From a virus, in IMG/VR virus record IMGVR_UViG_3300028920_000037, positions 76,496 through 140,495 of that record: a stretch of 64,000 bases of DNA. The stretch is one strand, 5' to 3'. The notes beneath the pieces were generated by a model. It ran no database searches, was not told the DNA's origin, and worked only from the letters and a program-made list of their open reading frames with translations. The position numbers and the translations under genes are program-made. Positions 1 to 64,000 of this stretch are shown piece after piece (within the stretch, counting starts at the first letter, position 1; each line of letters begins with the position of its first letter).

Positions 1-375
1 GCACAACGAACGTGGCAGCAGTACCTCGACTGGCAGACGAACAGGAACAGTGCTCGCCACGAGCTAGAAGCCCAGTTTGGGTATGATACGAAGCACGCGA
101 TGCACCTCATCAGGCTCATGCGGATGTGCAGGGAAATCCTGCTAGGAAAGGGTGTTATCGTCAAGCGTCCTGATGCCGAGGAGTTGCTCGAGATCCGCGC
201 CGGACGACGCTCGTACGAAGACGTTGTCGCAGAGGCAGAGAGCCTTAACGCTGAGTGCGACGAGCTCTACAAGACAACGTCCTACCTACCACATAAGCCT
301 GATGTCGCCGCCCTCGACGCCCAAGTCGTTGAAATGACGCTCAAGTATCACTTTCGAAAGGATTTTTCGCTTTGA
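1..375 (+). CDS. Predicted nucleotidyltransferase (RlaP/YcgL-like Pol-beta family), 5'-truncated
   Basis: Frame open from base 1; C-terminal signature 'RHELEAQFGYDTKHAMHLIRL...RPDAEELLEIRAG...LPHKPD'. Confidence 0.8.
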   Translation, partial: AQRTWQQYLDWQTNRNSARHELEAQFGYDTKHAMHLIRLMRMCREILLGKGVIVKRPDAEELLEIRAGRRSYEDVVAEAESLNAECDELYKTTSYLPHKPDVAALDAQVVEMTLKYHFRKDFSL

Positions 376-400
376 CCACTAAACCGAAGCACCAGACTAT

Positions 401-664
401 GTGTGGGAACACGACTGCTCAACGTCGATGACGCAGTCGCCAGAACCCATGCTGATGAAGGACGGCAAACCGTTCGAAGCGGTGAACGAGCTTCTGTGTG
501 TCATCGAAGCAGCATCCGGTGAGGAAGCGTCTGCAATCTTCAACCTTCGCATGGGCTTCGGAGCGTACCATCCGATGGGCGAATCGCAGGAGTGTCCAAG
601 GTGTGGAGCTTGGTTCTATCCGAGTGGTTCTGGACAGTGTTGGAGCTGCGGGCACTCGCAGTGA
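401..664 (+). CDS. Hypothetical protein with C-terminal Zn ribbon
   Basis: CPRC...CWSC. Confidence 0.55.
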   Translation: MWEHDCSTSMTQSPEPMLMKDGKPFEAVNELLCVIEAASGEEASAIFNLRMGFGAYHPMGESQECPRCGAWFYPSGSGQCWSCGHSQ

Positions 665-703
665 TCGTTTAACACGATGCATCTGCGTCTGCTATTTAGA
701 TGC

Positions 704-1696
704 ATGGACAACGTTGTCGACCCAGGAGCTCAGAGGATCCTCCGGCCGTTCATGCGCTACATCAGGACGGGAAACGTACCTCAGGAGTTCGATCACAATA
801 GCAAGTTTCGTGCGCTCGCTCAGGCGCTTCGTGACTCTGGACGCTGGGAAGGCTACAAGGACGAATATTCTTCGCTGTATAATGCGTGGATCAAGCAGGA
901 TGTTACTGCGAACATGAATGATTACAAGGAACTCGAGAAGGCGGCGATGCACGACATTGAGGATCTGCAGCTCAAGCAGCGCTTTGCTGTACGGCGCTTT
1001 GTGAACACGGCGCTGTACAAGGGTCTTGGCTCTGATGCGAATCCGGTGCTCGCAGCTGCGTGGGCCGCGACAGACTTCAACATGGGCAATAGGAACGAGC
1101 TTGAGAATTCTGTCGACGCGAGGTTGCTTACGTGGTTGAAGGACAACGCATACGACCTCGCTGAGCTCGCCGAAGAGTTCGGTCGTCAGGTGAATACGCT
1201 CATCTCGAGGTACGAAAACACGCCATCGGCGCAGTCGAACGGTGGGCTACGTCGGGCGATTGAACTCGCGAACGACTATCGCCATGCGAAGAACGTCTTT
1301 TACGATCTTACCCAGGGAATGATTCGTTCGGCGCGATCGTTTACACCCGATCGCGCTCGCGACATGGCCGCAGAGTTCTGGTCGTCTGCGGCCAGCGAGA
1401 GCGATCCAGGAAACGATACGAGGATCATGGCAGTGATTGAACCGTTACTTCCACAGAGCACGTCAGCATTATCCGACCTCATCTCGTTTCTTGAGGATGC
1501 GTACAACCAGGTAGTAAACATCTTGTATTTCGGAAACGATACGTCAGATGTCCTGCAAAAGCCAGAATCGTTGCTCGTCGCGTACCTCCTTGACAGAAAC
1601 AAGGACGAGCTCGTGCAGCGCTGGCAGCAATTTTTACCGATTGATGACCTTGAAACGATTGCAAACGCGTTCGGTGACACCGTCATGAATGCCTAG
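704..1696 (+). CDS. Hypothetical helical protein (likely late gene)
   Basis: Long ORF (677-1696); TATTTA at 693-698 favours ATG 704. Confidence 0.7.
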   Translation: MDNVVDPGAQRILRPFMRYIRTGNVPQEFDHNSKFRALAQALRDSGRWEGYKDEYSSLYNAWIKQDVTANMNDYKELEKAAMHDIEDLQLKQRFAVRRFVNTALYKGLGSDANPVLAAAWAATDFNMGNRNELENSVDARLLTWLKDNAYDLAELAEEFGRQVNTLISRYENTPSAQSNGGLRRAIELANDYRHAKNVFYDLTQGMIRSARSFTPDRARDMAAEFWSSAASESDPGNDTRIMAVIEPLLPQSTSALSDLISFLEDAYNQVVNILYFGNDTSDVLQKPESLLVAYLLDRNKDELVQRWQQFLPIDDLETIANAFGDTVMNA

Positions 1697-1928
1697 TGCA
1701 CTTCCGTTCGTCGAGCCATACTATTGGTTGAACATCCACGGTTGGAAGGATAAGATGAGCAAAGAGAAGAATACTACGCAACGTCCTGTAAGCGATCTAC
1801 GGCTGCAAAGTACCTCGCATTTCTTGAAAATGCTCCGCCAGTCGAACCTTGCGTTCTATGCGGAGCATGGAGAGGATCCTGAGGCACGTCGCAAGGCACA
1901 GAAGATCCTTGCAGGTGAACGTCTTTAA
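1689..1928 (+). CDS. Hypothetical protein
   Basis: Fills the gap between coupled ORFs. Confidence 0.45.
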   Translation: MPSALPFVEPYYWLNIHGWKDKMSKEKNTTQRPVSDLRLQSTSHFLKMLRQSNLAFYAEHGEDPEARRKAQKILAGERL

Positions 1929-1934
1929 GACGCT

Positions 1935-2876
1935 ATGAGAACTAAAACGATTCTCTTGCTTGTCGGACTTCCGGCGAGTGGCAAGTCAACATACGCTTTC
2001 GACCTGATGAAGAGGGAACGCAGGTGGAAGCGTGTTTCACGCGACGATATCAGGTTGATGCTCGATGGAGTCGAGTTCGATCCAAAGAACGAGTCATTCG
2101 TCACGAAGATTGAGGATGCCTCCGTCGAGGCGGTACTTCGTGCTGGATACGATGTTATCATCGATGCAACACATTTGAATGTGCAGTCGCGGAACAAGTG
2201 GTTGCAGTTCGCGGCGCACTTTGGTGACGTTAAGATCATTTCGAAGAACTTTGATATCAGTCTGGAAGATGCGCTGCGAAGGAACGATCTACGCAACCAA
2301 GCAGGTGCACAAAATGTTTCACCCGATGTCATTGAAAGGATGTACGATAGGTACGTCAAGAAAAACGGCCTTCCAAAGGAACTCGATGAATACTTCCCGA
2401 GTCCAGCATTCGTGCAGGCAGAGGTAGATGAATCGCTTCCTTATTGCGTCGTGTGCGACCTTGACGGGACGCTTGCGGACAACTCATGGAGGAACGTTTA
2501 CGAGGCTACCGATTGTGAGCGTGATCCAGTGATCAGATATGTTAAGGATGTGCTTTTTGCCGTACATGAAAAGTTCGGCGATTCAATCATATTTGTAACA
2601 GGTCGTGAGGAACAGTTTCGTGAAGGAACAGAAGAGTTCCTTACAAATGCTGGATTTATGTGGACCAGTAGTGACAGATCTATGCGGGCAAACGAGCTTC
2701 ATATGCGCTCCAACACAGATAAGCGCAAGGACTACGTTGTTAAAAAAGAAATTATCACTGAATTTCGCAAGAGGTTTAATATCAGGTTCTGCCTCGAGGA
2801 CAGGCCACGAAACTGTCGCATGATGCGGTACGAACTCGGCCTTCCGGTCCTCCAGGTTGCAGATGTGGAGTTCTGA
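1935..2876 (+). CDS. pseT: Polynucleotide 5'-kinase/3'-phosphatase (T4 Pnk-like)
   Basis: N-terminal P-loop GLPASGKST, SRDDIR, IIDAT; C-terminal HAD DLDGT, TGR, EDR. Confidence 0.93.
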   Translation: MRTKTILLLVGLPASGKSTYAFDLMKRERRWKRVSRDDIRLMLDGVEFDPKNESFVTKIEDASVEAVLRAGYDVIIDATHLNVQSRNKWLQFAAHFGDVKIISKNFDISLEDALRRNDLRNQAGAQNVSPDVIERMYDRYVKKNGLPKELDEYFPSPAFVQAEVDESLPYCVVCDLDGTLADNSWRNVYEATDCERDPVIRYVKDVLFAVHEKFGDSIIFVTGREEQFREGTEEFLTNAGFMWTSSDRSMRANELHMRSNTDKRKDYVVKKEIITEFRKRFNIRFCLEDRPRNCRMMRYELGLPVLQVADVEF

Positions 2877-3124
2877 TGCACGAAACAGTGAAGCAGATCA
2901 TCCTTAAAAGGTCATCGACACAGTATCTACTCGCCCTGAAGGTTCGTGCAAACAGGAACGGAGGCGAAGCCGTAGAATGCGGTGGGATTGTCATCTCAGT
3001 CGAAGAACTCAAGAAGGAGCTCGCTCTGAGGCCTCACATTCCAAATAAGGCGGAATCTCCGAGCGGCAGACGTCTGCCGCTCGGAGATCAAAGGAAAGAA
3101 AGAAGCGTCGATGAACATTATTGA
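2876..3124 (+). CDS. Hypothetical protein
   Basis: TGATG coupling to pseT. Confidence 0.55.
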   Translation: MHETVKQIILKRSSTQYLLALKVRANRNGGEAVECGGIVISVEELKKELALRPHIPNKAESPSGRRLPLGDQRKERSVDEHY

Positions 3125-3347
3125 ACGTGCCGTTGCAGGTGAGTTCGACGGGAAGCCCATTGACGAGCTCCTTGAGGCCATAGACGATGAGATTGACAAA
3201 TGGCACTCGCCTGAACACGATGACGATGATTCTAAACTTCATGAGTTCCTTGGCATGTCGTGGGAAGAGTACAAGTTCTTTGTAGAAAAGCCAACATACT
3301 TCATGAGTTCCTTGGTATGTCGTGGGAAGAGTACGGGTTCTTTGTAG
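3111..3347 (+). CDS. Hypothetical protein; C-terminus altered by tandem duplication
   Basis: 'IDKWH...LHEFLGMSWEEY'. Confidence 0.6.
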   Translation: MNIIERAVAGEFDGKPIDELLEAIDDEIDKWHSPEHDDDDSKLHEFLGMSWEEYKFFVEKPTYFMSSLVCRGKSTGSL

Positions 3348-3359
3348 AAAAGCCAACAT
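3236..3359. repeat. 62-bp tandem duplication (2 copies, 3 mismatches)
   Basis: acttcatgagttccttgg(c/t)atgtcgtgggaagagtac(aa/gg)gttctttgtagaaaagccaacat at 3236-3297 and 3298-3359. Confidence 0.95.
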
Positions 3360-3375
3360 CTAAAGAGGTTCAGCA

Positions 3376-3690
3376 ATGATTGAAAGCGACTTCTACGAAC
3401 AGAGTGTCAAGAACAAGGAAAAGTTCCCACAGAATGCAATGTACATCGCCCTTGTTTTTAAGCAGGGATCTCAACACGTTCCAGCGTATGATCGCCACGA
3501 TCCTCCTGAAGGCACGTACTGTCCAACGGAAGAGTGCGACGCGTATGTCTTTGGAGACAAGGAAACGCTCGACATGTTTGCCATGCGAGCGATGCACCTC
3601 AACATGAAGTACGTCATGTTTGAGCTAGGAAGCCAGCTTACAACGCATGTTACAGTCGACGTCAAACCGAAGATGGAGCCTACGCGATGA
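3376..3690 (+). CDS. Hypothetical protein
   Basis: SD-like gagg upstream; ATGA overlap with the ligase gene. Confidence 0.6.
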   Translation: MIESDFYEQSVKNKEKFPQNAMYIALVFKQGSQHVPAYDRHDPPEGTYCPTEECDAYVFGDKETLDMFAMRAMHLNMKYVMFELGSQLTTHVTVDVKPKMEPTR

Positions 3691-4487
3691 TTGTTAAGTA
3701 CCCGCGGACGCAACACGTCAGGGGCTCGCACCTTCAATACGGTGATGAGGACCTCGATGCGGTGTCGTTCGATGATCTGCGAGGCAAGCACCTCGTTGTC
3801 GAAGAAAAGATCGATGGAACAAACTCTGGAATCTCGTTCGAATCAGGACGACTCATGCTCCAGTCACGAGACCACTACCTACGTGGAGGCCCACGTGAAA
3901 AGCAGTTCGATCTTCTGAAGCAGTGGTCTAGCATGTGGCGGCAGGACCTGAACGACATCCTCGACGAGCGCTACGTGATGTACGGAGAGTGGATGTTCGC
4001 GAAGCACACATGTTTTTACGACATGCTTCCACACTACTTCATGGAGTTCGACGTTTGGGACAAGGAACGAGGCTTCTTTCTTGATACATCTTCTCGATAC
4101 GCGCTGTTGCGTAGCAGGAATCACGGTGTAAACATCGAACCTGTTCTTGTTGTCGCTGAAGGAATGTTCGGTTCGCTCGACGCCCTGAAGGAGCTGGTGT
4201 GTGATTCACACTTCAAGTCTCGGCAGTGGCGTGCTGACCTAACAAGGCAAGCGTTGCTCGCTGATGTCGATCCTGATGTTGCCAAATTTCACACCGACAT
4301 GAGTGACCTGATGGAAGGTCTCTACGTCAAGTGGGAAGAGGACGGCATCGTCAAGGGACGCTACAAGTTCGTACGTGAATCGTTTACGAACCACGTCCTC
4401 AGTCAGGACCAACACTGGCACGACAGGCCAATCATACAAAATTCGCTGCGTCCAGGTGCCTTTAACGCGATGTTTGGTACAATGTAG
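3687..4487 (+). CDS. ATP-dependent RNA ligase family protein
   Basis: KYPRTxH, motif I EEKIDG, YGEW, EFD, motif IV EGLYVK, motif V K. Confidence 0.88.
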   Translation: MIVKYPRTQHVRGSHLQYGDEDLDAVSFDDLRGKHLVVEEKIDGTNSGISFESGRLMLQSRDHYLRGGPREKQFDLLKQWSSMWRQDLNDILDERYVMYGEWMFAKHTCFYDMLPHYFMEFDVWDKERGFFLDTSSRYALLRSRNHGVNIEPVLVVAEGMFGSLDALKELVCDSHFKSRQWRADLTRQALLADVDPDVAKFHTDMSDLMEGLYVKWEEDGIVKGRYKFVRESFTNHVLSQDQHWHDRPIIQNSLRPGAFNAMFGTM

Positions 4488-4489
4488 CA

Positions 4490-5320
4490 ATGGCACGTTA
4501 CGCTTGGGCAACAGACGTACATCTAGATCACCTGAGAGACTCGTCTCAGGTGATTGCATTTGCAGAGATGATCGTCGCAACGAACTGCGACGGGGTCATC
4601 ATCTCAGGGGACATCTCGATCGCGAAGCATGTGACGTATCACCTTGCGGCGATCGAAAAGGTTCTTCAGAGGCCGATCTACTTCGTTCTTGGGAACCATG
4701 ACTACTATGGCGGGACGATCGAGGCAGTTCGCAAGGAGATGAGCAACCTTGCGAGGATCTCACCGTTCCTCAAGTACCTCCCATTGCAGAGCTACCACAT
4801 GCTCAACAGCTCGACGGCGATCGTCGGTCATGATTGTTGGTACGACGGGATCCTCGGCAACCCGCAGGGATCGAAGTTTCATCTGACCGATTGGAGCGCC
4901 ATCAGTGATTACAGGAACGACTACATGAATCCTCGAAAGTCCGAGGAAGAGAAGCGCAACCTGATCATCGGAACATCGAGGGACCTTGCGACCGAAGGCG
5001 TCATACACATCCAGAAGGGCATCAAGGACGCGTTCAGGTACGCTCGTAGGGTGATCGTCGTCAGCCACGTCCCGCCGTATGCTGAATCACACATCTACGA
5101 AGGCAAGATCGGCAACGACGATGCGATGCCGTGGTTCACATGCAAGCTGTTGGGCGACATGCTGTCTGATGCATCGAAGGCATTCCCAGACAGGAAGATT
5201 GTTTCGCTCTCGGGTCACACACATGGCCAGTACCAAGGCAAGAAGACAGACAACCTCGACGTCCTTGTTGGTGGTGCTAGGTACGGAAATCCAATGATCG
5301 AAACAATCATTGATATCTGA
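4490..5320 (+). CDS. Calcineurin-like metallophosphoesterase
   Basis: DVH, SGD, GNHD, SHVPP, GHTH. Confidence 0.92.
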   Translation: MARYAWATDVHLDHLRDSSQVIAFAEMIVATNCDGVIISGDISIAKHVTYHLAAIEKVLQRPIYFVLGNHDYYGGTIEAVRKEMSNLARISPFLKYLPLQSYHMLNSSTAIVGHDCWYDGILGNPQGSKFHLTDWSAISDYRNDYMNPRKSEEEKRNLIIGTSRDLATEGVIHIQKGIKDAFRYARRVIVVSHVPPYAESHIYEGKIGNDDAMPWFTCKLLGDMLSDASKAFPDRKIVSLSGHTHGQYQGKKTDNLDVLVGGARYGNPMIETIIDI

Positions 5321-6099
5321 TGACTGACGAGATTATCAGCGTCGATGGAGGCTGGCTTATCAAAGCAGATGCGGCGGTCCAACAGACCGTCTGGGACGTG
5401 CTCGACCTCGTCGGTCAGAATAGGTGGATGATCTACACAGATCCTCCTTACGGCAGCATCGTCAAGGAGGGCTGGGACGTCAAACTTCAGGGTGAGGAAC
5501 ACGGTGAGTGGATGCTCAACTGGACGAACATGTGGGCGCACCACCTCAATGAAGGAGCTGCGTTCTACGTTTGGGGAGGCGTGGGAAAGCACTTGAATAG
5601 GTCGTTCTTCTACTACGCTGCGAAGGTCGAGCACCGCACACAGCTCAAGATCCAGAACGTGATCACCTGGAAGAAGCGTCGAGGCATAGGGACGGCCTAC
5701 AATTATCTCTTCACGCGTGAGGAGTTGCTCTTTATGCTCAAGGAAGGCAAAAACGTGCAGCCTCTCGTGTTCAACGTGCCACTGCTAGATGAGCTCCGCG
5801 GCTATGCGGGTTACAACAACAAGTACCCAGCCAAGAGCCCGTACAAGAGGCGATCGAACGTTTGGACAGACGTCACCGAAATCCTTCGTGGTAAGAAACA
5901 CCCTGCACAGAAACCCGTTCGTCTCGCGGAGATCGCGATCGAGACATCATCCCATAGGAAGGACGTCGTTGTTGACCTTTTCGCTGGTTCGGGTTCTACG
6001 GGTGTCGCCGCTCACCGCTTAGGTCGCGATTTCGTCCTTGTAGAGAACGATGACGCTACGTTTGAAGAACTCAAGCGAACCTTCTCTTGTAAAGCGTAA
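5320..6099 (+). CDS. DNA amino-methyltransferase (N6A/N4C, beta class)
   Basis: DPPY precedes HPAQKP and DLFAGSGST. Confidence 0.92.
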   Translation: MTDEIISVDGGWLIKADAAVQQTVWDVLDLVGQNRWMIYTDPPYGSIVKEGWDVKLQGEEHGEWMLNWTNMWAHHLNEGAAFYVWGGVGKHLNRSFFYYAAKVEHRTQLKIQNVITWKKRRGIGTAYNYLFTREELLFMLKEGKNVQPLVFNVPLLDELRGYAGYNNKYPAKSPYKRRSNVWTDVTEILRGKKHPAQKPVRLAEIAIETSSHRKDVVVDLFAGSGSTGVAAHRLGRDFVLVENDDATFEELKRTFSCKA

Positions 6100-6115
6100 T
6101 GCGGTGTATTAGGGT
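6087..6115 (+). promoter_or_regulatory. Sigma70-like promoter, probably leaderless
   Basis: TTGTAA-17 nt-TAGGGT, then 6 nt to ATG 6122. Confidence 0.5.
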
Positions 6116-6121
6116 GTATCT

Positions 6122-6406
6122 ATGACGCCCGAACAGCACAAAGAGCGCGAGAATCAACAGGCACGCCTCAAGTGGCTCGAGGAGAACCTCGCTCAATCCA
6201 TCAAGGAGGAAGGCTTTGCACGTAGCCGCAAGGAACGCCAAGAAAAGCTCATGCTAAGGGTTGGTTACGCAAAGAAACCAAAACATAAGCAGGAACAGAT
6301 CAGGCGTAGGCACTATAATGCAACCGTTCAAGAATCCCAGTTGTCTGAAGTTGCCCAGCTCCTTGGTTCAGAGATCGGAGGCCTCCGTCGAGAAATCGAA
6401 GGCTGA
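6122..6406 (+). CDS. Hypothetical basic coiled-coil protein
   Basis: ORF directly behind the promoter. Confidence 0.55.
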   Translation: MTPEQHKERENQQARLKWLEENLAQSIKEEGFARSRKERQEKLMLRVGYAKKPKHKQEQIRRRHYNATVQESQLSEVAQLLGSEIGGLRREIEG

Positions 6407-7325
6407 GGATGACATCATAAAGGTCGAGTTTGACCTCCTCGAACCCCTGCGTGACGCGCCCAAGTGGGGAGTCGTCACAGAGATCATCGAGTCCGCAGCT
6501 CCGTACGGAGGGTTCCTTGCGGGAGGTTTTGCTTCGCAGCTGGCAAGGATAGCACTCGCACCAAATCGTCCTCGTCGGGCGCACCTCAAGGATCTCGAAT
6601 CAACGTACATTGATGTTGAAAAGGCATTTGGTCCTTCTGACATCGATATGTTTTTCGACGATAACGAATCTCTTGAGTGTTTTGTTTACACAAAACCGTT
6701 CACACGACCGAACAAGATCAACATTGTTGAAAGTTCGGGTGGAGAAGCGTACGAGTTCAAGGTCAAGGTCGGAAATGATCGTAATTCACCTCTATACGTA
6801 CGTTTCCAGCTGATCAAGCGTTGGCTTGGTACACCAAAGCACGTTGTGGGTGACTTTGACCTTGTGAACGCGATGGTTGGGTACAGGCGTCTCAAGAACA
6901 CCCACACGACGTTTGTTCACAAGGACTGGAAGAGGTATGAAGACGCTCGTCAGGTCCATGTTCTGAACTGGAACAGCCCGATGGTCATCAAGCGCGTCGT
7001 GAAGTACGTCAAACGCAAGGGTTACAGCGGGCTTTCGCAGGAGACCGCCGACCAGCTCAGTGCGGCATCGATGGAATTCATTAACGGGATACGTTCTGGA
7101 AAGTATTCGTTCGAGTTCTGTCCGACTGAATCGAGCTTTGCATCGAACCTGTCGACGCTCATGCCATACCTTTCGATCGATCAATTACTAACGTTGTCGA
7201 TGATCAATGTGAAGTTTGATGAGTACGAACGTGACAAGACGTTCCACGAGCGCGTAATGCGGACGATCGTCGATAGACATGCGCGCGAGCTCGAGGAGCG
7301 ACACGCTGCAGCAATCTCTGTGTGA
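6261..7325 (+). CDS. Pol-beta-superfamily nucleotidyltransferase-like protein (start uncertain)
   Basis: FLAGGF...SDIDMFF...FQLI...FDL pattern typical of phage tRNA-nucleotidyltransferase-like proteins. Confidence 0.6.
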   Translation: MVTQRNQNISRNRSGVGTIMQPFKNPSCLKLPSSLVQRSEASVEKSKAEDDIIKVEFDLLEPLRDAPKWGVVTEIIESAAPYGGFLAGGFASQLARIALAPNRPRRAHLKDLESTYIDVEKAFGPSDIDMFFDDNESLECFVYTKPFTRPNKINIVESSGGEAYEFKVKVGNDRNSPLYVRFQLIKRWLGTPKHVVGDFDLVNAMVGYRRLKNTHTTFVHKDWKRYEDARQVHVLNWNSPMVIKRVVKYVKRKGYSGLSQETADQLSAASMEFINGIRSGKYSFEFCPTESSFASNLSTLMPYLSIDQLLTLSMINVKFDEYERDKTFHERVMRTIVDRHARELEERHAAAISV

Positions 7326-7407
7326 ACAAGCTCGTTGTGTGTTGTAGATATCGATAGGGTGCGCCACACACCCGTCGTTGCTGCTTTGCAACGAAAAGGA
7401 GAGAACC

Positions 7408-7941
7408 GTGAAGCGCGCACTGCTGCTGAATGCAGACTACACACCGATGCACTTCGTTGACGAGGAAGAGGCAATCTACCTGCTCTACCTCAACAAGGCG
7501 GAGATGATCACAATGTTGAACGGTACGCCCAGCTCGTGGCCTGAGGGTCACGGTCTCGTGAACGGCGGAACGTTCCCAGCTGGAGCAACGCTCAGGCTCA
7601 TGGAACGTGTCACGAAGAAGTGGAAGTCACCTCGCTTCCGCAAGCGTGTCCTGTTCAACAGGGACGATTGGAAGTGCCAGTACTGTGGTACGCCAGTCAC
7701 AACGTCCACGGCGACGATCGAACACGTGTTTCCACAGTCAAGGGGCGGCATGACAACGTGGCAGAACTGCGTCACTGCGTGTTCACCGTGTAACAGACGG
7801 AAGAAGAACAGGACGCCAGAAGAGGCAGGAATGTGCCTGTTGTCGCAGCCAAAGGCTCCATCGCCGCTGCACTTCTGGGACCTGAGAAGGACGAGCACCT
7901 GGCACTCTGACTGGGATACGTTCCTTCGCGTTGACAACTGA
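7408..7941 (+). CDS. HNH endonuclease (McrA-like)
   Basis: LLLNADY, RDDWKCQYCG, TIEHVFPQSRGG, WQNCVTACSPCN; GTG start after aggag. Confidence 0.92.
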   Translation: MKRALLLNADYTPMHFVDEEEAIYLLYLNKAEMITMLNGTPSSWPEGHGLVNGGTFPAGATLRLMERVTKKWKSPRFRKRVLFNRDDWKCQYCGTPVTTSTATIEHVFPQSRGGMTTWQNCVTACSPCNRRKKNRTPEEAGMCLLSQPKAPSPLHFWDLRRTSTWHSDWDTFLRVDN

Positions 7942-7957
7942 TGCATACTTACTGGCT

Positions 7958-8335
7958 ATGAGGACGACCCTCAGCCAGGTTAGGAGTATCATCAGAGAGG
8001 AATTGGCCCGCCATCTTAATGAGGAATGGTGGGCTGAGTCATATTCTGGTAAGCTGTACGATGAGCCCGCGCTTGATCCAGAAAAAGAGACGCTCTGGAT
8101 CGAAAAGGATTCGAAGCGCAAGATCAAGAAGTGGATGAAGGACATGGGCCTCGCCGAGGCTGTGTCCAACAGAGACATCCTCGCAAGGCTTCAAAACCTG
8201 AGTGATAGCAATGTTGAGTACATAAAGGATCCCTTGAGCTATAGGGCCGGATCGCTCAGGTTCAACGAGCTCGAATACATCACGAGTAACGCTGATCCTA
8301 CTACGATCGCGTTGAAACAACACCCATCTGCCTAA
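7958..8335 (+). CDS. Hypothetical protein with leader 'VRSIIREEL..LNEE'
   Basis: TACTTA at 7946-7951, ATG 7958. Confidence 0.7.
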   Translation: MRTTLSQVRSIIREELARHLNEEWWAESYSGKLYDEPALDPEKETLWIEKDSKRKIKKWMKDMGLAEAVSNRDILARLQNLSDSNVEYIKDPLSYRAGSLRFNELEYITSNADPTTIALKQHPSA

Positions 8336-8632
8336 ACGTTTGGGCAGGCGATGATGAGTTGAAGTTTTATCTGAACGACGGTCGCCACCGCTGGTTGCCT
8401 GCACGGATGTACGGTGCGTCAAAGATACGTGCGGATGTCACGATCGACTATAGTGAGAATGATTCGATGCCGGTCGGTGTAATGACGATCGGAATTGCTT
8501 CCGATGATCTAGGACGATTGATCAAGATCGCAGACAAGGTCTACAGAAAGGACCGCGAAAGACCTCCCGATCGCTCTTTGAGGTTCAATTGAGCGCTCGC
8601 CCGAGTCGTTATACTTATAGCGAGGAGTCCTC

Positions 8633-9787
8633 ATGAAGTTGAAGCTGCAACAGCTGCGTGCCGTGGCACGCAGCACCTTGGTAGAAGTCAAGGCAACCGA
8701 GGCGCTGCGTAACGCTATGCCGAAGGTTTTTGGTCCTGCTATGCGCGTAGATGGTGACCTCAAGGTGCTCGCTCGTAGGGTAAACGAGCGCCTCGATGTC
8801 ATGGAGCGTACAGGAAACACCGCGATCATTGAGATTGCTACGGCGGTGCTTGCGCCGCTCGCAAGGAACCGATCAGCAGAAGTACGCAAGATGGTTGCAA
8901 GGCTTCTACCCAAGAACCTTACGACGAAGCTGTGTGAGGACAGGCATCCAGCTGTTAGGGCAGCAGTAGCTCGTAGGGTTCCATACGATGCGCTTTGTAA
9001 GATGTGTGAGAGGTTTCCAAACGACGACCAGCTGACAACCATCAAGGCAGAGCGCATCGACGAGGTGCTTGAACCCGTTGAAGAGCTTGATTCAAAAGCA
9101 ATAGGTGAGACAGTCATGACGAACGTCAGCGAGTTGTCGAAGCAGTGGTACATGGAGGCTGCGCGCAAGCTCCTTGAGGACTACGGCGAGTTTACGAGGA
9201 CTCCGGTACTCGCCGAACGTCACTGGAACCCGAAGGCGGTCGCTCGGTACTGTGCGAGCCTGAAGGCCTCGTGGGGCGTCGAGATCGATGCAAAGAAGCT
9301 TCAGGAGGCGGTCGATATGCTGCTTAGGGAGCTCGACGATCGCAGGGAGAATCAGTATGGAAACTCGCTGTCAGAGATCAAGAAGAACCTCGAACGTCTC
9401 GTTGAAAGTGACGACCGCGGCAAGCTTCCGATCATGCCAATCGTTGCTGAAGAGCGGACAGATCCGGTCAAGTCGTTGCTCGAGAACAGGTGCACGAACG
9501 CTGAGTACTTGAAGTTCTTTGAGTCAATGTTCAATGTTCGCAAGTCAACGATTCCAGCGACGATCAGGAAGTACAGACTCGGCGAAGGAATGTCAAAGGA
9601 GACGTTCGTTCCGATGAAGGCGCAGCTTCCACACGGTGTTTTGAATGAGGTGACTGAACAGGCGCTCAACAGGTACGTTGAGTGTTGGAACGCGGCGGTT
9701 GCGCTCGCTGGTGAGCCACTGAAGCTTGGTTGGAACATTGATCCGGCGAACATTGCGTCGGTCGGATTTGACCTGGAGCTCTTCTGA
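8633..9787 (+). CDS. Hypothetical protein with HEAT/LRV-like repeats and shared leader
   Basis: 'SAEVRKMVAR', 'DRHPAVRAAVARR'; TACTTA 8612-8617; SD gaggag. Confidence 0.75.
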   Translation: MKLKLQQLRAVARSTLVEVKATEALRNAMPKVFGPAMRVDGDLKVLARRVNERLDVMERTGNTAIIEIATAVLAPLARNRSAEVRKMVARLLPKNLTTKLCEDRHPAVRAAVARRVPYDALCKMCERFPNDDQLTTIKAERIDEVLEPVEELDSKAIGETVMTNVSELSKQWYMEAARKLLEDYGEFTRTPVLAERHWNPKAVARYCASLKASWGVEIDAKKLQEAVDMLLRELDDRRENQYGNSLSEIKKNLERLVESDDRGKLPIMPIVAEERTDPVKSLLENRCTNAEYLKFFESMFNVRKSTIPATIRKYRLGEGMSKETFVPMKAQLPHGVLNEVTEQALNRYVECWNAAVALAGEPLKLGWNIDPANIASVGFDLELF

Positions 9788-10341
9788 TGAGCAAAAAGAA
9801 CATTCTAGAATCGCTCGAAGCGCAGATCATGATTCCGCCCGATGCTGACGCAAAGCTTCAGAGCCTGCTGCAGCACTGGGAAAGCACGTACTACGGAGCG
9901 CTGTCTGTCCTGCTTGCAAACCTTCGCTTCCTTGCGCTCCTTCATCAGTTTCATCACTGGACGGTTTCCGGTAGCTCGTACTACGGTGACCATCTGCTGT
10001 TTCAACGCCTCTATGAGGGCGTCACTGAAGAGATTGACAGCCTTGCAGAAAGGGCAATCGGCCTGGGTTCAGAGTGCAACGTTGACCTCAGGATGCAGTT
10101 TGATACGATCTACGCGTTCATCAAGGACTACAGCATGGCTGGGGTCACGTACGCTCGTGACGGAGACCTTGCATACAAGTCACTCGATGCAGAGTACAAC
10201 TTCCTCCGTGTTGCTCAGGTAATCAGAGAGTATCTCGATGCGAACGGCATGCTGACAGGTGGCCTTGAGGACCTACTTCCTGCGATCGAAGGTAAGCACG
10301 AGGAACACATCTATCTTCTGAAACAAAGGGTTGGTGGATGA
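9787..10341 (+). CDS. dps: Dps-like ferritin family protein
   Basis: HWTVSG...HLLFQRLYE...EIDSLAER ferroxidase motif. Confidence 0.85.
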   Translation: MSKKNILESLEAQIMIPPDADAKLQSLLQHWESTYYGALSVLLANLRFLALLHQFHHWTVSGSSYYGDHLLFQRLYEGVTEEIDSLAERAIGLGSECNVDLRMQFDTIYAFIKDYSMAGVTYARDGDLAYKSLDAEYNFLRVAQVIREYLDANGMLTGGLEDLLPAIEGKHEEHIYLLKQRVGG

Positions 10342-10834
10342 CATGGAAGAGATTGCAGGAATCTGGGATGTATTAGCGCGACATGTCAAGTCGGACACAG
10401 GCAAGGAGCTGGATTCGCTTCAGCTCCAGCAGACGTTGGCCCCGTTTGATAGGCAGGACATCTCAGAAGAAGAACTTGCAAACATCGTTGCTGATGCTAT
10501 CTCAGGCGGCGGTTCGTGGTTCGAAACAGACACGATCATCCAGGACATGGAACTGATGGGATTTCTGCTTCCGACGACGATTGATACGTCTGCGGCGAAT
10601 CAGGTCTACACGCTCAACCTGACAGAGACGATTGACGTTGCGACAGCGTTGCTCCGTGAGAGGTTCGGTTGGCCGGTCAAGGCGACAGAACAGATGGTTG
10701 GAGTCGCTGACGAGGGCCCTGATGGAAAGACAACGTACGACGATGAGCCAAAGCCAGGAGATTGGGACGATTCTGTTTTTCGTGAGGACTTCAAGCGCTA
10801 CGTCAGGTTCATCGCCGCCAGTTTGAACGATTGA
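10331..10834 (+). CDS. Hypothetical acidic protein
   Basis: Coupled ORF. Confidence 0.6.
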   Translation: MVDDMEEIAGIWDVLARHVKSDTGKELDSLQLQQTLAPFDRQDISEEELANIVADAISGGGSWFETDTIIQDMELMGFLLPTTIDTSAANQVYTLNLTETIDVATALLRERFGWPVKATEQMVGVADEGPDGKTTYDDEPKPGDWDDSVFREDFKRYVRFIAASLND

Positions 10835-10859
10835 ACAGCGTGTGCTCGTAGCATAGAAT
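10831..10859 (+). promoter_or_regulatory. Sigma70-like promoter, leaderless
   Basis: TTGAAC-17 nt-TAGAAT, then 6 nt to ATG 10866. Confidence 0.7.
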
Positions 10860-10865
10860 CGGTCT

Positions 10866-11393
10866 ATGGAACACGACGAGGAACCGATCAACGCACTGTG
10901 TAGGACGGCAAACATGGTCGATGTGTTTGCTGTTCTGATCTACAAGCACGACCCGATGTCGCTCCAGTCTCCCGATCCACTCGAGTATGAATCTGAAGCG
11001 TTATCGATCACCGCACGGTTCATTGAGTCGGGCGTGCACGCTGCAAACGATGACGTTGCTGTGCCTGCTGCAGTCGAGATCGTAAGGAACGCGTTTATCT
11101 TCTGGTTTGAAGACGATGATGCAGCACTCAGCGCTCGTGCAAAGGGAGCGGACTACGGTCCGCTCGCAAAGGAGCTTGTTGAAGCGCTTCGCACAGAATT
11201 TGTGGAGGAGTTTGCAGAGCTCGATGAAGAATCGCCCACTGGCGTGCAGGCAGAGTTTGCTGCCGCTGTTGGCTTGAACGTTGAGTTTCCGCTGAGCGAA
11301 CGTACAACGCCCGGAACGCCTCGTGCCAAGGTCGTTGCAGAGGATAACATGGATCTTGATGGTCCACCAATCATCATCAGGGAGAAAAAGTGA
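10866..11393 (+). CDS. Hypothetical protein
   Basis: 'HDPMSL...EYESEA'; directly behind the promoter. Confidence 0.7.
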   Translation: MEHDEEPINALCRTANMVDVFAVLIYKHDPMSLQSPDPLEYESEALSITARFIESGVHAANDDVAVPAAVEIVRNAFIFWFEDDDAALSARAKGADYGPLAKELVEALRTEFVEEFAELDEESPTGVQAEFAAAVGLNVEFPLSERTTPGTPRAKVVAEDNMDLDGPPIIIREKK

Positions 11394-12367
11394 AGAACGT
11401 TCTCATCACCGGTGCCGCAGGGTTCCTAGGTAGTCACCTTGCCCAAAGGTTCATCAACAACGGAGACTTCGTCATAGGAGTCGACAACTTTTCGACGGCA
11501 CTCGGCGTAGATGCAATTCACTTCACTGCGCTTCAGGTGCAGAAGCACTTTGAGTTCTATAGGATGGACATCCGTGATCTTTTAAAGATCGGCACCCTCA
11601 TCGCAAGGTTCAAGCCGTCGCTCATCCTGAACTTTGCGTGTCCAGCATCACCACCAAGGTACCAGGCTGAACCGATCCAAACCTTGATGACGAGCGTTCA
11701 GGGACTAAACAACGTGCTTTCGGCCGTCAGGCTGGCCTGTATCAGGCCCACGATCATCCACGCGTCGACCAGCGAGGTCTATGGAGACCCAGAGATGTCT
11801 CCACAACCTGAGACGTACTTCGGTCGCGTGAACTCGTATGGACCGCGTAGCTGCTACGATGAGGGCAAGCGTGCTGCAGAGGCACTGTGTTTCGACTATG
11901 CGAACCTGGGTATGGATATCAGGCCGGTCCGCATCTTCAACACCTATGGTCCTCACATGGACCCCGATGACGGCCGCGTCGTCAGCAATTTCATCTGCCA
12001 GATGCTTCGCGACGAACCGATGACAATCTACGGCGACGGTGAGCAGACGCGTTCGTTTTGCTACGTTGACGACCTCGTAGAAGGGATCTATCGTGTCAGT
12101 GAGCTTCCTGTCGGAGTATTGAACGGACCGATCAACCTGGGGAATCCAAACGAGTTCACGATCAAGGAACTCGCGTTCAAGGTTGCAAAGGCACTTGGCA
12201 AGAAGCCTCAGATCACGTTTGACGCGTTTCCCATCAACGACCCGCTTCAGCGCAAGCCTGACATCACGCTTGCGAAACAATTTCTCAATGGGTGGGGACC
12301 AAAGGTCCAGCTCGACGATGGACTTCCTCCGACGATTGAGTGGTTTAAGAATCTTCTAGAGAAGTGA
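11390..12367 (+). CDS. UDP-glucuronate decarboxylase (UDP-xylose synthase)-like SDR
   Basis: GAAGFLG, ACPASP, STSEVYGDP, RSCYDEGKR, RIFNTYGP, DGRVVSNF, QTRSFCYV. Confidence 0.9.
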   Translation: MKNVLITGAAGFLGSHLAQRFINNGDFVIGVDNFSTALGVDAIHFTALQVQKHFEFYRMDIRDLLKIGTLIARFKPSLILNFACPASPPRYQAEPIQTLMTSVQGLNNVLSAVRLACIRPTIIHASTSEVYGDPEMSPQPETYFGRVNSYGPRSCYDEGKRAAEALCFDYANLGMDIRPVRIFNTYGPHMDPDDGRVVSNFICQMLRDEPMTIYGDGEQTRSFCYVDDLVEGIYRVSELPVGVLNGPINLGNPNEFTIKELAFKVAKALGKKPQITFDAFPINDPLQRKPDITLAKQFLNGWGPKVQLDDGLPPTIEWFKNLLEK

Positions 12368-12500
12368 CGTCTTCGTAGGTACAACGTAGGAATGACCCGT
12401 CCCGCCCGAGAAGCTAGACGTGAAGCCGCCAGTAGGTACGATTCTGAGCGTCACGGAGGTGGTAGAAATTGATGCTTGGCACACCGTGAGCTCCGGGTGC

Positions 12501-12920
12501 TCAAGCATGGACATAGTAGGACACGTGGACCGTCACCCCAGCGAGAGCGTAGGAGGATTCAGCTTCTGACATATTAGGAATGTGTCCCTCTGCGAGCAAG
12601 CGGAAGCCCAGGTCGATCCCGCGGAGGCGCGACGCACTCCCAGGAACCATCTTGACCTTGCAGATTGAGACGACATCGAGTTCCAAGAGCGCGTCGCTCG
12701 CCACCTGGCAGGTTGGATGTTGAGGGTCGAGCCAGTGTTGCGCAGCCTCTTCAACCAACTCAGCGGTATCAGGCCGCCGGTCGAGCAACAATTCATAATC
12801 ACGCGGCGTGTACTGAATCACAGCGTCGGTTTCGTTGAGTTGGTGGTCAGCGGCGAGTATCTTTCGCTTTGATCTCTTAGAGAGCCTGTTCGCCGCGTAC
12901 AGGATTTTAAGCATGGTCAA
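12501..12920 (-). CDS. Hypothetical protein
   Basis: Only sizeable ORF in the gap; TACAAT just upstream on the - strand. Confidence 0.55.
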   Translation of the reverse strand: MTMLKILYAANRLSKRSKRKILAADHQLNETDAVIQYTPRDYELLLDRRPDTAELVEEAAQHWLDPQHPTCQVASDALLELDVVSICKVKMVPGSASRLRGIDLGFRLLAEGHIPNMSEAESSYALAGVTVHVSYYVHA

Positions 12921-12936
12921 TTGTAGGCCTTACGCA

Positions 12937-12965
12937 GTGTAGCTGCACCTCACGTATGGTAGTGT
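12937..12965 (+). promoter_or_regulatory. Sigma70-like promoter, leaderless
   Basis: GTGTAG-17 nt-TAGTGT, then 6 nt to ATG 12972. Confidence 0.5.
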
Positions 12966-12971
12966 TGTTGC

Positions 12972-13175
12972 ATGGTCTATGAATACAAGTGTGCATCTTG
13001 TGGGAAGATGCACGAGATCGAACATGCAATCAGCGAAGAACCTCGAACAGTGTGTCCTGCGTGTGGTAAAGATTCACTTAGGAGGCAGATCAGTGGAGCA
13101 CCCAGGTTTATCCTGAAGGGTCGTGGGTGGGCGTCAGACGGATATTCTTTGCCAGAAAAGGTGTCCTCTGACTGA
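12972..13175 (+). CDS. FmdB-family zinc-ribbon protein
   Basis: YEYKCASCG...CPACG...LKGRGW. Confidence 0.88.
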   Translation: MVYEYKCASCGKMHEIEHAISEEPRTVCPACGKDSLRRQISGAPRFILKGRGWASDGYSLPEKVSSD

Positions 13176-13213
13176 TCGAACTACAGCCCTGTGGCTGCAT
13201 AGAGGAACGCTCA

Positions 13214-13558
13214 ATGTTTGTTCCAATCCTAAGCACAGAAGAAGCACTAGTTCGGATTGCGTTGTTCTGGATGAAAATGGATAACTTGGGTCTGTGTCGA
13301 CCTTACAACCATGTAGCTCAGCTTTGTGTTGAATCCGCGCTGGCTCGTGGTGATCAAAAAAGTGCGGAAACCTTGGTTGTTGATAACCAGCCAAGATGCA
13401 ATGTTAAGCAGATTTCTAGGTTTGTCCCTGGAAGACACTACTATGCGCTTGATCGTAAGTTTTTAACCTACGATTTGGCTGTGACGTATTTACGAGATCG
13501 TGGATATACAGTTCATCCTGAGGTGTTTGAGTACAGAATCCTTAGAGAAGGAGATTGA
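13214..13558 (+). CDS. Hypothetical protein (AT-rich)
   Basis: ORF with gagga SD. Confidence 0.55.
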   Translation: MFVPILSTEEALVRIALFWMKMDNLGLCRPYNHVAQLCVESALARGDQKSAETLVVDNQPRCNVKQISRFVPGRHYYALDRKFLTYDLAVTYLRDRGYTVHPEVFEYRILREGD

Positions 13559-13604
13559 TTTGGATGCTTACGGGATAAGCAAGGAAGAACGAACATGGCA
13601 ATGT

Positions 13605-13627
13605 CAGGGGACCTTCTTGGTCCCCTG
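13605..13627. other. GC-rich intergenic hairpin
   Basis: caggggacc-ttctt-ggtcccctg, perfect 9-bp stem, no U-tract. Confidence 0.6.
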
Positions 13628-13821
13628 CGTCGTATGCAGGCGATGATGCAGTGACGTATAATCAAGCTATGGTACACAGATACCTACGGACGACGTTCAG
13701 GATAGATTGACACTTGAAAAGTTTAGGAAGCTTGAAGAATTTGCTTGTCAGTTGTGAACATCCGCGTCATCTACGGTTTGTCAATTCATATTTCTCCAGG
13801 AACACTTTCAAAACTTGTTAG

Positions 13822-14256
13822 GTGCAGATGATATCAAACGAAAAAGAACCTCCTCACACCCTTCGGGCGTGCGAGAACCATCCAACAGTACAGAAGATCA
13901 ACAAGCTCTGTGAAGTCGCTCAAGAGCTCGGTGTCTACGTTCAGTTCTTTGGGCACCGTACGTTTGTTACTGACAAAGAATTTCCTGGTCGCCTTTACGA
14001 TATCAGCGACATTGGGAATTCAGACGAAGCGATCAGCGATTTCCCACCTCAGCTTGACTACAAGCTTACGTTTGAGAATCCAAAGTGGACGAACTGGAAC
14101 AATGAAAATAACGCTCGCCGCGAAAAAGAACGTAGACAGGCTGAGGCTGAGGAGCGACGCGTTCGCGAGGAAGAAGAACGTCAAAAGGCACGAGCTCTCG
14201 AAGAGCGTGAGCGGCAAGAACTCGCTCGTCTGAAGGAGAAGTATAGAGATGAGTAG
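13822..14256 (+). CDS. Hypothetical protein with charged coiled-coil tail
   Basis: E/R-rich C-terminus. Confidence 0.65.
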   Translation: MQMISNEKEPPHTLRACENHPTVQKINKLCEVAQELGVYVQFFGHRTFVTDKEFPGRLYDISDIGNSDEAISDFPPQLDYKLTFENPKWTNWNNENNARREKERRQAEAEERRVREEEERQKARALEERERQELARLKEKYRDE

Positions 14257-14746
14257 CATGAAGCACAAGTTCAGGTTTCCTGTCGGTGACTGGTCGGGTG
14301 ACGGTCATGGTAAGTGTGAATGGTTTCAAGTTCGAAGCAACCAACCTGTCGAGAAATGGCGTGAGGCGTACTTTGCATCATTGATCAAATTCAATGAACA
14401 CGACATCGCACCTGATAGTCACCACAATGGCAGGAAGGATAGAGGCTGGCCTCTGCACAAGATGCGTGAGCTCGTTGGTTTCAAATTTCCAAATACCGAT
14501 TATGACTGGCAGTATGACCAGCAAAGGGGAGAAAAGATCGAAGTCATACAAGATATTCCAAGGGTTGGATTTCCGGATCCGAAGGACGCCGTAGGGTACA
14601 CGCTCGCGTTCTGCCAGGCGTCTGATTCGTCGCTGAAGTTCGAGATCATTGAAAAAGAAACTGAGATGTTTCAGTTCTACGGTTTCGACGAGCAGGAAAG
14701 GCACATCGGTCACATCGGTTACGAAATCTTCATGGATGGTTGGTGA
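14249..14746 (+). CDS. Hypothetical protein
   Basis: 'GDWSGDGHG' start, 'IGY' end. Confidence 0.7.
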   Translation: MSSMKHKFRFPVGDWSGDGHGKCEWFQVRSNQPVEKWREAYFASLIKFNEHDIAPDSHHNGRKDRGWPLHKMRELVGFKFPNTDYDWQYDQQRGEKIEVIQDIPRVGFPDPKDAVGYTLAFCQASDSSLKFEIIEKETEMFQFYGFDEQERHIGHIGYEIFMDGW

Positions 14747-14815
14747 TGAATTCCGTGTCATATGCGTGTACAATCGTCAGTCCACAGGAGATATTGAAGA
14801 TCTGCGGAGGTACAC

Positions 14816-15037
14816 ATGAAAGCAACGGCTGAATTCACGATCATCGAGCTAGAGCCAGGTACGTATTTTTCAGGATACGTCGGTACGTTGCCTCTTACGA
14901 TTGAGTGGGCAAGCGTCGGTAACCCGCTGCTTGCGACAAGAGCACAACCAGGGTCGCTCGATGCTATTAAGGAAATGTTTCCGCATGCAAGGTACATGAG
15001 GGTCGAGGCAACCGCAGAGTGCGAGTACTATGAGTGA
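14816..15037 (+). CDS. Hypothetical protein
   Basis: SD ggagg; coupled to dnaE. Confidence 0.55.
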   Translation: MKATAEFTIIELEPGTYFSGYVGTLPLTIEWASVGNPLLATRAQPGSLDAIKEMFPHARYMRVEATAECEYYE

Positions 15038-17297
15038 GAAAACAATCAAGCGTGGTGCTCGAGTTGTCGATCCTGAATGCGTTTTACCGAAACGATTTGT
15101 TTCGCTTCATAACCATAGTGGATTTTCCACATATGATGGTTTGGGACCTCCGGAAGCTCACTTTGATTTTTGTATGGAAAATGGCTTAGATGCTCATGCC
15201 ATTACGGATCATGGCCATATGAATGGGTATGCAGCATCTCAATTGTACTATGAGAAGCTTAAGGATCAAGGGAGAGATTTTAAGTTCATACCTGGATGTG
15301 AATTTTATGTCCATCCTGACCTCGATGACTGGGCTCGCTACAGAGCACAGGAAGAGCAGAACAAGGAAGAGCGCAAGAAGGCTGAGCGTGCTGCGAGGAA
15401 ACGTGGTGATGCTCCTGATAACGATGTTGACAATGCAAATGCATTGACAGTTGAGAACGAAGAGGCGTCTAAGACCAATAAGTACCGTGACCCATTGAAG
15501 CGCCGCCATCACCTTGTGGTGCTGCCTAAGAACACAGCAGGCCTCAAGAAAATCTTTTCACTGGTCTCCTATGGCTACTTGGATGGGTTTTATCGGTTCC
15601 CTAGGATTGACATCAAGAGGATAAAGGCTGTCGCAGATGATGACATCATCCTCTCGTCGGCATGCATCGGTGGGCCCCTAGCATACGAGATCTTCGGTGT
15701 ATTTGCAGACGCACAGTGGGATGAGATGGGCCCACACCTGCTCAACGACTCATCGAACTACGAAAAGGTGATGCGTGCCCTGGGCAACGCACACGACATG
15801 TACGCTGACTCTGTGGGTGTTCACAACATGTTCCTCGAGCTGCAGTTCAACAAGATGCCACAGCAGGACCTAGTAAACCTAGCGCTGCTCAGATACGCAG
15901 TCGCAAACGGCATACAGGATCAGCTCATCGTCACATGCGACGCCCACTATCCAGGACCAGACCTCTGGCGTCAGAGGATCATGTACAAGAAGCTTGGGTA
16001 CCTGAACTACACAGAGATCGATCCGTCGGCGATCCCTAAGTCGAAGGACGAGCTCGAGTGTGAACTCTATCCCAAAAATGCCCAGCAGCTCTGGGAGGAG
16101 TATGTGGGTTGTAAGGCTAGGTCGTCCGAGTACGAGGCGATCGAGGGCATCGATGAGATCGTCTGTGCCGCCGTAGAGCGTACGTACGACATCGCTCATA
16201 CTGTCATAGACGAGCTTCCTCCAGACAGAGAGGCAAAGTTTCCTCACATCAGTGCAGAGGGTGATAAGCCATTCAACTACCTCGTTCAGATGTGCAAGAA
16301 GGGCTTGAAGAAGCGTGGACACGCCCACAAGCTCGAATATGTTGATCGCCTAAAGGAAGAGCTCGGGGTCATGAAGGAGCTCGGAGTCTCGAGGTACTTC
16401 AACACCCTTGCTGTCGTCATGCAGCTTGCACGTACGAAGGTGCTTACGGGACCGTGCAGAGGATCTGGTGGTGGTTCGCTCGTGAACTACTGCCTGTACA
16501 TCACGGATGTCGATCCGATCAAGTACGACCTGTACTTCTCGAGGTTCATGTCGGTGTACCGAAAGGGTATGCCTGACGTTGACATCGACATCGATGATCG
16601 CGATACTGTCCTTGACCTGTTGCGCAGCGAGTTTGGCTACACAAACGTCGTTCCGATCTCAAACTATAACCTCTTGAAGCTCAAGAGCCTGACAAAGGAT
16701 GTGTGCAAGTTCTTTGGCGTGCCGTTCGAAGAGGTGAATGCCGCGATGCGTACCGTCGAGGACGACGTCAGGAAGTCGACCCTCAAGGAAGGCGACGACA
16801 AAAACCTGTTTCAGCTGACGTTTGACGAGGCGATGGAACATTCGCCGAGTTATCGCGAGTTCATCGAAAAGCTTGCCGAAGACTTCCCAGAGGCCGTGGA
16901 GTCAATCCAGGCGCTCTATAAAGAACAACGTTCGCTCGGACGCCATGCGGGTGGAGTCCTTGTTGTTGACGATCTGCGAGACAAGATGCCTCTCATTACC
17001 TCGGGTGGCGAACCACAGTCGCCGTGGGTCGAAGGCATGGCCGTAAAACATTTAGAAAAAATTGGTAATTTCATCAAATACGATTTATTGGGTCTACTTA
17101 CTCTTCGTTTGATTAGGCGAACAATTGAATTAGTGCTTGAGAAACAGGTTCGAATTGATATTGACGGTCAAACGTTGTTTCTTGCGCCCGAGGAAAAGGT
17201 CGAACTTACAGCAGGCATGTTCAAAAAAGCCAAAGATATCATAGAAGGTGATGAAATTGACGACGATTGGCTCAGAACTTACACAGAAGGTGCTTGA
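15030..17297 (+). CDS. dnaE: DNA polymerase III alpha, fragment 1 (PHP + palm/thumb)
   Basis: SLHNHS..S..DG, ITDHG, GCEFY, CRGSGGGSLV, MPDVDIDID, RHAGG, KYDLLGL; ends with about 49 non-DnaE residues. Confidence 0.95.
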   Translation: MSEKTIKRGARVVDPECVLPKRFVSLHNHSGFSTYDGLGPPEAHFDFCMENGLDAHAITDHGHMNGYAASQLYYEKLKDQGRDFKFIPGCEFYVHPDLDDWARYRAQEEQNKEERKKAERAARKRGDAPDNDVDNANALTVENEEASKTNKYRDPLKRRHHLVVLPKNTAGLKKIFSLVSYGYLDGFYRFPRIDIKRIKAVADDDIILSSACIGGPLAYEIFGVFADAQWDEMGPHLLNDSSNYEKVMRALGNAHDMYADSVGVHNMFLELQFNKMPQQDLVNLALLRYAVANGIQDQLIVTCDAHYPGPDLWRQRIMYKKLGYLNYTEIDPSAIPKSKDELECELYPKNAQQLWEEYVGCKARSSEYEAIEGIDEIVCAAVERTYDIAHTVIDELPPDREAKFPHISAEGDKPFNYLVQMCKKGLKKRGHAHKLEYVDRLKEELGVMKELGVSRYFNTLAVVMQLARTKVLTGPCRGSGGGSLVNYCLYITDVDPIKYDLYFSRFMSVYRKGMPDVDIDIDDRDTVLDLLRSEFGYTNVVPISNYNLLKLKSLTKDVCKFFGVPFEEVNAAMRTVEDDVRKSTLKEGDDKNLFQLTFDEAMEHSPSYREFIEKLAEDFPEAVESIQALYKEQRSLGRHAGGVLVVDDLRDKMPLITSGGEPQSPWVEGMAVKHLEKIGNFIKYDLLGLLTLRLIRRTIELVLEKQVRIDIDGQTLFLAPEEKVELTAGMFKKAKDIIEGDEIDDDWLRTYTEGA

Positions 17298-19212
17298 CGC
17301 CTCTACACGGCACACATCTGCAAACGCGATCGCCCGCGAGCTTGGAACGTCTGCATATAAGGTGCGAAGGGTCCTGAGCGATAATAACGTAACGCTTAAG
17401 CAGCACATCGATCCAAACGCGATTCCAGAACACGAACATGAGCATGTTGTTGAACTACTTCGTGGTGGTATGTCGCGTGTTGACGTTGCAAAGAGGTTCA
17501 ATTCGACCATCAATGCCGTCAAAAAGGTACAAGATACCACGGGGTTTCGCAAACGTGCCGTAAGTCAGCCCAAGCGTTCCAATCACCTCGACGGCAAAGA
17601 ACGCCAGATTATTGTGATGTATGAGTCTGGTTGTTCCGTCAATGAGATCGTCACCGCGCTTACAACGACAAAGACGTTTTTGAGACACAAGTTTCAAGAG
17701 CTTGGCATTATGCCATCGGAACGTCGAAAAAGAAAGGCCTTGACGAAGGCGGAGATGCTGGAATGTATCTCCCTTCGTTTGACCACCAAGGAGTCAATCA
17801 AAAGGTTGAAGACTACTCCAGCGGTGTTTCGCAAGTTCAGAAAGAAGTACGAGTTGTCATTTAGATACGATCTTGCGCCTAAGGGCGAGGACTTAGATCG
17901 TCTTATTGCGTTGTTCAAACTTGGTAAAACTGCGCATGAAATTGCTGTTGAGATTTCATCGACTCCATCCTTGGTTACACGAGCCGCACGTCAGCAAGGA
18001 TTGATTTTTCGTGATCGTGTCAAGCAGAGGAAGATCATTCCAGAACATAGGATCAAAGATTTTAAACGCTTGTTCGAACGTGGGGATACAAAGCAACAGC
18101 TCGCAACCACGTTTAAAACGACGACATATGTTGTCAATGCGACTGTTGCCCACATTGGACTGTCATTTGATGCTCGTGATGTACAGATTGCGCGTAACAA
18201 CGCAGTTGAGCGCATAAACACGTTCGAACATTTAAACGTCATTGATGCGTCAGCATACAGGACGATGTACGGCCTCGACATACACGTTGAGTGTCTCAAA
18301 TGTGGCCATAAATGGTGGGACTGCTACAATACGCTTCGAAATGGATTCTGTAGAGGGTGTTCTGTTAGGAGCAAACCGGAACTGGAAATATCACAGTTCA
18401 TCGATTCGATCGAAGGTATCTCTGTCGTTCGAAACACTCGAACGATCATTTCACCGCTCGAACTCGATGTCTATGTACCTGAACTTAAGCTTGCTGTTGA
18501 GTTCAACGGGATATACTGGCATTCTGAAAAGGCAGGTACACCAAATAACTACCACGATCAAAAGATGCGTCGATGTCTAGAAAAAGGCATCATGCTTCTG
18601 CAATTTTTTGAAGATGAATGGTGGCACAAGCGTAACATTGTTGAAAGCATGATTATGCATCGTTTGGGGCGCTCAACGCGACGCGTGTTTGCAAGAAAGA
18701 CCAGTGTAGTTGAAGTTCATAGCAAACAAAGGCAGGAGTTTTTTGCTCGAAATCACATAGATGGAGACGTCCCAGCAACAAAGGCGTGGGGGCTTGAATT
18801 AGATGGTGAACTCGTATCTGTGATCAGCGTGCGGCAGCCAAAACACAAGAAATACAATAACGCGATTGAAATCGCACGTTTTGCGTCAGTGTTGGGAACC
18901 GTCGTACCCGGTGCGCTCGGCAGGTTGATGGTGCGTGTTTGTGAATTTTCTAATGACATGAACATTTCACAGATTGTTACATATGTCGATCTACGCCACG
19001 GTACAGGTAGGGGATACGAAGGCGTTGGATTTAGGCTCGATCATCTGACACCACCCAGATTTTGGTGGACAGACTTCAAACAACGCTATGATAGGTTCAA
19101 GTTCAAGGCAGACAAGGAGAATAATCTGACGCAGGAACAGGTCGCTAAGACCGCTGGAGTATGGCGAATTTTTGGTTGTTCGAATGCTTTGTATATCATG
19201 GATGTGCGCTAG
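17248..19212 (+). CDS. Free-standing Hef-like homing endonuclease with multiple N-terminal HTH repeats
   Basis: HTH repeats (AIARELG, DVAKRFN, EIAVEI), CLKCGH..CRGC, ELDVYVPELKLAVEFNGIYWH, C-terminal 'VFARK..NHIDG..EIARF..YVDLR..GY..GF' domain. Confidence 0.8.
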   Translation: MMKLTTIGSELTQKVLDASTRHTSANAIARELGTSAYKVRRVLSDNNVTLKQHIDPNAIPEHEHEHVVELLRGGMSRVDVAKRFNSTINAVKKVQDTTGFRKRAVSQPKRSNHLDGKERQIIVMYESGCSVNEIVTALTTTKTFLRHKFQELGIMPSERRKRKALTKAEMLECISLRLTTKESIKRLKTTPAVFRKFRKKYELSFRYDLAPKGEDLDRLIALFKLGKTAHEIAVEISSTPSLVTRAARQQGLIFRDRVKQRKIIPEHRIKDFKRLFERGDTKQQLATTFKTTTYVVNATVAHIGLSFDARDVQIARNNAVERINTFEHLNVIDASAYRTMYGLDIHVECLKCGHKWWDCYNTLRNGFCRGCSVRSKPELEISQFIDSIEGISVVRNTRTIISPLELDVYVPELKLAVEFNGIYWHSEKAGTPNNYHDQKMRRCLEKGIMLLQFFEDEWWHKRNIVESMIMHRLGRSTRRVFARKTSVVEVHSKQRQEFFARNHIDGDVPATKAWGLELDGELVSVISVRQPKHKKYNNAIEIARFASVLGTVVPGALGRLMVRVCEFSNDMNISQIVTYVDLRHGTGRGYEGVGFRLDHLTPPRFWWTDFKQRYDRFKFKADKENNLTQEQVAKTAGVWRIFGCSNALYIMDVR

Positions 19213-19252
19213 TTAAAATAACACTGTGTGATATACCCCCAATCAGGAACGT

Positions 19253-19912
19253 TTGATGATCATACCGAGTGGAAAGAAGCACGTTGTCTGGGCACGTATA
19301 GCAAAGACGGGTTCTATGTCAACAGAAAGAACGCTCACTGCATTGGGTGTGTTTATGCCACTGCGAAACGTGCTTCGTCGCCGAGAGGCGTACAAACCAA
19401 ACAAGCACATCCTTGTCGTTGATGACCTTGGAAAGCTAGCTGACGTCGGCGTGAACGTTGACGATTGCTTCATCTTTACGATCGTTCGATCGCCTTACTC
19501 ACGTGCGATGTCAGCGTGGTGTGGACACACCTTCTTCAAGGAAAAGAACAGGGACAACTTTGCCGACTGCATCAGGAACCCTCCCCAGCGTCCAGACAAG
19601 GGCTACAGAGAGCTTGGGAACAAGAAGGAAAAGGCTATCGAGGGCGCATGGAGACATTTCACAAAAACGATGTCGCAGTCGACGTCAATAGACGGTGCCT
19701 TACGCGTTGACAGGATCATCAAGCTCGAGGACTACAAGAACGGGCTGACTGCGGTGCTCGAAGAGCTAGGATTCAAGAAGATCAAGTTCTTCAAGGAGAA
19801 CAAGAGTCGCTTTCGCAAGAAGCGTGACCTGAAGCCGGAAGAGATCAGGCTCATCAATGCAAACTATTCTGAAGACTTCGACAATTTCAAATACGAAAAG
19901 AAAGAGGGCTGA
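19253..19912 (+). CDS. Sulfotransferase family 2-like protein
   Basis: RIAKTGSMS (5'-PAPS-binding-like), FTIVRSPYSRAMSAW, terminal YSEDF..FKY. Confidence 0.78.
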   Translation: MMIIPSGKKHVVWARIAKTGSMSTERTLTALGVFMPLRNVLRRREAYKPNKHILVVDDLGKLADVGVNVDDCFIFTIVRSPYSRAMSAWCGHTFFKEKNRDNFADCIRNPPQRPDKGYRELGNKKEKAIEGAWRHFTKTMSQSTSIDGALRVDRIIKLEDYKNGLTAVLEELGFKKIKFFKENKSRFRKKRDLKPEEIRLINANYSEDFDNFKYEKKEG

Positions 19913-20167
19913 CTGCATTGTACCCGGTGACATCGTCGGCGATGAAGATGTCACCGTTGGTCCTCGCTTGTTCCTTGTGCTTTCAGTCGTGCCACGTATG
20001 TGGATGATCGATTTTACCGTGTTGAACCCTTTGGGTGGAACGCAGATATGCTGTTCAACGCCTTACAAAGGACACAAAGTCCTTTAGGGACTTACCCAAC
20101 ATTCCAGTTGCATACAACGCAACGCCTCAGCTGCTCAGTGGAACGTACATTACTGAAGATTAACACA

Positions 20168-20196
20168 GTGTAGATCGTGCCGTCGTATTGTAGGAT
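20168..20196 (+). promoter_or_regulatory. Sigma70-like promoter for dnaE fragment 2, leaderless
   Basis: GTGTAG-17 nt-TAGGAT, then 6 nt to ATG 20203. Confidence 0.6.
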
Positions 20197-20202
20197 AAAC
20201 AC

Positions 20203-21129
20203 ATGGCTCTAGTAAAAGCTGTCAGGACGAGTACGCCCGACTTTCCTGAGATCCAGACGTTCTACAACGAACACCTTCATCCAGATGTGATCGACTTTGA
20301 AGACCAAGACGTCTACAAGTATGTTTTTCACGGCGGACGTTGGGCTGGCATCTTTCAGGCAACACAGAGGCCGACACAGAACTTCTTCGTCCAGTGCAAG
20401 CCGACGACCGTAACAGACCTTGCAGCGATCACATCAATCTGGCGTCCGGGTCCACTCGCCGGCAAGATGCACGAGCTGTACGTCGATGCAAAGTTCAACA
20501 AACCGTACGATTGGGGACATCCACTCCTGAACGAGACACTGGCAGATACGTACGGTCTCTTGATCTTTCAGGAGCAGATCATGCTCCTTGCAAACAAGGT
20601 TGCTGGGTATGACATGGCCCAATGTGACCAGGTCCGCCGCGCAATCCTAAAGCGCTCTCTCGCGACAGGTGAAGCAGCAAAAAAGGAGGCAGCTGAGCTC
20701 GAGGAGAGCTTTACGGACGGCTGCGTGAAGAACGGTGTGCCCCTCACCGTTGCAAAGAAGCTCTATCAAAACATCCTTGCTTGGGGTGGGTACGGTTTCA
20801 ATAAAAGTCTGTGTAGAGAGGATATGGTGATAGTTAATAACTATGAAACCAAACAACTCGATCAAGTTATTCCTGGCGACCAAGTCCTTACCCGAGACGA
20901 AGAGAGCGGACAAAACGTTTATACAGAGGTGCAAGAAGTCCATGACCATGGTACGCTTGAGCTCGTGGAGGTTGAACTAGACACAGGAGAAACGATCAGG
21001 TGTACGTTGGATCACAAGTTCAGGACGAAGGAGACGGGAGAGATGCTTCCTCTATGGTTGATAGCGAAGCAGCAGTACAGCATCGTTGTAGACGATGCGG
21101 CAAAGAATTCAAATCAGATATCTGGCTGA
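20203..21129 (+). CDS. dnaE: DNA polymerase III alpha, fragment 2 (fingers) fused to split-intein N half
   Basis: GIFQ, RPGP, TYGLLIFQEQIM, VRRAI, YGFNK followed by intein. Confidence 0.93.
   Translation: MALVKAVRTSTPDFPEIQTFYNEHLHPDVIDFEDQDVYKYVFHGGRWAGIFQATQRPTQNFFVQCKPTTVTDLAAITSIWRPGPLAGKMHELYVDAKFNKPYDWGHPLLNETLADTYGLLIFQEQIMLLANKVAGYDMAQCDQVRRAILKRSLATGEAAKKEAAELEESFTDGCVKNGVPLTVAKKLYQNILAWGGYGFNKSLCREDMVIVNNYETKQLDQVIPGDQVLTRDEESGQNVYTEVQEVHDHGTLELVEVELDTGETIRCTLDHKFRTKETGEMLPLWLIAKQQYSIVVDDAAKNSNQISG
20806..21126 (+). mobile_element. Split intein N-fragment (IntN, 107 aa, Ser1)
   Basis: FNK|SLCREDMV (block A register), PGDQV, block B IRCTLDHKF (TxxH). Confidence 0.88.
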
Positions 21130-22112
21130 ACAAACACGAAGCCAGGTGCAATGAACCCATCTACCTTCCTGAGGAAGAAGGAAAGAAGTGGGTTGCTTGC
21201 AAAATCTGTGGTCACAAAGGCGTTCGCATTGGTAAACACCTGAAATCTGCGCACGGGCTGACGACCAAAGAATACACAGCACAATTCCCAGATGCTTTGA
21301 CGTCAGCGCTCGATGAAATTCAGAAGATGAGTGAGGCGTGCAACTGGATTGATCGTGCCAAAGAAAACGGCGACGATCTCAGCGAGTATCGTCAACGAAT
21401 GGGTGCTGCAGTTTCTCAGTCGATCATGTCAAATCCAGAAGAGCGAGCTCGTCGCTCGGTCCAGATGGCCGTGAACAACCAAACACCTGAAGCTCGTGAA
21501 AAGTCACGTGTTACCGCAAAGAAGACATCTCAGCGTCAAGATATACTTGATCAACGTACACATAATCTTGCAAATTGGCGTGAAAAACATCCTGATGATT
21601 TTGCAAAGTGTACAAACGCGATGTTACAAACTAGTGTTTCATCACCAGAGCTTGAGTTGTTTTACATTATTGATGTTTTATCCTCAATGAAAGTTATTTG
21701 TTGTGATGTGAAACGTCAACAAAGGATTCAAGATGTTAGTTTTACAGCAAGTAAAACACATATGTTTTGTGTTGACATTACCTGCATTTTTCAAAACGTA
21801 TGTGTTCATATTGAGATTGATGGTATCCATCATTTTCAACAAATTGCAAGTTTTGATCTCAACAAACGACAACGACGTGATCAAGAATTTGAAAACTGGA
21901 TCAATGCTCGAAATGATGTGATGCTTGTTCGATTGTCATACGATACGTGGGAAACACGTCGCTGGCAAGAAAACAAAGAAAAGATGAGTAGGACATTTTT
22001 CTCCCAACCTGCTCTCGAGGCCCTCTTCAGCCTTCTCAAGAATCCTAAACCTGGCGTCCACTGTATCGGCCAGGCATACGGTGAAAGGAACCTGCTGTGT
22101 GGAAGCCAATAA
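21054..22112 (+). CDS. Free-standing homing endonuclease (C2H2 fingers + Vsr/DUF559-like PD-(D/E)xK domain)
   Basis: CRRC..HEARC, CKIC..HLKSAH, SSPE..., VDI..IEIDGIHH..RDQE; AT-rich; lies between the intein halves. Confidence 0.8.
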   Translation: MVDSEAAVQHRCRRCGKEFKSDIWLNKHEARCNEPIYLPEEEGKKWVACKICGHKGVRIGKHLKSAHGLTTKEYTAQFPDALTSALDEIQKMSEACNWIDRAKENGDDLSEYRQRMGAAVSQSIMSNPEERARRSVQMAVNNQTPEAREKSRVTAKKTSQRQDILDQRTHNLANWREKHPDDFAKCTNAMLQTSVSSPELELFYIIDVLSSMKVICCDVKRQQRIQDVSFTASKTHMFCVDITCIFQNVCVHIEIDGIHHFQQIASFDLNKRQRRDQEFENWINARNDVMLVRLSYDTWETRRWQENKEKMSRTFFSQPALEALFSLLKNPKPGVHCIGQAYGERNLLCGSQ

Positions 22113-22284
22113 GCTCAATTCCTAGGAAAAAGTGTTTCGTTTTAACGCGACGGATGCACATCATTACAGTAATTCCAGATGCTGACGGTTCATGGTGCAT
22201 TCCAACATCGTCGGGGTGGGAAGAGGTTTCAATTGAAAACGATCTTGCTTGGTCACCGTTTCCTGATATGGAAGAATTTGCATC

Positions 22285-23613
22285 ATGCCTGAGCCTGTTG
22301 ACAAAGAACAGTTGAAGACATTCCTTGGCGCCCTCGGCGAGGCGATCGCAAAGGGTGATTTTCCTGATTCTGACATTGTGAATGACACGTCGTTGTCAGA
22401 GGAAGAATTTGAACGTATTCTAAAAGAACGTGTTGCGGCGAGGTACAACAGACCCCGCAAGAAGCTAACGATTGAAGAGATCGAACTTGCGGTTTTAAAA
22501 GGTCCACAGCCTACAGGTAGGATCGTTTCGATCAGAGAGGTCGGCGAGCATCCTACCCGAGACCTATCTGTGGCGCATCCAGATCATCAGTTCTACCTTG
22601 CAAACGGCGTGTTAACAAGCAACAGCCATGCCACGGGATACGCGATGATCTCGTACCAGTGTGCCTACCTCATGACGTATTACGAGGCGGAATGGCTGTG
22701 TTCATACCTCGAATCGATGAGCGGGAACGAGAACTCTCGCGCAAAGGCATTCGCGGAGGTCAGGTCACTCGGATACAACATCGTTCCGATCGACATCAAT
22801 TCGGCACGTGTAGGGTGGACAAGCATTCTCGGAAAGAAGTTCATGCCCTCGTTCACAACGTGCAAGGGAGTAGGTGCCGCTGCTGTCCAGGAGATCGTCG
22901 AGGCTCGCCCGTACGAGAAGTTCGAAGATGTTCTCTGGGACGACGAAGGAAATTGGCGTCACAGCAAGTTCAACAAGAGGGCGTTCGAGGCGTTGGTAAA
23001 TATCGGAGCGTTTGCGAGCCTCGACTGTGTAGGTGAAGGTAAGCTCTTTGAATCGTACGCCCAGATGCACTGGGTTCTGTTTGGTTCTCACACGGCGAAG
23101 GTCAAGAAGAAGCGCAAAGGCGCTGAGGTCGAAGTGGAGAAGAAGTTCGACCATTTTGCCTGGATCAAACGTAATCCAACAATGGATCCTCACGAAGGTC
23201 GTAGGAACTTCTACGAGCTCATCAGGATGTCAAGCGGACAGATCGAACCTTGGACGCGGAGGGAGTGGGCTCTGAAGAACATCGAGCACTTCGGCTCACT
23301 CGACGTTCGAAGCCTCGTGGAGCCAAGCGTCCTTGAAGTCTTTGAAGAGAAGGGTCTACGTTCAATCGATGAGTACGAGGACGAGGACGTCTACTGGTTT
23401 TGCATTGTCAAGGTCGAAAAGAAGACAACACGGAACGGTAAGAAGTACCTCCTGTTGTACGCCCAAGGACCTGCAGGGAAGGTCTTCAGGATATACGCCT
23501 GGGGGTGGAACGGAAAGCGTATAGTTGACCTCTACGCGGTCTGTTTTGCCGAACTTAAGAAGTCGGACTTTGGGTTCGCAACGAGCATGTACAAGCTGCG
23601 TGAGCTTGAGTAG
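22285..23613 (+). CDS. dnaE: Split-intein C half fused to DNA polymerase III alpha fragment 3 (HhH + OB)
   Basis: ...VLTSN|SHATGYAMISYQCAYL, DINS, KGVG, ALVNIGAF, OB-fold KTTRNGKKY. Confidence 0.93.
   Translation: MPEPVDKEQLKTFLGALGEAIAKGDFPDSDIVNDTSLSEEEFERILKERVAARYNRPRKKLTIEEIELAVLKGPQPTGRIVSIREVGEHPTRDLSVAHPDHQFYLANGVLTSNSHATGYAMISYQCAYLMTYYEAEWLCSYLESMSGNENSRAKAFAEVRSLGYNIVPIDINSARVGWTSILGKKFMPSFTTCKGVGAAAVQEIVEARPYEKFEDVLWDDEGNWRHSKFNKRAFEALVNIGAFASLDCVGEGKLFESYAQMHWVLFGSHTAKVKKKRKGAEVEVEKKFDHFAWIKRNPTMDPHEGRRNFYELIRMSSGQIEPWTRREWALKNIEHFGSLDVRSLVEPSVLEVFEEKGLRSIDEYEDEDVYWFCIVKVEKKTTRNGKKYLLLYAQGPAGKVFRIYAWGWNGKRIVDLYAVCFAELKKSDFGFATSMYKLRELE
22516..22623 (+). mobile_element. Split intein C-fragment (IntC)
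   Basis: GRIVSIREVGEHPTRDLSVAHPDHQFYLANGVLTSN; blocks F/G, terminal Asn, +1 Ser. Confidence 0.92.
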
Positions 23614-23632
23614 GACGATACTTAACTCTGCC

Positions 23633-23878
23633 ATGGCAGACAAGAAGATCGTTAGGCTGACAGAAGGTCAGCTTCGCAACATCATCCGCAAGGTCCTCAA
23701 TGAGGACATCGTACAGTCGAACGACATCATTGACACGATCGATACGATCGAGGATACTGATACGCTCGTTGCAATCAACGACAAGATCAAAGCGAGGTAT
23801 GGGTACCTCATGCGCCTCTCACGTTCGCAGCGCCAAACGTCTCGCAAGCCTCCCCCTCCGCCTCAAAGGCGACGTTGA
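23633..23878 (+). CDS. Small protein with leader 'LTEGQLRNIIRKVLNE'
   Basis: TACTTA at 23619-23624. Confidence 0.72.
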   Translation: MADKKIVRLTEGQLRNIIRKVLNEDIVQSNDIIDTIDTIEDTDTLVAINDKIKARYGYLMRLSRSQRQTSRKPPPPPQRRR

Positions 23879-24177
23879 GCAGGCGGACACGTCAGCACCT
23901 GCTTGACTTCCTGGCGTTTGGACTACCAGGAGTTTTACTCCTGGGTCTGGATGGATACCTTTGGGTTGCGACGAACGCCGATGTCAACGGTCTTGTTGGG
24001 ACGCTCATCTGTTCTTTGGCGTCCATTGGCATCTACTGCCTTGTTCTGCGTCACAGTTTGCAGTGGCGCATATTTAGGCATCATGCAGACAACGATCGGA
24101 AAGATCAGAGGGCTCGTCAGAAAGACGCTGATACTGACAGAGATGAGAGGTCCAACAGGAAACCTCCGCCGCGTTAG
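23875..24177 (+). CDS. Possible small 2-TM membrane protein
   Basis: Two hydrophobic segments and a charged tail; overlaps the next gene by 95 nt. Confidence 0.35.
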   Translation: MSRRTRQHLLDFLAFGLPGVLLLGLDGYLWVATNADVNGLVGTLICSLASIGIYCLVLRHSLQWRIFRHHADNDRKDQRARQKDADTDRDERSNRKPPPR

Positions 24178-24472
24178 GAGCGGCGGCCAGCGGCACAAGA
24201 TCGGAAAGATTGAAGATGAGAACAGGGAGGTTTCGTTCGCTGAAGCCGAGATGTTGTTTCCAGGTTCGACGAACGCATGGGCAGAGATCGTTCCAGAGCT
24301 GTTCCCACAGTTCCCGTTTGACGATCCGTTCTCCATTAAGAGGAATTCCGTTTTCTTCAAGGAAGGAGACGGGTTAACGGTCGCGTTTGCTGACCACCCA
24401 CAGTTCAATCTCGCTACGTGGGATCCAACCAGAGAAGATTGGATCGAAAACGAGCTCGCCGGCACGGGCTGA
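24083..24472 (+). CDS. Hypothetical protein with leader 'IRGLVRKTLILTE'
   Basis: TATTTA at 24071-24076. Confidence 0.7.
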   Translation: MQTTIGKIRGLVRKTLILTEMRGPTGNLRRVRSGGQRHKIGKIEDENREVSFAEAEMLFPGSTNAWAEIVPELFPQFPFDDPFSIKRNSVFFKEGDGLTVAFADHPQFNLATWDPTREDWIENELAGTG

Positions 24473-24480
24473 TGCAAACC

Positions 24481-24506
24481 ACGTCCACTTATTGTAAAGT
24501 GGACGT
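24481..24506. promoter_or_regulatory. Perfect 10-bp inverted repeat overlapping a promoter-like element
   Basis: acgtccactt-attgta-aagtggacgt; ATGCAA-17 nt-TAAAGT then 6 nt to ATG 24507. Confidence 0.55.
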
Positions 24507-24758
24507 ATGGGCTTCTTTAAGAGATGGTTCGGCTACGTGCGAGTCGAGCTGTTTAAATGCGCTGGCGTCGTAACTCTTTGGAATGATGCACCGGGGTGAC
24601 CACTCAATGAAACCATTTGATGGAACATCGTGGTCGCTGCACCTCGGTGTCTATCTGTCGTTCTGGGTATGGGGAAGAGCTGACGATGCCATCGAGTATG
24701 ATGGCATCGTAATTCCAAATTGGGGCTTCGGTCCCCTGTTCCTCTTCAATTACTACTG

Positions 24759-25316
24759 ATGGAACAAATGCCAAAGACACGTCAACACATCATCTGCTTC
24801 GTCGGTCCTGATATGACCGGCAAGACAAACATCTCTCGTGAGCTTTCGCGTAGGACGAGCATCCCGCGGTTCAAGGCGTCATCCGAACACATGACGTTCA
24901 CCGATGAACAGGATCGTTTCCTTACTCAGCTTCGCGTTGCGGACGTCAGGCAGCTCGACCTCCTGCAGCAGGTCGGATTTTCGATGATCATGGACCGTGG
25001 TTGGCCGTGTGAATACGTGTATGCGAAGTTCTTCGATAGGACAACTGACATCGAACAGCTTCGTTCGAACGATAGGAGCTACGCAGCGCTCGGAGCACAG
25101 GTCGTCTTCTGTTATCACGATGATTATAATGGATTCCGTGACGATCTCAATCCAAAAATCGGTCCCGCTGAACTGAGGCGACTACACGACCTGTATGAAG
25201 AATTCTTTGAGCTAACTAGGTGTCCAGTAGTGCGGCTATGTGTGGATGACCTGAACCTCGATCGTCAGATGCGCGATCTAAGGGATGGGCTTCACATCGA
25301 ACTTGTAAGGAAGTGA
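24759..25316 (+). CDS. Thymidylate/dNMP kinase-like P-loop protein
   Basis: FVGPDMTGKT, MDRGW..EYVY. Confidence 0.8.
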   Translation: MEQMPKTRQHIICFVGPDMTGKTNISRELSRRTSIPRFKASSEHMTFTDEQDRFLTQLRVADVRQLDLLQQVGFSMIMDRGWPCEYVYAKFFDRTTDIEQLRSNDRSYAALGAQVVFCYHDDYNGFRDDLNPKIGPAELRRLHDLYEEFFELTRCPVVRLCVDDLNLDRQMRDLRDGLHIELVRK

Positions 25317-25678
25317 TCATGTCAGAAAGAGTGATTCACTGGAGCAACTGGGCGTCTCAGCCGTGCATACAGATCGCGTGTACAGGTGAGACGTTTCATC
25401 CTTGGGGGTGCGACAGCACGTTGCCGAAGGATGTCTTCAATGCTGATTTGAAGTTTCATCCTGAAATTCTCTATGCATTCGATGAGTCCCTCGTGACGTG
25501 CAACAAGTGCAAGAAGATCGATGGCTTTCAAGAGGGGCTCGATCGCGTCCTTGCGTACAGGCAGAAGGTCAGGGAGTCCGGGTTGACCGAACGTGAATAC
25601 GCAGAGCGCGAAACACGTAGGACACTCAAAATGCTGCGTGAGAAAGGAAGACTTGTACATGATGTTCTAGGAGGGTAG
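25313..25678 (+). CDS. Hypothetical protein
   Basis: Coupled ORF; VTCNKC. Confidence 0.55.
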   Translation: MIMSERVIHWSNWASQPCIQIACTGETFHPWGCDSTLPKDVFNADLKFHPEILYAFDESLVTCNKCKKIDGFQEGLDRVLAYRQKVRESGLTEREYAERETRRTLKMLREKGRLVHDVLGG

Positions 25679-25688
25679 GTTTTCATGC

Positions 25689-26239
25689 ATGGAAGTCTAC
25701 TTTTCGCGTGACGTCGAGGCAGACGGGCCGATCCCTGGTCCAAATTCAATGCTGTCGCTTGGATGTGCGGCGTTCAAGGACGACAGGCTGCAGAATACAT
25801 TCAGCGTCAACCTCGAGTTTCTCGACGGGGCAACGCCAGACGAACACACGACGGAGGAATTCTGGGACAGGAATAAATCGGCGTACGCCGCAACGAGGAC
25901 AATCTCAAACGCCCCAGCACTGCGATGTTGATGTTTGTGAAGTGGGTAGAGTCGTTCAACGGGAGACCCGTGTTTGTAGGTTACCCGGCGACGTATGATT
26001 TCATGTTTGTCTACTGGTACCTGATGCGTTTCGCAGGCAGGAGCCCGTTCTCGTTCAGCGGTCTGGACATCAAGACGATGGCTATGGTGATGCTAAAGAA
26101 GGAGTTTCGGGCATCTACAAAGCGAAACATGCCGAAGCGCTGGTTTTCAAGGTCGCCTCATACGCACGTCGCTGTCGATGATGCAATCGAGCAGGGTGAG
26201 ATGTTCTGCAACATGAGACAGGAGCTGTTTGGACGATGA
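25689..26239 (+). pseudogene. DEDDh 3'-5' exonuclease (Rv2179c-like) interrupted by a 1-nt frameshift near 25900
   Basis: DVEADGP in ORF 25689-25931; YDF and HVAVDDA in ORF 25925-26239; one added nt joins the frames. Confidence 0.75.
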
Positions 26240-26442
26240 ACGACTTAGATGTTGTTATCACTGTTCGTGCAGAAGGACATGGTAATACATTTAAGATCGC
26301 AAAAATCCTTGAAGAAGTGGGCGGACTTACTGTATACACGGTGCTAAACACGACACATACGATCTTTGGGCACTGCGATAAGTCAGTGTTTGTCTTGCTG
26401 TCCGCCCACCCGAGCGTTGAGCGAATCGAAGAGAATGAGTAG
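26236..26442 (+). CDS. Hypothetical protein
   Basis: ATGA coupling. Confidence 0.5.
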
Positions 26443-26598
26443 CTACTGTGATCCAGGCGCAGACAGAGCGGTTCTTTTGGAGATGAAGTTCGGCCAGACT
26501 TCGGTACGTTTTCGAAAAAACGTGTTGAGGATCTATGCTGGATGGTGGGTCATCTCTACGCTGTGTGAGATCAACGATGCAGTATCACGAGTACTGTT

Positions 26599-26823
26599 TT
26601 AGTCGTCGGACTTCTTTTCATCCTCTGCCTGAGGGGCGATCAGGATCGTGTCAGTCGGTCCTTGGATCCATGCTATGTTGTCGTTTGTTTCGGCAACGAC
26701 CATGCCATGCGTTTCATGAAAGATCGCTCGGATGACAGTACAAATTACGTCGATGTCGTCGCTTTCGATCGTGACGACGTCTGGCACCTTCTTAAGCAGG
26801 TTGTACTTCATCCTTACTTTCAT
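26599..26823 (-). CDS. Hypothetical protein
   Basis: TACTTA on the - strand at 26832-26837 upstream of ATG 26823. Confidence 0.55.
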   Translation of the reverse strand: MKVRMKYNLLKKVPDVVTIESDDIDVICTVIRAIFHETHGMVVAETNDNIAWIQGPTDTILIAPQAEDEKKSDD

Positions 26824-26860
26824 CTCAATCATAAGTAAGCAACAACGTTAGGCAAACAAC

Positions 26861-27226
26861 ATGCGATTGACTGTACTGAAGAGTAAGATCCACGGCGCCA
26901 TTGTTACGGGAGCAAACCAAGAGTACATGGGGAGCATCTCGATCGATCCTGTTCTCATGGAGGGCGCAAACATCCTATCGAACGAGCAGGTACACGTCTG
27001 GAACGTCACAAACGGTGAGCGCATCATTACGTATGCGATTCCGGCGTCTGAACAGCAAGGTTCGATCTGCATCAACGGCGCAGCTGCACACCTGTTCTCG
27101 TCTGGCGACAAGGTGATCATCGCTACGTTCTGTGAGATGGACGCCTGGAAGGCGAACGAATACACACCTATCGTTTTAATCATGGATGGGCTGAACAGCA
27201 ACCGCGTTAAGGAGAAGCGTCAGTGA
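26861..27226 (+). CDS. panD: Aspartate 1-decarboxylase (pyruvoyl)
   Basis: LKSKIH, YMG|SISID self-cleavage site, NGERI.TY, GSICINGAAAH, GDKVII. Confidence 0.95.
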   Translation: MRLTVLKSKIHGAIVTGANQEYMGSISIDPVLMEGANILSNEQVHVWNVTNGERIITYAIPASEQQGSICINGAAAHLFSSGDKVIIATFCEMDAWKANEYTPIVLIMDGLNSNRVKEKRQ

Positions 27227-27468
27227 TGAATGTCTTTGAAGACGATGAAGAGCCTCACGACCGCGTTGCCGACGCCGTGTTCGAACTCATTGTACATGCG
27301 TCGAGAGATGGTGAAAATGTGTGGAAGCAGATGTGGTTGAAACTGACGCCGTCTGAGGTTAGAAACGTCATCGAAGATCCTGATGCGTACACAAAGATGA
27401 TCGAATCGCTCGCACCCAGGATCCACGACCAACTCGAGTCGATCGTGGACAAGATCGAGTACGTATGA
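27223..27468 (+). CDS. Hypothetical acidic protein
   Basis: Coupled ORF. Confidence 0.55.
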   Translation: MMNVFEDDEEPHDRVADAVFELIVHASRDGENVWKQMWLKLTPSEVRNVIEDPDAYTKMIESLAPRIHDQLESIVDKIEYV

Positions 27469-27649
27469 AACCAACAGACGAAAGAGGAAGCATGAAGAAG
27501 CTTCTGGCGCAATTTGTGTTGCAAACTGATATTGTTGTTGAAATCAAATCAATCAACAACTAAAATACGCAAGTGATGCAATATCGTTTGGAAGGACATC
27601 AACGTGCCATTTCCCAACGATTGAAATTGATCGTGGATTTCCATAGAAA

Positions 27650-28952
27650 CATGAAGAAATTACTGATACAAACACAATTAAGCAACTACGATACACAAGG
27701 TAAATTTATCCTTGAGTGCGATAGCGGGTACAACATGATGATGGGTAGAACTAGAGTTCTCCTTCAACAAGTTCCTGACTTGAAGGTCTTCATCACAGGT
27801 CCTCAGCTAAACCAATGTAGAACCTCGCCGTATGATCTCAACGCCGATCTGTTCAATGATTTTGGCAACAGGTTGAAGTACATCCCGCTGCTGCTGATCC
27901 CGAACGCCCTTGCTACGCGTTACGATTTTGTGTTCGAAGACATCGCACGAGCGTTGGACCTGGGCGAAGATGGGCATGAACCATTTACACACGTCTTCAT
28001 CAACGATCCGATGTTGTTGAGGAACTTTCAGGCCCTGTTCTTCCTCAAGGGAAAGTACAGACCGAAGTACATCGTCCATTCGCACTTCATCGACAATCCA
28101 GAGTGTCCGAAGTTCCCGACCGAGGCTTCGCTCTGGATGGGACAGATGGAAGCAGCGTTCAAGGCTGACTTCAACTTCTGGCAGTGCGAATCGTCGCTGC
28201 AGGTGTTCCTCAAATCTGCGATGAACTGGCTGTGTGAGGACCTGGTCGCTGTGATCAGGCACAAGTCACTTCCTTGGGACGATGGGTACAGCAGTGAGGA
28301 GATAAACTCTCCAATCAATATGAACAACGTCAGGTTTGATGTAAATGACCTAGCACGAAAGACGGTAGGCAAGACTGTCGTTTTCGTACCGAACAGGATC
28401 GGTGGTTTTGGTCGCAGCAGCGACTACACGAACTGTGGAAGGTTCATGTTTGAGACGGTACCTCGTGTGCGGAAGATGAGGGACGACTTCGTCGTCATCG
28501 CTGGAAATCCGAGCCAGAAGATCCTGAACCACGAGCTCGAGGAGCTATGTCCGGCGTTCCTCAACCTTGTTCCGGATGCATTGAACAGAGACGAGTACAA
28601 GTACGTTGCAAGGCACATTCAGGACATCAGTGTCGGACTCTACAACCAGGACAGCTACGGTGGCACGGCAGCTCGTGAGCTCTGCGACGTAGGAACGATC
28701 CCACTGTGGGTCGACAACTATGAGTACACCCAGATTGCGCTCCTTGCCGGTTTACCGAAGGACATGATGATCGCTCCTGACCTCTCCAATATGGATGAGA
28801 CGCTCGTGTTTATGCTTGACTGGATTTCTCAAGTCAAGCATGATGCTCCTGAAGAGATCAAAGGCTGGCATGATCGTCTTAGCGATGTTGTCTACAGGCG
28901 TTGTTCATACGAGGCGACATCCGACGAGGCGATCCGGCACATGGGTCTTTGA
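27650..28952 (+). CDS. Putative GT-B fold glycosyltransferase
   Basis: Two Rossmann-like halves; VFVPNRI, RDDFVVIAGNP, LNRDEY, DSYGGTAARE..GTIP; next to epimerase and TS-like genes. Confidence 0.6.
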
Positions 28953-28977
28953 ACACCGTGTGCGTGAGTTGTACAAT
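28949..28977 (+). promoter_or_regulatory. Sigma70-like promoter
   Basis: TTGAAC-17 nt-TACAAT, then 8 nt to ATG 28986. Confidence 0.7.
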
Positions 28978-28985
28978 ATTCATGT

Positions 28986-29945
28986 ATGTCAAAACGTGTC
29001 TTGATCACAGGTGGCGCGGGCTTCATCGGTAGCAACCTAGCCCGTCGCTGTGTTGATGAAGGATATAAGGTTGTCGTAGTCGATAACCTTTCAAATGGCC
29101 ATAGGGAGTTCCTGCCCTATGGTCTCGATGAGTTTTGGGAGGACGACTTCTCGGCGGAGTGGGTCCTTGGCGTCGTCTCATCGGGGGTGTTTGATACCAT
29201 TTTCCACGTCGCGGCTGTACCGCGTGTCAGCTACTCGGTCGAACACCCGATTGAGACGAACGAGACGAACGTATCGAAGACACTCGCTTTGATAGACGCT
29301 GCAAAAGAGAAGACGCGAAGGTTCATCTTTTCGTCCTCGTCAAGCGTCTACGGCGGAGCAGACGTGCTGCCGACGCCAGAGACCGAACCGTTCAACGCAA
29401 AATCACCTTACGCGTTGCAGAAGGTCATCATTGAGCAGTACCTGAAACTGTATCACGACATCTACGGGCTCGATAGCTGCAGCCTGCGCTACTTCAACGT
29501 CTTCGGACCGAACCAGCTAGGAGATTCTCCTTACGCGACTGCTGTAAGCGCGTGGTTGACGGCGATCTTCAAGGGAGGTGAATGCCGAAGTGATGGCAAC
29601 GGTGGGCAGTCAAGGGATATGTGCTATGTTGACAACGTTGTTGAAGCAAACATGCTTGCGATGAAGAAGTCAAGCTACCTCGGTGCAGAATCATACAACG
29701 TTGCGTGTGGCGACAGTACGACGAATAACGAGATCCTTGAACACCTCAAGGAACGCTTCGGTAACAAGGTCAAGGTCAAGAACGCACCGTGGCGACCCGG
29801 CGATGTCATGCACACCCAGGCTGACATCACAAAGATCCACAACGACCTTGGATACGATGTGAAGGTTAGGTTTTGGGACGGCCTCGACAGGACAATCGCG
29901 TGGTTCGAGGGTTCGAAGCTTGCAAAGCTTAACGGGAAGGTGTAG
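28986..29945 (+). CDS. NAD-dependent nucleotide-sugar 4-epimerase (GalE/WbpP-like)
   Basis: GGAGFIGS, SSSSVYG, SPYALQK, LRYFNVFGP, QSRD..YV.NV, RPGDV. Confidence 0.92.
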   Translation: MSKRVLITGGAGFIGSNLARRCVDEGYKVVVVDNLSNGHREFLPYGLDEFWEDDFSAEWVLGVVSSGVFDTIFHVAAVPRVSYSVEHPIETNETNVSKTLALIDAAKEKTRRFIFSSSSSVYGGADVLPTPETEPFNAKSPYALQKVIIEQYLKLYHDIYGLDSCSLRYFNVFGPNQLGDSPYATAVSAWLTAIFKGGECRSDGNGGQSRDMCYVDNVVEANMLAMKKSSYLGAESYNVACGDSTTNNEILEHLKERFGNKVKVKNAPWRPGDVMHTQADITKIHNDLGYDVKVRFWDGLDRTIAWFEGSKLAKLNGKV

Positions 29946-29954
29946 GTTGTAAGC

Positions 29955-30194
29955 ATGTCCGCTGAGCTGCTCTCCATGCTCGATGGCAAGAGAGGTACGT
30001 CTGTTTTGCTGTCAATGAACGTACACGGATACGCGTTCCTGACGCTCATGGAACCGATTGGACTCGATATGTCTCCGGGAGGAAGCATTTCGTATACGTT
30101 CGCTCCAGATGAGGACGGCCTGAGAAACGCTCGATCGTTTGTTGAATCGCTACAACAGTGGATCGAGCACATCGAGTTAACGGAAAAGAAATGA
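29955..30194 (+). CDS. Hypothetical protein
   Basis: TAGGTT then 6 nt to ATG. Confidence 0.5.
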   Translation: MSAELLSMLDGKRGTSVLLSMNVHGYAFLTLMEPIGLDMSPGGSISYTFAPDEDGLRNARSFVESLQQWIEHIELTEKK

Positions 30195-30400
30195 GCACAT
30201 ACGTGACAAGTGATGCGTGGCATCGTCTCTGCTGTGAGTTAGACCTTCGAAAAGCTGTCTTTGAAACGCTTGCAAACATTGGCAGCGAAATGAATTTTCA
30301 GCTTCCACCAGAAGAGTTACTAAAACTTGTGATGAAACGTTCGAAGGGAACATTGGATCCTGCGGTCGCAAAGACGTACATTGAAGGGCTTTACAAATGA
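30191..30400 (+). CDS. Hypothetical protein
   Basis: ATGA coupling on both sides. Confidence 0.5.
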   Translation: MSTYVTSDAWHRLCCELDLRKAVFETLANIGSEMNFQLPPEELLKLVMKRSKGTLDPAVAKTYIEGLYK

Positions 30401-31428
30401 CGTTGCACATATATGAAAACTTCACCGATGCATACCGTGGCCTTCTTGAGGACGTCTATTCTTCTCCTGAATTTGTTTGCGCGCCGCGCGCGCAAAAGAT
30501 AAAGGAAAAGCTCGGTGTTCGATTCGTGATTACGAATCCACTCGCCAGGCTTCCATTCATCAGACCCCGCGACTTTGCAGTCAACTACATTGTCGCTGAA
30601 GGTATCTGGTACTTCGCCGGTATTGAGCTCACAGAGTGGATCTCGTACTACAGCAAGTTCTGGGAAAAGATCAGCGATGACGGTAGGAACGCGAATTCTG
30701 CGTACGGCGCGAGGATATTCAAACCTCACAAACGAGCGGGAAAAGATCCAACAAACCAGCTTGATAGCTGGACACAGTGGGACTGGTGCATTAAGGAGCT
30801 GGTGAACGATAACGACTCGCGTAGGGCGGTCGTGCACATCAGGAACCCTCTCGATTCTCGGTACGCTGTGAAGGATGTTCCTTGTACCCTCACGTTGCAG
30901 TTTTTCCTGAGGGACGACAAGGTCCACCTCTGTGTGGCGATGCGATCGTCTGACCTTTGGTTGGGCATCGCAAATGACGTTCCGGCGTTCACGCTCTTTC
31001 AAGAGCTAATGGCGATCGACCTTGAAAAAAGGCTTCGTCGTCCAATCGACGTCGGCACGTACACCCACATCAGCAACTCACTGCACATCTACGAACGTAA
31101 CTTCAAGAAAGTTGAAGAGGTGATCGAGGAACCAGAATCCGAGCGCTCTGGGTCGATATCTATGCCCAAGATGCCGTCAGCCCCGCCGCTTGAAATGCTT
31201 CTCATAGCAGAACAGGACATTCGAGGTGCTACGTCTACCGAAGAGGTTGGACGTCATGTCGCTGTCTTCTCTGATCTGGCAGCGTTGCATGGGACCATCG
31301 AACGCTACTGGGTCGATTGGATCAAGGTGCTTGCAAGTCATCGCTGCGGCAAGCTCGACGACAAAGATGCTCAGAGGCGTTTTCTTGATGAAACATCATG
31401 GGAAGGCTACCACTTCTTCGACAGGTGA
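30397..31428 (+). CDS. Thymidylate synthase superfamily, dCMP hydroxymethylase-like
   Basis: NSAYG.RI, DSRRAV, KDVPCT (catalytic Cys), MRSSDLWLGIAND, SLHIYE; Asp at the specificity position. Confidence 0.85.
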   Translation: MTLHIYENFTDAYRGLLEDVYSSPEFVCAPRAQKIKEKLGVRFVITNPLARLPFIRPRDFAVNYIVAEGIWYFAGIELTEWISYYSKFWEKISDDGRNANSAYGARIFKPHKRAGKDPTNQLDSWTQWDWCIKELVNDNDSRRAVVHIRNPLDSRYAVKDVPCTLTLQFFLRDDKVHLCVAMRSSDLWLGIANDVPAFTLFQELMAIDLEKRLRRPIDVGTYTHISNSLHIYERNFKKVEEVIEEPESERSGSISMPKMPSAPPLEMLLIAEQDIRGATSTEEVGRHVAVFSDLAALHGTIERYWVDWIKVLASHRCGKLDDKDAQRRFLDETSWEGYHFFDR

Positions 31429-31431
31429 CAC

Positions 31432-32013
31432 ATGACATGCATCATTGGGCTTGAGTGCGACGGCGAGGTCTACGTTGGAACCGACAGTGCGTTGAGTGAC
31501 ACATGGACGATCTCGTCACTTGCGGCTCGTGAGAAGGTTTTCGTCAAGCACGACATGATCTTCGGAGTCTGTGGCTCGATGAGGTTGGCGCAGCTGCTAC
31601 ACCACGCCTTGGAGGTTCCAGAGCACGAGGAAGAAAAGGATGTCATGTCATACCTTGTTGTTGACTTTGTCGACTCTCTGAGGGAGATGCTCAAGGACAA
31701 GGGAACTCTGTACACGTCGGATGATGAAGGCAAAGTTGAGTACCTGCCGAACTCAGCGTTCATCCTTGGATACGGTGGCAAGGTCTATGTCGTTGATGAG
31801 GACATGCAGGTGTCTCGTTCGGTCGGTGGGTTCATGTGCGAAGGCTCGGGCAAGGAGGTCGCAACCGGAGCGATGCAGGTCCTAAAGGACAGGCACGACC
31901 TCACGCCCGAGGATAAGATCAGAAAGGCGCTCGAGGCGAGTGCCCTTCACACGTGCTATGTCCAAGGACCCTTCCATGTCATGAAACTGTCGGACGATGA
32001 CGATGACGACTGA
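31432..32013 (+). CDS. Ntn-hydrolase (HslV/proteasome beta-like) peptidase
   Basis: N-terminal Thr (MTCIIG), GTDS, KVF, EGSG.EVA.GA. Confidence 0.8.
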   Translation: MTCIIGLECDGEVYVGTDSALSDTWTISSLAAREKVFVKHDMIFGVCGSMRLAQLLHHALEVPEHEEEKDVMSYLVVDFVDSLREMLKDKGTLYTSDDEGKVEYLPNSAFILGYGGKVYVVDEDMQVSRSVGGFMCEGSGKEVATGAMQVLKDRHDLTPEDKIRKALEASALHTCYVQGPFHVMKLSDDDDDD

Positions 32014-32281
32014 TATTTGTGGCGTTTGTGGAGCCTTGCTGTTACGAAACAGTGGCTACAGTCTACCTTCGGACGAGATGTGTAGGGCGTCAGGGAAAAG
32101 GGGCGGTGAGCTGAAGATCTGCGCTGACGGATCGATCAAGATCTGGCACTATGGGCTACGTAAGTGGGTCGAGACCGAACCTTGCGGCACGTACGGATGC
32201 GCAAGGTTGAAGGTAAACGACCTTCTGTCGGTCGTGCATCAAAGAATACCTGGAAGATCCAGATGCATTCAAGTGAGATGA
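31997..32281 (+). CDS. Hypothetical Cys-rich protein
   Basis: Fills the gap. Confidence 0.4.
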   Translation: MTMTTDICGVCGALLLRNSGYSLPSDEMCRASGKRGGELKICADGSIKIWHYGLRKWVETEPCGTYGCARLKVNDLLSVVHQRIPGRSRCIQVR

Positions 32282-32282
32282 G

Positions 32283-32852
32283 ATGAATCCTGAGTTCATA
32301 ATTTATTGTGGCCCAATGTTTTCGACGAAGACCACTTCAATGTTCTTACGTCTAGAACGCTTTGAGCTCCAACATAGAGCCACACGGCTCTTCAAACCGA
32401 TCGGCGATGAACGGTATAGCACCGACGAGGTCGTTACGCACTCTGGCTGGAAACGTCCGGCAACAAGGGTCTCTAAGGGCCTTGACATCCTGAAGCAGAT
32501 CGAAGAGGACCCGCCGAGCATTGTTGCAGTCGATGAGGCGTTTATGATACAGGACGTCTACAAGGTCCTCCCGTGGTTGTTCAAGAACGGTGTGACGATT
32601 GTCGTCGCTAGTCTTGATCTTGCGTTCAACGGAAAGTCGTTCAAGGAGGTCGAAAAGATGCTGCCGTGGGCGACAGAGGTACACAAGTGTCCTGCGGTAT
32701 GTACTGTCTGTGGCGCAAATGCGTTTTATACGCATAGAAAGACGTCTGACGATGAAGACATCATCGTAGGGGGCGCTGAGATGTACGAACCTAGATGTTT
32801 TTCTCATCACCCTGTTATAAATGAGGGATTTGGAAATGTTTCTTCGCGTTGA
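32283..32852 (+). CDS. tdk: Thymidine kinase
   Basis: GPMFSTKTT, VDEAF, SLDL.F, CTVCG, GGAEMYEPRC. Confidence 0.93.
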   Translation: MNPEFIIYCGPMFSTKTTSMFLRLERFELQHRATRLFKPIGDERYSTDEVVTHSGWKRPATRVSKGLDILKQIEEDPPSIVAVDEAFMIQDVYKVLPWLFKNGVTIVVASLDLAFNGKSFKEVEKMLPWATEVHKCPAVCTVCGANAFYTHRKTSDDEDIIVGGAEMYEPRCFSHHPVINEGFGNVSSR

Positions 32853-34074
32853 AAAGAATGGTCGCAAAAAGAAGCATATTATCAAATGCGATAACTGTGG
32901 TATCGAAGTTGAACGTTACGCCGCACATGCAAAAGGCAATGTTCACTTTTGCTCTAGAAGATGTAGCAATGCGGCAAAACGAGCGTCGATTCTCGTAACA
33001 AAAGCGTGTGAAACTTGCGGAAAAGAATTTATAAGGATCCCATCACTTTCTGGTCGCTATTGTTCCAAATCATGCGCAATAAAGTCACGATACGTCAACA
33101 AGTCAACTTGGACAAAGGTTGCTTGTGACACGTGTGGGAAAACAATCGAAAAACGTAAGATCCACGTTGGCCAACGTTCATACTGTTCACGAGAGTGTTT
33201 GAGTATTGGGCATGCTAAGACTCACTCTTCACATAACGTTCGATGTAACAAGGCAAAGGGTATAAAACGTGGAATCTATTTAACACTTGATGGTCGTTCG
33301 ATCAAGTATGATTCTTCGTATGAACTTCGTCGTATGCGAGAATACGACTACATCATCGATGATGAACTTGAATCATGGGAACGATGTGATCTAATCGTAC
33401 CTTACATCGATGTGAACGGCAAAAAGAGAAGTTATAATCCAGATTTTTTGCTTCGATACACTGATGGTTCTGTTGTTATCGAAGAAGTTAAGGGGCGTTT
33501 AACAGACAATGATGTTTTGAAATTCAACGCGTTGATTTCGTATTGTGCACATCAAGGAGATAACGTACAGGCTAGGATGTTTTCAAATCCAGATTTTGAT
33601 GATATTGAGGTCAAAACAAGCGTGTACAAAAACGATTACGGTGTGTTTTCTAGGCCGACATTAGAGTACATCTTTATAAAGATGGCGCTTCTTCTCGCAG
33701 AACGTTCAACATGCCTTCGAAAGAAGGTAGGTGTTGTGTTTACAGATTCAGAGATGCGTCATGCGTACTGCGTTGGTTATAACGGAGATGAAAAGGGTGG
33801 CAAAAATCAATGTGAATCCCTTGATCCCGGGAAGTGTAACTGCATACACGCAGAAATTAACGCATTGACGAAGAATAATATTGACATTACAGGATGTACG
33901 TGTTTTGTCACCCTGGCACCATGTCCGGTTTGTGCTAAGGTTTTGATTAATCGTGGCGTCAAAAAAGTGATTTATCACGAAGCATATAGAAATTCGAGAG
34001 GATTACAACTGCTTCATCAGCGTGGTGTTGAAGTCGTAAAGTATGCTTCTTTAGAAACAACGTCTGGTTCCTAG
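32836..34074 (+). CDS. Fusion: Zn-finger repeats + TnsA-like PD-(D/E)xK endonuclease + dCMP deaminase
   Basis: Three CxxCG..(F/Y)CSxxC repeats; DSSYE..Y..YNPDF..EEVKG; RPT..RSTC..VG..GYNG..HAE.NA..PCPVC. Confidence 0.88.
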   Translation: MFLRVEKNGRKKKHIIKCDNCGIEVERYAAHAKGNVHFCSRRCSNAAKRASILVTKACETCGKEFIRIPSLSGRYCSKSCAIKSRYVNKSTWTKVACDTCGKTIEKRKIHVGQRSYCSRECLSIGHAKTHSSHNVRCNKAKGIKRGIYLTLDGRSIKYDSSYELRRMREYDYIIDDELESWERCDLIVPYIDVNGKKRSYNPDFLLRYTDGSVVIEEVKGRLTDNDVLKFNALISYCAHQGDNVQARMFSNPDFDDIEVKTSVYKNDYGVFSRPTLEYIFIKMALLLAERSTCLRKKVGVVFTDSEMRHAYCVGYNGDEKGGKNQCESLDPGKCNCIHAEINALTKNNIDITGCTCFVTLAPCPVCAKVLINRGVKKVIYHEAYRNSRGLQLLHQRGVEVVKYASLETTSGS

Positions 34075-34089
34075 TAGGTAAGTACTTCT

Positions 34090-34410
34090 ATGCAACTAGA
34101 TGAGGGTGTTGTCATCAGGATCATCCGCGAGGAGTATTCTCAACAGGTCGCTGAGGCGCTGAACGCTATCAAGTCTGTTTCCGGTGAGGACAAGAACGTC
34201 CTTGACGCGGGCCTGAAGCTCAAGCTAAAGAAGAACGATACAGAACGGAAGCTTCCGAAGGGCACGCTGTATACCATCAAGTCGGTCGGAAACGACGGGG
34301 TCGTTGTCATTCGTATTAAGTCTGACGAGGAACCCGAGGTCGACTCATACGAGGCAAAGGAACGAGTAGTTTCATACGAAGACCTCGAACGTGACTTTGA
34401 ACTCGACTGA
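34090..34410 (+). CDS. Hypothetical protein with leader 'IRIIREE'
   Basis: ORF with shared leader. Confidence 0.65.
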   Translation: MQLDEGVVIRIIREEYSQQVAEALNAIKSVSGEDKNVLDAGLKLKLKKNDTERKLPKGTLYTIKSVGNDGVVVIRIKSDEEPEVDSYEAKERVVSYEDLERDFELD

Positions 34411-34431
34411 CGCGCTATTTAAGGTGAGGAC

Positions 34432-35157
34432 ATGGGCAAGAAAAAAAACGATGAACGTCCTGTCGTGAGCATCAGTGACAACAAACTGAGGCAGTTCGTT
34501 AAGGACGCGGTATCCAAGCACGGAAACCTGAGTCCATTGGAGGAAGCGTACGTCTCTGAACCAAAGCCATTCAAGCAGGTTACAGACATGGTTTCTCAAC
34601 GAACCAAGGACGGGCACCAGGAACTCTATAAGGGGTACGTTGACGCGTTGAACAGGACAGTCGCCGAGCTTGAGGCGATCGAAACGACCGGTGCAAACGC
34701 GATGCATTCCGAATATAGGTCCGCTCGCCTTGATGAAACGTATAACCTGAACGCAAAGTGGCTGCATGAACTTTACTTTGCGAACTGCTTTGACCCGAAT
34801 AGCAACGTCTATATGGACTCTCAGGCGTTTATCAGGTTATCGCGCGACTTCGGAAACTTCGAACGTTGGCAGAAGGATTTCATCGCGTGTGCTCTAAGCG
34901 CCGGCGAAGGCTGGGCAGTCTGCGGCTACAACATGCACTTGAGGCGTTACACCAACACGTTCATCAGCCACCATTCTGGTGATGTGATGCTTGGGATGTT
35001 CCCGATCGTCGTCCTCGACATGTGGTCGCATGCGTATCATAAGGACTACGTCATCGACAGGCAGAGCTACATTGTTGCAATGATGCGAGAGCTGAATTGG
35101 AATGTCATTGAGGACAGGATCGGTGTGGCCGAAAAGATCGCAGGAGTATTGAAGTGA
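34432..35157 (+). CDS. sod: Fe/Mn superoxide dismutase-like protein with N-terminal extension
   Basis: H..LY.GYV, LHELYF, DFG.FE.W, GWAV, LDMWSHAY..DY; TATTTA 34416-34421. Confidence 0.85.
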   Translation: MGKKKNDERPVVSISDNKLRQFVKDAVSKHGNLSPLEEAYVSEPKPFKQVTDMVSQRTKDGHQELYKGYVDALNRTVAELEAIETTGANAMHSEYRSARLDETYNLNAKWLHELYFANCFDPNSNVYMDSQAFIRLSRDFGNFERWQKDFIACALSAGEGWAVCGYNMHLRRYTNTFISHHSGDVMLGMFPIVVLDMWSHAYHKDYVIDRQSYIVAMMRELNWNVIEDRIGVAEKIAGVLK

Positions 35158-35795
35158 AGACACTGAGCTTTGTAAAGCAGTACCTCAAGGACATGGTCCT
35201 CAAGGACATGGTCCTCAAAGAAGCTGATGAGGGTGACGATGCCGTAACAGCTCCTGAACCTCCATCGACTGTTGAAGGCAACGATTCTCTCGATGTCCAG
35301 GTCGATGGTTACCTTTCAGGGTACGAACAGGAAGCAGCTGAGATGGCTGCTACGGCCGAGGACCCCGGATCGCAGCTTGAGCACGTCGATTTCAGGCAAA
35401 TGACGCGTGAGTTCCTGTTTGAGGCACCTGAGGACGAACAACCCGACGCCGCCGAACAGCAGGACGAAGAAGAACCAACGGGTGATGAGGAAGGCGACAC
35501 CCATGTCGCTCCACCCGAGCCTCAAAAAAAGACACTCGGTGAAATCGACGTGCGAACATACGCTGAAAGCGTCTCACGGCTCATTGAGAACATCAACAGC
35601 TTGATCGAGGTCAGGAATACTGTTCTGCGCCGAGCGATCAATCACCTCGGAAAGACGTACGACGAATCTGTGCAGGGGCAGCTTGAGATCGTACTTGAAG
35701 AGGAATTTGGACTTGCAGTAGGCAAGTCACAGAAGGACCTCGAGGACGAAATTCAAGCCCCTCCAGCGGCGAACGCAGGCCCGTTGGGAGGGTGA
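35154..35795 (+). CDS. Acidic hypothetical protein (head-internal/scaffold-like)
   Basis: E/D/P-rich; LKEA and LFEA sites. Confidence 0.65.
   Translation: MKTLSFVKQYLKDMVLKDMVLKEADEGDDAVTAPEPPSTVEGNDSLDVQVDGYLSGYEQEAAEMAATAEDPGSQLEHVDFRQMTREFLFEAPEDEQPDAAEQQDEEEPTGDEEGDTHVAPPEPQKKTLGEIDVRTYAESVSRLIENINSLIEVRNTVLRRAINHLGKTYDESVQGQLEIVLEEEFGLAVGKSQKDLEDEIQAPPAANAGPLGG
35183..35218. repeat. 15-bp in-frame tandem repeat
   Basis: cctcaaggacatggt x2 plus cctcaa (LKDMV LKDMV LK). Confidence 0.9.
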
Positions 35796-35799
35796 CAAA

Positions 35800-36108
35800 T
35801 TGCGAACCGATCTTTTTCAAGATCGAAAGTGCGTGCATGTAAAGCTCGAGAAGGAAACACACGCAGCGTTTCGTACGAGGTTGTTCACACATAACCTGAG
35901 CATGCAGGAAGTGTTTGACGCCTTTGCAAAGCTTGTTGTCGGTGGGGACAGCAGGGCGACAAGGATAATCGAAGACATCGTCGTCAAGAAGGTCGAAGCG
36001 CAGGTCAACGGAAAGATCAAGAGGCGACGTAAAAAGAACCATGTCTCTGAAAATGACAGGGACGTGCTGTATAACATGATAGAAGGGCAGGGACAATGCC
36101 AGGTTTGA
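35800..36108 (+). CDS. Possible ribbon-helix-helix DNA-binding protein
   Basis: 'VHVKLEKETHAAFR...LSMQEVF'. Confidence 0.5.
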   Translation: MRTDLFQDRKCVHVKLEKETHAAFRTRLFTHNLSMQEVFDAFAKLVVGGDSRATRIIEDIVVKKVEAQVNGKIKRRRKKNHVSENDRDVLYNMIEGQGQCQV

Positions 36109-36410
36109 TGGACAGGGCGAAATCGCTGGTTGAAGGAGCACGAAATAGAGTCGAGGTTGCTACCTTTCATGTGCTGAGGCACGTTCCAGGGTTTCGCGCC
36201 ATCTACGTCGACATCATGCGTCTTGCATACGGCGTGCAGTCGACGACTCAAGCTATCCAACACAATCACGCAATGATGGTGCGCCTCTTCAAGGAGGTTG
36301 CCGAGGCTCGAGATATGACGCAGCTCGTCCTGCGCAAGCTAGACGATGTATCGACAGACACCTCATTGCCACAGCTCTCCTCTGACAAGGTCGAGGATAA
36401 ACCGAATTGA
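36096..36410 (+). CDS. Hypothetical protein
   Basis: Coupled ORF. Confidence 0.55.
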   Translation: MPGLMDRAKSLVEGARNRVEVATFHVLRHVPGFRAIYVDIMRLAYGVQSTTQAIQHNHAMMVRLFKEVAEARDMTQLVLRKLDDVSTDTSLPQLSSDKVEDKPN

Positions 36411-36814
36411 GGTGTCTTATGCTACTTTGGTGGAAGAAGTTTTGGGTTGACGCCAAGAAGTACTGGCAGTTGATTGCGCTTGGGTTGGGTCTCGTCGTCA
36501 CGATGCTTTTGCTACGCACTCAGCGTACGAACTTTGCTGATAGGCTTAAGGAGATCAACGACGCCCACAAGGACGAGGTCGACCGGATCAACACCATCCG
36601 TGACACCGAACGCAAAAGGTACGAAGAGAATAGGGTCGAGCTCGAAAAGAAGCTGACAAGCATCAAACGCCAGTACGAAAAGAGGATCGCCGAGCTCGAC
36701 GTGAAGACGCAGCAACGTGCTGAACAGATCCTCAAAGAAAACGAATCAGATCCAGACAGGCTTGCTGCAAAACTGTCGCAGGTACTTGGGTTCGAGATCG
36801 AAACAGGAGGTTGA
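36407..36814 (+). CDS. Putative inner-membrane spanin-like protein
   Basis: Single N-terminal TM followed by a long coiled coil. Confidence 0.55.
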   Translation: MRCLMLLWWKKFWVDAKKYWQLIALGLGLVVTMLLLRTQRTNFADRLKEINDAHKDEVDRINTIRDTERKRYEENRVELEKKLTSIKRQYEKRIAELDVKTQQRAEQILKENESDPDRLAAKLSQVLGFEIETGG

Positions 36815-36815
36815 A

Positions 36816-37289
36816 GTGAAGAAGTTTATCGCTGCTGTACTGATTGCGTTGACGTTGCTGTCACCTGCGACGGCATTCGCCGATCCACCCGTCCAACCAC
36901 CGGGAAAGATCGCCCCACTACATGAAACAGACCCCGCACCGTTCGACGGCGTGTTGTTTTCTGCAGAAGCTGTGGCGTGGGTCGCCGCACAGTCAGAATC
37001 ATTTGAGGAACGCGTTCAGATCGAACGTCAGGATGCGACCGCTCAGGCCACAGCACACTGCGACCGCAGGATCGCTGATGCTGATGCCAGATCTGAGGCG
37101 GACCGCGCAACGATGCAGGCGCAGCTGGACGCCCAACAGGCCCGACTCGAGACGATGGAACGGGCGCTTCGAGACGAAGAAAAGAAGCGCAAACCCGGTA
37201 CGATTGCGCTCTGGACATCACTTGGCACCGGCGGAGGTATCCTACTTACGCTGGGAACCATCTTTCTGGTAAACCAGGCGACCAAGTGA
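36816..37289 (+). CDS. Exported coiled-coil protein with C-terminal TM (spanin-partner-like)
   Basis: SD aggagg, signal peptide ..PATAFA, coiled coil, C-terminal hydrophobic helix. Confidence 0.6.
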   Translation: MKKFIAAVLIALTLLSPATAFADPPVQPPGKIAPLHETDPAPFDGVLFSAEAVAWVAAQSESFEERVQIERQDATAQATAHCDRRIADADARSEADRATMQAQLDAQQARLETMERALRDEEKKRKPGTIALWTSLGTGGGILLTLGTIFLVNQATK

Positions 37290-37322
37290 GCCAGTGCTGC
37301 CTATTTAGACCTGAGGCAGCAC

Positions 37323-37643
37323 ATGTCTGAAGAAACAAAAGAAGAGACGGCAGTCGTTCCTGCCGACGAAGTAAAAGTGCCAGACACCTGGTTCTGGATC
37401 CGTGACAGCAAGGGCTACGGCTCGGTTACAGTCACGTTCGTCACGATCGCGTTCTGGGTTACGACCCTCGCATACGTGGCGTCGATCTTTTCGAAGATCG
37501 GGCCCGTTGAGATCAGGCCTTTCGATGTCGCTGCGTGCAGCGCGTACTTCATCCCAATTTTGACCCTATACTTCGGTCGCAAGTTCACTGAAGCGAAGTG
37601 GGGACACGGTCCAGGGCCAGGGAGCACCAACAAGGCAGAGTGA
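37323..37643 (+). CDS. 2-TM holin-like membrane protein
   Basis: Two TM helices, LYFGRK; TATTTA at 37302-37307. Confidence 0.55.
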   Translation: MSEETKEETAVVPADEVKVPDTWFWIRDSKGYGSVTVTFVTIAFWVTTLAYVASIFSKIGPVEIRPFDVAACSAYFIPILTLYFGRKFTEAKWGHGPGPGSTNKAE

Positions 37644-38731
37644 TGCACGGGATCACGGTCACTGAGGGTGCGATCAGAAAACTCGTCAGGAAGGCGCTTA
37701 ATGGAACACAACGGCTTGCTGAGATGGGTGGACTACAACCTCAGGAACCAGTCAGGGTCGTCAATGTTGTCGACCCTCAGGCTGCAGAAACAGACCCAAA
37801 GAATCCGAGGTACCTTCCTCAAGATAAGGTAGAATTTACTGTAGCGATACGCCAGCTCCTGGATGCAAACCCAGAGGCTGACTACCAAGAGATTTTCCGA
37901 ATCGTCAAGATGAAGCTCGACGACGATGAGGGCGGAGGAGAAACAATGAACGTCAAGGAACAGGTGGAGGCAGCTCTTCGCAGGAAGGTTCGAGCTGTCA
38001 TCAAGGAGGCGATGCCGGCGTACGCGCGAGGCGGCCAGTACGGTCAGGAAGACTTCGAACGCGACAAGGCGTGGTTGCAGCGTAAGTTTGGAGAAGAGGA
38101 AGAGCCTGAAGGCAAGGACAACTACACGCCGAAACGTGTCCGCGGAAGCAAAAATAACGACGAACAAGCGTCACAGATCATTCGGGTGCTGAACTCTGAG
38201 TTCGGCATCGATATGAAGGGTTCGCAGTTCCAGTCGTTCGACAAAGCAACGAAGCTTCGTTGGTTTGCGACTGCGTACATCTCGGAACACGATCCTCGGT
38301 TCCTGGAACGCACAGTCGCCGACTACATCGAAGCGCTCGAAGAGGCCGCGGATGAGTCGGGCGTCCTAGACGATACACTCATCGAGGAATTGAAGGACCT
38401 TGAGAGGGAACTGCTGAAGAATCCGTCGATCTCTGATGCGTTCTCAGAGTACCTCCAACAAGAGGTCCAGACGACGATCAACTCGATGGATCCAGAGCAG
38501 TACAAGACGTTCATGGGTCTAGCACAGCTCGCGTTCGACGATGTACCAGGCGGCATCATGAAGTTTGGTGCCGGCGGCGCTGAGAAGCCAGAGGATGTAC
38601 GTACCTGGGCAGCTCGTCGTCAATCGAGCAAGCAGTTCACAGGAGGCGGAGATCCGAAGACCGGTGGCGGAAGCGCAGTTGACAGATTCAGAGCGGCCGT
38701 TGATCATCCGGCGGTCCCACCAGAGAAGTAG
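37643..38731 (+). CDS. Hypothetical protein with two copies of the shared leader motif
   Basis: 'TEGAIRKLVRKAL..LAE' and internal 'LRRKVRAVIKEA'. Confidence 0.7.
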   Translation: MHGITVTEGAIRKLVRKALNGTQRLAEMGGLQPQEPVRVVNVVDPQAAETDPKNPRYLPQDKVEFTVAIRQLLDANPEADYQEIFRIVKMKLDDDEGGGETMNVKEQVEAALRRKVRAVIKEAMPAYARGGQYGQEDFERDKAWLQRKFGEEEEPEGKDNYTPKRVRGSKNNDEQASQIIRVLNSEFGIDMKGSQFQSFDKATKLRWFATAYISEHDPRFLERTVADYIEALEEAADESGVLDDTLIEELKDLERELLKNPSISDAFSEYLQQEVQTTINSMDPEQYKTFMGLAQLAFDDVPGGIMKFGAGGAEKPEDVRTWAARRQSSKQFTGGGDPKTGGGSAVDRFRAAVDHPAVPPEK

Positions 38732-38747
38732 GTGATTTTTCACCTGG

Positions 38748-39182
38748 ATGCAAGACGAGGGATCTATGGGCGTGTTGTTGGAGATGCATGAGCGGCTCGC
38801 TTCCGACGTAGGAAGCACAATAGCACCCAGGTTTCCAGTCGTTCCACAGAATCCTTCTGCGCCTGTTGTGAAGACGAACAGGTGGATCGTCTCTCGTGAT
38901 GATGTCATGGGCGGTGTTCAGAAGCTCAGCAAGACGTACGACTTTGATGATTCGTTCCAACGAAACATGTTTGTCAGTGAGCTGTTTTCGTACGAAGAAC
39001 GTACGCAGCACCGTGCAGACATCTCCATCAGGAACAACGAAGACTCTCCAATGTTCACGGTCGCTGTGACGCTGTGGACGAGAAACATCGGCCAGGTGAC
39101 AAACCTCGACAAGGAATACGCAGCCTACGCTGATTCCATTTACCGCGAGGTGATGTACAATCTAATGAATGAATCGATCTGA
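38748..39182 (+). CDS. Pterin-4-alpha-carbinolamine dehydratase-like protein
   Basis: KLSKTYDF..F...FV.....EERTQH.ADI...V.LWT....VT.LD...A...D; HH motif degenerate. Confidence 0.7.
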   Translation: MQDEGSMGVLLEMHERLASDVGSTIAPRFPVVPQNPSAPVVKTNRWIVSRDDVMGGVQKLSKTYDFDDSFQRNMFVSELFSYEERTQHRADISIRNNEDSPMFTVAVTLWTRNIGQVTNLDKEYAAYADSIYREVMYNLMNESI

Positions 39183-39609
39183 AGTTAGGCCTGATGCCGA
39201 TTCGTCGCTCCTCATGTCGCAGGAACTGTACGACGAGATCGACCTAGAGGATGGAGCGAAGGAGCTCATCCAGGCGCGGTCGAAGATCATCGTCCTGAAG
39301 ATCAAGACGAAGGACGGCAAGAACGACCTTGTTCTTGCTCCACTTCGTGGTATGGGGTCCGCAATCGAGGACGAGCTGCTTACGCTCGAGCTCGAGCTTC
39401 CAGAGGCCCAGGCTCTCGAGTTCCTCCTTGACATTCGTAGCGGTGGGACAGGTATTTACGGGATCGACATGCACTGGCGTCAGGATGTTGTCACGATCCT
39501 TAAGGAGAGCGACGAACGCTACAGTATACAGAAGGTGAACATCTACGATGTCTCTGTAGAATCAGAGGCATCTACGTTGGTCATCGTGCTCAATGATGCG
39601 TTTCATTGA
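39169..39609 (+). CDS. Hypothetical protein
   Basis: Coupled ORF. Confidence 0.6.
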   Translation: MNRSEVRPDADSSLLMSQELYDEIDLEDGAKELIQARSKIIVLKIKTKDGKNDLVLAPLRGMGSAIEDELLTLELELPEAQALEFLLDIRSGGTGIYGIDMHWRQDVVTILKESDERYSIQKVNIYDVSVESEASTLVIVLNDAFH

Positions 39610-39640
39610 AGGTCGGCCTATTTAGAGATCACGGGTCATC

Positions 39641-39841
39641 ATGTTAGAAGAAGGTACACAGTTTGATAAGTTCATGGACGATATCCTCATAAAAGAGGCT
39701 CGTCAGGTCAAGCGCGATGCAAAGGAAGAGGAACTACCTCTACATGTCAGAGCAAACGGTCTTCGTCGCGAGAATCCAGGTCACCTGATCAGGTACGGTG
39801 GAACATTCTCCAGGCATCCTGGGATCAGGTACAGAGGGTGA
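39641..39841 (+). CDS. Small hypothetical protein
   Basis: TATTTA at 39619-39624. Confidence 0.6.
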   Translation: MLEEGTQFDKFMDDILIKEARQVKRDAKEEELPLHVRANGLRRENPGHLIRYGGTFSRHPGIRYRG

Positions 39842-40383
39842 ACCGAGTGGAACTCAGAACGGCAAAATCGATCGAGCAATTCATCGATGGGATCACTACG
39901 TCTGTGCTGCGGCATCGGCTACGGGAAGGTCTAGACGATGACCTAAAGGTCATTAAGCCCGACGTAAAGAAGGACCCCAACACCGCGAATGTCAGCGGAC
40001 AGGCAAAGACTGTCGGCGATGAGCGCGACGGTGAGATCATGTCTCAGGGAGACGTTGAGGTCGGTGACATCATCGAAAAGCTCAACGCAATCAGGGCAGG
40101 ACGTTCGGTCCGCAACCCGGCCATCGCTCAGGAGCTCGAAACGTACTTTGGCGACCTCGACGCTGAAGAGAGGATCGCCTTGTTTGCGTATTTGAAGGGA
40201 ATCGCTGAAGTCGTAAGTGGCGAGCATCCTGGTAAGAGTGCCGAAGAACCCAGCGATCCAGACCCTAGGATCGAAATGGACCGCGAAGGTGGATCGTCTG
40301 ACAAGGCCCGGGTGACAGTCAAGTCAGGAGGCGGGGGCGAAGATACGTCTCCTCCTGTGCCTATTGCGGTGAAAAATCGATAG
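39838..40383 (+). CDS. Hypothetical protein
   Basis: GTGA coupling; 'KLNAIRAGRS'. Confidence 0.65.
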   Translation: MNRVELRTAKSIEQFIDGITTSVLRHRLREGLDDDLKVIKPDVKKDPNTANVSGQAKTVGDERDGEIMSQGDVEVGDIIEKLNAIRAGRSVRNPAIAQELETYFGDLDAEERIALFAYLKGIAEVVSGEHPGKSAEEPSDPDPRIEMDREGGSSDKARVTVKSGGGGEDTSPPVPIAVKNR

Positions 40384-40396
40384 CTTGGAAAGTAGA

Positions 40397-40612
40397 ATGG
40401 TAGAAATGGAAGCTAGAAAGATCAACCTGCCAAAGGGTGAGACGCTCGAAATCGAGATGGATCCAAAGTTCTTGAGCTATGTGGCCCGGCATTTTGGTCT
40501 TCCTGGGACTTCTGCTGTGAAGGATGATCACATCCGAATGTTCATCTGGGGAGCCACCAAGAATGCCATCGACAAGTCCGAAAAACAGCAAGCGATCGCC
40601 CATGTCAGGTAG
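40397..40612 (+). CDS. Hypothetical protein
   Basis: TAGAAT-type -10 upstream; start may be 40406. Confidence 0.55.
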   Translation: MVEMEARKINLPKGETLEIEMDPKFLSYVARHFGLPGTSAVKDDHIRMFIWGATKNAIDKSEKQQAIAHVR

Positions 40613-41840
40613 TCGAACAAAGACAAGCATCGATCACATCTACTGCAATTCAACCCTCACGCTTCAGGACGTGAAGGACATCACATGGCTCGCCTTACGA
40701 GGCAAGCTCAATACTCCGACGGAGAAGGTTGATGGAAGCAACTTGTATGTGACGTACGACGGACACGCTGTCTACGTTGCACGCAGGAAGCAAGATATCA
40801 TCGATGGAGGGCTTGATTCATCGAGGATCAATGAGTTGTACAAGGACCACCCGAAGGTCCGAGACGCGTTTCTCCACGCGATGGAAACAGTCGAGCTTGC
40901 GATCAAACGACTCTTACCAAGGTTCATTGGGCACCTCACCGAGGACGTCTTTGCAAACGGTGATCGTTGGTTATCGATCGAGGTCGTCTATCCCAACCTA
41001 GATCACATCATTGCATACGACAAGAACTGCGTGATCGTACATCGCACTCCAACGCTTTTCTTCTATGACGGTGAGGTCGTAGTTGAGGACAGCAATATGA
41101 GCGCGTTGAACCTGCTGTTGAACATGCTGTACGACGAAGAAGAACGTAGCTTTGACATGTTCCAAGTTGAGAACGGATGGTTCTTCTCAGGACCGTTGAT
41201 CGCCGAGCTCACCGACCTGGGCGAAGAGCTTGCGAGCTCATACACAGACGGGTTGGACGCAGCGATGCGTATCGTCGGTGCAACGAACGACGATACGATC
41301 AAGGATTTCATCATCGCTTGCGCGACAAACACGATCAAGAAGACGATCGTCAACGACGAAGCAGTCGCTCGCAAGGTTGCAGAACGCTTCGCAGGGTTCC
41401 CAGGCGGCCCGAACGTACGTGCGTTGAAGAAGCTGTTCGAGGAGAAGGGCTACGATCCAAACGTCATCGATGAGCTCAGGGCGAATCAGAACGACGTCGC
41501 TCGTATGTTCAGGGCAACGCTTGAGCTGTTCGTCCACGCGGTTGCGCTCGAAGTCCTGAGCCACGTCAAGCCGTCACTAAAGTCGAACGTTGACTCTGTC
41601 AAGCGCACCCTTCTCAAGGTCATCGAAAGGCTGACAGCAGCCCCACGTGGTACCATCGTTGCCCTCACGCGGCAGCTAGAAAAATTGGGACCCATCGAGG
41701 GTATTGTTCCCCTTGAGGGCATCGTATTTTTCTACAATGGTCACCAGTATAAGCTCACTGGGAACTTTGCTCCTGCGAACCAGATCATGAACATTTACCG
41801 TCGAGCCGTTAGGGAAGGCTACGTCCAGGCGCTCGCGTAG
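40602..41840 (+). CDS. Ligase-like covalent nucleotidyltransferase (DUF6267-like)
   Basis: TEKVDG.N (KxDG), EGIVF, YKLTGNFAPANQ. Confidence 0.65.
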   Translation: MSGSRTKTSIDHIYCNSTLTLQDVKDITWLALRGKLNTPTEKVDGSNLYVTYDGHAVYVARRKQDIIDGGLDSSRINELYKDHPKVRDAFLHAMETVELAIKRLLPRFIGHLTEDVFANGDRWLSIEVVYPNLDHIIAYDKNCVIVHRTPTLFFYDGEVVVEDSNMSALNLLLNMLYDEEERSFDMFQVENGWFFSGPLIAELTDLGEELASSYTDGLDAAMRIVGATNDDTIKDFIIACATNTIKKTIVNDEAVARKVAERFAGFPGGPNVRALKKLFEEKGYDPNVIDELRANQNDVARMFRATLELFVHAVALEVLSHVKPSLKSNVDSVKRTLLKVIERLTAAPRGTIVALTRQLEKLGPIEGIVPLEGIVFFYNGHQYKLTGNFAPANQIMNIYRRAVREGYVQALA

Positions 41841-41853
41841 CAAGGAGTGAAAC

Positions 41854-42708
41854 ATGGGCGGAAATGCTTTCGGGAGCGTGTCATCGATTGACGTTGACAC
41901 GCTCCGCGAGGAGTACAGGCGCATCGTCATCTTCCTCGAAGGCCATGGATTCAGTAACGTAAATGCGATCGGTTCGACGTTCAAAAAGGACGTCATGAGC
42001 GACGTAGACGTTGTTGCCGAGTTCGATGGAACGCGTGACGATGCGTACGCCGAGCTCCTCAAAGACATGTCCGAAGATCAGCTTCGTCGCATCGGATCGA
42101 ACATCGTTAGCATCGCTTGGCAGCGCGCCGATGAGAAGTGGGTTCAGGTTGACATCGTTGTTGGAAATGTTGATCTTGTCAAATGGACAAGGTTCGGACC
42201 CTTCGACTCGAACTTCAAGGGCACGATGCGTCAGGTTTTCCTGTCTGCGATCCTTACAGCAATGTCTGAGAGGGACTTTGGTAAGGAGTGGACGGATGAT
42301 CACCGTATGAAGTACGTGCTCGATCTCGACAACGGAATGTTCAAGGTCGTTCAGACAAAGCGCGGCGTCCGCGGAGGTATGCTTCGTAAGTGGAAGACGA
42401 TCAAACGTGAGTTGGTGTCTCGCTCTCCTCGAGACATTGTTAGGATCGTCTTTCACGGTGGCGTGATGCCCGAGGATGTGTTATCCTTTGAAAGTGCTGT
42501 TTACGAATCCAAAAAGTCTGCCCAGCTGCGACCCATCGAGACAAGGATTGTTGAGATCTTTTGTGAGGATGTGGATGAAATTGCGAAAAAACAACCCTTG
42601 CGTATCGCAAGGACACGGAACGATGCACTTGCTCAGGCTTTCGTTGCAAAACAGCTATTGAAGGACTCTATCATGAAAAAACCAAGTTCGGTCGGAGGTT
42701 CACAGTGA
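41854..42708 (+). CDS. Pol-beta-family nucleotidyltransferase ('MGGN' type)
   Basis: MGGNAF, IGSTFKK, SDVDV, VQVD. Confidence 0.7.
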   Translation: MGGNAFGSVSSIDVDTLREEYRRIVIFLEGHGFSNVNAIGSTFKKDVMSDVDVVAEFDGTRDDAYAELLKDMSEDQLRRIGSNIVSIAWQRADEKWVQVDIVVGNVDLVKWTRFGPFDSNFKGTMRQVFLSAILTAMSERDFGKEWTDDHRMKYVLDLDNGMFKVVQTKRGVRGGMLRKWKTIKRELVSRSPRDIVRIVFHGGVMPEDVLSFESAVYESKKSAQLRPIETRIVEIFCEDVDEIAKKQPLRIARTRNDALAQAFVAKQLLKDSIMKKPSSVGGSQ

Positions 42709-42980
42709 ACGCTAAATGTCCACTCTGCAATGCTACCCTCTACAACGAGCGTCGCAAAGAACATCATTCCATCGATTACCAGGCACCCGCGTTGGCGGTC
42801 AGTTGGATTTGTGCTGGTTGTGGAGTCGAGGTCACCGCTCAGCGCGGTTGCGTTCCTTGTTCGCAACTTCCACCAACAATCGTAGCTGCGGCGAAACGCC
42901 CAGGTGAGTTAGGCGACAGGGGTAGCAAATGGCCAGCTGTGTGGTTTGAGGAGAGAGGTGACCTGCATGGACCATTTTAG
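42705..42980 (+). CDS. Small Cys-rich protein
   Basis: Three CxxC. Confidence 0.4.
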   Translation: MNAKCPLCNATLYNERRKEHHSIDYQAPALAVSWICAGCGVEVTAQRGCVPCSQLPPTIVAAAKRPGELGDRGSKWPAVWFEERGDLHGPF

Positions 42981-43001
42981 GCAACCTTATGGAGGTAACA
43001 G

Positions 43002-44903
43002 GTGATAGTCGATAAAAAGGTTATACCTCAACTCGATTTTTCGGTCTACAAACCAAAAGAAGAGTACTTCAAGGCGTATGCTGAGCTCGGCAAGGCACAG
43101 GCGGCCCGGCAGCTGATCGGTGAGATCAAGTTTGCGTATTTGAATGTCTATTCACACCTGAGGTCGACGTTCCTCGACGGCGAAGAGTTGAAGCCAAACG
43201 ATGAGATCATCACGAGGGTGTATTCTGGCAAACACCTCGTTATCTTGGACGATGACAAGCTCGTAAAGTACACAAACTTCCTGCGTGACAACTGGCCCAA
43301 GCGCGGAACCACGCTCGTGAACTCATCGTCAACGCTCTTTGACATCAAGAAGGCGGTTACGAGTTCGACAAGACGCGTCCCAGAATACAAGCAACACCCC
43401 AAGGCAGGTGAACCTGTCGTCTACAAGTCGACGAACAAGGCAAAGGGATACGTAAAAGGCGAGCAGCAGGTTGACAAGGATGGAAATCCAAAGTTCTATC
43501 CAATGAAGGTGAAGACAGGCTGGCGGTACGTGATCGACAGAAAAGCGATCCGTTTGTGGCTCGATATGTGGAGCCGACAGGAGGAACTCCTTGATGCTGA
43601 AGTCCACAACAGGACTCACGCTGTAGATACTGTTGTCAAGGCGATCGACAAGTTTGAAGTGAATACCGGCAGCATCAAATTCGAACGCAACGCGTCGACG
43701 GATGTGAAGCCTCCGGACCCGCGAGCACACAGGTGGATCTCACTTGCCGGCCTTGTTCCACTGATGTGGTATGAGTGGCCGAAGGGCATCGACATCTACT
43801 CTGACACAAGGTTCAGATCGTCAGAATCGGGCATCGGCGCGGGAGAAAGGTGGCTTGGGTTCCTCCTCGGTGCACAGGTCCAGGGCCCAACAATTACGTT
43901 TGATCTCGCAGTTCCTGGAGAGGCAGGGTTCGACTCATGGGAGGTCAAGGAGTACGATGAAAAGATCAGAGTCGTCAGGTTGGGTTCGTGTGGCACTGAT
44001 ACCGTTGCCGCAATGGCCGATGATGTCTCTGACATCATCAGGCAGATTAAGAACATCGTCACTGCATACGATACGCTTAATATTCGCAGCGTCTATGGTC
44101 CCGAGACGTGGTTGGGTAGGTTCGTTATAAGCCTCAACGACTATATCGATGAACGATACAAGAAGATCGTCATCCGCGGCGAGCTAGGCAACTCTGAGCT
44201 CCGTGAGCTGCAGTACGTAGCGAACGGCGTTGCCAAGATGTTCAGGTTGATCCACGAGAACCACGCTGTCTCAATAGACACCGTCAAGGTCAGAGAGCAG
44301 AGGATCAACCTGACACCGTCACAGTACGCGCGGATGCTCTACCTCGTACACAGCGAAGAACCGATGGCGCTCTCGCACGATGAACGGATGTTCGCGTTTG
44401 GATCATGCGTGGAACACGCATTGCTCAAGGGCGAGATGACATTCGACGACTACCTACATGAGTGGTTGTCTACGCTGAAGCCTAGCGATGCGTTCGGAAA
44501 CGTCAAGGGTGTGTTCCTCGTCAACAAGAAGGGATTCATGCTCGTCCCGAACGACAGGTTGAACGATGTCTTCAGTTACTACAGGATGTCCCAAGGTCGT
44601 CGATTAAACTTCAAGGTGAACAACATCCCATCGCTGGATGAAGCGATACAGTTATCGAGCATGTTGCCGCTGTCTGGCATGTTTGAGTACCCGCCAGTAG
44701 ACGTTGACAGCGGCATATTTGAAGGTATCGACGAATATGTACTCGCAGGAGGACCTCCAATGCCGTCCGAAGAGTCGCCTTGGTTTGAGCCTGAGTTTGT
44801 TTGGACGATCCGAGAAGAGGATTTCGTCGTGCTGCCCTTCGACGATGAGACGTTGCTCTACGATCCACGCAGGTTCGTCAATGTTGATGCATTCTTGCAT
44901 TGA
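43002..44903 (+). CDS. Large hypothetical protein with possible PD-(D/E)xK nuclease core
   Basis: GIGAGE...FDL...WEVK; SD ggagg. Confidence 0.55.
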   Translation: MIVDKKVIPQLDFSVYKPKEEYFKAYAELGKAQAARQLIGEIKFAYLNVYSHLRSTFLDGEELKPNDEIITRVYSGKHLVILDDDKLVKYTNFLRDNWPKRGTTLVNSSSTLFDIKKAVTSSTRRVPEYKQHPKAGEPVVYKSTNKAKGYVKGEQQVDKDGNPKFYPMKVKTGWRYVIDRKAIRLWLDMWSRQEELLDAEVHNRTHAVDTVVKAIDKFEVNTGSIKFERNASTDVKPPDPRAHRWISLAGLVPLMWYEWPKGIDIYSDTRFRSSESGIGAGERWLGFLLGAQVQGPTITFDLAVPGEAGFDSWEVKEYDEKIRVVRLGSCGTDTVAAMADDVSDIIRQIKNIVTAYDTLNIRSVYGPETWLGRFVISLNDYIDERYKKIVIRGELGNSELRELQYVANGVAKMFRLIHENHAVSIDTVKVREQRINLTPSQYARMLYLVHSEEPMALSHDERMFAFGSCVEHALLKGEMTFDDYLHEWLSTLKPSDAFGNVKGVFLVNKKGFMLVPNDRLNDVFSYYRMSQGRRLNFKVNNIPSLDEAIQLSSMLPLSGMFEYPPVDVDSGIFEGIDEYVLAGGPPMPSEESPWFEPEFVWTIREEDFVVLPFDDETLLYDPRRFVNVDAFLH

Positions 44904-45462
44904 TGACACGAGCGTGGAGCTTGCACCAGATCGCGTGCTTCTCGCTTTCGTTGAGCACATCAGGTAGGTTCGTTTTGAACGACGCCTCGTCGCTGTTCCA
45001 CAGGAACCGTCGCATCATCGTTCCAGAGATGTTGCTTGTCTCTGACCGCGGGACCCTGCGAACGCTGACGCGCTCGACGATGTCTGGTACGTAGCGCCTG
45101 AAGTGTTCTGTCGAAAATTTTTGTTCAACGTCGGTATCGTCACCTACGAAGATCAAGATCTCTAGGTCCTTGGATTCCAACGTGCCAAGCTCAGCTATGT
45201 TGCCGAGCGCGCTCCATGTTTTTCTGATGGGTGAAACCTCGCTGAGGTAAACGGTGACGTTTCCTGGGATGTGATGAAGGATGTACTCTTGCCAGATGTC
45301 CTCCATGTCTCGTCCAAGGATCGTGTGTTCGCCACGCCGCACCCTATCGGTCGTGGAGACAAAGACGATGACGCTTTCACATTCTGTTGCGGCTGTAACA
45401 ATCAGGTTGTGATGCCCACGTTGGTAGGGTTTTGCCGACATCGGTATAAGACCTAGCTTCAT
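44878..45462 (-). CDS. HIGH-superfamily cytidyltransferase-like protein
   Basis: PMSAKPYQRGH (HxGH variant), ISGTMMR; TATAGT then 7 nt to ATG. Confidence 0.8.
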   Translation of the reverse strand: MKLGLIPMSAKPYQRGHHNLIVTAATECESVIVFVSTTDRVRRGEHTILGRDMEDIWQEYILHHIPGNVTVYLSEVSPIRKTWSALGNIAELGTLESKDLEILIFVGDDTDVEQKFSTEHFRRYVPDIVERVSVRRVPRSETSNISGTMMRRFLWNSDEASFKTNLPDVLNESEKHAIWCKLHARVINARMHQH

Positions 45463-45481
45463 GTGTTGTACTATACAACAG

Positions 45482-45763
45482 ATGGTTGAGCGCGACACAC
45501 GAGTTGATGAAGAGATTATCGATGCAATGAATTTATTTTGCGGTTACGCCCCCTTCGTCAACTCGTGGATCGACGTCAAAAAGAACCTGCTGTTGTTGCT
45601 GCCGCCGAAGAAACGTTCGTTGTTCTCACGCAGGGACGAGAAAACAAAGCAGCAGATTCCCAACGCGATGGAATATGAACTGATGCAGATGTGGGCCGAC
45701 CTCACGGGTCGTCCGGTCATATTTACCAATGATGGACAACATGGACAGATCGATCCTACGTGA
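45482..45763 (+). CDS. Hypothetical protein
   Basis: Divergent from the previous gene. Confidence 0.5.
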   Translation: MVERDTRVDEEIIDAMNLFCGYAPFVNSWIDVKKNLLLLLPPKKRSLFSRRDEKTKQQIPNAMEYELMQMWADLTGRPVIFTNDGQHGQIDPT

Positions 45764-46895
45764 GTACGTCCGTTCTGTCATCGTTGAGGACGGTGACGGC
45801 GGTGGAGCCGGTGACGGCTTCGGCGGCTGGGGAGGCATGGGCGGTTACGGCGGTGGAATGGGAGGCATGGGCGGAGGTTTTGGCATCGGTGATGACGTCA
45901 TCTATAGGACGTTTGTCGCTGGGTGGGTTGACCTCTTCAAGACTGCTACGTCTGCAACGAAATCGGTCCTCGGCTCAGCGTATGCCACTGCACGAGTTGT
46001 CTTTGATTCAATCGCATCATCTGTGATCCCTTTCTACAGATCGAGGTACAAGGCGATCGCTGAACAACACCGCGAGACGCAAGAACAAATCAGGAACGAA
46101 CACCATGCGGCGTATAGCTCGATCACGAGCGCCCTCGTCAGCAACGATGACTTCCTGGTCAGTGCATTCATGTTCGATCCGGCGAGGTTCTTTAAGACTG
46201 CGTTGTCGAACCCATCGGCGTTCGTTACAGCAGTAGGCGTAGCAAACGCACCTGACGCGATCGCAAATACGTTTGACGTCCTGTCGGGTGGTGGGATGCT
46301 CGGCAGGATTATCAAGCGTGCCCACGCTGAGAAGTCGGATTGGGAGTCGATTCAAGACAAGCTCAAGCATGTCCTTGGTGAAAAGACGCTTAGGGGCATG
46401 TTCGGAGAGTCAACCGGCAGGCGAGTGAATCCAAGCCAGTTTATCATCGTTGAAGAAGACGCTCCGCGAAAGCGCGACAAGGAACCCGAAAAGGGGCAAA
46501 ACCTTGAAGAGGACCAACTCGACGTCATCAAAATCCTGCTCGATCCAGCGGTGATCGACATGGTCATGCAGGGTCGTGAGGCTGAAGCGATGTCAAGGGA
46601 CATGCGCAAGGCAACAGAGAAGTTCCTTAAAAAGATCGTTGAAACCGTGGAGCAGTCACGGCAGATCAGGTCCCTCGATGATGTCCAAAAGATCACCGGC
46701 AAGCCGATCAAGGGTGACGAAGACTTGACGCCTGAGGTTGAGGAACGCATGGTTCAAGAGACGAAGAAATCGATCAAGAAGATGTACGCTGAGATGCTTG
46801 CTGCGGAGGCGAAACATGTCGCGAAAGTGCTCGATCCTGATCACGATATGGTGAAGGCATACAAGGTGGCGCTCAAGGCGATACACGACGCGTGA
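45729..46895 (+). CDS. Gly-rich protein with leader 'LREYVRSVIVE'
   Basis: TATTTA at 45720-45725; GGxGG tract. Confidence 0.75.
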   Translation: MMDNMDRSILREYVRSVIVEDGDGGGAGDGFGGWGGMGGYGGGMGGMGGGFGIGDDVIYRTFVAGWVDLFKTATSATKSVLGSAYATARVVFDSIASSVIPFYRSRYKAIAEQHRETQEQIRNEHHAAYSSITSALVSNDDFLVSAFMFDPARFFKTALSNPSAFVTAVGVANAPDAIANTFDVLSGGGMLGRIIKRAHAEKSDWESIQDKLKHVLGEKTLRGMFGESTGRRVNPSQFIIVEEDAPRKRDKEPEKGQNLEEDQLDVIKILLDPAVIDMVMQGREAEAMSRDMRKATEKFLKKIVETVEQSRQIRSLDDVQKITGKPIKGDEDLTPEVEERMVQETKKSIKKMYAEMLAAEAKHVAKVLDPDHDMVKAYKVALKAIHDA

Positions 46896-46913
46896 CTGTT
46901 GTAGGATCGGAGC

Positions 46914-47207
46914 ATGGCTAGAGTGGCTAAGAAGGCTCCGAAGCAGTACAACATCGCGAACCTCCAACCCGATGAGATCAACGACCTGCGTCGTGTGGTG
47001 CGTGAGTACGCGCAACGCAAACAGAACATTTTAAACGAGATTGAAACTCTCAAGGAGGACCTCAAGACGCTGGACCAGGAGTTCGCCGAGAAGCTCGACC
47101 TGAAGACGTTAAAGCTTGTCGAACGACACCTCAACGTGATGCAAGGCGTTGCTCACAAGGATACCTTCGATCTTTTTGTTGAGGCATTGGAGGATCAAAT
47201 ATGCTAA
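46914..47207 (+). CDS. GapR/T4 DsbA-like dsDNA-binding protein
   Basis: 'LRRVV.....I..EIE.LKED.K.L..E....LD.KTLK'; TG-TAGGAT then 6 nt to ATG. Confidence 0.6.
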   Translation: MARVAKKAPKQYNIANLQPDEINDLRRVVREYAQRKQNILNEIETLKEDLKTLDQEFAEKLDLKTLKLVERHLNVMQGVAHKDTFDLFVEALEDQIC

Positions 47208-47725
47208 CAGAGACAACCGGATCGCTGCCGGTTGATCGCTCTACGAGCGAAGGTCCAACGCTCCTGTCTGTTGCACAGGAGCCCAACGGCGGGTGGTCGT
47301 TTGGGATTCCACCCGTGCCAAACATCAATGTCGAAGAAGAAGTATCAGTTCCAGACACCGTTTACGAACCGATCAGGGAACCGCGAAGCCTTCATATACT
47401 CAGGTTGACGACAGTCGAGCTCATACACCTACGTGACATCCTTAGCATCGCCCTACCACCCGCGCTCGAAAAGACAGTGTCTCAGGCACTCGCTGAGAAG
47501 GAAAACCACGTGCTTTCGGAAGCAAACCTTTGGAAGAAGGTCACCTCCGCGTGCGTAGACGCGGAGGTGCCGATCAACGACAACGCACCTGACTTTATCG
47601 TTGCACCTGGTGGGATGCCTGAGATGCGTGTTTTTGAGATCTCAGCAGAACCTATGGATCAGTCAGATGAAGGTTCGGGTCTTGTTGTCGACCCGTTCGG
47701 GTCGAAGAAGGGAAGCGATGATTAG
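47201..47725 (+). CDS. Hypothetical protein
   Basis: SD ggagg. Confidence 0.6.
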   Translation: MLTETTGSLPVDRSTSEGPTLLSVAQEPNGGWSFGIPPVPNINVEEEVSVPDTVYEPIREPRSLHILRLTTVELIHLRDILSIALPPALEKTVSQALAEKENHVLSEANLWKKVTSACVDAEVPINDNAPDFIVAPGGMPEMRVFEISAEPMDQSDEGSGLVVDPFGSKKGSDD

Positions 47726-48167
47726 GTTAAAGGTTGGGCAGATCGTCTACGTCCTGTTCGAAGAGCACAGGACCGTGCTCCCCGCGCGGGTCGTTGCTGA
47801 GAACAGGGCAAAGACCCTTGAAGGGACAAAGATCACATACGAGATCGTCCTAGGTGCTGGTGACCAACGTAAGGAGATGCAGGTCAACGATTCGAACTGT
47901 GAACGTGTCTTTGATTCTGCAAAGAAGGTCCAAAACTACCTGACGCAGCAGGCGACGACTTCGATCGGTGAGATCGTTTCTCAGGCAGAGAACCTTGCCG
48001 AGGAGTGGTACGGGGGTGATGCTCCTGCGTCTGCGGACGATGATGAAGAAGACGAACAACCTCGCAAACCTCTTACTCCCACCCGACCCATGCATCCTGG
48101 GCCAAAGGTCGATCTTGGCAATGGTCAGGTTGCTAACATCATTGTCAGTGAGCCTCGCTCAGAATAA
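47718..48167 (+). CDS. Hypothetical protein (SH3/KOW-like start)
   Basis: LKVGQIVYV. Confidence 0.6.
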   Translation: MIRLKVGQIVYVLFEEHRTVLPARVVAENRAKTLEGTKITYEIVLGAGDQRKEMQVNDSNCERVFDSAKKVQNYLTQQATTSIGEIVSQAENLAEEWYGGDAPASADDDEEDEQPRKPLTPTRPMHPGPKVDLGNGQVANIIVSEPRSE

Positions 48168-48170
48168 CGA

Positions 48171-48199
48171 GTGTAGCACTACGAGGCTCGGTGTAGAAT
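48171..48199 (+). promoter_or_regulatory. Sigma70-like promoter, leaderless
   Basis: GTGTAG-17 nt-TAGAAT, then 7 nt to ATG 48207. Confidence 0.6.
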
Positions 48200-48206
48200 G
48201 GTCGAG

Positions 48207-48644
48207 ATGGCCACAATTGAAGCCGACCAACACTACAAGAACGTAAAACAGCAGGTTATGGCGTGGCATAGGACGATGCTTTGTCAGCCTTCGTGGGATG
48301 AGGTAAGAGAGTTCCATGCGATCATGGTGCTCGGCTACTACACGATGTCGATGAAGTCGTTCGAGCCGAAGATACAGGTGATTGAAAAGGGTTACGTCAA
48401 GGCGCTTGAATGGATTGCAAGGTGTAAGCAACACGGTATCTGGATCTTTGGAATTTACGATACCGCAGCAATAAACTACGAGACAGAATATGGGCCACGC
48501 GATGTGTGGCCGCTCGAACCCGCGTCGGCATTCACAGATGTGAATGGATCGATCGTTGAATTAAGACAAAGCTACAGAAAGAACCTGCGAGAGGCAACGA
48601 AGGAACATGGCAGTACTACTGAAAAGGGTAAGATACGCAGTTAG
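48207..48644 (+). CDS. Hypothetical protein
   Basis: ORF behind the promoter. Confidence 0.55.
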   Translation: MATIEADQHYKNVKQQVMAWHRTMLCQPSWDEVREFHAIMVLGYYTMSMKSFEPKIQVIEKGYVKALEWIARCKQHGIWIFGIYDTAAINYETEYGPRDVWPLEPASAFTDVNGSIVELRQSYRKNLREATKEHGSTTEKGKIRS

Positions 48645-49716
48645 GAAGCCGATGTCTGACACTGACATCAACGGAGATAGCATCACGTCGGTGCCGACGT
48701 TTCCGTACAATCCAGAGTCAAAGACGCAGCCAACGACCGCAAAACGTTGGGCAACGTCGGGTTGGATGATCGGAGGAGCCAAATTCGTTGCACCGGAGGT
48801 TGAGTTCAACAACGACCCATTCTCAGTTCGCATCATCGCGCTCGACAAGCGTGCCGAAGGCGGTCGAGCGTACAAGGTCATTGACGATCAGGGACGTAAG
48901 TTTGACCTCCGTGAAGATCAGCTGATGGAGGCGATCAGGCTTGGAGGCATCGAGGCAGGTGGTCAGATCATCGGTGGTTTCGTCTGGGGAATTCGTGGTA
49001 GCCAGATGACGCTGACGTTCCACGGAGGTAGGCTTTACGAGGAGATGAAGGCCGAACTCGACAAGAGAGAGAGCAAGAAGACGCCCGAAGGAAAGAAGAG
49101 CCTGATTACGGCACGAAATGTGGTTGCTGGTGGAATTTACCTTGGGAAGCAAAGGCGCTATGGTACAGACGCCTTCATCTACGTCGGCAGGTTGAGGATC
49201 CCCGGTGAGAAGACACCCAAACATGCTGTTGTCGAGTTCTACAATACCATGCACAGAAACGACGGGCGGTACGTCTGGCAGGACAAGGTTCCGGCTGATA
49301 TTGATATATCAAAGCTAACAGACGAGCAGCTCTTCAAATACGTATGTGAGTTCGACAAAAGATTCATCAATGAGCGACTACAGTCGACCCAACGTGGTCC
49401 ACACTTCTACTGCCTCTACCTTCGCGGAAACGTTTCGTTTGAGGAACAGGTCGGTAAAGTCAACGATGTAACACCGCTCAGGGAGCTCGCGGCGGCTGGA
49501 ACGATGCAGTTTACAAACGGTCACCACAATGACTATGCTAAAAAGGCATACATTGCAAACAAGAGTGAAGAAGATCCCAAGCCTGATGGCAGCGCACCAC
49601 CCTACCAGGGGTGGAGCAGCCACGTCTACGAACGTTATCGAAAAAACACGGCTTTTTGGGAAGAGCACGCAAAGGCGTGGTTCATCGAGAACATGCAATG
49701 GGCAGACAAGAAGTGA
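48607..49716 (+). CDS. Hypothetical protein
   Basis: 369-aa ORF; 'GGRAYKV...FDLRED'. Confidence 0.7.
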   Translation: MAVLLKRVRYAVRKPMSDTDINGDSITSVPTFPYNPESKTQPTTAKRWATSGWMIGGAKFVAPEVEFNNDPFSVRIIALDKRAEGGRAYKVIDDQGRKFDLREDQLMEAIRLGGIEAGGQIIGGFVWGIRGSQMTLTFHGGRLYEEMKAELDKRESKKTPEGKKSLITARNVVAGGIYLGKQRRYGTDAFIYVGRLRIPGEKTPKHAVVEFYNTMHRNDGRYVWQDKVPADIDISKLTDEQLFKYVCEFDKRFINERLQSTQRGPHFYCLYLRGNVSFEEQVGKVNDVTPLRELAAAGTMQFTNGHHNDYAKKAYIANKSEEDPKPDGSAPPYQGWSSHVYERYRKNTAFWEEHAKAWFIENMQWADKK

Positions 49717-50111
49717 ACGATCCAGAGCTGCTGCGGGCAATGACACTGTTTGTTTCGGCGATCAGGCGATCTACAGAGACTAGATACGTTTGGTACGACA
49801 AACACACGATCGTCATGGCGTGTGCTGAGAACTCTGAAAAGGTTGATGACGTCGATCCTGCGTGTCATCCGCTACAGGCGCTCGTCAACCTCGCTCACAC
49901 GCACAACTACGAGTATGCAGCAAGCACGCTGTCACACGAGATGTCGATTGCCCTCGTTGCAGGACTCATCAGCCGGGAGTGTCCGACGTACACACACTTC
50001 ATCGTCAGGATCTCACCAAGGCTCGCGAACAAGTACCTCTCTGGGCCTGATGAGCGGGAACTCGCGCTCAAGATCGTAAAGAGATACTTCGAGGAGATCA
50101 AGACAAGATGA
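49713..50111 (+). CDS. Hypothetical protein
   Basis: GTGA/ATGA coupling. Confidence 0.5.
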   Translation: MNDPELLRAMTLFVSAIRRSTETRYVWYDKHTIVMACAENSEKVDDVDPACHPLQALVNLAHTHNYEYAASTLSHEMSIALVAGLISRECPTYTHFIVRISPRLANKYLSGPDERELALKIVKRYFEEIKTR

Positions 50112-50971
50112 CGGTCCTCATCATCGACGGTCACAACTTCATACACCGTGCCCGAACTGGATTCGGCAAGGGCGAGTTCAACGTTGTCTTCAACTTCTTC
50201 AGGAACCTACGATACTTTGTTGGGCTTATGAAGCCAACGCGTGTCATCTTCCCGCTCGAAGGACACCCGCAGCATCGTTATGACCTGCTACCCGAGTACA
50301 AGGGAAACAGGATCGTCGTCGAAGGGACACCTGCTCACGAGGAGCTGGCGGACTTCCACCGCCAAAAGGACCTGATCGTCGACCTGATGATGAGGCACTT
50401 TCCTGTCTCAATCATGCGGCATCCACGGTTCGAGTGTGACGATGTTGTCTTCAACATCATCAACAACGCAGCGACATCAACTCAGTTCGTCGTCGCATCG
50501 AACGATAGCGATTTTATTCAATTGCTGCAGCATTTCGACAACGTCCGATTGTACAACCCGATGCAGAAGAAGTACATTGATGAAGGTCCGCCGTACGACT
50601 ACGTCTCGTGGAAGGCGCTCGTAGGAGACGGTAGCGACAATATCGATGGCTTCAAGAGCATAGGAGGCAAGCGTGCTAAGGCTCTTCTGGATGATAATCA
50701 GCTTCTTGAGAGGTTTTTTCGCGAGGATCCTACACGGGCTACGAAGTTCCTGCGAAACAGAAAACTCATCAAGTTCGCAAGGTGGTCCGAGTCAGACGCA
50801 ATGGAAGCAACCAGTTCGAATCCAACCCGAAACTGGGACGTTGTTCGAACAACGTTCTACAGGTGGGGATTCAACTCGATCGCAAATGACAAGTCCTGGG
50901 CAAAGTACGTTTCAACATTCGATCCACTCTGGGGTGAGGAAGAGGCTGTACAACGATCCGAAGATGGCTGA
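50108..50971 (+). CDS. 5'-3' exonuclease / flap endonuclease (T4 RNase H-like)
   Basis: IIDGHN, YKGNR, ECDD, SNDSDF, GDGSDNI.G..IG.K. Confidence 0.92.
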   Translation: MTVLIIDGHNFIHRARTGFGKGEFNVVFNFFRNLRYFVGLMKPTRVIFPLEGHPQHRYDLLPEYKGNRIVVEGTPAHEELADFHRQKDLIVDLMMRHFPVSIMRHPRFECDDVVFNIINNAATSTQFVVASNDSDFIQLLQHFDNVRLYNPMQKKYIDEGPPYDYVSWKALVGDGSDNIDGFKSIGGKRAKALLDDNQLLERFFREDPTRATKFLRNRKLIKFARWSESDAMEATSSNPTRNWDVVRTTFYRWGFNSIANDKSWAKYVSTFDPLWGEEEAVQRSEDG

Positions 50972-51137
50972 GCGCGAGCGTTGGATTAAGCTGCATAATA
51001 ACCTGACAGATGAGAAGCGCGCAGCAGCAAAGTGTAAGTGTTGCAGCGACACCGGTGTCGTGATTGCATTCTCTATATTTGGTTCTTCTGCGATGGCGAC
51101 GTGCACATGTTCTGCATCAAAGAACGTGTTGCACTGA

Positions 51138-51167
51138 AAAGGACGATCTATCGCAGTCCTTTAATTT
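51138..51167 (+). terminator. Possible intrinsic terminator
   Basis: aaaggac...gtccttt stem followed by an AT-rich tail. Confidence 0.4.
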
Positions 51168-51191
51168 AGTTAATGATCGGAGGTTGAAGCA

Positions 51192-51710
51192 ATGTGGAAC
51201 AAGGTACTGAGCGTACTTGGATACCTGAACGCTTCACCGATCACGCTGATCGGGTTCATCTACGTGCTGTTCTGCACCATGATGGGATGGTTCAGATTCG
51301 TCGGATCAAAGGAACACGCACTCGTTTGGGCGACATGTCCAGAAAACATGCCCAAGTGGTTGTACAGGCGTTGGGAAGGTGAGAAGTTCGACCTCTACGG
51401 TCGGTGTATCGGTAACGTTGTTATTCTCGATTCGAGTGACTTCAAGATCGATAGCCCAAACGACATCAAGAACATCAGAACATTCACGCACGAGATGGGT
51501 CACGTGATCCAGTGCATGAGGATGGGAATTTTTCAGCCGATCTTCTATGGGTTGAATTGGCTTGGGATTAAGTGGGGTTGTCCGAACTCACATGCGTACT
51601 ATGATCTGACATTTGAAATCGACGCTCGACGACGAGCGTGTCAGACGATCGATGTTGTAGGTGTCAGGAAGAAGCTTGATGAGAAGCTTCAAAGAAATGC
51701 AAAATCGTAA
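51192..51710 (+). CDS. Membrane-anchored zincin-like protein
   Basis: N-terminal TM; THEMGH..Q, FEIDA. Confidence 0.65.
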   Translation: MWNKVLSVLGYLNASPITLIGFIYVLFCTMMGWFRFVGSKEHALVWATCPENMPKWLYRRWEGEKFDLYGRCIGNVVILDSSDFKIDSPNDIKNIRTFTHEMGHVIQCMRMGIFQPIFYGLNWLGIKWGCPNSHAYYDLTFEIDARRRACQTIDVVGVRKKLDEKLQRNAKS

Positions 51711-51777
51711 GTAACGGAAATGTTTATCATAATGTTGTAATCCAAAAATCCACATATTATGATAAACGAATATAAAG

Positions 51778-52209
51778 TTGTCGTCGCGTAAAGCAGTATT
51801 TGTTATAGCAGTGCTGACGTCTGTGTTGGTGACGTGTTGTTTACAATCTTCAATTAGGAGGATGCCCGCGCCAGCAGCGACGGTGTGTGATCCACATCAT
51901 ACGCCAGAGCAGACACATCTTGCCAGGATACTTTGGAACGTTCAGTTTGAGTGTCCGGCTGCGATAAACATTAGGATTGAAAAGATCGATGAATGCACGT
52001 GTGAATCAAATGGTGCCCTGTGGTGCGTGGGAAAGTGTCTCGACAAACAAATCATAATTGACCCTAGAATATCAGAAGAGTTTGTTGATCTTCTCATCGC
52101 ACATGAGGTGGGTCATGCGCTCGGAAGACACCATTCAAAGTCAGTGTGTTCCGTAATGTATCCCATAATTGATAAGATCGATCGTCGGTGCGTACGAGAT
52201 GTTGAGTGA
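51778..52209 (+). CDS. Metzincin (matrixin-like) metallopeptidase, exported
   Basis: HEVGHALGRHH + SVMYP Met-turn; hydrophobic N-terminus. Confidence 0.8.
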   Translation: MSSRKAVFVIAVLTSVLVTCCLQSSIRRMPAPAATVCDPHHTPEQTHLARILWNVQFECPAAINIRIEKIDECTCESNGALWCVGKCLDKQIIIDPRISEEFVDLLIAHEVGHALGRHHSKSVCSVMYPIIDKIDRRCVRDVE

Positions 52210-52433
52210 CATGAACCCGTATCGCACCAACGCAGCCCCGCGACGGCCGCAATGTATAAAAACGCTTTCGAATAGAATTAGACGGTTCAAGCGTAAGGTC
52301 CTACTCTTTGAGAATGGGAATCAGCGCGCTTTTCTGTTGCAGCAGACAAACAGGTTACGCTACTAAACGTAGACGCTATGAAGGATGACGACATTAATGC
52401 AGCCCATCGGCGGCTGTAGTAGTAGTATGCCAT

Positions 52434-52829
52434 ATGCTGATTCTAAATGGTATTCAAAGCTACAGTGATCCTCGGCAGGAGACGTTTCGTGTCGCTATCG
52501 ATGAAATCGAGAAGAATTTTGATGAGCTTCCACCCGTCTCAGTTGCAAACGTCCAAGTTGGATTTCCGGCATCGTGCGTTGACCTTGGCTGGTTGAAGGA
52601 CAAGATCCTAACGTTCTGGCGAGAGGCCTACAATGATGTAACTCGTGATGAGCTGTGCGTCCTGCTACGGAGGGAACTACCGTACGCCGTCCAACGTTTA
52701 AAGTACCTCAGCGTAAGGCTAGATGTTAATGTGGTGCGTATCGTTCTCAAGACGAAGGACGATATGGGTTGGTATGCCTATGAATTCAATGTTGCTCTCA
52801 ATGTACCACACCTACGTCTCGTCAAGTAA
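52434..52829 (+). CDS. Hypothetical protein
   Basis: 131-aa ORF. Confidence 0.55.
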   Translation: MLILNGIQSYSDPRQETFRVAIDEIEKNFDELPPVSVANVQVGFPASCVDLGWLKDKILTFWREAYNDVTRDELCVLLRRELPYAVQRLKYLSVRLDVNVVRIVLKTKDDMGWYAYEFNVALNVPHLRLVK

Positions 52830-52884
52830 ACAAAAAAGTTTCTCTGACAACACGTCATTGATTTATCAGTGTGTTAGGTAAGAA

Positions 52885-53526
52885 ATGTCCGAAGAACCCA
52901 AGAACGTGACTAGGCTCATATTCGGAAAACAACACATCACAATCCTCAGTGATGAACGTAATCCTCGAGTCATAGAACGACCCAAGCGTTCATCACCATG
53001 TAACTGTTCAGTGATCTCCATGCCGGCAAAAGGGCGACGGTCGGTTGCTTATAAATTGTACCAGCGCGCGATGATCCTCGATGAGAATCCTACAACTGTA
53101 GACGAAGCAGAACGCCTTTACAAGGAGGTAATTCAACTTGATCCATGGTTAGATCTTGCCTATACTAACTTAGGCAAGATCAAATACGATTATTATCACG
53201 ATTTGCAGAGCGCTAGGGAATGGTTCCAGAAGGCTATTTCAATAAATCCCAAACAGGCCGAGGCGTTGTACAACCTTGGTCATGTGTTGAACAGTCAGGG
53301 AGACAATAAACAGGCAATTTTACTGTTGCTAGATGCCATAGCTCTTGATCCAAGTTTTGCCGACGCACACTACAACCTTGCGGTGGCATACGATCAAATT
53401 GGAGACTACAGACAAGCTCGACCATATTGGGAATCCTTCATTGAGCTTTCTCGAAAGAATCAAAGTGTTGATCGATACGTTGAACATGCAAAAATGACGC
53501 TGTCAAGGACAGCCTATAGGTTTTGA
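52885..53526 (+). CDS. TPR-repeat protein
   Basis: AYTNLG, ALYNLG, AHYNLA TPR units with P turns. Confidence 0.9.
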   Translation: MSEEPKNVTRLIFGKQHITILSDERNPRVIERPKRSSPCNCSVISMPAKGRRSVAYKLYQRAMILDENPTTVDEAERLYKEVIQLDPWLDLAYTNLGKIKYDYYHDLQSAREWFQKAISINPKQAEALYNLGHVLNSQGDNKQAILLLLDAIALDPSFADAHYNLAVAYDQIGDYRQARPYWESFIELSRKNQSVDRYVEHAKMTLSRTAYRF

Positions 53527-53675
53527 ACGTCTTCTTGCAGAAGGTGGCATAGTTGTCGTCGGTCATTGGTACAGCTATTTGGCAACTTTGGCAGCAATTT
53601 TGTTGATTCTGAACATGTGTTTCAACCTGTTTTAGAAGGATTACAATTTATTGGGTATGATTTGAAGGGCAACAC

Positions 53676-54860
53676 ATGACAAGTCCTAGCGACATTAGAT
53701 GGGGCAAATACACTGACAGCAAGGGAACGAAGTTCGAGGGCCCGTACTTTCATGGCAACTGGAAGTTCGAGCTCTCGGAATCTCCTACGATCAATGAATG
53801 TATCGTCTATGCGATCACCGCTACAGAGGGCGGCACGTATGATGCCGTAAACATGTACGACGTGTGCGTGATGACAGTGGGTGTCGTGCAGTGGTGCGAC
53901 AGATTCCACCTCGTCTCAAAGATGCTTGGATACGTTGCTGACAAGTGTGGCGTTCAGGCAGTGTCTGTCCCACTTGCGGACGCCATGTCAGCTTCAGGCG
54001 CGATATTTAAGAGGAACAGAAACGCACAGTGGAGGTTCTTTCAACACGGTGTTGAGTGCTCAACACCGTCTCAATTGAGGAACCTCTACTTCGGCGGGTC
54101 GTCAGGTTTGCTTGGGCAATGGACAGAATCGCAGAAGCTCATTGCACGAAAATGGGCCGCGGGGATGGCGAACATCTGGAACGATGAGAAGGCTCGTGTC
54201 GCTCAGCTCGAATACACAAAGTCTCGGATCTCGATGTTTACGCTTGAGGACAGCAGGAAGATCATGCTCGACTCGAACGACTCCTGGGAAGGGCTCGTCG
54301 GTGCGACCAAGGCAATCTACATTTCGTATTCCGCGAATAATCCTACGACGGCTGATGGGCTTGTGAAGGCGGCTGTGTTCGAGCTTGAGGGTACGCCTGA
54401 GTGGTCGGAGGACTGGTGCGTCGGGATCATCAAGAAGCTAGCACTCGATTCAAGCATCAGGATCTGGCCTGGACGCTACGACAAGGTCAGCAAGGCGGTG
54501 AACAAGATCTTCGGAACAAAGCTTCCAGAGAGTCACAATGTCCTTGCTACGTGGACGCCTTCACAGCCAGACCCGCTACTCGAGTTAGAGCCGATCGATA
54601 AACCAGTTCTTCCAGATGTTGAGCCCGACACTGAACCTGAACCTCCGTCATTCGACGTTAACGTTCCAGGCATCGATCAAGTTGTAGATACGCAACCTAG
54701 CATCGATGTACTAGAGATCCCAGAGGAACACGAACAGCACGATACTGACCCTTCACCTGCTCCGATTGTCCGGTACAGAAGCGGGTGGAGCATTATCGAT
54801 TTTATCGTGATGTTCATCAGGAAGATTTTTGAGACCTGGGTACATTCAAGGAATAGGTGA
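53676..54860 (+). CDS. Putative lysozyme-fold peptidoglycan hydrolase (endolysin candidate)
   Basis: ATEGG.YDAVNMYD...TVGVVQW; Pro/acidic linker; amphipathic C-terminal helix. Confidence 0.55.
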   Translation: MTSPSDIRWGKYTDSKGTKFEGPYFHGNWKFELSESPTINECIVYAITATEGGTYDAVNMYDVCVMTVGVVQWCDRFHLVSKMLGYVADKCGVQAVSVPLADAMSASGAIFKRNRNAQWRFFQHGVECSTPSQLRNLYFGGSSGLLGQWTESQKLIARKWAAGMANIWNDEKARVAQLEYTKSRISMFTLEDSRKIMLDSNDSWEGLVGATKAIYISYSANNPTTADGLVKAAVFELEGTPEWSEDWCVGIIKKLALDSSIRIWPGRYDKVSKAVNKIFGTKLPESHNVLATWTPSQPDPLLELEPIDKPVLPDVEPDTEPEPPSFDVNVPGIDQVVDTQPSIDVLEIPEEHEQHDTDPSPAPIVRYRSGWSIIDFIVMFIRKIFETWVHSRNR

Positions 54861-54891
54861 TCGAGCACGATCGGACATACTTAGATACAGT

Positions 54892-55662
54892 ATGTCCATC
54901 AAGCCGAAACTAGATTCCTGGCTGCTTGATCCAGAACCGAGCAGCATGCACCCAGCGTATGAGGACAAGGCGGCCGGTGTCGTCATTGTTGAAGGAAGTT
55001 CAACCGAGGTTGACCTTCGAAAGTTCGCCTCGCCCGTCGAAGACCAGCGTTGGCTGAACTCGTGCGTCGGCAACGCCGTGGTCGGAGGCCTTGAGCTTCT
55101 GCGGCTCGCCTCTGGTCACGATCACGTTGACCTTTCAAGGTTGTTCGTCTACTACAATGCTCGCAATGAGCACAGCGCGCAGACACTCGACAAGGGTACA
55201 TACATTCGCTCTGCGATGCTGACGCTTCAGAAGCTTGGCGTTTGTAAGGAAGAAACCTGGGCGTACAACATGAACAAGGTCTTCGTCAGGCCATCGTGGA
55301 ATTCGTATAGGGAGGCGTACCTCAACAAGATCGATGACTACTACAGGATCAGGTCGTATGGATCGAGCAGGCTCGATGCCATCGAGACAGCGCTTCGCGC
55401 TCGGCATCCGGTTGCGTTCGGTATGAAGGTCGATGATAAGTTTGTCGAGAACAGAGACGGTCATCCGAAGTTCACTTCGTCGAGCAAGTGGGAAGGTCGT
55501 CACGCGATGTTGATTGTTGGGTTCAATAAAACATCAAAAACCTTGATCGTTAGGAATTCGTGGGGCACAAGTTGGGGTGACGACGGCTACTGCTACCTTC
55601 CGTACGACGCGCTCCAGGCAGCCGAGAGCGATGATTTTTGGGTGATGACGGGACTCTCGTGA
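54892..55662 (+). CDS. Papain-like C1 cysteine peptidase
   Basis: VDLR..PVEDQ..NSCVGNA, LSRLFVYY, RHAM.IVG, RNSWG..WG..GY; TACTTA 54878-54883. Confidence 0.93.
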   Translation: MSIKPKLDSWLLDPEPSSMHPAYEDKAAGVVIVEGSSTEVDLRKFASPVEDQRWLNSCVGNAVVGGLELLRLASGHDHVDLSRLFVYYNARNEHSAQTLDKGTYIRSAMLTLQKLGVCKEETWAYNMNKVFVRPSWNSYREAYLNKIDDYYRIRSYGSSRLDAIETALRARHPVAFGMKVDDKFVENRDGHPKFTSSSKWEGRHAMLIVGFNKTSKTLIVRNSWGTSWGDDGYCYLPYDALQAAESDDFWVMTGLS

Positions 55663-55663
55663 G

Positions 55664-55891
55664 GTGTTCAAAAAGGTCAAAAACACCGATGTTTTTGAGG
55701 TCTTTGGACGAACGTACGCCCTGCTAGGTGTCAGTGGCAAGCCGAAGAAGATTCCATCGTGGTTGATAAAACCGGGCTGGTTGTTTACGATGAACGAATC
55801 GGGAAGCGTGATATTCATGTGGAACCGAAGACGTTCTGGCGTGGAGATGTTGGCACTCGATGTGCTGGACAATCTAGAAGATTACGTTTGA
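55664..55891 (+). CDS. Hypothetical protein
   Basis: Short ORF. Confidence 0.45.
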   Translation: MFKKVKNTDVFEVFGRTYALLGVSGKPKKIPSWLIKPGWLFTMNESGSVIFMWNRRRSGVEMLALDVLDNLEDYV

Positions 55892-55932
55892 TAAACTGTG
55901 CAGCTCGCGCCCTCGTGATGTACTGTTGCTAC

Positions 55933-56130
55933 ATGAACAAGGCAACAGACACATCATTTCATGACACCATAAACGTAGACATGGCGAACGAGGTCTTTTT
56001 ACGACCAACGTTGCCCAACACCCCCGCCGCCAAGAAGGCAAAATCGCCTGAGTACTCGCTCGGTGCAAGCGGCGAACTCGTCGATAGGTACACGCAGATT
56101 AACACGAGAAACATCAAAAACAGAAGGTAG
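55933..56130 (+). CDS. Hypothetical protein
   Basis: TACTGT then 6 nt to ATG. Confidence 0.45.
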   Translation: MNKATDTSFHDTINVDMANEVFLRPTLPNTPAAKKAKSPEYSLGASGELVDRYTQINTRNIKNRR

Positions 56131-56230
56131 GAGTGGCTGTCGTCGACCAATCCACGTATGTTGTGTGTATACGTACGCGATTTCCTTTGAAGTTGTACAA
56201 TATGTACGTACGACATTATATTTGGTCACG

Positions 56231-56689
56231 ATGACGAAGCGAAATACAAGAAGGTGGTTGCAGAGGTTGGTTGCGGCGCTTGGACCGATTGCACTCGGGT
56301 TCACGCTGTCGACGGCCTCGTGCGGTCCAAAGAAGCCTCGAACGCCGACAGACGAGGACTTCTATGTTCCTGGTCCACCTCCACCAGTGTTACCTACGCA
56401 CGATTGTGGTACTGCTTGTCAGAACCTTCGGGACCTCAAGTGTGTGCAGGGAGAGGATCTGAACATGGATGTCACGTGTGAGACATTCTGCGAGGAGACG
56501 ATCAGGAACGGCGTCTGGTTGGATCCAGACTGCGTTTCAACGCTTACAGACGAGGACGTTACCCCGCCCGAGTGTCCTGAGATTGAAGAGTGTGCCGTCA
56601 GAGACGATAGGGATCCTGTCTCGGCACCACCACCTGCGTACGGCAACCAGGTTGTGATCGAGGAACCAGTGACAATCATCGAAAAATGA
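56231..56689 (+). CDS. Cys-rich lipoprotein
   Basis: Basic N-terminus, hydrophobic core, TASC lipobox; Pro tract; CxxxC..C..CxxxC. Confidence 0.7.
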   Translation: MTKRNTRRWLQRLVAALGPIALGFTLSTASCGPKKPRTPTDEDFYVPGPPPPVLPTHDCGTACQNLRDLKCVQGEDLNMDVTCETFCEETIRNGVWLDPDCVSTLTDEDVTPPECPEIEECAVRDDRDPVSAPPPAYGNQVVIEEPVTIIEK

Positions 56690-57246
56690 AGTTCCTCAGG
56701 CAGTACATCAGGACGCTCATCTGTGAGGCGGTCATGTCGTGGCCGTCGATTACGCACCCGCGCCACATCAAGTCACAGCCGTTCGAAATGAATCACTATG
56801 ACAATCAGGTCTGGAGCGCTGCGACACGTCCAAACGCGGGCCACATACCGACAGAGCCCCTACGAGCAGCGTGCTGCCTTATCATTCACCCTGATAACGG
56901 GAAGATTCTCGCAGTTTCTCGAAAGGATGACCCAAATGACTGGGGAATGCCTGGTGGGCACGTGGATCCGGGCGAAACTCCGGAAGCAGCGGCTGCACGT
57001 GAGCTCAAGGAAGAAACTGGGCTTGCTGCGACAGCATTGAAGCCAGTGTTCACGCTTCTAGACGATCATGGATTTGAGACATCAACGTTTCAATGTGATT
57101 ATATTGGAGAATTTTTCACAGATGAAACGGGCAGGATCGCGTGGGTCGATCCGAGCGTGCTCGTAAGTTCAAAGAGCTCACAGTTTGCCAGCTACAACGT
57201 TGAACTCTTTCAGCACATCGGGATCGATCCTACAACAACTGCATGA
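56686..57246 (+). CDS. Nudix hydrolase with shared leader
   Basis: GGHVDPGETPEAAAARELKEETG; N-terminal LRQYIRTLICEA. Confidence 0.92.
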   Translation: MKFLRQYIRTLICEAVMSWPSITHPRHIKSQPFEMNHYDNQVWSAATRPNAGHIPTEPLRAACCLIIHPDNGKILAVSRKDDPNDWGMPGGHVDPGETPEAAAARELKEETGLAATALKPVFTLLDDHGFETSTFQCDYIGEFFTDETGRIAWVDPSVLVSSKSSQFASYNVELFQHIGIDPTTTA

Positions 57247-57400
57247 TCGAAAACGGTTCCGGTAACAAAAACATCCCGACTCGGGCGGCAATTGCTGTTC
57301 TAGGGGCGAATGGCCTACTGGAGACGAAGTAGAAAGAAACATTGTCTGTGCAGGCACTTTGAAGTATGATTGTAACCTTGAGTAAGGTAGGCCAGTGTTT

Positions 57401-57429
57401 TTGTAAACCGGCGTATTAAATCGTATGAT
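57401..57429 (+). promoter_or_regulatory. Sigma70-like promoter
   Basis: TTGTAA-17 nt-TATGAT, then 9 nt to ATG 57439. Confidence 0.6.
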
Positions 57430-57438
57430 CTTTGTATC

Positions 57439-58011
57439 ATGTTAGACGATTCAGTAGATACTACCAAGACACGTAAATTCATCTGCCCGCTCGATGTCGA
57501 AACGACGGGTCTCGATCCCGAAATTCACCAGATCACGGAGCTGTGCTTCGTGAGGATGTCATTCGTACCGGGAACTGATTGGTTTTCAACGTTGAAGGAA
57601 GAGGCTCGTGTCTGTCACAAGACGCTGCTGCGTCCGGGGACGTTCGTTGATCCAACGGTCGCAAGCATCAACAAGTACGATCCGGAGGTATGGGCAAAGG
57701 AGGCGATTCACCTTGCCGATGCACTCAGCCAGGCGCTCCCGCTTCTAAGGGACGCGTATCCGATAGCGAGCAAACCTCAGTTCGACATGGGTTTCATCGC
57801 AAAGGCGGTTAAAGATCTCTGCTGGCAGATGCCTAGGATGGCGGGTCATCACCCCATCGACATAACTAGCGCGTTTGTACGTCTCTACTTTGAAGGTAAG
57901 ATCGATCGCATCGGGCAGGATTACGTGACGCGGCTCCTCTTCAACAAGACGGCCGATCACCTCGCAGAACCTGATGTTGATGATATGATCAAGCTGATGT
58001 CTCATGTCTGA
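57439..58011 (+). CDS. DnaQ/epsilon-like DEDDh 3'-5' exonuclease
   Basis: LDVETTGLDP..HQITE, FD, HLAEPD. Confidence 0.85.
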   Translation: MLDDSVDTTKTRKFICPLDVETTGLDPEIHQITELCFVRMSFVPGTDWFSTLKEEARVCHKTLLRPGTFVDPTVASINKYDPEVWAKEAIHLADALSQALPLLRDAYPIASKPQFDMGFIAKAVKDLCWQMPRMAGHHPIDITSAFVRLYFEGKIDRIGQDYVTRLLFNKTADHLAEPDVDDMIKLMSHV

Positions 58012-58237
58012 ATTCATTGTATCTCTTTGCGCCGGTCTCCTGCTCCTCGCAACGCACGTCATCGTGTGGATGTGGGGGTACGCTGCTGCGTGTAACGCGT
58101 GGGCAGCGATCGCAAACACAGGCAAGTTCATCGTTTGGGATGAGAGTGAATTCCGTGTCCAGTACAACAATATTGACCACGAACTGGATAAGTGTTTGAG
58201 AAACATTCCAGAGGAAGAAGAGCATGGATCCCAATAA
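58004..58237 (+). CDS. Small membrane protein
   Basis: N-terminal TM. Confidence 0.45.
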   Translation: MSEFIVSLCAGLLLLATHVIVWMWGYAAACNAWAAIANTGKFIVWDESEFRVQYNNIDHELDKCLRNIPEEEEHGSQ

Positions 58238-58539
58238 ACACGACAGTGACTCTTCCGTTGATAGCATTTGTTGAGCGACACTCGCGCTACCGCGCCTATG
58301 CTGAGCTAAAACGTCGAGGCTATTCACACAACCAGGCACGGCAGATGGCTAACAAGAAATACAGGATAGCGATATGGTCAACATCGTAAAAAAAGGATGT
58401 TCTGATTGTCCATTTAGGCGGACGCAGCATCCCTACGGGTGTTGGGCAGGTGGAAAGGTTTCCGTCTACTCAAATACAGTCGGTGATGATTGTCCGCTTC
58501 TGGTTGAACCTGTTGCTGTATCACTTGGCGCTCAACGCA

Positions 58540-58968
58540 ATGATTCCACCCCGTAGTCCATTTTCTCTGATCCAAGAAGACCTTTGGCCGTCGACGTGGC
58601 TCGTGCTCGTCTCGTGCATCCTGCTGAACTGTACGTCTCGAAAGCAGGTCCAGCGGGTGATGCCAAGGTTCATCGACGAGTGGGATACGCCAGCAAGGTT
58701 TCTCGATGCAGATGAAGGAACAGTCAAGGAACACATCAGGTTGCTCGGGTTCTCTAATCGACGGCTCGATCGTCTCAGGAGACTTGCACGAGACCTTGCC
58801 GCAGGACATTGGACAGATCCTCGACACCTATCAGGCGTTGGAGAATACGCTGCAAGAGCATACGAGATCTTCTGTAGATGTGAATTGGGCGAAGACGCAC
58901 CGAACGACGGAAGCCTTGCAACGTACTGGCGATGGGCAAAGAAGAATTATGAAGCCCAAGCGCTGTAA
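58540..58968 (+). CDS. MBD4-like HhH-GPD DNA glycosylase domain
   Basis: PPRSPFSLIQE..W...LLN.T...LG...R..L.GVGEYA..Y.IF...PND..L..YW.W. Confidence 0.85.
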   Translation: MIPPRSPFSLIQEDLWPSTWLVLVSCILLNCTSRKQVQRVMPRFIDEWDTPARFLDADEGTVKEHIRLLGFSNRRLDRLRRLARDLAAGHWTDPRHLSGVGEYAARAYEIFCRCELGEDAPNDGSLATYWRWAKKNYEAQAL

Positions 58969-59203
58969 GCTATACCGGATCCGTTCAGACGTGAAGTTAT
59001 TCGCGTCGATTGCATTCCTCGTTATAGACGGATCGATCGAGGATCTAGAAGGAAGGGAGTTCGGTCGCATCAAGCTTGAGCCGAACGAACCCGTACTCCT
59101 CATCGACAGGTACTATAGCACAAGCTGGTACGTCTGCCTTATGCGCAACAAGATTGTTGTAGTCAACAAGTTGGACCTCTGTGATGGTAAAGAAAGACGA
59201 TAA
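58949..59203 (+). CDS. Hypothetical protein
   Basis: Coupled ORF. Confidence 0.45.
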   Translation: MKPKRCKLYRIRSDVKLFASIAFLVIDGSIEDLEGREFGRIKLEPNEPVLLIDRYYSTSWYVCLMRNKIVVVNKLDLCDGKERR

Positions 59204-60005
59204 GAAGTCGAACTCGCCGTACAGGCATGTCCCGCTGTGGGGGCCTACACGCAAGACGATCAAGATCACACCTCAGAACTCTGGTAGCTTTGTCGACGCT
59301 GTCGTCAGAGACGAGGACGGTAACAAGAAGCTCGACGCCGGCGTGGGTGACAGGATCATCGTCCAAAGGTTCAACTCTCTTGCAGATTCGAGGATGGACC
59401 TCAACGAAGGGATCATCGTTGGTCTGGGAGACGACGGGCTCGTAAGGTGGTTCGACGAGGTACGCGAGCAGTGGTTCTTCTTCTACTGGAACATTGAAAA
59501 GCGTCCGTTGCTGCTCAAACGCGTTGATTCGAGCGGCGTAACACGGCAGAAAGGCCGACGTCGGAGGAGGAAGGTCGATGATGCGCCTAAGGCGTCTGAA
59601 AAAGAAGTCGTCAGCTACGATAGGCTCGATCATCCGATGGGATCGTTCGTATTCGACCCTCCGATGACAGTCGAATTCAAGCTCGGAAACAACGACAACG
59701 GAATCAATGGGGCAATCAAAGAAATCGATTTGCCCGTTGCCGGCGAGGGGGCTGAATCCCTACACGATGACATCGGCCTGAAGCTGAACTTCATCTGGGA
59801 CCGTTTCTGCGTACCTGATCCGTTGACGCTCGACGAGGCACAGGTCGCTCTTCGCGAAAGATTTTTAACATTTGCCAGGAAGGTTGACAAGGAGGAACAT
59901 GTCACCAAAGTACGAGACATTGCCAATAAGGACGACAAGGTACAAGCTGAAGAGCGTCCTAGCACACTTCAGGAGCAGCAAGGCGCAGCAGGTCATCAAG
60001 ACTAG
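59181..60005 (+). CDS. Hypothetical protein
   Basis: 274-aa ORF. Confidence 0.6.
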   Translation: MMVKKDDKKSNSPYRHVPLWGPTRKTIKITPQNSGSFVDAVVRDEDGNKKLDAGVGDRIIVQRFNSLADSRMDLNEGIIVGLGDDGLVRWFDEVREQWFFFYWNIEKRPLLLKRVDSSGVTRQKGRRRRRKVDDAPKASEKEVVSYDRLDHPMGSFVFDPPMTVEFKLGNNDNGINGAIKEIDLPVAGEGAESLHDDIGLKLNFIWDRFCVPDPLTLDEAQVALRERFLTFARKVDKEEHVTKVRDIANKDDKVQAEERPSTLQEQQGAAGHQD

Positions 60006-61197
60006 CGCGTTCATCTTTCACGCACTGAACAACTTCACCCAGAAGCCCGGCATCTTTGCGTTCGGTACGCTCGTAACAAGCGTGGCGGAACACTTCATCG
60101 ATGGATCATATAGGTACGCTAACGTTAGCTTCTTCACAGATATGGGATGGGTGAAGGGATTCTCGAACTCGATCGGTGCGTTGATAGCGCAGGAGTGTAT
60201 GGGATACGTGTACGATACGTATGAGTTTTCGGATTCGACGACGTTTGTTGCAAAGTTCGCTGAGTTGGAAGGTGTCAAGTTCGGGTGGATCGAGGTGAGG
60301 GAATCATTATCGAAAACAAAGTTCATGTATGACGATGATGGGGCGAACATCTTCATTGAAGCAAACATGCTTGAGCGCGCGCATGAGGTGATCAGGGCGC
60401 TCTTCTGGCGCAAGTTCCAGGACAAATCGATCGTGCTCAATCAGGACTTTGATCCGTTCTTTAGACACACGAAGATGAAGTTCAACGTGGACGAGCTCGT
60501 AGGCGCACTACCGTCAAGACTTGCAGAAGAGTACGCTGATGATTTCAGGCAGGCGTTTGCTGTCAACGAGTCCCGTGCGCTGATGCTGTACGGACCTCCT
60601 GGATCAGGGAAGTCAACGATCGCTCGCCAGGTCGCGGACATGCTGAAACTTCGTAGCTTTAGGTTGAGGGTCGATAGCCTTGACAACGATTCTGAACTGC
60701 TGTACAACGTCATCGAGCTCTTCAGACCTGACTGCATCATTCTTGATGATTTTGATCGTGTTAACAACCAGGAACACCTCCTCGAGATGATCTCGAAGAT
60801 CAGGAAGTTCGTCAAGCTGATCATCGCTACAGCAAATAACAGATCGAACATCGACGAGGCGATTATGAGGCCAGAACGCTTTGACGAGCTGGGATACGTC
60901 AAGTGCCTCGACGATGACGTTGTCAGAAACATGCTTGGAGACGCAGGACACATGTTCGAAGCAGTCGCTGGATGGCCGATCGCGTTCATCTCAGAACTTC
61001 GTCGTCGCCAAAAGTGGCAGACCCCAGAGAAGGCAGCATCCTCCATCGCCGAGCTTGCGGGTAGGGTCGAACGCCTGAAGGCGTACGAGGATGACGACAA
61101 CTATGTGAATATCGCAAGGAAGTCGGGTACGAAGAAGCTAGCGACCTGCGAGGTGTACGAAAAGTGCGAATCAACCAGCAGAGAATCGTCGAGGTAA
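59899..61197 (+). CDS. AAA+ ATPase
   Basis: YGPPGSGKS, IILDD, TAN, RPERFD; SD aggagg. Confidence 0.9.
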   Translation: MSPKYETLPIRTTRYKLKSVLAHFRSSKAQQVIKTSAFIFHALNNFTQKPGIFAFGTLVTSVAEHFIDGSYRYANVSFFTDMGWVKGFSNSIGALIAQECMGYVYDTYEFSDSTTFVAKFAELEGVKFGWIEVRESLSKTKFMYDDDGANIFIEANMLERAHEVIRALFWRKFQDKSIVLNQDFDPFFRHTKMKFNVDELVGALPSRLAEEYADDFRQAFAVNESRALMLYGPPGSGKSTIARQVADMLKLRSFRLRVDSLDNDSELLYNVIELFRPDCIILDDFDRVNNQEHLLEMISKIRKFVKLIIATANNRSNIDEAIMRPERFDELGYVKCLDDDVVRNMLGDAGHMFEAVAGWPIAFISELRRRQKWQTPEKAASSIAELAGRVERLKAYEDDDNYVNIARKSGTKKLATCEVYEKCESTSRESSR

Positions 61198-61300
61198 AGT
61201 CCCTGAACGTTGACAGCTAGACAAGGTGCAACAAGCGTCCTCTTAAGATACGATATAACCGCTAAGAGGGCATTTGTTGCCTTTTACGCAAAAGGAAACC

Positions 61301-61609
61301 ATGTTAGTTGCGCTCGAAGCAATCATCGTCCTCTGTCTTTTGGCAGCCATAATCGAAGTCGTCCAGGGGTTCAACCGACGTAGCATGAAGCGCCTAGAGC
61401 AGAAGGACCAGGCGATCAGGCTCGCCCTCAGGGCGTTGGAATCTACGAACCCTGCGAATGTCAAGAGGACGTTCCACGTTGCGGGTGAGTTGATGCCCGA
61501 CGATACGAAAGCTGCTCTCGAAGAACACCTGAACGACCTTGAGTTCGGTGACCACGACTACGTAAGGCGCCTCGAGGCAGCGGTCGAAAGGTCACGGCAA
61601 GAAAAATGA
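61301..61609 (+). CDS. Membrane-anchored hypothetical protein
   Basis: N-terminal TM. Confidence 0.55.
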   Translation: MLVALEAIIVLCLLAAIIEVVQGFNRRSMKRLEQKDQAIRLALRALESTNPANVKRTFHVAGELMPDDTKAALEEHLNDLEFGDHDYVRRLEAAVERSRQEK

Positions 61610-61926
61610 TCAGCTACCATGCATGTGATGTACTCAGGCACGTCGGACCCGCGTCCTGTTTGCATTTTTTGCCGGGAGACCTCGTTGAACTTAGATGGAA
61701 GGATCCAGGCGCCACGCGCGGCATCATCGTCAACATAAGTTCAGATGAGATGGTAGCGTGTGTCCTTTGGGCGAAGAAAAAGAAGGACTGGAGGGCTGGA
61801 TTGAGTACTTTGTCTTTCCTATCGAAGGGTGAAGTTTCCTTCATTCCGATGACAATGCCGTTTGGTTCGCTGTTCTACACGCATTACAAATACGGAGCCA
61901 ATAAGGATGATAAGGACGTACAGTGA
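61606..61926 (+). CDS. Hypothetical protein
   Basis: PGDLV..GIIV..VLW. Confidence 0.5.
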   Translation: MISYHACDVLRHVGPASCLHFLPGDLVELRWKDPGATRGIIVNISSDEMVACVLWAKKKKDWRAGLSTLSFLSKGEVSFIPMTMPFGSLFYTHYKYGANKDDKDVQ

Positions 61927-62320
61927 CGTCACAAGCGTAACGCCTGTCGAAGAAAAAAGACTGCTACGATACAGTGAAATCATCGAGCCTGGAACGATGG
62001 TGAGGTGGTGGCTCGATTTCTTTAAGAAGACGTGTGGGATGGCCATTGCCCAGTCAGAACGTGGTATCACGGTTATCTGGGCTTGTCCACCTTCAAAGGA
62101 CGTCGAAATACTAACTCCGAGTGCTTTTGCTAACCTTAATGGCTATGATTCACACAGCGCTGGTGTTCCTAAAAGAAGCTTCAGAAAAGCTGATTTTGGT
62201 GACACCATTGATAACGAATACGACTTCAAGATGAAGATCATGAAGAAGCGAACCATTACTTCGCCGTTCAATATCTTCATAGATGATGGGGCACGTGCAC
62301 TTTACACCAGCACGACGTAG
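61907..62320 (+). CDS. Hypothetical protein
   Basis: PGTMV..GMAI..VIW, resembles the previous ORF. Confidence 0.5.
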   Translation: MIRTYSDVTSVTPVEEKRLLRYSEIIEPGTMVRWWLDFFKKTCGMAIAQSERGITVIWACPPSKDVEILTPSAFANLNGYDSHSAGVPKRSFRKADFGDTIDNEYDFKMKIMKKRTITSPFNIFIDDGARALYTSTT

Positions 62321-62332
62321 AACGTCTACGGC

Positions 62333-62902
62333 ATGAGGTTTCCGCTACCACGCCAGAGGATCGTTGCCATCGTTGATCGTTCGGGGTCGATGCGACCGAT
62401 CGCTGAAGAAGTCGTTGCGGCACACAACGAGTTCATCACTTCTCAACGCCATACAGCGCCGGGTGGTTTGACGCGAGTGCTGTTCAGCAGCATGTGCGAA
62501 GTTGATGCGATTGACGTTGATATCAATGATAAATGTGCGTTGCTTGATATCGACGCGTATGCCCCCAGTGGAAAGACAGCGCTCTTTGACGCGATCGGTG
62601 TCGGCATTGAGTTAGGTTCTCGAGCAAACGAACCCGTCATCGTGTTCGTTGTCACCGATGGGTTCGATAACATGTCAAAGACCTACGGGAGGAACAGCCT
62701 GAAGGCACTCATTGATGAATGCAAGGAAGCAGGCTGGAAGTTCTTCTTCATGGGTGGAGGGGATGTAGACGCCCAGCGCGACCAGGCCCGAGAAATTGGG
62801 ATCGACGATTACGAGGGATTTGAGATGAACGCTGGATCGCTCAGGTCCGCAAGTAGGACGATTTCGGAGAGGATCTCCGCTGCGCGATCAGGCTCCGAAT
62901 AG
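62333..62902 (+). CDS. VWA domain protein
   Basis: MIDAS DRSGSM, TALFDA, VTDG. Confidence 0.9.
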   Translation: MRFPLPRQRIVAIVDRSGSMRPIAEEVVAAHNEFITSQRHTAPGGLTRVLFSSMCEVDAIDVDINDKCALLDIDAYAPSGKTALFDAIGVGIELGSRANEPVIVFVVTDGFDNMSKTYGRNSLKALIDECKEAGWKFFFMGGGDVDAQRDQAREIGIDDYEGFEMNAGSLRSASRTISERISAARSGSE

Positions 62903-63913
62903 GCCGACGTCTGAGATGACGAGTTCGCCCGTATCGGGACGTACCATGATGTTCGATTCGTGCAGGTCGTGCCACTCGAACTCGTACGTCTCTTCGAGGT
63001 ACTCGAGCGTGCGTACAAGCGACTGGACGTTTCTATCATCGATAAACGACTTTGCAAGTTGCGGGTTGTCGCCGTAGCGCCTCGACGTCGGGAAGATGCG
63101 ACCTAACACAATGTTCAGCAACATGCCCTTTAGGATGTGGGAGAACTCGTTCCAGTCAAAGTCATCGTCTATGAACGCTCCTGCTTCGCTACCTGCGTGC
63201 TTTACGTTCGTTGAGACATAGAAGTCAACGATGTTGGAGATCTCGTCCGGCTTCGTACCCGGTTCGTAGAGCTCGTCGGCTATCGTTAGATCGTCTATCG
63301 TAGACACAACAACGTTCCTGACGAACGGGCTAAGGGCTTCGTCTGCGTGCATCGAGGATAACACGCCCTTTGTCAACTTATTTAGCAGGCTCGAGTTCTT
63401 CGTAAGTCCAGACATCCTCTTTTGGGTGATGTCCGCCCTTGTGTCCTTGCTTTTTGATTTCCACAACGAGCTGGCGACGTTCCTCGGGACCGGGATGAGG
63501 TACTCAACAAGCACACATCTGTTGAACTCCTTGTTGTATACGTCCCCAGCTTCACGTGTTGTTTTTTCATCAACATTGAAGATTTCGAATATCGTAGGAA
63601 GGTGACGCCCGTAGACACGCGGCACGTGTTGTTTGATCTCCATCGCCTTTGTGTAAATCGGCGATTCGTTCGTTGGAATGAACTTTGCAACATGCCTCTT
63701 TCCGCGCCAAACAACCTCGTACGCTCGGGCGGCGATACCCTTGCCAAGGAACGAGTCTTTTTCTCCTGATGGAATCGGCACGATATCGTGCGAAATGAGC
63801 CAGTGCACGAGCGGATCGTCCGATCCTTCGGCCCACTGCCGCAACATGTCGACGTTGCCCTTCTCCTCGAGAAGCACTGAGAGGATGTAGTGGCGTACGA
63901 GGCTGTTGTCCAT
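62888..63913 (-). CDS. Protein kinase-like (Hanks-fold) protein with shared leader
   Basis: LGKGIAARAY, VAK, VEY, HDLHESN, SDVG; ATG 63913 behind TAGTTA (63922-63927). Confidence 0.82.
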   Translation of the reverse strand: MDNSLVRHYILSVLLEEKGNVDMLRQWAEGSDDPLVHWLISHDIVPIPSGEKDSFLGKGIAARAYEVVWRGKRHVAKFIPTNESPIYTKAMEIKQHVPRVYGRHLPTIFEIFNVDEKTTREAGDVYNKEFNRCVLVEYLIPVPRNVASSLWKSKSKDTRADITQKRMSGLTKNSSLLNKLTKGVLSSMHADEALSPFVRNVVVSTIDDLTIADELYEPGTKPDEISNIVDFYVSTNVKHAGSEAGAFIDDDFDWNEFSHILKGMLLNIVLGRIFPTSRRYGDNPQLAKSFIDDRNVQSLVRTLEYLEETYEFEWHDLHESNIMVRPDTGELVISDVGLFGA

Positions 63914-64000
63914 TGTTAGATTAACTACCCTGTAAATCATGCCTTTTGTAGATGCACATAAGGTTGGTTGGTAGTATAATAATTCCAATACCTTGGAACG

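Follow-up and report, generated by a model that had tools for sequence, protein, structure and literature searches.

The 64,000-nucleotide stretch of phage DNA analysed here (the window) contains a gene set that probably serves to make 5-hydroxymethyl-dCMP, incorporate it and then glycosylate it in DNA with a GT4-like GT-B enzyme, shielding the genome; we put the probability of this reading at roughly 0.6. Conversion of dCMP to 5-hydroxymethyl-dCMP would be performed by the ThyA-fold enzyme at 30397-31428, with dTMP provided by a distinct ThyX together with a dCMP deaminase. The modified nucleotide would then be phosphorylated and incorporated by the DnaE-type polymerase of the phage, after which the GT-B enzyme (27651-28952) would transfer a sugar from a UDP-sugar to the hydroxymethyl group in DNA. 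Such glycosylation would protect the genome against restriction and CRISPR nucleases. What the analysis shows directly is the active-site signature, the protein folds, the presence of a separate ThyX and the conserved gene linkage. For an uncultured giant phage the gene set would represent a known anti-restriction strategy in a new form. All window features given below lie on the + strand.

Predicted dCMP hydroxymethylase

The 343-aa product of the ORF at 30397-31428 matches the Pfam family Thymidylat_synt (PF00303, 1.7e-20), and its sequence matches in the PDB include MilA (1.2e-38) and T4 dCMP hydroxymethylase (4.4e-13). The original prediction had placed an Asp codon of a TS-fold enzyme at 30976, and reading the DNA bears this out: positions 30937-30981 translate as A M R S S D L W L G I A N D V, in which the second Asp codon (gac, 30976-30978) equals the position of ThyA Asn177. 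In ThyA numbering, Cys146 is present, Asp169 is kept and both Leu143 and Asn177 are replaced by Asp; the deoxyribose-selecting positions Ser167 and Arg126 are kept as well. According to Lee et al. (NAR 2026, PMC13326640), N177D selects dCMP, L143D/E accompanies hydroxymethyl products and D169N marks 5-hydroxycytosine synthases, the D169 rule being derived from the panel of that one paper. Deoxyribose is selected by Ser and Arg at the positions of MilA Ala176/Lys133 (PMC5175136). Judged by its residues, the ORF carries the full signature of the dCMP hydroxymethylase T4 gp42 and not the Asn169 signature of 5-hydroxycytosine synthases, and hydroxymethylation would be its chemistry.

Asp143, Asp169 and Asp177 form invariant alignment columns and, among the 120 closest homologues, are retained almost without exception, so Asp177 is no chance substitution. 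Aligned with T4 gp42, RB69 gp48 and SPO1 gp29, the ORF is about 29% identical to each, which makes it a separate lineage; at column 169 RB69 gp48 has Asn, whereas T4 gp42 and the ORF have Asp. A genome search for a separate thyA or thyX yielded a ThyX (G000:71380-72228), 4 kb upstream of the window and adjoined by a canonical Tmk. The TS-fold enzyme is therefore not needed for dTMP. Together with the predicted dCMP-hydroxymethylase signature, this supports the proposal that the enzyme makes modified dCMP.

Transferase and its alternatives beside the TS gene

The type A transferase has its gene-caller start at 27651 (27651-28952, 433 aa; longest ORF 27573-28952). Searches against Pfam, PHROG, NCBIfam and PDB sequences return no family or match; lacking any Pfam family, it matches neither T4 AGT (PF11440) nor BGT (PF09198), and a sequence relation to RB69 gp47 is not detectable. 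Its 397 homologues come mostly from large phage contigs. The GT-B-like nature proposed for this neighbour of the TS gene is confirmed by an AlphaFold2 model with a GT-B fold (pLDDT 95, pTM 0.90). Foldseek matches the model to MshA, sucrose-phosphate synthase (SPS) and LmbT at E about 1e-11, and VIA-align gives Z scores of 28.6 for BshA, 27.6 for MshA and 27.3 for SPS 6kih (26-28.6 over BshA, MshA, SPS and PimA). Table 1 of PMC13326640 names the same structures for phage DNA glycosyltransferases, both proven and predicted. In the structural comparison that had been suggested for this ORF, the best viral neighbours are Arthrobacter phage glycosyltransferases whose acceptor is not known. Most likely, this previously unnamed transferase glycosylates 5hmC in phage DNA; we infer DNA as its acceptor, and likewise the timing of glycosylation.

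When 80 loci and 26 records from related phages are compared, the place adjoining the TS gene is taken by one, and only one, of three enzymes: the type A transferase, a type B transferase or a type D carbamoyltransferase. Type A is found between the kinase and the TS gene in 11/68 loci. Type B, a GT-like family of 340-350 aa, occupies 43/68 (with UDP-galactopyranose mutase alongside in 18/43) and type D 8/68, while two further loci, cut short, contain UDP-galactopyranose mutase with or without part of the type B GT. Two transferase types occur together in none of the 68 loci, and the record-wide counts (A 7/26, B 17/26, D 2/26) are again mutually exclusive. On the TS tree the three types are interleaved, with A/B and A/D sister pairs at 100% bootstrap; well-supported branches require at least four switches for type A. 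In type D relatives such as L008 and L030 (TS 50% identical) the TS gene is adjoined by a 588-aa Carbam_trans_N/C enzyme. Yang et al. (eLife 2021, PMC8670742) describe a carbamoyltransferase, encoded together with a TS homologue on contigs with modified cytosine, that is active on 5hmdC, not on 5mdC or 5hmdU; the type D enzyme matches it in architecture and size and is likened to it on those grounds. Exclusive and repeatedly swapped alternatives, including one from a 5hmC-specific class, support 5hmC as the acceptor and a transferase directed at DNA. The association of transferase and TS gene in the original prediction thereby gains linkage by comparative genomics, in a place that others fill with a carbamoyltransferase of this class.

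It is unlikely, in our estimation, that the phage makes 5hmC or a different C5-modified cytosine while the GT-B enzyme, fed by the UDP-xylose synthase (UXS) and the epimerase, acts on a virion protein, envelope glycan or small molecule. Actinophage glycosyltransferases as best viral structural neighbours would fit such an acceptor, as would the closest solved folds (which work on small molecules or lipids), the other glycan genes in these phages and the retention of epimerase and UXS in relatives without any DNA transferase. However, the transferase always lies between kinase and TS gene, within the replication block; its locus- and genome-wide exclusivity with two other enzymes, one of the 5hmC-specific class, also argues against it, and the repeated swapping beside the TS gene would be hard to explain. 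A clearly smaller chance is given to a flavin-dependent dCMP 5-hydroxylase of the RB69 gp48, DLP3 gp80 and RL38J1 gp216 type, with O-glycosylated 5-hydroxycytosine in DNA. The cluster make-up is the same (gp45-like kinase, GT4-like transferase, MilA-like TS homologue) and MilA is likewise the best solved match of those hydroxylases, but neither this enzyme nor any close homologue has the diagnostic D169N, seen as Asn in RB69 gp48, and relatives pair the same TS family with the carbamoyltransferase of hydroxymethyl-specific class. The least probable reading makes the TS homologue an Xp12-type dCMP methyltransferase yielding 5-methylcytosine, or a conventional dTMP synthase, beside an unrelated transferase. 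N177D alone turns ThyA into a dCMP methylase, as cited in PMC8670742; position 143, however, is Asp as in hydroxymethylases and not bulky hydrophobic, the phage has its own ThyX, and the partners in the adjacent place all require a hydroxyl acceptor.

Kinase and nucleotide supply

The upstream gene, originally described as a dNMP kinase, is found at 24759-25316 (the longest ORF opens at TTG 24720; relatives have about 175 aa). It matches Pfam AAA_28 (27.8 bits) and PHROG 761 (thymidylate kinase), and its AF2 model (pLDDT 93) is matched by Foldseek to YorR (3kb2), thymidylate kinases and dCK, as a P-loop kinase of the Tmk/YorR/dNK type. Its proposed role as hm-dCMP kinase is not supported in that form. 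By hhalign it is a homologue of RB69 gp45 (96.9%, E 2e-10), an accessory 'nucleotide kinase' of arabinosyl clusters and not of gp1 type; in those clusters it is the gp1-type dNMP kinase that was shown to phosphorylate the modified nucleotide. Moreover, the gene accompanies transferase types A and B and is missing from type D relatives, which would need the same phosphorylation step. The RB69 gp45 gene is located next to the genes for the first arabinosyltransferase and the TS homologue; the related kinase of the window goes with those versions of the module that glycosylate.

Between kinase and transferase lies an aspartate 1-decarboxylase gene (PanD, 26861-27226; Pfam Asp_decarbox 3.3e-42; TIGR00223 119 bits, cut-off 106), present in 2/26 related records and 0/80 loci and hence outside the conserved module. 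In the closest relative, kinase and transferase are separated by an Apyc1-like gene, an anti-defence context.

Downstream of the TS gene the nucleotide-metabolism context is conserved. A thymidine kinase (32283-32852, Pfam TK 9.6e-41) is syntenic in relatives and is followed by an ORF at 32821-34074 with HNH/TnsA-like endonuclease domains (HNH PHROG 1271) N-terminal to, and in frame with, a dCMP deaminase domain (residues about 278-411; Pfam dCMP_cyt_deam_1 1.2e-16; PHROG 174 dCMP deaminase 1.6e-39). In relatives the deaminase stands alone (148-154 aa). Its predicted role is to feed dUMP to ThyX. The search for a dCTPase produced a sole candidate, a 123-aa dUTPase_2/PRA-PH-like protein found in 26/26 records, which is at most a putative dCTPase.

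Sugar-nucleotide genes

Both sugar-nucleotide genes named in the original prediction are present. The 4-epimerase near the TS gene (28986-29945, 319 aa) is of the GalE family (Pfam Epimerase 3e-51; NCBIfam GalE 175 bits, under the 262-bit cut-off), and its best solved relatives are UDP-hexose/HexNAc 4-epimerases (6dnt at 5e-56, WbgU, WbpP). Nearly every related locus, of any transferase type, has it beside the TS gene, including carbamoyltransferase loci without a DNA transferase; it is thus a backbone gene of the phage group and a possible but not certain supplier of the sugar donor. The gene at 11390-12367 (325 aa) is a clear homologue of UDP-glucuronate decarboxylase (human UXS1 in the PDB 1.6e-78, 267 bits; next family just 1.6e-37), and its catalytic TSE and YxxxK motifs align identically to human UXS1. 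It occurs in 5/7 type A, 1/17 type B and 1/2 type D records; any role in DNA modification is putative. UDP-glucose dehydrogenase was not found in the 140 kb searched, and relatives contain only a short NDP-sugar dehydrogenase (321-324 aa) without the C-terminal domain, in a distant GT1 glycan cluster. The sugar-nucleotide genes could serve this separate GT1/NDP-sugar dehydrogenase cluster of the phage group instead.

The suggested pentose route, in which UXS converts UDP-glucuronate of host or phage origin to UDP-xylose, the epimerase optionally yields UDP-L-arabinose and the GT-B enzyme transfers the pentose to 5hmC in DNA, is possible but doubtful. The strong UXS homologue with intact motifs belongs to the same replication/nucleotide block, on the upstream side of DnaE, and is enriched with type A (5/7 against 2/19 other records), an enrichment confounded by relatedness. 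The closest relatives have the short dehydrogenase, and pentoses on phage cytosine have precedents in the arabinose of RB69/DLP3 and in Thanatos. Nonetheless, UXS also accompanies other transferase types: it is found in the complete type D genome G009, which has no DNA glycosyltransferase, and in several type B loci (L033, L053, L072, L073). The type A record G007 lacks it, even though the sequence there spans the location, next to the dUTPase_2-like gene and DnaE, where UXS is normally found. The universal epimerase, present with all three types, pairs with UDP-galactopyranose mutase in type B, pointing to a UDP-Glc/Gal function, and the dehydrogenase of relatives is the truncated form of the GT1 cluster. 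As the sugar on 5hmC, a hexose (galactose or another) made by way of the conserved 4-epimerase is no less likely than xylose or L-arabinose produced through UXS.

Comparison with known systems

The T-even glucosyl-5hmC system consists of T4 gp42, the gp1 kinase, the gp56 dCTPase and alpha- and beta-glucosyltransferases. Shared with it are a TS-fold enzyme with Asp177, Asp143 and Asp169, a GT-B gene near the TS-fold gene (in T4, gene 42 is directly followed by beta-gt), a separate dTMP synthase, dCMP deaminase and thymidine kinase, and presumably the logic of modifying the nucleotide pool first and glycosylating DNA after. Differences are the ~29% identity to gp42 with a C-terminus 100 residues longer, a transferase without a match to the AGT or BGT Pfam family, a DnaE-type instead of a family B polymerase, and ThyX instead of the ThyA-type Td. 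A gp1-type kinase and a gp56 homologue were not recognised in the phage, which does encode the sugar-nucleotide enzymes (epimerase, UXS).

The glycosylated 5-hydroxycytosine clusters of RB69, DLP3 and Rhizobium phage RL38J1 (PMC13326640) have the same trio of Tmk-like 'nucleotide kinase' (homologous to gp45 in RB69), GT4-like GT-B transferase and MilA-like TS homologue, and our transferase matches the PDB folds 3mbo, 3c4q, 6kih, 2gej, 7qsg and 8ixp as theirs do. Here, however, D169N is absent and the predicted acceptor is hydroxymethyl instead of hydroxyl, the transferases share no sequence similarity, and an SDR route (UXS, 4-epimerase) stands in place of arabinose-5-phosphate isomerase, kinase-uridylyltransferase and phosphatase. 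Shewanella phage Thanatos (PMC12838424), with pentose-modified cytosine, shares UDP-xylose metabolism, but through a UDP-xylose pyrophosphorylase and not a UXS decarboxylase; its TS homologue is a D169N hydroxylase (PMC13326640) against a D169 enzyme here, and its sugar is a pentose against a pentose or hexose here.

MilA, the CMP 5-hydroxymethylase of mildiomycin biosynthesis (PDB 5jnh, 5b6d), is the best solved sequence match (residues 2-276) and has Asp at the equivalents of 143, 169 and 177. It differs in its ribose-favouring Ala176/Lys133, where our enzyme has Ser/Arg as in deoxyribose-specific enzymes, and in belonging to an antibiotic cluster instead of a phage replication block. The 5hmC carbamoyltransferase contigs from MetaGPA (PMC8670742) are resembled by the type D relatives, whose Carbam_trans_N/C enzyme, PRA-PH/dUTPase_2-like protein and dCMP deaminase are the domain set reported for modified-cytosine contigs; the window, in contrast, has a glycosyltransferase in the carbamoyltransferase place.

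Three alternative enzymes beside one constant gene

Glycosylated hydroxymethylcytosine (hmC) in the phage DNA is the best explanation of this region, at a probability of roughly 0.6, and the evidence that bears most weight for it is comparative genomics. A search for related loci with the single protein of the thymidylate synthase (TS)-fold enzyme (ORF 30397-31428) found nothing; an alignment-based profile scan of IMG/VR yielded 80 loci, 68 of them in the same TS family (40-61% identity), and their flanks were typed by tblastn and Pfam. The related loci share a constant block of DnaE, the TS gene, a 4-epimerase, thymidine kinase and dCMP deaminase. Adjoining the TS gene is one variable place, which in the typed loci is filled by exactly one of three types. 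Type A, the transferase of our window (27651-28952), is seen in 11 of the 68 loci and in seven of 26 related whole virus records. Type B is an unrelated GT-like family of 340-350 aa with a weak Glyco_trans_1_2 match (43 loci, 17 records), joined in 18 loci by a UDP-galactopyranose mutase. Type D consists of a 588-aa carbamoyltransferase and a 218-aa protein (eight loci, two records). Two further loci of the 68 end just past the TS gene; there the mutase is visible, alone or together with a piece of the type-B gene. Four contain none of the types. Mutual exclusion also holds across whole records (all 26). A maximum-likelihood tree of the TS proteins interleaves the types. Its well-supported branches require at least four switches for A, at least seven for B and at least three for D, and A/B and A/D sister pairs both occur with 100% bootstrap.

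A carbamoyltransferase of the same architecture and size as that of type D lies beside a TS homologue on contigs enriched in modified cytosine, and it carbamoylated 5hm-dC, not 5m-dC or 5hm-dU (PMC8670742). Since a 5hm-dC-specific enzyme class is found at the same place, the TS gene most simply makes 5hmC. We propose that the constant TS gene would supply 5hmC and that the variable place would hold whatever attaches to its hydroxyl group. The presence of alternatives at one place suggests that the group which these phages attach to the hydroxymethyl turns over in an arms race.

In the type-D relatives the Carbam_trans_N/C enzyme (588 aa) and the 218-aa protein replace both the kinase and the transferase (7584-9999 in loci L008 and L030; also L017, L021-L023, L040, L042 and L068), a gene set in keeping with the 5-carbamoyloxymethylcytosine system already published. 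D-x-R-R and R-A-S-D motifs in the 218-aa protein recall the TS fold and raised the suspicion of a short TS-fold protein, for which hhalign gives only 16% (E 0.0016). In type-B relatives (locus L043 at 11029-13230 and about 18 others) the mutase gene (PF03275, 9e-80) adjoins a GT-like gene of 351 aa and the genes for kinase and epimerase, and this gene content predicts galactofuranose on modified cytosine. In loci of the L014 kind a second SDR (329 aa) appears in place of the mutase, along with a 260-aa protein without assignment.

Residue signature of the TS-fold enzyme

The TS-fold enzyme matches Pfam Thymidylat_synt (PF00303) at 1.7e-20. Its best match among solved structures is the CMP hydroxymethylase MilA (1.2e-38), followed by T4 dCMP hydroxymethylase (4.4e-13), and ordinary thymidylate synthases rank lower. 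We aligned the enzyme with T4 gp42 (product 5hm-dCMP), RB69 gp48 (5ho-dCMP) and SPO1 gp29 (5hm-dUMP); positions below follow ThyA numbering. The catalytic Cys146 corresponds to Cys163, which aligns with the cysteine of all three and is invariant in 41 homologues. As claimed from the sequence alone, A-M-R-S-S-D-L-W-L-G-I-A-N-D-V is encoded at 30937-30981, with the second Asp codon at 30976-30978. This residue, Asp194, stands at the Asn177 position and aligns with Asp179 of T4 and the Asp of MilA; RB69 gp48 also has Asp here and SPO1 gp29, a dUMP enzyme, has Asn. Position 143 is Asp in our enzyme, T4 gp42 and SPO1 gp29 (Glu in RB69 gp48), and position 169 is Asp in the same three (Asp186 in ours; Asn in RB69 gp48). 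Asp at 143, 169 and 177 is conserved across the 120 closest homologues, and the D-V-P-C motif that holds the Asp at ThyA Leu143 is kept in 119 of 120. An acidic residue at Leu143 admits water to the methylene intermediate (PMC13326640).

MilA, the nearest solved relative, acts on a ribonucleotide, and the M-R-S-S-D and D-S-R-R motifs of our enzyme align with its M-R-A-N-D and D-S-K-R. The ribose preference of MilA is set by Ala176 and Lys133, where deoxyribose-specific enzymes have Ser and Arg (PMC5175136); our enzyme has Ser/Arg at both positions (ThyA Ser167/Arg126), like the deoxyribose-specific enzymes. A 5-hydroxy-dCMP synthase of the RB69 gp48 or DLP3 gp80 type is another candidate by gene build. 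The DNA of RB69 and DLP3 contains arabosylated 5-hydroxycytosine, not hmC, and D169N is the mark of the TS homologues of these phages, which bind flavin and act as hydroxylases (PMC13326640, 2026). By the residue proposed there as diagnostic this candidate is unlikely, as Asp186 occupies the marker position here and in close homologues. With D169 kept, the enzyme is a hydroxymethylase by the rule of PMC13326640, which predicts 5hmC rather than 5hoC in these phages. Compared with the clusters of RB69, DLP3 and RL38J1, the gene build is alike and the defining residue differs; compared with the T4 hmC system, the working logic is the same whereas every protein family differs save the TS fold.

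An ordinary ThyA would make dTMP. The separate thyA or thyX gene that was to be looked for does exist: ThyX is encoded at 71380-72228 of the parent record (G000), about 4 kb 5' of the window. Next come genes for a canonical thymidylate kinase, an MT-A70 methylase and a dUTPase_2/PRA-PH-like protein of 123 aa. After the TS gene there are genes for thymidine kinase and dCMP deaminase. With separate ThyX, Tmk, TK and dCMP deaminase, the ThyA-fold enzyme is dispensable for dTMP. By residue signature and that rule it is predicted to be a dCMP hydroxymethylase that converts dCMP and methylene-tetrahydrofolate to 5hm-dCMP; its homologues in the clade number over 900.

The 123-aa protein is an all-alpha NTP pyrophosphatase by family (G000:C1:73779-74150, 2.3 kb before the window). 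All 26 records carry its gene, mostly as a neighbour of the UDP-xylose synthase homologue and DnaE, and it is a candidate dCTPase/dUTPase for keeping dC out of DNA. The dUTPase_2/PRA-PH domain family is reported to co-occur with TS on modified-cytosine contigs (PMC8670742). MazG (PF03819) was not found in the 140-kb record, and ORF 13214-14746 was considered as a dUTPase_2-like gene and rejected. The dCMP deaminase of the window (32821-34074) is a 417-aa open frame whose first ~250 residues match HNH and TnsA/DUF1064-like endonucleases. In relatives the deaminase has 148-154 aa and stands alone, so that a homing-endonuclease gene seems to have joined it, either by in-frame fusion or by insertion immediately 5' of it.

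Fold and predicted role of the transferase

The type-A transferase has no match in Pfam (E <= 0.01), PHROG, NCBIfam or PDB sequences, and was assigned through fold comparison only. Its family comprises at least 397 proteins, more than 50% identical and mainly on large phage contigs. An AlphaFold2 model built with the family alignment reaches pLDDT 95. Foldseek returns MshA, sucrose-phosphate synthases and LmbT (~1e-11), and VIA-align returns BshA (Z 28.6, rmsd 3.4, 352 aligned), MshA (27.6), the sucrose-phosphate synthase 6kih (27.3) and PimA (26.4). Two Rossmann-like halves align with GT-B enzymes across residues 1-433, at 8-14% sequence identity to BshA, MshA and PimA and with no Pfam GT1/GT4 match. 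Judged by its model the protein is a GT4-like GT-B fold, which bears out the GT-B-like gene proposed at 27650.

DNA glycosyltransferases from DLP3, RB69 and RL38J1, some proven and some predicted, are listed with the same fold matches (PMC13326640); on modelled structure, this likeness speaks for the structural class rather than for an acceptor. The closest viral structural neighbours are actinophage glycosyltransferases. The profiles of T4 AGT (PF11440) and BGT (PF09198) give no match at E <= 0.01, and neither enzyme is among the best 50 matches listed by Foldseek and VIA-align; an AGT cluster appears as language-model neighbour at rank 26, a lead only. The family shows no detectable relation to RB69 gp47 (hhalign 0.8%) or to the type-B transferase (5%). 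Based on gene linkage and mutual exclusion with the alternative enzymes, the type-A transferase is predicted to glycosylate 5hmC in DNA. In a promoter and terminator scan one sigma-70-like site falls just 5' of the gene (27538-27566); the scan's totals come to only about double what shuffled sequence gives, and the site carries no weight here.

Sugar-coated hydroxymethylcytosine is the classic means by which phages resist restriction enzymes and CRISPR and, to our knowledge, has been studied almost exclusively in T-even coliphages. The same logic would now extend to giant phages of a large uncultured clade that use a DnaE-type polymerase and have no cultured relative. With about 400 homologues in the clade and no Pfam, PHROGs or NCBIfam profile, the transferase family is a source of candidate DNA-modifying enzymes, a kind already in use as epigenomics reagents and for nuclease-resistant DNA.

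The gene content of the stretch between kinase and transferase varies among these phages. In the window it includes PanD (aspartate 1-decarboxylase; TIGR00223 above cut-off; 26861-27226), present in two of the 26 related records; in the closest relative PanD is instead located in a distant cluster of GT1 and sugar-dehydrogenase genes (G001, ~312.6 kb). It might serve beta-alanine supply or a glycan substituent. In the closest relative the stretch holds an Apyc1-like Anti-Pycsar metallo-beta-lactamase gene (L007 3572-4414, on a 324-kb contig), which suggests an anti-defence island.

Kinase and sugar donor

The features named in the original prediction are found where it placed them and its reading as glycosylated hmC stands as the best one, but the role given to the kinase and the pentose route are not supported. 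The kinase (24759-25316) had been taken to phosphorylate hm-dCMP. Its model (pLDDT 93) matches YorR 3kb2, thymidylate kinase 4s35 and deoxynucleoside kinases by Foldseek, and the first two are also the matches given for DLP3 gp78 and RB69 gp45 (PMC13326640). A profile of 35 homologues, in which the P-loop G-P-D-x2-G-K-T is invariant, matches RB69 gp45 at 96.9% (hhalign, E 2e-10, 139 columns). In RB69 that 'nucleotide kinase' is encoded next to the TS homologue and to arabinosyltransferase 1; the enzyme shown there to phosphorylate the modified nucleotide is another kinase, of gp1 type (PMC13326640). Among related loci the kinase is present with types A and B, never with type D. The nucleotide has to be phosphorylated in type D as well; the kinase may have a role tied to glycosylation, not to hm-dCMP.

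The pentose route (xylose or arabinose) relied on two genes. ORF 11390-12367 matches human UXS1 over residues 2-324 at 1.6e-78 (next family 1.6e-37), with identical T-S-E and Y-x3-K catalytic motifs; it has no passing NCBIfam equivalog, and on sequence it is a convincing UDP-xylose synthase (UXS) homologue. The epimerase (28986-29945) is of the GalE family, scores 175 bits, below the 262-bit cut-off of TIGR01179, and is placed by its PDB neighbours in the wider 4-epimerase group. Its nearest solved relatives (6dnt, WbgU, WbpP) act on UDP-hexoses and UDP-HexNAc. It adjoins the TS gene in almost all related loci, including type D, which is without a DNA glycosyltransferase; being adjacent whatever the type, it is a backbone gene. 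UXS occurs in five of seven type-A records, and also in a complete type-D genome (G009), a type-B record (G017) and type-B loci L033, L053 and L073. It is absent from type-A record G007, although that record spans the site next to the dUTPase_2-like gene where UXS usually lies. UDP-glucose dehydrogenase (UDPG_MGDP) was not found in the 140-kb record, which is ~39% complete.

UXS and epimerase could both serve a distant cluster of GT1 glycosyltransferases that all these phages carry as well; among its genes is one for an NDP-sugar dehydrogenase, short at 321-324 aa. Given the backbone status of the epimerase, the distribution of UXS and this cluster, we rate a pentose as unlikely; a hexose (galactose, glucose or HexNAc) is at least as likely, and the epimerase together with Glf in type-B relatives points to galactose. 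There is correspondingly a small chance of an undescribed base, 5hmC O-linked to xylose or L-arabinose, made via phage UXS (plus 4-epimerase) and added by a new DNA glycosyltransferase family as one of at least three cassettes swapped beside a constant hydroxymethylase gene. In relatives the glycan cluster, which may act on the virion or the host surface, lies at 308-323 kb in G001, ~20 kb in G002, 11-13 kb in G009, 52-53 kb in G013 and 154-158 kb in G015; the matching part of the present phage falls outside the 140-kb record. It holds several PF00534 glycosyltransferases and the NDP-sugar dehydrogenase without C-terminal domain, with a GDP-fucose-synthase-like gene in G002 only.

Genome setting

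The window is the final 64 kb of a 140,495-bp IMG/VR record (CheckV completeness ~39%), with nearly all genes on the + strand. A 331-kb contig encodes an identical transferase protein, so the source is a giant phage. Neither the region (megablast) nor the transferase (tblastn) has a match in 50,697 phage records; no close cultured relative is found among the phage records searched, in which DnaE identity does not exceed 27%. Relaxing the Pfam threshold to E <= 1 still leaves the small ORFs 25313-26602, 29955-30194 and 13214-14746 without a family.

Directly 3' of the TS gene is an HslV-like peptidase family protein (31432-32013; PHROG 1040, 3e-19), with homologues close to the TS gene only in several type-A relatives (L011, L025, L029, L031, L036). 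A Sulfotransfer_2 gene (19253-19912, 2e-12), with no homologue among the 80 related loci, lies within the gap that separates the pieces of the split dnaE; a sugar might be what it sulfates. An RNA-repair-like set spans 1935-6099 and G000:C1:75860-76870 and includes an RlaP-like nucleotidyltransferase, a polynucleotide kinase-phosphatase (1935-2876), an RNA ligase (3687-4487) and a metallophosphatase (4490-5320), with an N6/N4 DNA methylase (5320-6099) on its 3' side.
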